Source: Octopus bimaculoides (lineage: Eukaryota). From it: a stretch of 38,155 nucleotides of DNA. The position numbers and the translations under genes were made by a program. Of the stretch, positions 1 through 38,155 are shown piece by piece. Positions within the stretch are counted from its first letter, which is position 1; each line of letters starts with the position of its first letter. The stretch spans positions 99,331,398-99,369,552 of the forward strand of contig NC_068983.1 of the NCBI RefSeq assembly GCF_001194135.2. Reading direction: 5' to 3'. The notes under the pieces are model-generated. The model had not been told where the DNA came from. It did not search any database and saw only the letters and a list, made by a program, of their open reading frames with translations.

Positions 1-65
<65 letters not shown>
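1..65. repeat. Compound (AT)n-(AG)n microsatellite
   Basis: seen directly. Confidence 0.95.
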
Positions 66-67
<2 letters not shown>

Positions 68-719
68 CAACCAATGTATTGATGTTTTACTCAAGATTTG
101 TGTATGGCCATCAGTTTCATATACAATGATGACAATGATGTTTGCAGGAATCTCTCTTTCTCAATATCTTCAAACAGGCCTGGTTATTCAATCTGAACAG
201 GCTGTTTCTTTATCTTTTAGCATTTCAAATCTACTTATGTTTTTATATTTTTTTTTATAAAATAGTACATTTAGATGTGTTACATAACTTTTGATCCTGT
301 ATAATTCTGGGGCATAACTTTCTTAAACAACATTTGAACTCAGAGGCTCATTAGAAAATATCACTATTTCTCTACTTTGACCCCCCCCCCACACACACAT
401 TTTCGTCTTATCTATACAATGACTTGCAGCTCTATGGGGAAATATAGTAGTTGCCCTTCCTTCATAAAAATGATGGAGTGACATTTTTGGGTAATCATAC
501 CCTACTGTTAGGTCTCTCCTTTGAACTGTGACTAACTATGAAGTTGAACTGATTAGGTCATTCATTTAAATTATGTCTAGCTATAAAAGAATATAGGACT
601 TTTGTCATTGTTGGCTGATGAGACCATCTTTATTTGAATGTCTCTTTGAACCTGGTGAAGATAAGTTTAGATGGTTTAACCCCAGCAGTAAAAACAAGTA
701 AAAAATGAATTATGTTAAA

Positions 720-1280
720 CTAATTGACACTACTTATCTCTATGCTCATAGCAAGCATCCATGTCCTTGAATTGTCACTGACATAGTCTCATCTGGAAGT
801 TCAAAGTTTTTCAAGAAATTGATGATACTCTGGTTCTGCTAGAAAGAGTCCCATTGGTGATTGCTTTGATGTAAACTTGTTGAAGAATCTGGTCCAATCA
901 AGTTCAGGGTTTGCTGATGGATCTTCCAATATTGATTGCTGCCGCAACATACTTAGAAGTCATGATTGCCAAGCATGTGACTAGGAACAGTCTAACATCA
1001 GTCTGGTTATTGAAGTGAAAACCATGGCTCTACCTCCAGAAATTCCTCCTTGCTTGTCAAAAGTCCAGAAAGCATTGGAAAGGGAAAATTCAGAGTGCTT
1101 TTAAAAGCATTCCATAGGAAGTATGGGTAGATGGTATGAATTACTATTTCTGATTCAACTGCATTGTGGCATACCTTAGCTGAAAGCTGACAACAGGCTT
1201 ATTTGCAGTAATAAATCAGAGCTGGGGATGGTTGTAATGAAAGTAAGACATGGAAGAAGTTCCAGAGGTTGAATAAAAGG
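720..1280 (+). mobile_element. Highly decayed LINE fragment, apurinic-like endonuclease region (possibly L1/Tx1-like)
   Basis: frameshifted remnants in APE-motif order: YLYAH, FQEIDDTLVLLERVPLVIA/DVN (cf. PxIIxGDFN), SNIDC (cf. SxIDY); many stops. Confidence 0.4.
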
Positions 1281-1779
1281 CATATTGTGTAAAACATGTT
1301 CTAAAAGTGTGATATGGTATAAGTTTTGAATGGAGATGTATGGGAACTAGGAGAAATAAGGTGAATGTAAATGGTTAAATGTGTTTTCTGAACTTGTATG
1401 AAAGTAAAATAAAGGATTTTAAAAGAATAGCTGAGCATTGAAGATATCAATGTAATGTATGCTGGATGAACGATTGTGCTGATTTAGATGTAAGTTGTCA
1501 AAATGCAGTGAACTGACAATGAAAGGCAGCAGACTTTGGTCAGTCCAATGTCAGGCCAAACGAAAAACTTTTAGCTAATCCAAAGCTCTTTTTGTGAATT
1601 GCTCTAAATTGTTCCTACAATATTAAGAACTGTCTTGACTCAATAGAAATATTTCTTTGCACTTAGAAAATAAGTTCATTGGACTTTTAAAAATCACATA
1701 TTGTTCATAACATTGAAGCCCTAATAATTATATTGGCTTGACATAAATGCTTTGTTAATAATTATTTGCTCTCTTTCAG

Positions 1780-1848
1780 GATGCTTTAGCAATTGAAATG
1801 CTTAATTTCATTGCAAAAGAGAATGACCACTGTGAAAAACTAGTAGCA
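1780..1848 (+). CDS. ARHGAP17/ARHGAP44: RhoGAP gene exon, BAR domain C-terminal helix (DALAIEMLNFIAKENDHCEKLVA)
   Basis: ctctttcAG acceptor, GTAAGT donor at 1849, 69 nt, phase 0/0, resembles the ARHGAP17 DQLAADMYNFMAKE segment. Confidence 0.9.
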
Positions 1849-4800
1849 GTAAGTATTTTTAACACTTAATTTAACCTTTTAGCATTTAAACTGGCCATAT
1901 CTGACTCAAATATCCTCCCTGTTTTATGTTCAAACCAGCCAGATCAAGCCTCTCACACCTACCCTACAAAGTCATTCTCAAAGTAAACAATCACATCATT
2001 GAATGCTAAAAAGTTAAGGACTGTTGACATGATGGATTTTACTGTGTTGCTGAGGTATATAGTTGGTTAAGTATGTATTAGGTATTATTGGTCTTTATTT
2101 TATCAGTCCTAGAAGAATGAAAGGCTAAGCCAGTGCTCAGTATCACACATTTGATTTGTTTTTGGAGCTAATATTGAGATACAATACAGCAACTCATCTA
2201 ATATACCAATCCTGACCGTTTTCAAAATTATGTGTTACAGCTTCCTTAGATACAAAGATACAAGAGTGAATAGAATCTTAAAGGATCATTACTGATATAA
2301 TAACTTTACTGAGATGAGAAATGTTTTTTTTTGTTTTTTTTTATTGTGTGTGTGTGGGGGGGGGGGACAAAATATGTAATTTGAGTGTCTATAAGAGGCT
2401 GGGTATAAGAGATATTAAAGACTGCTGCATAAATTTGAAATATACTTTATACAAGCCAGTGGTGAATTGTATTCTTGAGAAATGATTAAAAGAAGGGATA
2501 GATAAAACAAGTGAACTGAAACAAAAGTGGTTGTAAATCTTACACATAAGAACTACCTGTAATATATCGAGTATCAGTAAAAATGGTAAAAAAAAGAGAA
2601 AATGTTTTTTCTTTACTCTTTTTTTTACTGGTTTTAGTCTTTAGAATGTGGTTGGGCAGTGCTCCAGCATGGCTGCAGTCAAATGACTGAAACAGATAAA
2701 AAGGATATAAGAATATCATTAAATGTCGACAAAACAAAACTAGTGTTACCCCATCCACATGAAAAGTATCGAGTGAAAGGTAACATCAATCTGTATAAAG
2801 CAAACATGTAACAGGAAAAGTATTAAGTAAAAAGTATCTCCATTACTTTAATCAGAAACACACTTTAACCAAATGTGTCAATTGTCTTTGTGTAATCATT
2901 AATAATTGTTTCATACTTAATCACTGTTAATCACTTAAATACTAATTTAAGCAAACTTATAGTATATTGTCCAAACTATTATAATGAGCCTAAAACCACC
3001 TGCATATCTGCTTACAGCTTTGTATATTCTTGTTTACCTGGTCCTTGTATGGTCCCTGACATCCAAAAGAAATATAAAATCTATTTGTACTTTACAAAGA
3101 AACATAACTAAAGAGTAGATTCTTCTTTGCATAAATTTTTACACTGATCAAACTATTCCACTAAATTTTAATTTATTTTTTATTTTTAAAATGCTTTTTT
3201 ATAGTTACTACTGAATAACAAATGAATATCAATTCTGTTTATGAATATATTTCTGCTTTGCTATGAAACAACTTTTAGTTTATCATCATTAATCCTTTTG
3301 TTCCAATATTTTTGTTGAGATACTCTGTGTTTCTTTCAATTAATTTTAAATATAACAAAGAATTCAATAAAATAACTTAGTTATCATTAAGCTAGTGTTA
3401 GAAACATAAATTGTGACTAAGGTTTGGTGGAAGATTTTAATTCAGAACTTTTGGAAACAAGACATTTGTGCTACAGAGCCAGAAGTGGTTTCAGGTGGGT
3501 TGGTATCAAAAGGGTTAAAGAGATCGTGTTTGTTTGACAAACACAAAATCTTATTGAAAATGTGATTGAAACTGTAATCAAGGATATTCCAGCTGTAGTC
3601 ATCCCAACAACTTTTTATCAGTGTATCTAGGGCTATATTAATCAATCTGTCTTTCAATTTTTATGACAGAGTTTTATTTGAGAGAGATTTAGCTGCTATT
3701 TCTAGCATGCTAAGGGAATATGTAGCACAGTCATGGGTTAACAATAGCATACAAGACTTTCTGAATGGCATGCCAATGAAAAATTACCTTGAATTTTCTT
3801 AGTAGTTCAGTCTACCTAATGATGAGTCATGCCTGATGTAGAGGTTACCCATGCAAGACGTAGAGGTTTCTTTGTTCACTAGAGAGTTTATGACCTTAAA
3901 ATTATTTCATAGCAAGGCTAAATGTATTTTCTTTTATAATATTAACTAATGCAGATGTTCTGTTGTGCATTGTGTAATAATGAAAATTTTCTCATTGCAG
4001 CTCATGATGGCACAAGCCAATTACCACAAAAATGCCCTTGAAACAATCGATAGAGTGATACCTAAAATGAAACAAATGATTGGTATGTTGTTGTTGTTAT
4101 CATTATTAAAGGCAGTGAGCTGGCAGAATTATTAGCATGCTGGGCAAAATGCTTAGCATCATTTTGTCCGTCCTTACATTCTGAGTTCAAATTCTGCCAA
4201 GGTCAACTTTGCCTTTCCTCCTTTTCAAAATTGATGAAATAAGCAACAGTTATGCACTGGGGTCAATGTAATTAACTAGTCCCCTCCTGCTAAATTTCAG
4301 GCCTTGTGCCTTTAGTAGAAAGGATTTTTATTATTATTATGATGATGATGATGATTATGTGATGAAAACTCACAGCTTATTTTGCTGGGTATGATGGAAA
4401 GTGTCAGCTGTCCACAGCCAGCAGACCAAGGTGACACTTGTTTATTGGTCATGCTTCAAGAACCCTGCAAAGGATTCTTGCAGTTCCAAGCAAAGCTGAT
4501 CTTTGTAGGTGTTCTACTTTCATACTTGCAAATCTTTTTCAGCCATGCTGATAGTTGAGTGCTGATACTTCTAAATGGCACCAATTACTATTGGTATCAT
4601 GTCTACTCTCCTCATTGATCACAACCTTCGTATTTCCCACCTCAAATTATCATAGTTGTTTATTTTTTCTTCTTCTTTCACATTGATCCTGTTGTCACCG
4701 GGGCATGCTATGTTGATTATCATGCATGTTTTTTTCTTTTTTATTCACCACAACAATGTTTGGTTTCTGATGTCTGGTCAAGTGATTGCACTGGATCAGT

Positions 4801-7800
4801 GCATCCCATAGAATTTTGCAATTCTCATTCTCAGTGATTCCTTCTGGGGTTTTCTCATACCATGTCTTTGCTCTTTGTAGGCTTTGATTTCCACAGAGCT
4901 CCCAATGGATCATTCTTGTCACATTGTCATGGCGTCCTTTGTATTCATGTTGTGCCAATTTTGGGCATTTGCTAATGATGTACCGTACTGTTTTGCTCCT
5001 CTCACCACACATCACATTCTGCATTTGTCGCTGTCAGTAGTGTTGTCTATTTTGCACTCACATAGTTGATCCTTATCACTGGTTCTTGAGCTGCACATGT
5101 GAGTGCTTCCGTCTCTCTCTTCAGGTCACTCCTCTTCATCCATAGCTACCGGTCCTCTGTATCTGTCTTGGCATTCACATGTCTTGCAAACTACTCCTAA
5201 GCAGTCCTCCTATTCTCCCTGTCTGAATGGATTATACTAAACTTGCTATGTTAAATGTCTTCCTCCCCAAGTTGATCTTTCTTTCCTTTTCCTTTGATTT
5301 ATTTTCTCTCTCTCTCTCTTCTACTTTTTTTCTCTGTCAATGCTGGGGGTTGAGTGCCCACTTATAAAATGCCCCAATGGCCTGCGCAAGACATGCCCTG
5401 ACAGTCAAGCCTGACTCCTTCGCCAATCCAACAGGAGAAAAGTAGGAAAAGGCAAGTATCTGGTGCCTTCAAATAACGAGTGCTCTGAGTTAGCCTTGGT
5501 TGGCAAGCAGCCTAGGAGAAGGACCACTCTGAGTTCAAAACCAGGGAAGCTAGGCCCCTGCCGCCTTCATGGACTACCTTGATAGAGATGGTGTCTCAAT
5601 GAAAATACTGATTGGTAGTAACCTAAAAACACACCTCGTTATTATTATTATTATTGAGTGAGAGAGCAGCGCATGCCATCAAAGTGACACTGGGGTACAA
5701 ATATATGAAGCCCAATATACCCATCCTGAATACCCATCTGATAAGGGTACACCAGGCACATGCATCATGACTGTGTGTGCATGACAGTGATCTCATATCG
5801 AGATAAATAGCACATGACCTTGCTCTGTTAGAATTTTCTTCAAGTAGCCCATCCAGTTCAAAAGGAACACTCATGTTTCCAAAGGTAAATTATTCAAACC
5901 CCAAAGCTCAGCACATGGCTATGATGCTGCCCCACTACTCCTGCTCATGATCAAAGATGCACATAGCGTCAGCCACTAAGGGACATGCTCAACTGGATCT
6001 TTTATCTTTTACTTGTTTCAGTCATTAGGTTGTGGTCATGCTGGGAGACCACCTTGAAGGGTTTTAGTTGAACAAATTGATCCTAGTATTAGTTTTTTTA
6101 AAGGCTGGTACTTATCCTATCAATCTCTTTCTGTCAAACCACTTAGGCACAGGGATGTAAACAAACGAACACTGGATGTTAAGTGGTGGAGTGAGATGGT
6201 AGTGACGGGGTGCTAAGAAAGACATATATATTTTGACAGGTTTCCACATCGCTTCCATTGATCAAATTCACTCACAAGGCTTTGGTTAGCCTGAGGCCAT
6301 AGTAGAAGACACTTGCCCAAGGTGCAGCATGTGGGACAGAACCCCAAAACCTCATATTTGCAAAACTAGCTTCTTAACCACATAAATCACATTACCATAC
6401 CTATGCTTGTTATAATTATTAATAATGTGGAACATGCAGGCATGATACTAATCAATAAATTTGATTTGCTTCTCAAGTGACATTTTCTTTATTTCTATCA
6501 CTGAGTTGTATATTGTCAAAAGCTGATTCTTGCTGTGGTTTTAAGTTTTCCAGTTGCTACAATTATGAAGAACCTTTTTGTTTGTTAGAAGCTGTTTTTT
6601 TTTTCTTATATTCTTTTATTGATCTCAGTTTTTGAGCTGCAACCTTGTTGAGGTAACACCTTCAAGGATTTTAGTTACATCAAACCCTAGTACCTTGTCT
6701 AGTACTTATTGTATTGCTTTCTATTTATCAAATGGCTTGGTTTACTTTTGGTGAGAAGGGATATAACAAGGTGTTTTTGTTGGACCTAACCAATCCACAC
6801 ACATACACACTCATCATCATCATTGTTTTTATGTCTGGTTTTTCATGTTAGCACAGGTTTAACTGGTGTTCTCTAACAAAGTGTCTTGCCATTTATTTGC
6901 AATCTCCTTTGTGAGATTCAGCCTCTTGGAAATTATCTTCACCACTTCTTCCTACATCTTCCGCTGACTCTTTTACATTGTCTCTTGGCACTTCTTTTAC
7001 CCTACTATCTCCCATATGCATCACATTTCCATACTAACACAGTCATATCTCTTCAATGCTGCACTTGATTTTTTTTTGTATCAGGTATTTTTCTCAGATC
7101 ATTTGTGCTCTATTGTTTATGTATAGTATCATTACCTGTCCATTAGAGCATGCTCATTTCATTTCTTTCTAGCCTTTGCACTTTCTCCACATTCAGTTCC
7201 CATGTTTTGTTACCATGCAACATTGCACTTGGTACATGATCATCATACAATCTGCCCTTCACACACAAAGTGAATGCATTTTTGCAAGAATAATATATTC
7301 CTAAACTTTTTTCCACCCTTTTCTTAGTCTGGCTGTTATGCTTTCAAAACATTCACTATCACTGCTAATTAGGTTTCCTAGACAATGGAAGCTGTAAACT
7401 AATTCTAAGAGAGCTTTTTGAGCATTTGAAAAATATTATTTCTTAGGTAATCTTACTGCTACTAGTCCTGTGCATCTATTATATATAAAGTCTTGTCAGG
7501 CCTTAATTCCACTGTGTCTCTTGTACACCCCCAGTTTACTTTTGATACAGAGTTGTTACCTGCTTATTTTTCTGTATATTTAATGTAGCCACCATCCTTG
7601 ACAGCAGTAGAGTAGTGTTGTAGTCTTTTCTGATTACTAAAACTTTTTTTCTTTGCTGTGTTTATTTTAGGCTTTTTAATTCTAGGCCTTGTATCAATGT
7701 TTGGAATTTCTTCTCTAATTCAAGTGTGACAGCTATAAGAACTAGATCATTGGTCTGAGGAGTTCCTGCTGATGTAGGGAACTATGATAAATATGAAGGG

Positions 7801-10800
7801 TCTGAAAATAAATATGAGGAGTCTTACCTTCATACTAACTTGCTTGCTGAACTCATTGCTAATTGTCATCTTGCTTACAACATCTCTGTATATCATTTGG
7901 TTGTCTCTCAAATGCCATTTATTTACACCTACTTTTCATGGAGACTACCAGATGATGTAGAACCCTGTCTAAGGCCTTCTCAAGGTCAATGAATGCTAGG
8001 TATAGTGGCTTGCTCTTAGCTCAGAATGTCTACTGTAGTTGTTTCACCAGTAGAGGGTGTTGGTGGTATCCTCTCTTGGAATAAACTTCGACTGCATCTC
8101 ATCTAAGTTAATTTTGTCTGTCTTTACATTCTCAATTCATATTCCGTTCAGGTTGACTTCATCTTTCATCCTTTTGGGGATCGATAAAATATGTACCAGC
8201 TGAACATTGGAGTCAATATAATCAACTACCCCTGCCTTCTGCCAAATTTCAGGCATTGTGCCTAGAAAGGATTATTATTTTATTCAAGTGGTGAGCTGGC
8301 AGAATTGGCAGCATGTTGGACAAAATGCTTAGCAGCATTTATTCCGACTAAATTCTGACTTCAAATTCCACTGAGGTCAAGTTTACTTCTTTCTCATCCT
8401 TTCAGAGTTGGTTAAATAAATACCAGTTAAGTATTGGGGTCAATGTAATTAATTTACTCCCTCTCCCTAAAATTACAGATCTTGTCCCAAAATAAGAGAG
8501 AATTATTACTAGTAATAATAATTCAAATGTCATTTAAATATACACTTTTCATTTGATGAAATTTTATTCCACACATTGCCTCACTGTATGCTATGTAATA
8601 TTCAAAAGAGAGAAATGATAAACTAATTTGTGAAATATTTCAGATTTATGAAATACTTGTTTACACCTTGTTCAACTACTTTTGTTTTCAAATGTTGTTT
8701 TCTCCACAGACACTAATCCTGTGAAACCTGTCTATGGTACCTGTCTGTCGGACCATTTAAGAGTTACTGGACGGAATATTGCCTTAGTCATTGAAGGCTG
8801 TGTCTGTACTTTAGTAGATACAGGCTTAGAGGAGGAGGTAGGATTTTTATTTATTTTTTTCTTTTCTTCCAAACTAAAACTAAGTAAAACTGGTGTCATC
8901 ATCATTTTCATCATCATTTTAATGTCCACTTTTCCTTGCTTGCATGACTTGGAGGGAATTTGTTGAGGTGGATTTTCTACAGTTGGATGCCCTTCCTGTC
9001 ACCTACCATCACCTGTTTTCAAGCAAGGTGATATTTCCCCATGGCCAGATGTATTTTTACAGATTGGAAATGAAAGACACTGCTTGCACGATGGTGACAT
9101 TTGTTTACAACTATCATGCAATGTCAAGGGAAGGGAACAGTAACACGCGCGCGCGCACAAATACAAACATAAATATATGAGCAGAATTTAGGCTAGTTGA
9201 AATATGTTTGTCACATATTTCAATTTCTAAAAGGCAAGTACACTGCAGTTACCATGGAGAAAAAATTTCTCGTGTGGTAAAAAGGTGTGAAAACACCAGT
9301 TAGTTCAGTGTTGCCCTCTATTAGGAATCTCAGACATCACTGTTTCAAGTTTTTTGATTACTACTGCAAATCAGCCTAAATTCTGCTCATCCTTAAGCAC
9401 TGCTTCATGCTAACTTTTCATTATTTACCTTGATTGGGCAATCTACTAGTGCAAATCAGTCAATGTATTGACCAGATTATATATAAAGCTATGACTTTAT
9501 TAAGTTCATTCAGAGTTGCCTCTCTTAGGTACATCGCATTGATGAGTCAAAAAACTTGAAACATCGATGTCTGAGATTCCTAGTAGAGGGTGACACTGAA
9601 TGAACTGGTGTTTTCACACCTTTTTACCATAAGAGAGATTTTTTTTCTCCACAGTAACTGCAGTGTATTTACTTTATAGCAGTTGAAATATACGACAAAC
9701 ATATTTCAACTAGCCTTAATTCTGTCCATAATACTGCTTCGTGCTAATGCTTTGTTGTAAACATATATATATATATATTTATACACACACACCCATGACA
9801 GACTTCTTTCAGTTTCTACCTACCAAATCCACTCACAAAGTTTTGGTCAGCCTCTGACTATATTGGAGGTCACTTGCTCAAGGTACCATGCAGTAGCACT
9901 GAACCCAAAACCATATGGTTGGGAAACAAACTTCTTACCACACTGCCATGCCTGTACATATTGTGTTTTAAGTAGTACAGTTCCTCTAGAGGACAGCACC
10001 AAACTGTTCTGTCAGTGAAGCAAACATCATATTGTTGCCTATTTTATTCTCCTTGCTTGTGAAATTCTATTTTTACACATGTGAGGTATGCTAGTTATGT
10101 TTACAAATTTCCATTTTATTTGTCACTATTTCTTGGGATTTACATGCTGTAAATTTATTGGGGGAGGTCGGTCCGGTATGGAGGCATCTACTATTACAAC
10201 ATGTTACTGCATCCAACATTTGTCAGTGACTCCCTACTCCTGGTGGATGGACCCTTTGCACCACTCAGGTGACAACCTTCTGATTCATGGGTTTGTTTTG
10301 GTAGTAGCTGCTGGTGAGGGTTTTATGAGATCAAAGTGTAAATCCTACCTCAACCTCTTTTAGTTGTCTTTTACAACACACAGAGGAAATGGGCTTATTC
10401 TTTGGCATGCTGGTCCCCACACAGTAAGCTGTGTTTATCAGGGGGAGATAATTAAACATTTTCAGGTTTGAATTTCGCTTAAGGTGGTTACTGTAACAAG
10501 TTTCCCTTTTCACATATTTTCTTCCATGAGATCAGATACTGGCTGTTTCTGTTAAATAAAAGCTGAAATACTTTAACTCTATAAAGTGGTTGATGTTAGG
10601 AAAGGCATCAAGCCATGTAAACTGTGCTAAAATGGAAGGTGCAAGGGAATCATAGTTCTCTGATCAATTTCAGAGATTGGTAACATTGAAGAACTGATGA
10701 TCTGCTCAGCTCATACCAGCTTGGAAAATGGATGAATAAGTTACAAAGATGGTGATGGTGGTGGTGAGGATGGTGATGATGATGGTGATTTAAAAGAATG

Positions 10801-13380
10801 AATGTAGAATTAGAAAAATTCTTTGCGATTTTTATTTTTAAATTTTTTATTTGACATTAACATGTTAAACATTTATGTTTGTTTCAGGGTTTATTTAGAA
10901 TAGCAGGAATGGCTTCAAAAGTAAAAAAATTGAAGGTAAACTCCTAAAACATTACTTCATATATTCAGATAATAATTACATATTTTAAAAAAATTACTTG
11001 ATAATATATTTAAACTAATAATCTTTTTTTAATTAGTTTTGTAGTACAGCAAAAAGCATAAATCCAAAGCTTGTGAAAAATTAGCTACAGGATGTGTATG
11101 CAACATGCTTCTATGATGTTAATGTTCTGTCAAACTTGCTTGTAGAAAATATAGATAACTTTAGGATTTTTAATGTCTACCATTTCTGCCAATGGTAAAA
11201 TTAGCAGTTTTACAAAAATAACATTGTGTAACATGATTTTCGTCTTTGGGTAGCAACTCTTATTTCCTATTTGCTTATGCCTAGAAAGAATGAAAAATGG
11301 CTAATACTCCCTTCAAACTTAGCTTTCCTCAAACTTGTCTCCACTTGGACAGCTCGAAGTAAACTGAACTGTGTTGCCAGAATGTTCTAGAAATTCTTGA
11401 AACTTTTAGAAACTTCTTGAAAGTTCTTGAAACGTCTAGAAAGTTCTAGAAACTTCTGCTTCAGCAACTCAGTGTTGAATCTATCTGAAATGTTATGGAA
11501 AATAGGTTAGTTACAAAACATTGATGTCCAGGTCACAAAAGCAAAGTTTGAAGGGAATAGTAGTCATTTCCTTTGACTTCTAGATAGAAGCAAATAGGAA
11601 ATAACACTTACTGATCAAGTACAAAAAATAAATAAATAAATAATAAATGAATAAAAATTTTGTTATACAGTGTAATATATAAATTCAGAACTATTAAACG
11701 TCTTTAATTCTGGCATCCTTATTATACAAAGACAATGTTTTGGTGGAATTTTCCAAACTTCTGAAAAGTCAGTTTATTAGAAACAAGTATCTGACAACAT
11801 TTTTATTCCTTTATATGTTCCTATTCTAATGAACAGTAAAATGTAGGACAGTTTCTAACTTGGTGCATGCAATGTTGTGTGATTAAGAAGTTTACTTTCC
11901 GATCACATGGTTTCAGATTCAGTTGCATTGGGTAAAAGTCTTAGTATATTCCCTGGCCAGTATATTCCCAGGCCAACCAAAGCCTTGTGAGTGGATTTGG
12001 TACATGGAAATTGAAAGAAGCCCATCACACATATTTATGTGTGTGTGTGTGTCCCTGTCTTGACATTGCCCAATAGATGTAAATGAGTGTCACTGTCACA
12101 CAAGCAAAGTTATTCATTTTCAAAATTCTGTAAAAAACATGTCTGGCCAGGGGGAATATATTACCTTACTTGGAAATAGTTGAGGGTTGGCAATGAGAAG
12201 GGCATTTGGCTGTAGAGAATCTGCCACATTAAACTTTGTCCAACCCATGCAAGCATGGAAAAGCTGATGTTAAAACAATAATGACAAACATTCCAAATCT
12301 ATTGGGCGTTTTGTTGTTTAATGCCAGATTAGTTCTAATTAAACAAAGCAATTATTATTGGATTCCTACCATCTTATTTTCAGACAATGTATCTAGGACT
12401 ACATTATCAAATGTGGCTTTTTGGTTTTTGTAAAGATGATAAAGTGTGGTTTTAAGGTAATTAGGTTGCTGTTTGTAGCAGATCAAGACCATATAGAGGT
12501 GCTTTACAATTTTTTATACGAGAAGAGTTAGTTGGACCCTAAATTCTTTACTGAATAAATAATCTGGTTCATATTCCTTCAAATATATCATTAATAACTT
12601 TCAGTACTCAAGTATCAACATTTAGCTTTCTTATTTCTCATTAAGGTTATTGAAAAAGGACCTCTGTGGAATGTTTTTTTCTCTTATGCAAGATAAGGCT
12701 GAAATATTTAAGTAAACAAATTTTTGTATTCCACTGAAAAGTTGTACATTTTTGGTTGTTGGTAAAAATGAAAGAAACATTCTATCAATTTTTTGTAGTT
12801 ATTCAAATTGTGTTGGATATTTTGATGAAAAAGTATTATTTTCTTTCTTTTTAGGCATCGTTTGATGCTGGTATAGTAGATATGGAGGAATACGAGCATG
12901 ATTTACATACTGTAGCTGGTAAGTTTCATTATTCTGTTCAGTAAACTTTTTAAGTGTTACAGTCTTTTTGCTGTTTAACCTCAAATATTAATTTTTATTT
13001 TATTATTTTCTTTTTGCTATTTTTTAATTACTTAGGGGCCATGAAACAGTATTTAAGGGAACTTCCTGAACCTCTTTTGACGTTCGACTTGTATGCAGAA
13101 TTTGTGCAATCAGTTCATTTGTAAGTTTTACATTTGCATCTTTTCATATACTATTGATGTATATATATGGAAGTAAAATAATAAATGAAAAGGAAAATGA
13201 GGAAATCTTCTAACAATGCAGTGACCTCTTTCCCTTTTCATTTCTTATTCTACTTCTGTATTACAATGCTTCAAGTGAACTACAATCATCATCATCATCA
13301 ATTAACGTCCGCTTTCCATGCTAGCATGGGTTGGAGTCAAATCGTCCAACCCATGCTAGCATGGAAAGCGGACGTTAAAC

Positions 13381-13446
<66 letters not shown>

Positions 13447-16400
13447 NNNNNNNNNNNNNNNNNNNNNNNNNNNNNNNNNNNNNNNNNNNNNNNNNNNNNN
13501 NNNNNNNNNNNNNNNNNNNNNNNNNNNNNNNNNNNNNNNNNNNNNNNNNNNNNNNNNNNNNNNNNNNNNNNNNNNNNNNNNNNNNNNNNNNNNNNNNNNN
13601 NNNNNNNNNNNNNNNNNNNNNNNNNNNNNNNNNNNNNNNNNNNNNNNNNNNNNNNNNNNNNNNNNNNNNNNNNNNNNNNNNNNNNNNNNNCTGAAACGTT
13701 GTGTTAACAACAAACAAGATGAGGACAAATATCCGTCAAATGTAAATAATGTCCATAATTCCTCATCTCTTAAATATAGAACTATATATATATATATATA
13801 TTATGTAAATTTATATACGACAGGCTTCTTTCAGTTTCCGCCTATCAAATCCACTCACAAGTCTTTGGTCAGCCTGAGGCTATAGTAGAAGGCACTTGCT
13901 CAAGATGCCATAGAGTGGGACTGAACCCGGAACCATGTGGTTGGGAAGCAAGCTTCTTATCTCACAACCACACCTGCACCTATGTATATATATATATATG
14001 TATAATGACATAAAGAGAACCTGTACAGACACATATATAAGCAGAGTAAACACTATGTGAGAAAGACCCTTTTAATCCTGTGTTGTTGAGGACATGAGAA
14101 CCTCTTTAGTGTTGGTGCTACAATAAAATGTACTCTGTGTATTCTGTAAAATGGCTGACAAACATAGGGAAAAAGCATAGGATTGAAAGGACCCTTTAGT
14201 CTTTTCTTGTGTCTGTGTGATGATAAATTGCATTCAGTACACTCTGTAAAGTAGTTGGTGTGAGGAAGAGCATCCAGCTGCAGTCACTATGCCAAAAGAG
14301 TTATGTACAGTACTCCAACTTGTCTTTCAAAAAAGTGGCTCCCAGAAGTAACTTAGAACATGAAGACCTGTACAAACCATGCCAGCATGGAGAAAGAATG
14401 TAAAATAATGATGATGATGCAGTTTTCGTGTATGTGTGTGTATTGGGAGGTTGTGCTGTCATTTTGTAGTGGAAGGTAGCAATGGCAGAAATAGTTCCTT
14501 GGAATACTTGGGGGAAAATTATTTCAGTCGAAACTTTAAGGTTCATAAATAAGAGAAGAAAAGGTTGAATTACATGCAGTTATGTGGTGTTGCAAATTCA
14601 CCAAGTCCAAGCTATTATGAGGAAAAAAAACTTAAAGTAGACATTTCCCTTATATTTGATACACCATCATCATCATCTTCATCATGTTATGTCCATTTTC
14701 CATGCTGGTATGGGTTGCATGGGTCATAATGGTCCAAGTCAGACCTTGTTTAGAACTACAGCCATCCTAGATAAGCCAGAGGGCCATACCTTACTCTGAT
14801 ATTCTATTTTTGGCATGGTTTCTATGACTTAATGCCCTTTGTCACACTAATCACTTCACAGAATGTATTAGATGAATTTTATCATAACACCAGCACTAGT
14901 GAGATCATCTTGTCTTTGGGAAAACTTACGAGTCCTCTCCATTTCAATAATAAAATATGAAGTCATTGTTATTTGTGAAGGAGAGTAACAAGAACATGAT
15001 AGTCCATTGTTATGTTTTATATAATCTCTTTATTATCTTATTTCAGACCACAAGACCAACGTCTGGCTGCTTTAACTGCCACTGTAAATAAATTGCCTAA
15101 AGAAAATTATGACAATTTTAGGTGTGTAATATTTGCTATATTTTCTAGATTGATATTCAAATTAAATTTATTCATATAAGTATTTGAATTACATTGCTAC
15201 AATTGTGTGCTGTGCCATAACTCTGTTTGCTCCAGCTTTAGTTTCTTATAAAAACCAATGGGCATTCTTATACATTTACTGTGATAATTTTCAGCCCTGC
15301 TTCAGCAAGTACTGTGATGATGAGATCATCATAATAAGGCTAAAATATATTTGGAGTTGACTCCTATTCATGTTGAAATAACTGAAAATATTATTACATA
15401 TTTACTAACATTTCTTTCTCACCACATAATAATTTGTTAACTTTTTTTAGTGGTAAGAAGAGTATTGTCTCTGAAAGCAATTGCTTCAGCAACAAAAAAA
15501 AATTATACTACTTATACTTTCATTACAAAATTGATAGAGAAAAGCAAAAAAAAAAATTTTTCTTAACATTAGATTCAAGTAAGGCAGCAAGTTGGCAGAA
15601 TTGTTCACGTGCTGGACAAAATGCTTATCTTGCTGTCCATCTTTGCTTGCTGAGTTCAAATTCTGATGAAGTTGACTTTGCCTTTCATCCTTCCAAGATT
15701 GCTACAATAAGTACCAGTTGAACACTAGGGTTGATGTAATTGACTTACTCCCTGCCTCAAAATTACTGTCTTTACATTCTGAGTTAAAATTCTGCTGAGG
15801 TCAACTTTGCCTTTCATCCTTCCAGGGTTAATAAAATAAGTATCAGTTGAACACTGGGGTTGATGTAATCGACTTACTCCCTGCCTTGAAATTGCTGGCC
15901 TTGTGCCAAAATTTGAAATCAATAGTAGATTTAAGTTGTCTATCATACAACACAATGACAAAATTGTAATTCTATGCTACATCACCTAATTACGTAGTCA
16001 TTGGATTATGTCTTTTATCTTGCATTTGGATAAGCAGAAACACAATTTTATGTTGAAAAACCAAAATTAAATTATAAGTTAAAATTTGCTGAACAACTTT
16101 ATCACACGACCATCATATCTTTTGAAAGAGCTTTTAGGCTGAGGTGCTATGATCAGGCTCCTGCGAAAGAAATGTTAACCCCAAAGATAGTGTTTTGTTA
16201 TTGATACTCTACATCAGTGATTTGCAACTAGTGTCCACATGACCTCTGCAAAATAGTAAATTGAGGATCCACAGTAGTATTTTAAGAGTCCATGTAAAGT
16301 TTTGATTTAAATGTGTCTATTGCAAGAAGCAGCTAGGTTTCTTTTTATAATGTTTTACATAGTTCAGCATACACAAGTTAATGTGTGAATAACAAAATAG

Positions 16401-19400
16401 GAATTTTGAAAGAAGTATTTATAAAACTAGTTGTAAACATTGAATAACTATAGGGGTTCCCTAGAATAAAATAGTAATCAAAGGGGTCCTTAAGTACAAA
16501 ATGATTGAGAACCCCTGTTCTACATGTTTCTCCAGTTCATCTCATAAATGGTTAGTCTAATGAAAAGCATCTCACTCTTGATAACTGAAGCACAAATACA
16601 AAAAATTTTTTTTTTAAATAGCTAGTTCAAACAAGTACAGAAAAGTGTGTGGAAATGTTAAGGAAAATATTAAATGTTTGTGGATGTGTATTAATTGAAC
16701 CAAATCATATTTTTTTTATTTCTTATACTTGCAGGTATTTAGTGAAATTTCTTGCAAAATTAGCGAAGTGTTCCAATACTAATAAAATGACAGCTAGTAA
16801 TATTGCTATCGTGATAGGTCCTAATCTGCTTTGGTCATCAGATGAAAGTCTGTAAGTATGAAATTTTTAATACATTGAACAGTATATCTTTATATATATA
16901 TATATATATGTATGTGTACTATTATTGTTATTGAGAAAGTAAAGGTGGTGAGTTGGCAGAATCATCAGCATGCCAGACAAATTGCTTAGCAGTATTTCTT
17001 GCAGCTTTATGCTCTGAGTTCAAATTCTACCTTGGTCAGCTTTGCCTTTCATCCTTTCAAGGACAATAAAATAAGTACCTGTTGAGTACTGTGATTGATA
17101 TAATTGACTAGCCCCACTTCCTACCCCTAACTTCAACCCTAACCCTAACCCTATCATCATCATCATCATCATCATCATCATCGTTTAACGTCCGCTTTCC
17201 ATGCTAGCATGGGTTGGACGATTTGACTGAGGACTGGTGAAACCAGATGGCTACACCAGGCTCCAATCTGATTTGGCAGAGTTTCTATGGCTGATTGATA
17301 TATTATTAAACGAGTTGTTTTAATCGTGTGACACTGTCACCAAGTATATTCTTAATTCTTCCAAAAATCTAATAGATAACCATTGATAACCATTGATTCA
17401 GTTAATTAGATATGATTATTTGGAAAATTGTACTTAGATGAAAGAAATTATTTACTTTGTATTATTTTACTACAATCATGTTCTGTTGTTGTTCCATTTC
17501 AAATCACAAAAAAAAAAAAAAGAAAATAGAAATGGAAAAATTTTGAATGACTTCATTCATATGTAATATGTTGACAGTCTTGTCACATCTCACTCTGTCT
17601 TTGGATTGTGACAAGCCAAGTGAGAAATATAAACAATGAATTAAAAATAAATAAATAAATACTCATAAATGTAATAGTTTCTAATAGGTACAAATCTAGA
17701 AATTTTGTGAGAGGTGGATGGGTAAGTTGTCTAAACCTCAGTGCAGGGATACCTCAATTTACACTGGTAATTAGTTCTAAGACACAACTTAACTCTCAAA
17801 AAATGACATAATACAAGAAAACATTAAAAAAAAATTATTTGCTCATATCTGTTTTAATAAATGGTTTCTACATATATTTTCACATGTATTTTATTTGATT
17901 TTCCGCTTTGGTTTCGGTATAAACACCTAAAAGCTGTTTTTTAACCCTTTAGCATTCAGATTATTACTTTAAATGTAGTACTTATTTATTCATATTGTTT
18001 TGTATTAGCCATGCATTATCTCATAGATTTGAGACTTCAATCAGGGGCAGACCCAAAGGTCTTTTCTCCTGGAATTGTATTCCCTTCTGACCTTGTGCCC
18101 TCCCTTTGAAAAATTCCTGGGACCGTGCCTGTCAGTGCTGTGATAGCTTTACTCTTAGAATGACATTGTAGGGTGGATTGGAAAGATTGGATCTGGTCAG
18201 AATACAGAATATTTTGGCCAGATTTGGCCAGTCTAAAAGCTAAAGGGTTAATTTTTATGCTGGTAAATTAAATATGTTCACTGAGTATGACATAAAGTTG
18301 AATAAATTGACTGAAGTTGAGGTTTAATTTTCCCATTCATTTCTTTAAAAAAATTATGTAAAGTCAAAAAGGACACAACTTGAAATTATGTAAGTTGAAG
18401 TATGCCTATAGGTAAAGACAGTTGCGGCTATCTGGTCACTGCTTGTGCCACCCTGAATTGAAAGTATCCAAGGAACCCACTTCATGGTGATGTAAGAAGA
18501 GGAAAGTCGTCACACTTAAATTGACTACTTGTTTGCAGACACTGGCCTGGAATGTATCCAGGACCTTGTGGCAGATGGATTTTGTTGCTGCAGTTCAGGT
18601 TGGAACCCAGCCATTAAAAAAAATAAAGTGCCTATACTTGACTATTTTTTTATCTCAAAATTAACTGCAGTGGGATTTGAAGTCAGAATGTAAAGAGTTG
18701 TAACTAAATATGACAAAATGTTTGTCTGATACCCTAACAGTTCTGCTAACCCATATCCCTAATGATAATAATGTAGTAGTGACAGAAGGAGACATGACAA
18801 TAGCAATCAAGTGACTTTAGAGTGTTTGATGAGCAGAGGTTTGTTTATCAGGCTATTTTTTAAATATTTTTTATGTGACCTTATATGTGTGTTCATGTAC
18901 TTTGTTGCTGCAGATTCAGGTTGGAATCCAGCCATTAAAAAAAAAAAATCGCCTACTAATTCAGGTGTGTGAATAGTACTTTAGCACAGACAATCTTGTG
19001 CAGAACCAACAATTGTTTGGAGCTGATGAAATATCTGACTCTGAAAAAGAGCACTAATGTATGTGATGTATCCTTGGCTTTGTGCTATATGTATGGTCAT
19101 TATGGAAGGTCATCTGAAAGAATAGTGAAGTGGTATCTTTTGCCTTCTATCTGTTTCACTCCCTGAACTGTGATCATGCTGAGGCACCACCTTGAAGGGT
19201 TGAGTTGAACAAATTGACTTCAATACTTGTTTTTTTTAAAAAAAAGTCTTTTTGCCAAACTGCCGAGTTATAGGGACATGAACAAACAAACACTGGATGT
19301 CAAGCAGTGGTGGGAGACAAGCACACACATACACACACATATATAACAAGCTTCTTTCAATTTTAATCTACCAAATCCACTCACAAGGCTTTGGTCAGCC

Positions 19401-22400
19401 TGGGACTATAGTTGAAACACTTGCCCAAGTTGCTAGGCAGTGGATACTGAACCGGAAACTTTGTGGTTAGGAAGCAAACCTCTTACCACACAGCCATGTC
19501 TGTGCTTATTTTATGGATATTTGATGCTGTTGAATGATTTTTATTTTATCTTGTCCCCATTCAAGGATCAGGTTGCACTATCTGTCCCTGTGCAAGCCTA
19601 CCAAAAATTGTTGAGGTTAAATTGGTGGGGTTTGAGTGTAGAAAGAGAAGAGATACTATCTATATAGCAGTGCATGCAACTGGAGAAGTGAATGAGTAAA
19701 TCATTAATATATAGATGTAGAAAGTGGCTGAGGTATGACTGCATGACCTTTGAACTACTTAATCCCCTTCAGTCATTTCCTTCAACCTAAATCCAACCTC
19801 AGGTTAGCATTATAACAGGTTCTGTTAACATTTAAACCAGCCATGGGCAACTTGTGACCTGCAGGACTTGTGAATGTCAATCTGAACAAAAAAAATTATC
19901 TTGGATTTTTTATTTTAGTTGTGCAGCCTGCCTGATGATGGGCCATGCCTGATTTAAAGTATCTGAAAGAAAAATAATTAATCCTTTAGCATTCAGATTA
20001 CTCTGTCAAATATAATGCTTATTTATTTGCATTGTTTTGAATTAATCATGTATTATCTTGTAGCTTTGAGATGTAGTATAGGTGTGAGAGGCCAGATCTG
20101 GTCTGTCTGAATGCAAAACAGAATATTTGGGCCGGATATGGCTGGTTTAAATGCTAAAGGGTTATTATTTGATAATTAAATAATTATACCAAGAGAGAGA
20201 ATAATTTTATTTACCTGATTATATCCCTGGAATTTTTCATTTATTGATATATTTTTCATTCAGTCCAACAGTACTATCAACTGGTAATTTTAGTGTCATT
20301 ATTGAAACAATAATCAACAATGCTGATTACATTTTTCCTGGAGGTAAGATATATTTATTTATGCATTTTAAAATTTGTTTTTGATTTATTAACATTGATA
20401 GACATTTCAATGTTTTTCTTTTTCAGTTTTCTCACAGAATTTAATCCCTAGTTACCAGTCAATATTAAAGTATTATACTTACATTATTTAGTTTCCTATA
20501 TATATTTAATATTTCATTTAAATGTTCTACCTCTCTTCAAAAATGAAGAAATATTTTTCAATTTTTTTTTTCATGTGACATTTCAGTTGTTAGTTTTCAC
20601 TCAATTTACTTTTAATATTTCTGTTCAAACATAAAATTAACTCAGTTGAAACAGTTTGTTCTGATTGACATTTTGACCAAAATCTTGTCTTTATAATACA
20701 CAAGTCCTTTTGAAATGTTCCTCTGATACAAAATATTATAGCTAGTGATTGTCTGTGTCTGTATACACATTATATATAAATGTTATCCACAGAAGCATTT
20801 TAATAATTTTTGATCTAATTCAAAATATATGTCCCTGTGTAATCTGGTAACAAACACAAGGCAAATATTACATTTTTCAAGGACAGACAACTGCACCACA
20901 CTACCAAACAACTTCACATGTTTGAACACATTATTTTCACTGGCCTTTCATATATTCTTAATATTATGAAAGCTATGTCTAGGTGACCTGGTTTTCCATC
21001 TTCAGAACTATAAACATCTGAGCTATAGTAGCTCTGCAAGGCAGAGTATGTTGCACAATATAAACACTTTTCTTATATTGGTACACTTGTTTTGATTACC
21101 TGCATCTTAGATTGTATTTGGAAAGCCATCTTCCTAATAGATAAACTTTTATTTATAGAAAAATCTTCATAAATCTTCCCCACTGTCATATTGTGCTCTT
21201 ACTGTGCTTTTTCTACTGATACTATTAGTTCTATTTTTCAGAATTGTTTGGTAGAATACCATCTTATTTCACCCACCTCCTGCTTCTTTCCACCAGAACT
21301 ATTTATTTCATTAAACCCGTTATCAAAACAGAGGTGGCCCCTTCTTTCCCATGTATTGTGATCTCACTATACATTGACCTTCAAACTCTAAATCTCATCA
21401 ACTTTGCCTTCTTTTCGATTCAAGAATGGTAGAATGATGATATAGATAAAACACTTCCTTCTCAAAGAATTATATTTGATTTTTACTTTGAACATCTCAA
21501 AACATTTTCCTTTGTAGCTTTTTTATTTTTTTATTTTTGTTTTCATAACAGAAATCAGTTTCAAATAATAAAAAAATCTAATGAATCCATTATTCATCCT
21601 ATCTTATCAGTAAAATAATGTTGTAAATCTATAAACAGGTTTGAATTATTGTCAAAATTATTGTTATGTAAGTCTAACACTGTCTCATTATTAGTAAAGG
21701 CTCCAAAGCTAAATATTCCTCCTAAGTGTTCTCTTTAGGATCTTCATCACTCAGAGAGCCAACTTATAAAGATGAAACTGAAAAATCATCATCTGAATCA
21801 TTAAAATAATGATTCTAGCAAACGGTTTGTTGGTACCAACCCTCTACCTCTTTCTTTGATTTTTTATCACGCACCATGTCTTCAAATGATGCATGTATAT
21901 ATATATATACTTATACATATAATTCTAATCTAAAAATTAAGAAGCCTCATGAATTATTTTAAAATTTATTTAGTATATATTTTGACTAAAAAAATATTAC
22001 GACTAGGTAATTTTAAATTTATTTAATCTTGTGTAATGCTTGGAATCTGTCAAAAATTGCATATCACTTAAAACTGTATGCCATATTCAAGAATTTTTGT
22101 GCTGGAGTTAAGTTTAAATATTCCAGTCATGACCAAAATATACTCTTGCATGAAGACAGCATTCTACCACACCCAACATACCAGCAGCAGACTGCATAAT
22201 TATTGAAGAAAACTATTCACTTATTATTCCTGTTTGCATAAAAATTACATCGGCTTCTTTCCTTAATCATTTTAAATCAAATTTGCATTGATCTGTAATT
22301 TACGTCAGCTATGAGGTTGTATATGTAATATTTTCAGAGAGAGAGAGAGATATGTATATGCTTATTTATAACTCTACCTGTATATAAAATTCCTATTGAT

Positions 22401-25400
22401 ATTGATGTGACAATGTGCTGACAAATATTGCTTCTAATTGTTTGACTATTATACTTTATCTCCCATCCTCAGCATGTTTTGACAGTGGCAATTTCTCTTC
22501 CAAAAGGAATGTTTTGATTAAAATTGTCTCAGTGGTATATCTTACCAGTACGTTAAATGATAAAAATAAATGTTTTCATATTATTTAGGTCTTTTGCATA
22601 ATATTCCTTGTTTCATCATCACCTTTGGATATTTCATTCTTGAATTGATATTGAATATTTAAGAAAACTATTTGGTTTGAGTGATTTAGTAAACTTCTGT
22701 CTGAAAACATGATAAACATGGTAGTTATTTCAATTATTTCTAATGTCGCTATGTCTTCTTTCTCCTGCATCAACTGACTAAATCTAACCTTTATATACTG
22801 TTAGTATGTTATATGAAGAGATTGTCATACATTGGAACATCTATTATATTTTATTAAATAGGCATAAAATTCTGTTCAGTATCTTGCTTGTTATGGCTTG
22901 TTAATCTTGTGTGTTATAGAAAGACGGTGAACTGGCAGAATCATTAGCATGCCAGGCAAAATGCTTAGCAGCATTTTATCCATCCTTAAGTTCTGAGTTC
23001 AAATTTTACAGAGGTTGACTTTGCCTTTCATCCTTTTGTGGTCAATAAAATAAGTACCAGTTGTGCACTGAGGTTGATGCAATCGATTTTCCCCCTCCAC
23101 TGAAATTGCTGGCCTTGTGCCAAAATTTGAACCCAATATTGCATGTTATTATAGTAGAGAAGGATTATTAATTTAAGAATAAAATTACAACAGAAAATAA
23201 ACTTGTTAAAATCTAAATTTCCTTAAAGATTAATATATATTTTTTTCATCTGAATTTCTTTTGTTGCTTTGCAGATGTGTAACTAACAAAACTATTTTTT
23301 TCCAGTCAAATAAACTGAATAGTCTTCTTTTCTTATGTTTTTCCTCTGTATCAATAATATATTTCATCTGTTTTTATTGTCTTTACATATGTTAATTTTC
23401 TACTGAAAAGCACATCAGGTTTAATGATTGTTGACTAATTGAGATGACAGTAATGATATATTTTTGAACTTGCTTTTTTCCTGGGTTTTATTTAAAAGTA
23501 ATTTTCATGATCACAATTTACATATAAATCTTGGTCTTCAGTTTTATAAAAAAAATTATTTCCTCTGTTATTCAAAGTTTGCTGTTCAAATACTGATATT
23601 ATGCCTCATCATTTATCAATATTGATTTTTAACATTGCCACATATTTGAAAAGGAGAGTATAGTTTATTGAATTAATCACAATATACATCTTACTTATTT
23701 TCACCCATAGGGGGATAATAATTAAAACTAGTCCTTGTTGGATTGTATTTTTAACTTGGGAATAAATGAAATACTGTAAAATATTTTGTCTACTGCTTCA
23801 CAACTTCTACCAGTCAATTGGCTAAAAGACATAGTTTTCTTGTATAGTGATTCCATTCTAAATTCTTATCACTTCATATTTTACTAATTAGATTGGAAAA
23901 GCTGGAAAATAATTATTGATTTATTTGTTTATAATTTTATTTTTGACATTTTACATCACATTTCCCATACTTGATTGTTTCTACTCATTTAGAAATTTTC
24001 ATGATTTGTTAGAATACGTCTTTTACAACAGGCTTCTCATCTTAACCAATTCTTCAAATCTGATGACACAATGATGCACATTTCGTATAAGCTTAAATGG
24101 AGTTTTTAAAGTAGGAATATAATGCAATTCTTATGATATCTTGAACTCGTTGCATTTACATTCTATTCTGATATTTCCAAACTTATTGCTCACATCATCC
24201 TGTCACACTAAACTGAACCTATGTTAGCATTGCAATGTGTACTTCTGATTCTATGGTAAGATGTGTACCATGAACTGTGTGATAGTTTAATTTTCATCAC
24301 ATGATAGCTGGTGTTCTAATAATTGCAGTTATTACTGATAAACAGTTTGGAGGATATACTTGTTGCAATTCATTGTACACCACTACTAGTCGTGTATTCA
24401 TTATGTAGAAGCCATTGCTAATGGAGGTGTTAAGATAAACTGGATAGTAGAACAACTATGATAGAATCAAAATTATGAAGTTTGGTTTTGTTTTCTATCA
24501 ATTTTTGTCTTTTTAAACATTAACCCTTTAGTGTGCAGATTACTCTGTCAAATGTAATGCCCATTTATTCACATTATTTTGAATTTATCCTGCATTATAT
24601 TGTAGCCTTGAAGTTTCGATGATGTGATTGTTTATATTTAAAGGACATTTTAGGGTAGGTATGAGAGGCCAGATTTGGCCAGTTTGGATATAAAGCAAGT
24701 AGAATATTTTGGCTGGATATGGTCAGTTTAAATGCTAAATAGTTAATCAATTTTTACATTTGTCAGGTAAATTTATTGCTATATAGTCTTTGATAATTTG
24801 GTGTGATGTGCCATAATGAAATATTTTAATTATTTTCCAGTATTCAAATACCTAAAAATAGTATTTGACAAAAATGCCTCTGGTTTTGAGGCTTCACAGT
24901 TTTGCATTATGATACCACTTTTTGTGCTTGATAAGCTGAGTGCAAGAGTTCAATTCAATTAACTATGCATGCTACCAGACAAAATATGTTCTTGTATTTG
25001 GTCAAAAAGATATCTCCATCCTTGAAATTTTTCTGCTTTACTGTTGTATTTTTCTTGAAAGCTCACAGCCAGTAACCTAAGTCCTCAACTGTAACCCTTT
25101 TGCTAACTTAGTGCCCCTGTTAGTAATGGATTGATTTCTTCATTCTTCAGTGTCCTGGTTTATGACTATATTTTGTTTTTGCATCATCTTAAAGTTTCCT
25201 GCTGAAGGTCCTTGATTGCCACTTCTATACTCAAGTAATTCATTTTCATTATTCATGATGTCAATCTATGTTCCTCTATGCATCATATCTGATGTGAAAC
25301 TCTCACAAAATACTAATTTCTTCATCCTCTGTAACATACTCCAAGTTATAGCTACATCATATTCCCTCCACTACTTAATCTTCCAACCCAATTCAAGAAG

Positions 25401-28400
25401 GACCATTTATACTCATCTTAAACTAACTTTTTATACTTTGATATGATAAGGGTAATCATAACCATCGTCATTGTTGTTTCAATGTCCACTTTTCTATGCT
25501 TGCATGGGTTGGACAGAATTTATTGAGAAGGATCTGTATGGCCAGATGCCCTTCCTATTGCCTACCCTCACCTGTTTCTGAATAAGGTAATATTTCTCCA
25601 TGACCAGTTGTGCTTTCACAGAAGATTAGAAACGAAGGACACCACTTGCATTATGGTGACACTCATTTACAAACTGACACTTACATATATATATGACAGG
25701 CTTACAAGACTTTAGTTGAACTGGGGCTCTAGTAGAAGACACATGCCCTAGGTACCATTCATTGGGACTGAACCTGAAACCATGTAGTTTGCAAACACAC
25801 TTCTTGCCACATAACCACACCTGCACCTATGAGAGATATTTTCACTAACTTACCACATAGCCTTGAGTGAGGTTACAGTTGTTTTGCTTGTACAAAACTT
25901 GATGTAACACTCTGTAAATATGAAAATTTCAGTGTTTGGCTTGAGATTGCTTTCCTCTAACCATCACCATGTTGTAATCTTGTTTACTTTTTTACACATT
26001 TGAACTATTCTTTATGTACTAACTCAACTTCTTCACCTCTTCTTTGATCTAGTCTTCACAACTTATTACATTTTTTTCCCTCTCAGATGCCCTTGTAAGA
26101 AGATGCAAGCATTGCAGCTTTTGCAGGATATATACAGTGTATATTCAATGACTTCCTTCTTATTTTGTTCTATTTTTCTTGCTTAACACTACCTTATAGC
26201 CTTTGAGTGTCTTTAGCAGAGTCTACTCTTATAGCAAGCACTCCAGCAATGCCGCTTTTCTTCCCATACTTTCACCAGTCCTGGAGACTTTTTGCAAGTT
26301 CATTAATCCACTTCTGTATTTCAACAATGAAATGGTCAAAATATATTGATTGCTATTATTACTTCTATTATGTTTAGATTCTAAAATAAATCTATTTTCT
26401 GAAATATTTCTTTCATAAACTCAGGAAGTTAACGTTCATCTCTTTTTCCATCCATCTGTCTAACCAAAGTACAAATTATTGTAAGCGTTGTCCTTGATAA
26501 ATCAGATGCAGTTTCATTCTCAGATATATTTTGTCTTTATCCTTATCATCATCATTGTTATTACCATTGCCTCTTTCTCCACCTTTACTTTCTGTCTTGT
26601 GTTGTTTAATATCTTTGTTTCCCCACCAGTTGTTAATATCTTTTAATTTGTGTAATTTGCTATACCATAATACTGTCATTTGCATCTTATTTGCATACTA
26701 TAAGCAATTTGGTCAACAGCATCATGCATCATGAACTTTTCTACATACCAGAACTACAGCATTTATTTCACTCCTTGACATTATCCTTGCACTCCACATA
26801 TATTTTCTTTCTCTTACTCAGCATACACAGCTCTTGAGAGTCCTTCCAGTATCGCAAAGTAGTTTGCATTTCACTTTTGGGACAGACATTTACATCATCA
26901 TCATCATCATCATCATCCATCATTTTAAATCTGGGTTTTGTCCCTGTTGACGGGCATGGCCGGATCTACCTCAATGCCGTAGCAACTGCCCTCACACCAT
27001 CTCGCCAGGTTTTGGGCATCCTCCCTTCTCAAGCCAACCCTCCCAATCTCCTCCTCCACCTGTCCCCTCCACATTTTCTTCGGTCTACTTTGCTTTCGTT
27101 GTCCATTTACCTCAAACTCCAGCACCCTCTTAAGAATATGCTCCTCATCCCTCCTCAACATATGCCCATACCACTGCACTCCATTCGCCCTTGTCAGCTG
27201 ACATACTGATTCTTCCAACCCCAGCATCCCCATCAAGTCCTCAGTCCTCTTATCAAACAGTATCACGCTCACATTTCTATCACCATTGCTCTCTCAGTCC
27301 TTCTCAAAATTGCCATCTTTCTCTCCTTCAAACACCATATCTTGCTCCCATACAGCATTGCAGCTCTCACACAAATCCTATAGACCTTTCCTTTCGTCTT
27401 CACTGAGAACCTTTTCCCATATAACAATGCTTCACATTCCATGAACTTCACCCAACCAAGTCTCACTCTTGCTGTCAGCTGCTTCATATCCACCCTATCC
27501 AATAGAATGGTTTTATTTCTATATTTATCTTTTTATTTCTTCCACAATTTTTCATGTACTCTGGAGCACCAACTTCAGTTCTTTTTCCAAGTCTTGATCC
27601 CTAATTACTGGATATTCATTTACTTGTGAATGTTTTGCTGTGTGTTTAGATGGCTTTAAAAAAAAATTTTTTTTTTACTTTAGCCATTATATTCTCATTG
27701 TGAGGAAAGAAGTTATGTTTTCAGGTACAGTGGTTTGTAAGTGTTGAGTTGTTTTTTTTTTTTGTTTTTGTACTGGATCATTGAAAAGTTTCTATTGGAC
27801 ATTTCTAGTCTATTCTAGTGTGCAGCTTTAGCTTGTTGAATTTGTCAAACTATGTGTATTTAATTATTTCTCTTTGAATTTATTTTTGCTTATGATACAA
27901 TGTTGTTATTGTTATTTTAAGAGGGTTGGAAATGTTTGCTAGTTTTGATAAACTTTGGTTGTTTTCTGCTGTTAATGATGGTCTTTTGGCTTTTTACATT
28001 TGTACTACCCGGAGAAAATCAATAATATTTGTAGTCACTAAGGTGAATATTGTTTTGAATATTGGTATCACAATATTTTGTTATGACTACTCCTGATTAA
28101 CTGTGAAGGTTATCATAATCTACATGATATAGTTCTCACCCATTATCATCATCGCTATTGCTATACTTTTCAACAAACTTTTTTTCCATGATATTTATCT
28201 TCTCTCTTCTTTGTAAATCTAAGTAATTCATAATTTTTTTTAAGGAAATCTTTGTTATCATAGACTTCTCCACCCAAGTCAGTATACTTTTTCATTCTTC
28301 TCCTTTGACTTATGATGCAGTAAACTTACTTCATTCATGACCTGGTCAGAATCTTTTATGAAACAAGTCATATGTAATATCAAGACATTATATCATAAAT

Positions 28401-28727
28401 ATATCTTGATAAGGCATAAAAGTTTATAGTTAAAGGGAAGAGAGATAATAGTTTATGATATTTATTTTGTTCAATTATTGATCTAATCATTTAAAATTTT
28501 TGTGCTTTAAATATTTAAACAAATCCTTCTTTTATTAATGTGACTGTACTTTTTTTTCTAGCATATCCACACAAAGGAATCTATAAATAATCTGCATGTT
28601 AATGCCATTTTTTGTTGATTTTCACTTTGGATTTCTCTGAAGATACCTATTTTTTATTCTTCATTCTCGAGGTTGAAAACATTTGAAATTCAAATTTCAA
28701 ATAAGGAACATCACATTAAAATTGCTA

Positions 28728-28766
<39 letters not shown>

Positions 28767-29830
28767 ATTCATTGAAGGTACTTTTCTGAACTGTAAAAAC
28801 AGCTGTTACTGTTTTTTTTTTTTTGATGTTTAATTATTTATTACTTGACTCAGTCTTTCCTTCTTTCCAATACTATTTTATTTCAAATTCCCTGTTGATC
28901 AATCAATCAACCAGTCAATACTTGCAGTTGTTCAATTTCCAGTGCAGTAAGTTTAGTTGTCATGGAAATCACTTTATAGAAGAAACTTTGCTTAAAATTA
29001 ATTTTATGGAGTTTTTTCTATTTCATTATTATTTACCCAGAATTAATGTTTTATTTTTTCATCTCCATTTTTATTAGACATACAATTTCACTTGACAGCC
29101 ATGGCCTCAGTCGCAACCAACAACATCACCTTACAACAACCAACAACACTCTCCTCTGATGCCAGTACTCACCACCAAATAAGTGATCTCCCTTCTCCTT
29201 CATCTTGCCACAAGCGTTCATTAAGTGGGCAAATACCACCGCTGCACAAAAAATCTGCTCCTGCCCAATCAAGCACTTCTACTGCAGGAACATCAATGTC
29301 ACTGACAACATCTGTGATTCCTTTGTCTGAGCTAAGTACACAATCTGCTCATACAAGCACTTTAAATCTTCATCGGCCTTCAGCAGATACTATCGGTACC
29401 CAGAGCAGTGGTAGTTCAACACTAACCGGCAGTTCCCTACCAGACAAACTCAACATGGTTGACGATGATACTGGTTTTAGCAATGGGCCCTATCAAGGTG
29501 AAGGATTAATTTCGAACCCTTTGGAATGTAGTAGCACTGCTAAAGCCACTAACACTTCTCTTGACTTTGAGCCTGGGAATGCTATAAAGACATCACGCTC
29601 CAGGTCGGTTCCTCCTGCTCTAGTTTCCAAAAGTTTTCATTCAGATGTATACAATACAGCTTTTGCCCTCCACTCTTTGGGTGATGGAAATTGCTCTGGC
29701 TATATGACAAAAGTTAGAGCTATGTGGGATGACCAGTTTTTGACAAAGCAGCCTTCGGCCTCCACAGAGAGTAACCACTTAGCAGGTCTTAGCAGTGGGG
29801 GCACAGAACGGAATGGTTCCACCCCAGCAG
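1780..29830 (+). CDS. ARHGAP17/ARHGAP44: Partial multi-exon gene: BAR-domain Rho GTPase-activating protein of the ARHGAP17/ARHGAP44/SH3BP1 (RICH/Nadrin) family. Join 1780-1848, 4001-4082, 8710-8837, 10888-10935, 12855-12918, 13036-13120, 15047-15121, 16735-16851, 20264-20343, 29078-29830. Incomplete at the 5' end and probably the 3' end.
   Basis: All introns are GT-AG with matching phases (0,1,0,0,1,2,2,2,1). Spliced translation: DALAIEMLNFIAKENDHCEKLVALMMAQANYHKNALETIDRVIPKMKQMIDTNPVKPVYGTCLSDHLRVTGRNIALVIEGCVCTLVDTGLEEEGLFRIAGMASKVKKLKASFDAGIVDMEEYEHDLHTVAGAMKQYLRELPEPLLTFDLYAEFVQSVHLPQDQRLAALTATVNKLPKENYDNFRYLVKFLAKLAKCSNTNKMTASNIAIVIGPNLLWSSDESLPTVLSTGNFSVIIETIINNADYIFPGDIQFHLTA... This is colinear with vertebrate ARHGAP17 as I recall it (DQLAADMYNF..AQADYHRKAL..KPAFG..EEGLFRI..YLRELPEPL..NKMTPSNIAIVLGPNLLW..IIQHADWFFP). 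An invertebrate gene would likely be co-orthologous to the vertebrate paralogues. Confidence 0.93.
1871..2017. mobile_element. piggyBac-like MITE (TTAA-flanked family), internally deleted, opposite orientation to the other copies
   Basis: TTAACCTTTTAGCATT...AATGCTAAAAAGTTAA; interior matches the reverse complement of copies at 17941, 19978, 24520 and 37052. Confidence 0.75.
4001..4082 (+). CDS. ARHGAP17/ARHGAP44: RhoGAP gene exon, end of BAR domain (LMMAQANYHKNALETIDRVIPKMKQMI)
   Basis: cattgcAG acceptor, GTATGT donor at 4083, 82 nt, phase 0/1, BAR motif AQxxYHxxAL. Confidence 0.92.
4109..4335 (+). mobile_element. tRNA-derived SINE family A (A-box TGGCAGAA, B-box GAGTTCAAAT, central Meta-like domain GACTTTGCCTTTCATCC...ATAAGTACCAG, (ATT)n tail)
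   Basis: about 12 similar plus-strand copies in the window; assignment of the central domain to the MetaSINE superfamily is from recall, not a search. Confidence 0.8.
4336..5235 (-). mobile_element. 5'-truncated non-LTR retrotransposon with CCHC knuckle and restriction-like endonuclease (R4/Dong or HERO/NeSL-like)
   Basis: minus-strand frames give KRSDLKRETEALTCAAQEP..KCRM/CGERSKTVRYIISKCPKLAQHEYKGRHDNV..IHWELC..WYEKTP..ENENCKILWD..QKPNIVVVNK../CMIINIACPGD..KEEEKINNYDNLRWEI..IPIVIGA..LQRSALLGTARILCRVLEA, stop at 4449-4451, short 3' UTR and (CAT)/(TAA) tail. Confidence 0.88.
5340..5600 (+). mobile_element. GC-richer repeat fragment resembling the 5' UTR of an RTE-type LINE
   Basis: contains CTAGGAGAAGGACCACTCTGAGTTCAAAACC, similar to a motif I recall from RTE 5' UTRs; not verified. 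Confidence 0.35.
5639..5996 (-). mobile_element. (AAT)n-tailed retroposon fragment (SINE or LINE 3' end), family unassigned
   Basis: discrete GC-richer block ending on the minus strand in AATAATAATAATAATAAC; only one copy seen in the window. Confidence 0.5.
5997..6405 (-). mobile_element. tRNA-derived SINE family B (CORE-like GGCACCTTGGGCAAGTGTCTTC segment, internal microsatellite, GACTGAAACAAGTAAAAG end)
   Basis: similar to copies at 19165-19500 (-), 35668-36035 (+), 9775-9958 (-), 13805-13985 (-). Confidence 0.8.
6812..8135 (-). mobile_element. Decayed RTE-clade LINE, reverse transcriptase and C-terminal region, (GAT)n tail near 6812
   Basis: minus-strand remnants KPLYLAFIDLEKALDRV (about 7960-8012), DLVLIA (remnant of the YADD region), LKINTAK and ITARLRKGWKKF; many stops and frameshifts. 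Confidence 0.8.
8141..8512 (+). mobile_element. Two adjacent SINE family A copies (first 5'-truncated)
   Basis: two CTTTCATCCTTT..GTACCAG..GGGTCAAT blocks, each with an (ATT)n tail. Confidence 0.75.
8710..8837 (+). CDS. ARHGAP17/ARHGAP44: RhoGAP gene exon, start of RhoGAP domain (D-TNPVKPVYGTCLSDHLRVTGRNIALVIEGCVCTLVDTGLEEE)
   Basis: ttttctccacAG acceptor, GTAGGA donor at 8838, 128 nt, phase 1/0; lies within ORF 8682-8966. Confidence 0.93.
8893..9175 (-). mobile_element. SINE family B' 3' half (microsatellite plus CATGCAAGCATGGAAAAGTGGACATTAAAATGATG tail)
   Basis: matches 3' halves of copies at 11865-12282, 25455-25830 and 35052-35480. Confidence 0.75.
9176..9750. mobile_element. Long inverted-repeat element (foldback, or two inverted MITE copies)
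   Basis: 9176-9360 is roughly 85% identical by eye to the reverse complement of 9546-9730. Confidence 0.75.
9775..9958 (-). mobile_element. SINE family B 5' portion
   Basis: CCAAATCCACTCACAAAG..GGTCAGCC..TTGCTCAAGGTACC..CTGAACCC matches other copies. Confidence 0.75.
10575..10790 (+). mobile_element. Decayed SINE family F (CTCTGTAAAGTGGTTGG..AGGAAGGGCATC..CCAGCATGGAAA..(GAT)n)
   Basis: similarity to 14215-14420 and 14665-14890. Confidence 0.5.
10888..10935 (+). CDS. ARHGAP17/ARHGAP44: RhoGAP gene exon carrying the catalytic arginine finger (GLFRIAGMASKVKKLK; Arg codon AGA at 10897-10899)
   Basis: gtttgtttcAG acceptor, GTAAAC donor at 10936, 48 nt, phase 0/0, canonical E-G-L-F-R motif across the junction. 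Confidence 0.95.
11260..11604. mobile_element. Foldback/MITE-like element with 67-bp terminal inverted repeats enclosing the HSE-like array
   Basis: 11260-11326 vs reverse complement of 11538-11604 matches at 53/67 positions (first 17 identical, TTATTTCCTATTTGCTT); no clear TSD. Confidence 0.75.
11379..11457. promoter_or_regulatory. Array of alternating nGAAn/nTTCn pentamers matching heat shock element (HSF1) consensus
   Basis: aGAAt gTTCt aGAAa, then a 1-nt register shift and 13 in-phase pentamers 11393-11457 (aTTCt tGAAa cTTTt aGAAa cTTCt tGAAa gTTCt tGAAa cGTCt aGAAa gTTCt aGAAa cTTCt), 11 of 13 with a perfect core. The motif match is certain; function is untested. Confidence 0.6.
11865..12282 (+). 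mobile_element. SINE family B', near full length
   Basis: tRNA-like head, GCCTTGTGAGTGGATTTGG core, (TG)n, CATGCAAGCATGGAAAAG tail. Confidence 0.8.
12855..12918 (+). CDS. ARHGAP17/ARHGAP44: RhoGAP gene exon (ASFDAGIVDMEEYEHDLHTVA)
   Basis: ttctttctttttAG acceptor, GTAAGT donor at 12919, 64 nt, phase 0/1, DxHxVA motif. Confidence 0.92.
13036..13120 (+). CDS. ARHGAP17/ARHGAP44: RhoGAP gene exon (G-AMKQYLRELPEPLLTFDLYAEFVQSVH)
   Basis: follows a 117-nt intron; ttacttAG acceptor, GTAAGT donor at 13121, 85 nt, phase 1/2, KxYLRELPEPL motif. Confidence 0.95.
13286..13446. repeat. Inverted fusion of two SINE-F 3' ends, followed by (GAT)n and (AT)n
   Basis: perfect 34-bp inverted repeat 13302-13335/13345-13378, 9-nt spacer, (CAT)n left and (GAT)n right. 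Confidence 0.9.
13447..13690. other. Assembly gap (244 N)
   Basis: run of N. Confidence 1.
13805..13985 (-). mobile_element. SINE family B 5' portion with recognisable tRNA-like head
   Basis: reverse complement reads GGTGTGGTTGTGAGATAAGAAGCTTGCTTCCCAACCACATGGTTCCGGGTTCAGTCCC. Confidence 0.8.
14050..14420 (+). mobile_element. SINE family F, decayed, with (GAT)n tail
   Basis: CTCTGTAAAGTAGTTGGTGTGAGGAAGAGCATCCAGCTG..CATGCCAGCATGGAG..ATGATGATG. Confidence 0.6.
14665..14890 (-). mobile_element. SINE family F, decayed
   Basis: (CAT)n followed by TCCATTTTCCATGCTGGTATGGGTTG, then GGCATGGTTTCTA. Confidence 0.6.
15047..15121 (+). CDS. ARHGAP17/ARHGAP44: RhoGAP gene exon (L-PQDQRLAALTATVNKLPKENYDNF)
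   Basis: cttatttcAG acceptor, GTGTGT donor at 15122, 75 nt, phase 2/2, KLPxxNxxNF motif. Confidence 0.92.
15580..15922 (+). mobile_element. SINE family A with a 129-bp internal tandem duplication
   Basis: TGAGTT at 15651 and 15780; both units share GACTTACTCCCTGCCT. Confidence 0.8.
16215..16517. mobile_element. hAT-like MITE (303 bp)
   Basis: ends CAGTGATTTGCAAC...GATTGAGAACCCCTG; 8-bp TSD CTCTACAT (16207-16214) / TTCTACAT (16518-16525), 7/8 identical. Confidence 0.8.
16735..16851 (+). CDS. ARHGAP17/ARHGAP44: RhoGAP gene exon (R-YLVKFLAKLAKCSNTNKMTASNIAIVIGPNLLWSSDES)
   Basis: tcttatacttgcAG acceptor, GTAAGT donor at 16852, 117 nt, phase 2/2, NKMxxxNIAIVxGPNLLW motif. Confidence 0.95.
16941..17120 (+). 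mobile_element. SINE family A, 3'-truncated
   Basis: standard head and Meta-like core; ends abruptly at CTAGCCCCACTTCC. Confidence 0.8.
17125..17154. repeat. Short interstitial telomere-like tract (CCCTAA-type, 5 degenerate units)
   Basis: CCCTAA CTTCAA CCCTAA CCCTAA CCCTAT. Confidence 0.6.
17155..17292 (-). mobile_element. Young 5'-truncated SINE family F with (GAT)n tail
   Basis: CpG-intact; its 3' end matches the reverse complement of the right arm at 13336-13380 base for base. Confidence 0.85.
17941..18251. mobile_element. piggyBac-like MITE (TTAA-CCCTTTAGCATT...GCTAAAGGG-TTAA) carrying a 90-bp nested insertion
   Basis: TTAA at both ends, CCC/GGG termini; nested block 18042-18131. Confidence 0.8.
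19165..19500 (-). mobile_element. SINE family B
   Basis: CATGCTGAGGCACCACCTTGAAGG..CCAAATCCACTCACAAGGCTTTGG..ACTTGCCCAAG..CTGAACC. Confidence 0.8.
19838..19951. mobile_element. hAT-like MITE (114 bp)
   Basis: ends CAGCCATGGGCAAC...GGGCCATGCCTG; 8-bp TSD ATTTAAAC (19830-19837) / ATTTAAAG (19952-19959). Confidence 0.8.
19978..20165. mobile_element. piggyBac-like MITE, small internal deletion
   Basis: TTAATCCTTTAGCATTCAGATTACTCTGTC...AATGCTAAAGGGTTA. Confidence 0.8.
20264..20343 (+). CDS. ARHGAP17/ARHGAP44: RhoGAP gene exon, end of RhoGAP domain (L-PTVLSTGNFSVIIETIINNADYIFPG)
   Basis: tttttcattcAG acceptor, GTAAGA donor at 20344, 80 nt, phase 2/1, IExIIxxAxxxFP motif. Confidence 0.92.
21739..21809 (+). 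CDS. Candidate alternative terminal exon (G-SSSLREPTYKDETEKSSSESLK-stop)
   Basis: tgttctctttAG acceptor in the phase required by the 20343 donor, 23 codons of polar protein-like sequence, tandem stops TAATGA; no transcript evidence. Confidence 0.45.
22921..23140 (+). mobile_element. SINE family A, full length
   Basis: head, B-box, Meta-like core, GGCCTTGTGCC end. Confidence 0.82.
24520..24746. mobile_element. piggyBac-like MITE, near full length (227 bp including TTAA ends)
   Basis: TTAACCCTTTAG...AATGCTAAATAGTTAA. Confidence 0.8.
25455..25830 (-). mobile_element. SINE family B'
   Basis: TCCACTTTTCTATGCTTGCATGGGTTGG tail end, AGAAGACACATGCCC core, GACTGAACC B-box end. Confidence 0.78.
26800..26880 (-). 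mobile_element. Possible decayed GIY-YIG (Penelope-like) endonuclease relic
   Basis: minus strand NYF/DTGRTLKS (about 26833-26866) resembles YIGETGRTLK; single short motif needing a frameshift. Confidence 0.25.
26893..27505 (-). mobile_element. 5'-truncated RTE-clade LINE 3' end, (GAT)n tail
   Basis: ORFs 27269-27502 (TARVRLGWVKF..KGKVYRICVRAAMLYGSKIW..ILRRTERAM) and 26925-27272 (VQWYGHMLRR..LEFEVNGQRKQSRPKKMW) are typical RTE post-RT motifs. Confidence 0.9.
29078..29830 (+). CDS. ARHGAP17/ARHGAP44: RhoGAP gene large exon encoding a Ser/Thr/Pro-rich disordered region (D-IQFHLTAMASVATNN...GSTPA)
   Basis: ccatttttattAG acceptor is in phase 1 and in frame with ORF 29092-29889; higher GC than flanks; probable donor CAG/GTCAGA at 29831 (end less certain than start). 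Confidence 0.82.
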
Positions 29831-30838
29831 GTCAGAATTTTAAATTCCTTCTTAGAATTTATCATAGTAGTCACTTTTTTTTTTATTAAGTGCTACTTTA
29901 TCAATTGTGTCTTGATAATATTGGTACACTACAGTGGAAATTAGCTAACTCTGTGGAACTGTCAACTAGGAGCTTTTTATTTTATTAATTTTTCCATTTC
30001 TTGTGTAACGGGAATTAAAATTGGCTTGCAGGAAAGAATAATTTTTTGATACAAATATGAAAAATGAAAAAAGGAAAACTTAAATTTTCTGCCTGCCACC
30101 CCCAGCTTGCTTCCAAGTGGAACAAATAGCCATTGCTTTTGCTGTATTATTGTAACAATTTTAGTGTCAATTATCTGCATTACTTCTGCACATATTTTCT
30201 TCTGCATGTTTCCTTCTCCTGTCTTTCACTGAAAATTATCTCTCCTTTATCTAATAGCATGTTTTCATTTTAACCCTATATTTTCTATACAATTTGTATT
30301 TGCTAAATTGTATTTATTTGATGTCTCAGTTGCTCTTAATTTTGCATCTTCCTGACAGAAAAATCTAAAAAAAAATTTTCTTTCAATTTACAATTGAGTT
30401 TTTACTGATTTTCTTTAAATCAAAACTATTTTTTACCATATGTTGCTAAAATTAATTCCCTTCAGATTCCACGGAAACATTCTGGGATGGGGCATGTCAT
30501 CACACTCTACCTTCATTCTACAGATTTCGTTATTTACTCAATAATATCTTTACCTCACTCACAGATAGTAAGAACAATCTAGTATTATCAAACCATCTGC
30601 ATCTATCATACTAACGTTATTGATCTTGTACATGTTCTTAGAAATTATTGTAGTAAATCTATTGATTTTCCCCTCATTTTCATAAACATACTCTAAAAAC
30701 TCCTTGCTCTATCTAAATTGTACTTACAATTCACATTCATAATTGCTATTGTTGTCATTATTATTATTTTGTTATTACAACCATTTTTTAAAAATTAATT
30801 TTCATCATTATCTTCACTATTATTTCAGTGAGTCTTAT

Positions 30839-31283
30839 TTATTGCATGCTTTCAGTGTATAACCAAGTGCAGTTTATATGCCTTGGATATGTGCAGTTCT
30901 TGTATCTGTTTTCATTATATTCATAGTATTCTATATAAAATATTTTCAGTAGACAAAAATGCTCTTGTTGTATGCTGTGTATATTCTCATTGTTTCTGTG
31001 TCCTTTTGTCATTGCAACCACATTGATTCTTGATGTTGTGATTTCTGGGTTTTTATATCTGGATAATTTCTTCAGTTCTAGAGATATAATGTCTCCTAGG
31101 ATTGATATATTGATATATAACATGCCCTTGTTTGTTAGATTGGCAATCATTCTTTTCTCTCCATCAGTCAGTATTGGTATATTTAAATATGTTGGTATAT
31201 TATCACTTTCTGAGATAATGCTGACAAGACTAAAAGAGTATAACTCCTTAATTATTATGTCATGTCTACTTGTATAGTATTTT
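30839..31283 (-). mobile_element. Older, diverged RLE-type LINE relic
   Basis: minus strand YTSRHDIII..LYINISILGD..KLSRYKNPEI..R/MW parallels YKGRHD..IINIACPGD..KINNYDNLRWEI of the 4336-5235 element. Confidence 0.5.
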
Positions 31284-31729
31284 TAAAACAAAAACAATAC
31301 TACAGAACACAACACAAATCGTGTTTGGTCTCACAGTATATAACAAGTCTGAAGAAACAGAAAAGTGAGAGCTAGCTATACATCAGCACAAGGGGAGTTA
31401 CTCTGGAAAGATTGAAGGGAAGTAAGCCACAGCCAAACTGCTGGACACAGGAGCAAGAATTTGACAGAAAATTTGGCTCAATAAGTAAATAAAAGGATTG
31501 AATATTGAAATAATATAAGGAAATGATAGGTAGAAGGGTATTAATGGCATATTGGTATTTTGGCGATTTTCTTGCGGTTCATAAACGAGTGTGAACTACA
31601 TCACTTAAACATTCCACTTTTAGCACATCACTTAATAGAGTGTATTGGTTATACTTTATCATGGTACTGACATTAATGAGGTTGCCTTGTACCTCTCTCT
31701 TCTACAGTGTCTCTGTTCATTTAAGTCAG

Positions 31730-32060
31730 TGGTTGAATAGAAGAGATAGTTTTGACAGAAGGACCAGAGTGAGTGAAGGATTTACGAGTATGATTGGGCT
31801 GAGAGGGTGCTAGAGAAAGGTAGAGAGAGAGAGTAATGATACTGGAGGAGAGAGTAATGCAAGAGAGACAATTGCAGGTGATAATGGAAAAGAGATAGTG
31901 ATAGTAGTTACACGTTTACTGGTGTGTTTGTGTATGAGAGAGAGAGAGAGAGATTGAGTAATGGAGAGTAACAGATGTAGGCTAATAGTTGCAGAGAGTG
32001 ATGAATATCAACTGAGAGTGGGGAGAATCTGAAGGGATTGGGAGTGGTTGTGTGTGTGTT
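31730..32060. repeat. Purine-rich low-complexity region (GAG/GAA rich)
   Basis: composition; the complement resembles the C/T-rich region 36940-37480. Confidence 0.5.
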
Positions 32061-33441
32061 TAATTCTTTAATCAGATTCAGCTTGAAAGCTGCAGCCATG
32101 CTGAAATAATTAAAAAAGTTTAATTGCACTAATGTTATTACATAATTTCAAAATGCAATATAAAACAAAAATAGTCACAAATCTTAACCAATCTTTTTGA
32201 ACTGTGTTAAGAGGATATTTAGGGTTACTAAATGTTTTTTTATAGTTTCAAAATAACCACAGATCTTTCCCTTAGCATTAATATTGTTATTAATGTAAAC
32301 ATATTAGTTACAAGGGCTTTAATAAGTAATGTCAATTAAAATACAATGCATTTAATTCCAGCTGATAGTTTTGTGTAGATTGTGTTTCTTTGTTGATCTA
32401 TTATTGTTCTCGTATTGAATTGCTATACTGGTAAAACAGAGAAATAGTAATAAATGGTAAGGTTTGTCTCTAATAATTATCTACATTAACTCTGGAAAAA
32501 TTTTCTTGTATATGGTTCCTTAATTTATTGGTGGTGTAATGTCAGCCTTCAATAGAGGGTTATACCTGTTAGGCCAATATAATGTTCCCAGCGATTCTAT
32601 ATATGTACACACACATACACACGCACATTTATTCATGCACATATATACATATAAAGGGTTTCTCTCAAATTTTACATTATCAACATAAATCTCATTCTCG
32701 TCATCATTAGCCTCTGTTTCATTATTGTCTTTCTTGATTACATCATTGTCAACTTAAAATTTGTCATTGTCAACTTCGATTTCACTATCTCAAGAGAAAA
32801 TAGTTTCCCAAACAAGATATTCTTCAACAAATGATATATTAATATATAAAACTGCTTCCTGCAGTTAATGCTAATGAAAATTTTTGGGGATATATCTGAT
32901 TTCTGCAATAAAAGGATTAAGAAAAGTCTCTAGACTTAGCATCAGAGGGGTGGAGCTACTCTAGAAAGTTGGAGCAATATTCATTACCTACGTAAGCCCT
33001 CCCAGGTGTGTAAGGTTGATACAGATGAGGTTTTCAGCTTGGATTTTTGCAGTGCCCACATCTCTTATTTGGTAAGTGGATCCTAACCACCAAATATTTT
33101 GGTGAAAGCAGTGTTAGTCTAAAAGGTACATTCTGGTATTTTTGTTCTTACAAAGAAAATCCATTTTGGGGTGGTTAACAGCGAGTGGATGTGGCAGACA
33201 ATGTCCTAACATTATCAACATCACTATTCCCCATCCCCACTCACTTGTTTTCATTCTTGGGAATTTTGTTTTATTTATTAATTAATTGTATATGTTGCTT
33301 TTGTTTTTAACAATGGCTTTATGCAACTTTATAATCCACACTATCCTTTATTATCTGAATGAATATTTGTGTCACTCATTGTTTGAGTTCTTGTTGTGTA
33401 ATGTTTTCTTTCTCTTTTTCTTAATGCTCTGCTGATAAACA

Positions 33442-33467
33442 AATAATAATAATAATAATAATAATAA
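33442..33467. repeat. (AAT)n microsatellite
   Basis: seen directly. Confidence 0.9.
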
Positions 33468-33477
33468 CCAATATTAT

Positions 33478-34370
33478 TAGGGCTGTAGATTGGCAGAATT
33501 GTTGAGAGCATTGGACAAAATGCCTTGCAATAATTCTTCTGGCTCTTTACATTCTGAATTCAAATCCTGCAGAAGTCAACTTTACCTTTCATCCCTCCAG
33601 GGATTAAAATAAAATAGTGTACTAGTTAAATTCTGGGGTGGACTTAATTGACTAACTTCTCCCTCCAAAATTTCAGGCGTTGTGTCTATATTAGAAACAA
33701 TTGTTGTGGGATGATGGTCAGTTGAATCATAGGGCATTAGACAAAATGTCTTGCAGTATTTCCTGTAGCCCTGTATGTTCTGAGATGAAATTTGTCTTCC
33801 AACACTCTTAGCTTGATAAAATTAAGTACCTGTCAAATACTAGGGTTGATAGTGTTAGTCTGTTCCCTGCAAAATTACTAGCCTTGTACCTAAATTAGAA
33901 ATTATTATTCTTATGTTGTTATGTTCATTGCTAATGTGCTTTGTTTTGACGTTATTATACCTTTACTTAAAATGGCAGGCTGGCAGAATCATTAGCATGC
34001 CAGGTGAAATGTTTAGTGGTATTTTGTCTGCTGCTATGTTCTGAGTTCAAATTCCGTTGAGGTCAACTTTGCTTTTCATCCTTTTGGGATCGATGTAATC
34101 GACTTAATCTCTTCCCCCAAACTTGAGGCCTTGTGCTTTCAGTAGAAAGAATTATTCTACCTTTACTAGGCAATGAGCTGGCAGAACCATTAGCATACCG
34201 GGCAAAATGCTTCGCAGTATTTTGTCTGTCCTTATGTGCTAAGTTTAAATTCTGCTGAGGTTAACTTTGCCTTTCATCCTTTTGGGGTTGATAAAATAAG
34301 TACCAATTGAGCAGTAGGGTTGATAAAATAAGTACCAGTTGAGCAGTAGGGTTGATGTAATCAACTTAAC
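33478..34370 (+). mobile_element. Cluster of four co-oriented SINE family A copies (about 33478-33702, 33712-33908, 33972-34155, 34168-34370)
   Basis: four repeats of head plus B-box; most keep the CTTTCATCC core; last copy has a 32-bp tandem duplication at 34285-34348. Confidence 0.78.
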
Positions 34371-35051
34371 GAGTCTTGAGTAGTAGTATAAAAAAAAAAA
34401 AAAACTGTACCCCTCTGCCAAGTCATGTTGAGCCAGTAAGGCAGAGTAGGCTCATCAAACCAGCATGATCTCAAGCTCAAATTCATGGCTTCCACATAAG
34501 ACTATGGTTGGTGGAGAGAATATGCTTAGGCCCTCAGCCTGCAGTGGATTGAACACGGGCAATTCAATATAATCAATTCAATATCTTTACTACTATTAAT
34601 CACTTAAACACAACAGAAAATTTGTTAGCATCTTGAGACAAAGGAAAATTATTAGTCTCAGCCATGGTTTCAGAAAATGCTGAACTCCTGATTGTGTGTC
34701 AGTGGATCCAGCATTGTTAAAAAATAACATTCTTTATGAGTTGTGGGGAATATAATAAAATAGAATAGATCATCATTATTATTATCAAAATAAAGGAAGA
34801 AATCGTTATTATGAAAATATTTAGTCCATTTCAGTCTGTCCAGCCTGCAATAGTTTGAAAATATTATTGCATGGATAGAGAAAAACATCAGTGTTGTTTA
34901 TCAAGTTTTTGTATATTTCACAGAAAGTTGAAGAACACTTTGGTACACATGCATACAGATGTCAAGTCTCTCTGAAGTAAATATTGTACAACATTCATAG
35001 AACCTGCCATTACCATTTTTTGGTAAATTATTTTTGTACATACTTAGAAAT

Positions 35052-35480
35052 AGGCACAGGTGTGACTTGTGGTTAAGAAGCTTGCTTCCCAATCATGTGT
35101 CTCAGGTTCAGCCCCACTGCACAGGACATTAGGCAAGTGTCATTTATAATTGTGGGTCAACTAAAGTCCTTTGAGTAGATATGGTAAATGGAAACTGAGA
35201 GAAGCTTGTCATGTGTGGGTGTGTGTGTTTGTACCCATGTCTAGATATGATGGTTGTAAATGAGCATCATTATCATGCAAGCAAGGATGTATATTTCCAG
35301 TCTGCCATGAAAACCATGTCTAGCTATGGGGGAAATATTACCTTTCCTGGTAACGAGGGGTTTTGTGACAGGAAGGGCATCTGTATTTGCCCATAAAAAA
35401 CTTGCCCCAACAGATTCCATCTGACCCATGTAAACATGGAAAAATGGACATTATATAATGATGTTGAAATGATGATGATG
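35052..35480 (+). mobile_element. SINE family B', full length
   Basis: AGGCACAGGTGTGACTTGTGGTTAAGAAGCTTGCTTCCC head, (TG)n, CCCATGTAAACATGGAAAAATGGAC..(GAT)n tail. Confidence 0.82.
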
Positions 35481-35667
35481 ATTAAAAACAACCTAGTGGA
35501 TATTTGTAGTTTATTAGGAGTAGTTAAGAAATTATTAGAAAACAAGTTAATGTTAATAGCTTTTTCTAATTCAATGGTGGATAGCAAGATGTCCATTGAT
35601 GGTGTTTAATCAGTGAAATATTTAATATTTTGATAGTGTACAATATTTGATTGGTGTGCTAGGTCTA

Positions 35668-36035
35668 GGCATGGCTGTGTGGTATGTTTGCTTCCCAACT
35701 ACATGGTTCAAGGTTCAGTCCTGCTGTGTAGCACCTTTGGCAAGTGTCTTCTACTATAGCTTTGTGAGTGAATTTGGTAGACAAACTGAAAAAAAGTCTG
35801 TTGTGTGTGTGTGTGTGTGTGTATTTTTGTGTCTGTTTGTCTCCCACCATCACTTGACTACTGGAGTTGGTGCGTTTATGTCTGTAATCTAGCAGTTCAG
35901 CAAAAGAGACTGATAGAATAAGTACCAGGTTTTACAAAATATAATTGTTATTGGGGTTGAATCAACTAAAATTCTTCAAGGCAGTGCTCCAGCATGGCCA
36001 CAGTCTAATGACTGAAATAAGGAAAAGATGAAAGA
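35668..36035 (+). mobile_element. SINE family B, full length
   Basis: GGCATGGCTGTGTGG head, GCACCTTTGGCAAGTGTCTTC, (TG)n, GCAGTGCTCCAGCATGGCCACAGTC..GACTGAAA end. Confidence 0.82.
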
Positions 36036-36174
36036 TACTAAAACAACGTCATCATGTAGCTAATGTAAATTCCACCACAGTTACCTTCCAGCTATCTTTC
36101 TCTGAAACAGTCAGCTTTCTTTCTGATATTTTGGCTATTGTGACCAGTTTGTTTTTAATATTATTAAGTAATTC

Positions 36175-36497
36175 AAATTCCACCGAGGTCAACTTTGCCT
36201 TTCATCCTTTCAGGGTCGATAAATTAAGTACCAGTTGCGTACTGGGGTCAATCTAATCGACTAGTCCCCTCCTCAAAAATTTCGGTCCTTGTGTCTAGGG
36301 TAGAAAAGAAATGTTAGCATGCTTAGTGGTATTTTGTCTGTCTTTGTGTTCAGAGTTCAAATTCCGATGAGGTTGACTTTGCCTTTCATCCTTTCGGGGT
36401 CGATAAATTAAGTACCAGTTGCATACTGGGGTCGATCTAATCAACTGGCCCCCTCCCAAAAAATTTCAGGCCTTGTGCCTGGAGTTGAAAAGAATAT
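36175..36497 (+). mobile_element. Two tandem, relatively young SINE family A copies (5'-truncated)
   Basis: both keep CpGs (GGGTCGATAAATTAAGTACCAGTTGC). Confidence 0.85.
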
Positions 36498-36939
36498 TAT
36501 TAAGTAATGTATAAGAATTATATAACTATTTATCTCATGGACTCAGTTTCTTTACCAATTTCTGATAAATACTCAACTTTTTCAACTTTGAGATTTGCAG
36601 TACTATCAATAGTTGATCATTCTTGGTTTCTTCACTAATTTTCAATAAATACATGACTTTTTCAACATTGAGACTAGAGGTTCTATCAATAGTCAATCAT
36701 CCAAACTGACTTTAGCAGTTGGCTGAATGAGAGATATAATGTATATACTTTTACCAGGGACTTTAGTGAAGTAAAAGAAATTACTAAAACTAAATTTGAA
36801 CTTGGTTCAGAGTTTGTTCACCAGAGATTTGCCATCCTGTCTATAATTACAGTGATTTAACAATGTGATTAACGACCTTTGTTTTTTCAAATTTGCAATA
36901 ATCCAACTCACATCAAATATCTCTTCTTTTGAAAGAGGT

Positions 36940-37480
36940 CTTACTATTACTATTTTCCCCATTTGAGTCTACATAGTATCCACCTCTCACCCCTTAATCC
37001 CTTCTGCCTGTCACTATTTTAATTCCCTCTACCCCTCCCTCCACCTCTTCTTTAATCCTTTATTAGCATTTAAATTACTCTGTCAAATGTTATGGTTATT
37101 TATTCATTATCCCGTAGCTTCAAGGTTTCAATGATGTGATTGTTTATTTTTAGAATAACATTGTTGGGTAAGTGTGAGAGGTTGGACCTGGTCAGTTTAA
37201 GCATAAAATAGGTACAATATAAGGGCCTAATATAACCAGTTTAAATCCTAGTGGGTTAATCTTCTTACCATTTTAATCCTCCTCCTACTGTAATTCTACC
37301 TCTCAATACTTCAATACCCTTCCATCTCTCACTAATCCCACTACACTTCTTACAACTTTAATCCTCACTATATTAATCCCCCGTCATCTCTCACTATTTT
37401 AATCCCCTTCTACCTCATACTTCTTTAATCCCTCTGCACCCTTCCACCTCTCATTACCTTAATCCCTTATCTCTGTTCAT
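36940..37480. repeat. Degenerate C/T-rich tandem region (TTAATCCC/CTCTCACT motifs) interrupted by a MITE
   Basis: recurring TTAATCC(C) spaced by pyrimidine-rich segments. Confidence 0.55.
37052..37259. mobile_element. piggyBac-like MITE, diverged
   Basis: TTAA..TTAGCATTTAAATTACTCTGTCAAATG...TAAATCCTAGTGGGTTAA; interior matches 24520-24746. Confidence 0.75.
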
Positions 37481-37595
37481 TCTGGTGTTGCTTTTTTTTT
37501 TTTTTTTTTGCTCAATGTTCTGTAATTAGCATGTAATATCTTCCTGCGAGCATTAAGCTCAATCTCTTTCTCTTTCTTTCTTCCTCTCTCTCTCT

Positions 37596-37598
<3 letters not shown>

Positions 37599-37688
<90 letters not shown>
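37599..37688. repeat. (TC)n microsatellite, about 45 units
   Basis: seen directly. Confidence 0.95.
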
Positions 37689-37691
<3 letters not shown>

Positions 37692-38009
37692 CTTTTGTTC
37701 TCTTATGTATACAACTCTGTGAATGGACAAATACGTTGAAAGTCTTTTTATACATGATTGTGGTGCAAGATGTGTGTTTATATATGTATGTGTATATGTA
37801 TACGCACACATACACAGAAACACACATGCATCCACACAGCCACATATGCCATTGTATTTTGGAAACATTTGATTTCAGGCAATATCTATTATTCTGCTTG
37901 CCTCAGACCATGTGGATGACAACAAGTCTCACCCTTCTTTCTTGAATGAGTAATTAGGAATAGGTTTGTGGCTGGACAGAATTTTCAAAGCAAAATTAGC
38001 AATAAAAAT

Positions 38010-38010
<1 letters not shown>

Positions 38011-38050
<40 letters not shown>

Positions 38051-38051
38051 T

Positions 38052-38082
<31 letters not shown>

Positions 38083-38155
38083 TACATATATAGATATATA
38101 TATATATAGATATGTTATATATATGTATATATATATATATATATATGTATATATA
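38011..38155. repeat. Compound (AT)n/(GT)n microsatellite
   Basis: seen directly. Confidence 0.95.

Follow-up and report, generated by a model that had tools for sequence, protein, structure and literature searches.

Within a RhoGAP intron of Octopus bimaculoides, an imperfect inverted repeat encloses a short array of alternating nGAAn and nTTCn pentamers, and the locus raises the question of whether it belongs to a transposon family that disperses heat-shock elements (HSEs) or whether its match to the HSE consensus follows from its own repeat structure. The former had been proposed in a first-pass annotation of the 38,155-nt stretch of DNA analyzed here (hereafter, the window). If such a family were bound by HSF1, it would represent the first instance of HSE arrays being carried by a TIR transposon and, apart from the Caenorhabditis Helitrons, the first animal example of densely clustered HSEs in a TE. 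If its consensus held the array, the dispersal of HSF sites by transposons would have arisen independently in a lophotrochozoan, on a cut-and-paste element; the model, if true, would also provide a handle on the rewiring of heat-shock networks in animals facing ocean warming. The analyses below lead us, with roughly even confidence, to a description of the locus as a foldback-type inverted repeat of ~340-390 bp, old and non-coding, with a palindromic minisatellite at its apex that conforms to the HSE consensus.

Host intron and inverted-repeat anatomy

The exon at 10888-10935, when joined with the neighboring exons, was assigned to the RhoGAP domain (Pfam: PF00620, E = 1.2e-22). The placement of the element inside a RhoGAP intron, 325 nt downstream of the arginine-finger exon, was reproduced from the coordinates (11260 - 10935 = 325). 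The host features are the following:

10888..10935, plus strand: RhoGAP arginine-finger exon of 48 nt, encoding GLFRIAGMASKVKKLK, upstream border of the host intron
10936..12854, plus strand: host intron of 1919 nt (~1.9 kb), with GT at 10936 and AG at 12853-12854
12855..12918, plus strand: downstream RhoGAP exon of 64 nt, encoding ASFDAGIVDMEEYEHDLHTVAG, 3' border of the host intron

Other dispersed-repeat fragments are also carried by this intron, at ~11957-12288. Using the exon 1+2 peptide, which matched two more distant relatives, we found in one of them (locus L123) an intron of ~570 bp at the same position with neither an HSE nor similarity to the element, in a comparison that covered these two features and at a distance too great for dating the insertion. 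Thus, the element cannot be regarded as an ancient feature conserved in this gene. A 265-aa exon query recovered two relatives with 70-73% amino acid and 77% nucleotide identity, the introns of which could not be aligned; the relative locus L001 extends only 10 kb upstream, short of the orthologous intron.

The element itself is organized symmetrically around the array, with the following features, none of which has an assigned strand:

11252..11326: left outer arm (11260-11326 in the first-pass annotation, as TIR), aligned locally with 11538-11612 in reverse complement
11327..11367: left spacer of 41 nt between outer arm and inner inverted repeat, pairing poorly with the longer right spacer and partially paired in the fold
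11368..11382: inner inverted repeat on the left, ACTGTGTTGC-CAGAA, which continues into the array's first pentamer and was aligned with 11454-11473 in reverse complement
11380..11457: minisatellite of 78 bp at the apex, ~7.5 units of consensus TTCTAGAAAC, with a single deletion of 1 nt following the first unit
11454..11473: inner inverted repeat on the right, TTCTG-CTTCA-GCAACTCAGT, from alignment to the left inner repeat
11474..11537: right spacer of 64 nt, predicted to fold into a small separate side hairpin
11538..11612: right outer arm, from local alignment to the left arm

Aligned without gaps, the segments 11260-11326 and 11604-11538 were identical at 53 of 67 positions, the same value previously given for 67-bp TIRs in a foldback anatomy, with which our alignment, BLAST, shuffling and folding results all agree. 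Allowing small indels, the arms extend over 11252-11326 and 11612-11538 with ~80% identity, and weaker inverted similarity continues out to 11237/11627 (90 nt, 74%). An (AAAT)n microsatellite starts at 11627. The arm-to-arm BLAST alignment within the window reached E = 1.8e-7, and the left half aligned to the reverse-complemented right half with a score of 48, against 15.7 +/- 2.7 in shuffled sequences (maximum 27.5). The inner inverted pair adjoins the array on both sides, and the whole unit was predicted to fold, as DNA, into one hairpin (-66.8 kcal/mol, z = -7.9). With a size of 339-391 bp, a GC content of 0.35 and a longest ORF of 39 aa, the element exhibits the terminal inverted repeats, small size (below ~800 bp) and lack of coding capacity of MITEs; it also exhibits the arms with internal tandem repeats and the fold-back of the whole unit that characterize foldback elements, at a scale far below that of the described families.

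When folded as RNA, the element was likewise predicted to form a single long hairpin (-116 kcal/mol, z = -7.6), and within the intron it is on the sense strand, with very small exons on either side of that intron (48 and 64 nt). These features would be compatible with a role in the pre-mRNA, where the inverted repeat could form a long imperfect dsRNA acting as an ADAR or small-RNA substrate, or influencing the splicing of the small exons. However, any inverted repeat within an intron would pair in this way, the Rfam search of the element returned no family (best E = 0.95), and the comparison with the intron of the distant relative gave no indication that the structure is conserved; we regard this role as exceedingly improbable.

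The 10-bp array and its match to the HSE consensus

Tandem Repeats Finder (TRF) reported a period of 10 at 11385-11457 (7.4 copies, 79% matches) and a period of 20 at 11380-11457 (81% matches), with 84% for the period-30 reading, and a repeat spacing of 10 nt was also observed in the array. Read as pentamers, the array comprises 16 alternating nGAAn/nTTCn units, 14 of which have perfect cores. The first register has GAA/TTC cores at 11380, 11385 and 11390, and the second, which differs from it by 1 nt, has 13 pentamers in 5-nt steps from 11394 to 11454, where 11 are perfect and two are not (11404, TTT; 11434, GTC). This recount is identical to the count made before (13 pentamers in one register, 11 of them perfect, plus three perfect ones offset by 1 nt). 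The perfect pentamers are arranged in runs of 3, 2, 5 and 4, within a definition of the HSE as three or more contiguous inverted nGAAn pentamers. Additionally, six perfect three-unit HSEs of the NGAANNTTCNNGAAN type were found in the 38-kb window against 0.5-0.6 expected, all six inside the array. The pentamer runs and the three-unit HSEs both bear out the designation of an extended HSE by sequence definition.

A search for symmetry centers inside the array resulted in two centers tied at 26/40, partly by way of the 1-nt register shift. STAT/GAS (TTCN3GAA) and BCL6-like sites were set aside on account of the array spacing, which is N2 on both sides, the spacing of HSF sites.

The 16 pentamers are one 10-bp unit repeated ~7.5 times and not 16 independent events. 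Because the unit contains the dyad TTCnnGAA, its head-to-tail repetition yields alternating nGAAn pentamers without a break, and the sequence definition of an extended HSE is thereby satisfied. A unit that is a palindromic 10-mer would have TTC or GAA as its half-site by chance with a probability of 0.037 (~4%), and the corresponding value for any random 10-mer unit is 0.0034. The locus illustrates a trap, in which any tandem 10-bp unit with this dyad automatically reads as a 'perfect' extended HSE. Since the match is automatic and palindromic units are the expectation at the apex of a foldback repeat, the perfection of the motif is by itself weak evidence of regulatory function. Binding of the array by purified HSF trimers is to be expected and, judging from the sequence, HSF binding in vitro is plausible; we expect no strong heat-shock function at the locus. 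The HSE match was probably acquired as a by-product of the palindromic repeat structure, and not as a selected HSF enhancer.

The decay of the element provides a further view of this point. The arms differ at 21% of sites, or ~12% per arm, a divergence that resembles the 75-85% identity among the dispersed repeats of the window and indicates that the structure is old. The array units differ from their own consensus at 7 of 60 sites (11.7%), a decay equal to that of the arms, which suggests that the array would already have been part of the element when the palindrome formed. Among the six full units, mismatches fall on 2 of 36 core sites vs 5 of 24 spacer sites (Fisher p = 0.10), and the 14 intact cores of 16 compare with ~11-11.7 expected under neutral decay (binomial p = 0.075-0.15). 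This trend toward better-kept cores is non-significant; the TTC pentamers show no variation in the favored A that precedes GAA (T following TTC). The overall pattern fits neutral decay as far as the sequence can tell, and some constraint on the cores could have operated as well, given that only six full units are available.

Ends, copies and origin of the element

Two short segments at the borders of the element comprise a candidate target-site duplication (TSD), again with no assigned strand:

11254..11262: candidate left 9-bp TSD copy, CAACTCTTA, ambiguous, holding only if the element proper is 11263-11601
11602..11610: candidate right 9-bp TSD copy, TAACACTTA, identical to CAACTCTTA at 7 of 9 positions

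As a single test, this candidate has P = 0.0026, which becomes an estimated ~0.05-0.1 after ~40 combinations of boundary and length. The same bases also pair in inverted orientation at 6 of 9 positions, with 9 of 15 pairing farther out. The 9-bp direct repeat (7/9) flanking 11263-11601 speaks for a transposon remnant; against it stand the marginal quality of this TSD, the inverted similarity of the flanks, the unequal lengths of the spacers (41 vs 64 nt) and the lack of a second copy in our searches. No transposase gene was found near the element in the window.

Within the 38-kb window, BLAST at a word size of 7 returned only the element's own arms and the array; the window self-BLAST readily detected other repeat families with 3 to at least 12 copies, among them a SINE-like family with at least 12. 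An exact scan for the two-block TIR pattern in metagenome, GTDB-genome and viral contigs, collections from which the source genus is absent, gave 0 matches. The 17-mer TIR core alone gave at least 120 matches and, among the matches listed, the similarity was confined to ~19-37 nt around the core. At the protein level, all six-frame peptides of the element, combined in a chimeric query, had no match at E <= 10 in ORF collections used as a proxy for eukaryotic contigs and lacking the source genus, and a 52-aa open stretch across the left arm had 0 matches among 1.84 billion representatives, also without the source genus. The absence of this genus from the collections makes the negatives weak, with the nearest relative at ~77% nucleotide identity in a coding exon and its introns unalignable. 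The multi-copy DNA-transposon family with the array in its consensus, as first proposed, has no support from the window, the three contig collections or the translated ORFs, where no second copy was found, bearing in mind this weakness. In the literature searched, we found no report linking TE-borne HSEs, or MITEs with HSEs, to cephalopods.

These results weigh on the model in which the locus is one copy of a MITE or foldback family whose consensus holds the HSE array and which spreads HSF-responsive enhancers or cryptic promoters. Neither the window nor the searched collections (without the source genus) supplied another copy, the age of the element (~12% per arm) means that it is not recently spreading, the conservation of the cores is non-significant, and the intronic site, 325 nt from the nearest exon, has no sign of a transcription start site. 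Moreover, HSF leaves most good HSE motifs unoccupied in vivo, with an occupancy that depends on chromatin. The model draws support from an array that presents the HSE definition many times over, from the equal decay of array and arms, which would place the array in the palindrome from its formation, from the weak trend toward core preservation, and from the precedents of the Caenorhabditis Helitrons (PMC6927752) and of TE-borne HSF motifs elsewhere (PMC7329337). On balance, we find it improbable. That the locus is a copy of an ancient TIR/foldback family, probably of the cephalopod lineage, with a consensus of ~8 HSE units and with copies acting as HSF1-bound heat-responsive enhancers or cryptic promoters, appears very improbable.

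The gradual fading of the inverted similarity to 11237/11627, with no sharp end, in combination with the lack of a convincing TSD and of any other copy in the window, would also suit an origin without transposition. The structure could be a local palindrome, in which template switching or the repair of a hairpin produced an inverted duplication around a palindromic minisatellite, or two head-to-head fragments of an otherwise unrelated dispersed repeat that flank a minisatellite by chance; a pair of the latter kind seems to exist in the window, where the inverted segments 9182-9357 and 9547-9724 resemble head-to-head dispersed-repeat copies, with a third partial copy of their end at 9372-9414. 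Nevertheless, the inner inverted repeat adjoins the array on both sides, so that the symmetry covers the whole unit and not two fragments, the window has no solo copies of the arms, and the element has the size, AT-richness and anatomy usually found in foldback and MITE elements. We consider an origin without transposition unlikely, with a real chance of being correct nonetheless.

By analogy with Galileo, the 10-bp repeats of a transposon might instead be transposase-binding sites, with the HSE match being incidental. Extra transposase (THAP) binding sites in the internal TIR repeats of Galileo have been proposed, as cited in PMC4079207, and each outer arm has the core of the unit once, in mirrored form (11281, CTAGAA; 11578, TTCTAG). 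However, one extra motif per arm is weak in a window with 10 occurrences of CTAGAA and 12 of TTCTAG, the element has no known transposase or autonomous partner, and its repeats are apical rather than subterminal. We attach little probability to this function of the repeats.

Most likely, then, the locus carries the remnant of a decayed non-autonomous TIR DNA transposon of the MITE/foldback class, possibly Mutator-like, which would have reached the RhoGAP intron by transposition and whose symmetry axis passes through a short minisatellite of the palindromic 10-mer. It is a curious single locus and not a demonstrated enhancer-spreading transposon.

Comparison with known repeat systems

Compared by anatomy, the locus is similar to the pearl-type MITEs of molluscs, which are also short and non-autonomous, with flanking modules and a short internal tandem array. 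The internal repeats of pearl-type MITEs are satellite-like monomers of ~100-170 bp, and the units found here are 10-mers. Tandem-repeat-containing MITEs (pearl family, DTC84, CvA) have been described within molluscs in bivalves (PMC5139131 and references therein).

Foldback elements are defined by TIR domains with internal tandem repeats, and have TSDs of 8-10 bp (Tetris, PMC4079207). Drosophila FB, Galileo and Tetris (PMC4079207, PMC3573991) share with the locus the non-coding sequence, the long inverted arms with tandem repeats and the hairpin fold, and the 8-10-bp TSDs of the Mutator-like foldback members can be compared with the 9-bp candidate observed here. Classical foldback elements, however, span kilobases, and each of their arms contains repeats with lengths of tens to hundreds of bp, whereas the locus measures less than 400 bp and has a single 78-bp array of 10-mers on its axis.

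Other systems resemble the locus in the HSF sites that they offer. Human satellite III and subtelomeric repeats (PMC9032817) are also non-coding tandem DNA with many such sites, although these arrays extend over kilobases to megabases, with HSF1 recruitment and lncRNA output shown, and the array described here has 78 bp. TE-borne HSF motifs have been reported in plants, flies and primates (PMC7329337). Among these, ONSEN/Copia78 of Arabidopsis (PMC7329337) is, like the sequence of the locus, an element with HSF-binding elements; it is an LTR retrotransposon, in which HSEs in the LTR promoter drive its own transcription, whereas the locus lacks a promoter or coding context.

The Caenorhabditis Helitrons, invoked by the first-pass annotation as a precedent for TE-borne HSEs, are well documented as such: their tandem overlapping HSEs, described as 'repetitive in nature', recruit HSF-1 and mediate induction by heat (Garrigues et al. 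2019, PMC6927752), and among the UCSC metazoan genomes examined, dense HSE clusters were found only in Caenorhabditis (PMC6927752). Membership of the locus in the Helitrons was rejected, since its palindrome is bounded by 75-90-nt inverted arms, the opposite of an architecture with rolling-circle ends and neither TIRs nor TSD; in its function, the locus may resemble the Helitron arrays. The nematode families comprise hundreds to thousands of copies with HSF-1 ChIP signal and heat induction, in contrast to one copy, known by its sequence, at the locus, and three-unit HSEs reach more than 100 in some Helitron copies vs six here (PMC6927752). The likeness lies in the arrangement, as in both cases a DNA transposon-type repeat carries a tandem HSE cluster next to or inside host genes (PMC6927752).

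Structure of the intronic palindrome and its array

The array, its pentamers and the terminal inverted repeats (TIRs) described in the first-pass annotation were all found where that annotation had placed them, with every described feature present; its 67-nt TIR is exactly 53/67 identical in ungapped comparison. The components of the element are as follows.

11252-11326 and 11538-11612: outer arms (TIRs)
11368-11382: inner inverted repeat, left (ACTGTGTTGC..CAGAA), adjoining the array
11454-11473: inner inverted repeat, right (TTCTG..GCAACTCAGT), adjoining the array
11385-11457: array at period 10, 7.4 copies, 79% matches (Tandem Repeats Finder)
11380-11457: array in an alternative reading at period 20 (81%); a reading at period 30 gives 84% (Tandem Repeats Finder)

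A repeat search likewise spaced the in-register copies 10 nt apart, and the consensus unit is TTCTAGAAAC. The GAA/TTC triplets fall into two registers, the first at 11380, 11385 and 11390, and the second, shifted by 1 nt, proceeding in 5-nt steps from 11394 to 11454 with 11/13 pentamers perfect (the exceptions being TTT at 11404 and GTC at 11434). The 16 pentamers comprise one 10-mer repeated about 7.5 times and are hence non-independent.

Once small indels are allowed, the outer arms pair as 11252-11326 against 11612-11538, and weaker inverted similarity reaches 11237/11627. Because the inner inverted repeat adjoins the array on both sides, the palindrome spans the whole unit, with the array on its symmetry axis. 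This palindrome is not due to chance: the arm-to-arm BLAST E-value is 1.8e-7, and the half-versus-half alignment scores 48 against 15.7 +/- 2.7 in shuffles. When folded, the whole unit forms one long hairpin, at -66.8 kcal/mol as DNA (z = -7.9) and -116 kcal/mol as RNA (z = -7.6). An RNA-level role of this intronic hairpin is very unlikely, and the element has no match in Rfam.

Host intron and surrounding repeats

As the first-pass annotation had it, the element resides in a RhoGAP intron, 325 nt downstream of the arginine-finger exon; it is on the sense strand of the gene, and the intron spans 1919 nt (10936-12854). The exons considered here are the following.

8710-8837: RhoGAP-gene exon, ending ...TGLEEE
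10888-10935: RhoGAP-gene exon with the arginine finger, GLFRIAGMASKVKKLK
12855-12918: RhoGAP-gene exon, ASFDAGIVDMEEYEHDLHTVAG
about 13036-13121: RhoGAP-gene exon, AMKQYLRELPEPLL...
29092-29889 (+): large exon rich in Ser/Thr, about 265 aa, part of the RhoGAP gene

The joined 103-aa exon peptide matches Pfam RhoGAP (PF00620; E = 1.2e-22) as well as solved RhoGAP domains, e.g., RICS 3iug, and the peptide of the two exons that precede the element matched two more distant relatives. At the locus of one of these two (ENA ERZ25069866 ctg4575, 10001-10921), an intron follows KVKKLK at exactly the position of the element-bearing intron. This intron, of about 570 bp, contains neither a heat-shock element (HSE, alternating nGAAn/nTTCn pentamers) nor similarity to the element. 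The element, then, is no ancient feature of the gene; this relative has diverged too far for the insertion to be dated. At the same locus, exons 8710-8837 and 10888-10935, split in the window, are fused, as are 12855-12918 and about 13036-13121, and with the KVKKLK intron kept, intron gain/loss thus differs between lineages.

The window is rich in repeats: its 38 kb hold a SINE-like family with 12 or more copies and several other families of 3-5 copies. Pairwise identity is 75-85% over these families, and is given as 75-86% for the SINE-like one. The element's intron also holds fragments of two of them (about 11957-12288). Other features of the window are listed below.

4102-4338, 8111-8493, 15581-15907, 16940-17115, 22920-23138, 33473-34324 and 36172-36502: copies of the SINE-like family
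15650-15897: tandem pair within this family, 129-bp period
34285-34356: 32-bp internal duplication within this family
9182-9357 versus 9724-9547: second, stronger inverted pair, in the upstream intron, 178 nt, 87% identity
9372-9414: third partial copy of that pair's repeat end (AGCCTAAATTCTGCTCAT...)
13335-13410 versus 17153-17228: 100% identical in reverse complement, which may reflect an assembly artefact or a common microsatellite-containing repeat
13447-13690: assembly gap (244 N), preceded by (GAT)11 and (AT)17 microsatellites
17120-17182: interstitial telomere-like (CCTAAC)x5.7 tract adjoining (ATC)10
26925-27502 (- strand): two neighbouring ORFs, 115 and 77 aa, antisense to the RhoGAP gene, which we take to be putative decayed reverse-transcriptase C-terminal sequence of a LINE/RTE-like retrotransposon
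37563-37688: (TCTC)n simple repeat, 126 bp
38012-38155: (AT)73 simple repeat, running past the window end

The 9182-9724 pair has the look of a dispersed repeat present in head-to-head copies, not of one MITE. It offers a parallel for an origin of the element itself from head-to-head repeat fragments; such an origin, or one as a non-mobile local palindrome, we consider rather unlikely.

Copies, target site and decay

Within the window, the arms match nothing but each other. The strict two-block TIR pattern had 0 matches in the metagenome, GTDB-genome and viral contig collections; the 17-mer TIR core alone had at least 120, and among the matches listed each resembles the element only over ~19-37 nt around the core. 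Protein collections, which hold ORFs called on eukaryotic contigs, served as a proxy for such contigs: a chimeric query built from the element's peptides in all six frames found no match at E <= 10, and the 52-aa open stretch that crosses the left arm had none among 1.84 billion representatives. For the 265-aa exon, the only relatives in the databases are two ORFs, on contigs of ENA and Logan, with a protein identity of 70-73%; evidently, the collections searched, the protein ones included, lack the source genus. Since these closest relatives stand at 77% in DNA with unalignable introns, the negatives on further copies are weak.

The best candidate target-site duplication (TSD) is a 9-bp direct repeat, CAACTCTTA/TAACACTTA, 7/9 identical and flanking 11263-11601, with a single-test P of 0.0026, estimated at ~0.05-0.1 after the boundary/length combinations tried; its bases also match 6/9 in inverted orientation. 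A Mutator-like affinity has been proposed for most foldback elements (PMC4079207), which a 9-bp TSD, if genuine, would fit.

Between the two arms, 20.9% of sites differ, or 0.245 substitutions per site (Jukes-Cantor; ~12% per arm), a level close to that seen among copies of the old dispersed repeats in the window. Across the six full array units, 7/60 positions (11.7%) are off consensus. Because array decay thus equals arm decay, we infer that the array was already there, and more regular, at the formation of the palindrome, and has drifted since. Unit variation is mostly at positions 5 (A/T) and 10 (C/G). Mismatches affect 2/36 core versus 5/24 spacer positions (Fisher p = 0.10, six full units), and 14/16 cores are intact, where neutral decay of 10-12% predicts about 11-11.7 (p = 0.075-0.15); this tiny sample gives no significant evidence of selection on HSF contact bases, with a trend toward spared cores.

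The HSE match and known systems

Perfect NGAANNTTCNNGAAN-type matches number 6 in the window versus 0.5-0.6 expected, all six inside the array, an HSE density far above background. A 10-bp repeat unit drawn at random, at the base composition of the window, equals TTCnnGAAnn in some rotation with a probability of 0.0034; for a unit already palindromic, the probability of a TTC or GAA half-site is 0.037. Foldback structures are expected to have a palindromic repeat unit at their apex, and the HSE match is notable, not extraordinary. Longer nGAAn arrays are bound cooperatively by HSF, the majority of good HSF motifs are unoccupied, and HSEs mostly function near promoters; no promoter evidence was found at the element. 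Arrays of at least three alternating nGAAn units are bound by HSF trimers (Perisic et al. 1989, as cited in PMC6927752), so the perfect runs in the array, of 5, 4 and 3 units, should bind HSF in vitro.

The reading we prefer, with middling confidence, is that the element is a foldback/MITE-type remnant of considerable age and that the palindromic minisatellite at its apex happens to match the consensus of an HSE. Only one copy, an old one, was found; it shows no sign of constraint, and its structure offers a simple explanation of why it looks like an HSE. The interpretation in the first-pass annotation is borne out for anatomy, motif and context, but its claims on family and function are unsupported here: a multi-copy family spreading HSE-array enhancers is quite unlikely, and an ancient TIR/foldback family with the array in its consensus and HSF1-bound, heat-responsive copies is very unlikely. 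That the repeats might be transposase-binding sites, as in Galileo, is improbable; the unit core, present once per arm in mirror image (11281 and 11578), is weakly suggestive of it.

In Caenorhabditis, Helitrons carry tandem overlapping HSEs that bind HSF-1 and give neighbouring genes heat induction (PMC6927752). They are the closest functional precedent; the element's long inverted arms rule out a Helitron identity. Transposon-borne HSF sites are documented in ONSEN, Alu and fly elements (PMC7329337), and repeat-borne ones in satellite III and subtelomeres (PMC9032817). Our literature search turned up neither a TIR element with an HSE array nor a cephalopod example. In structure, the element resembles a miniature version of the foldback elements Tetris and Galileo, and likewise of the tandem-repeat-containing MITEs of molluscs (pearl family).
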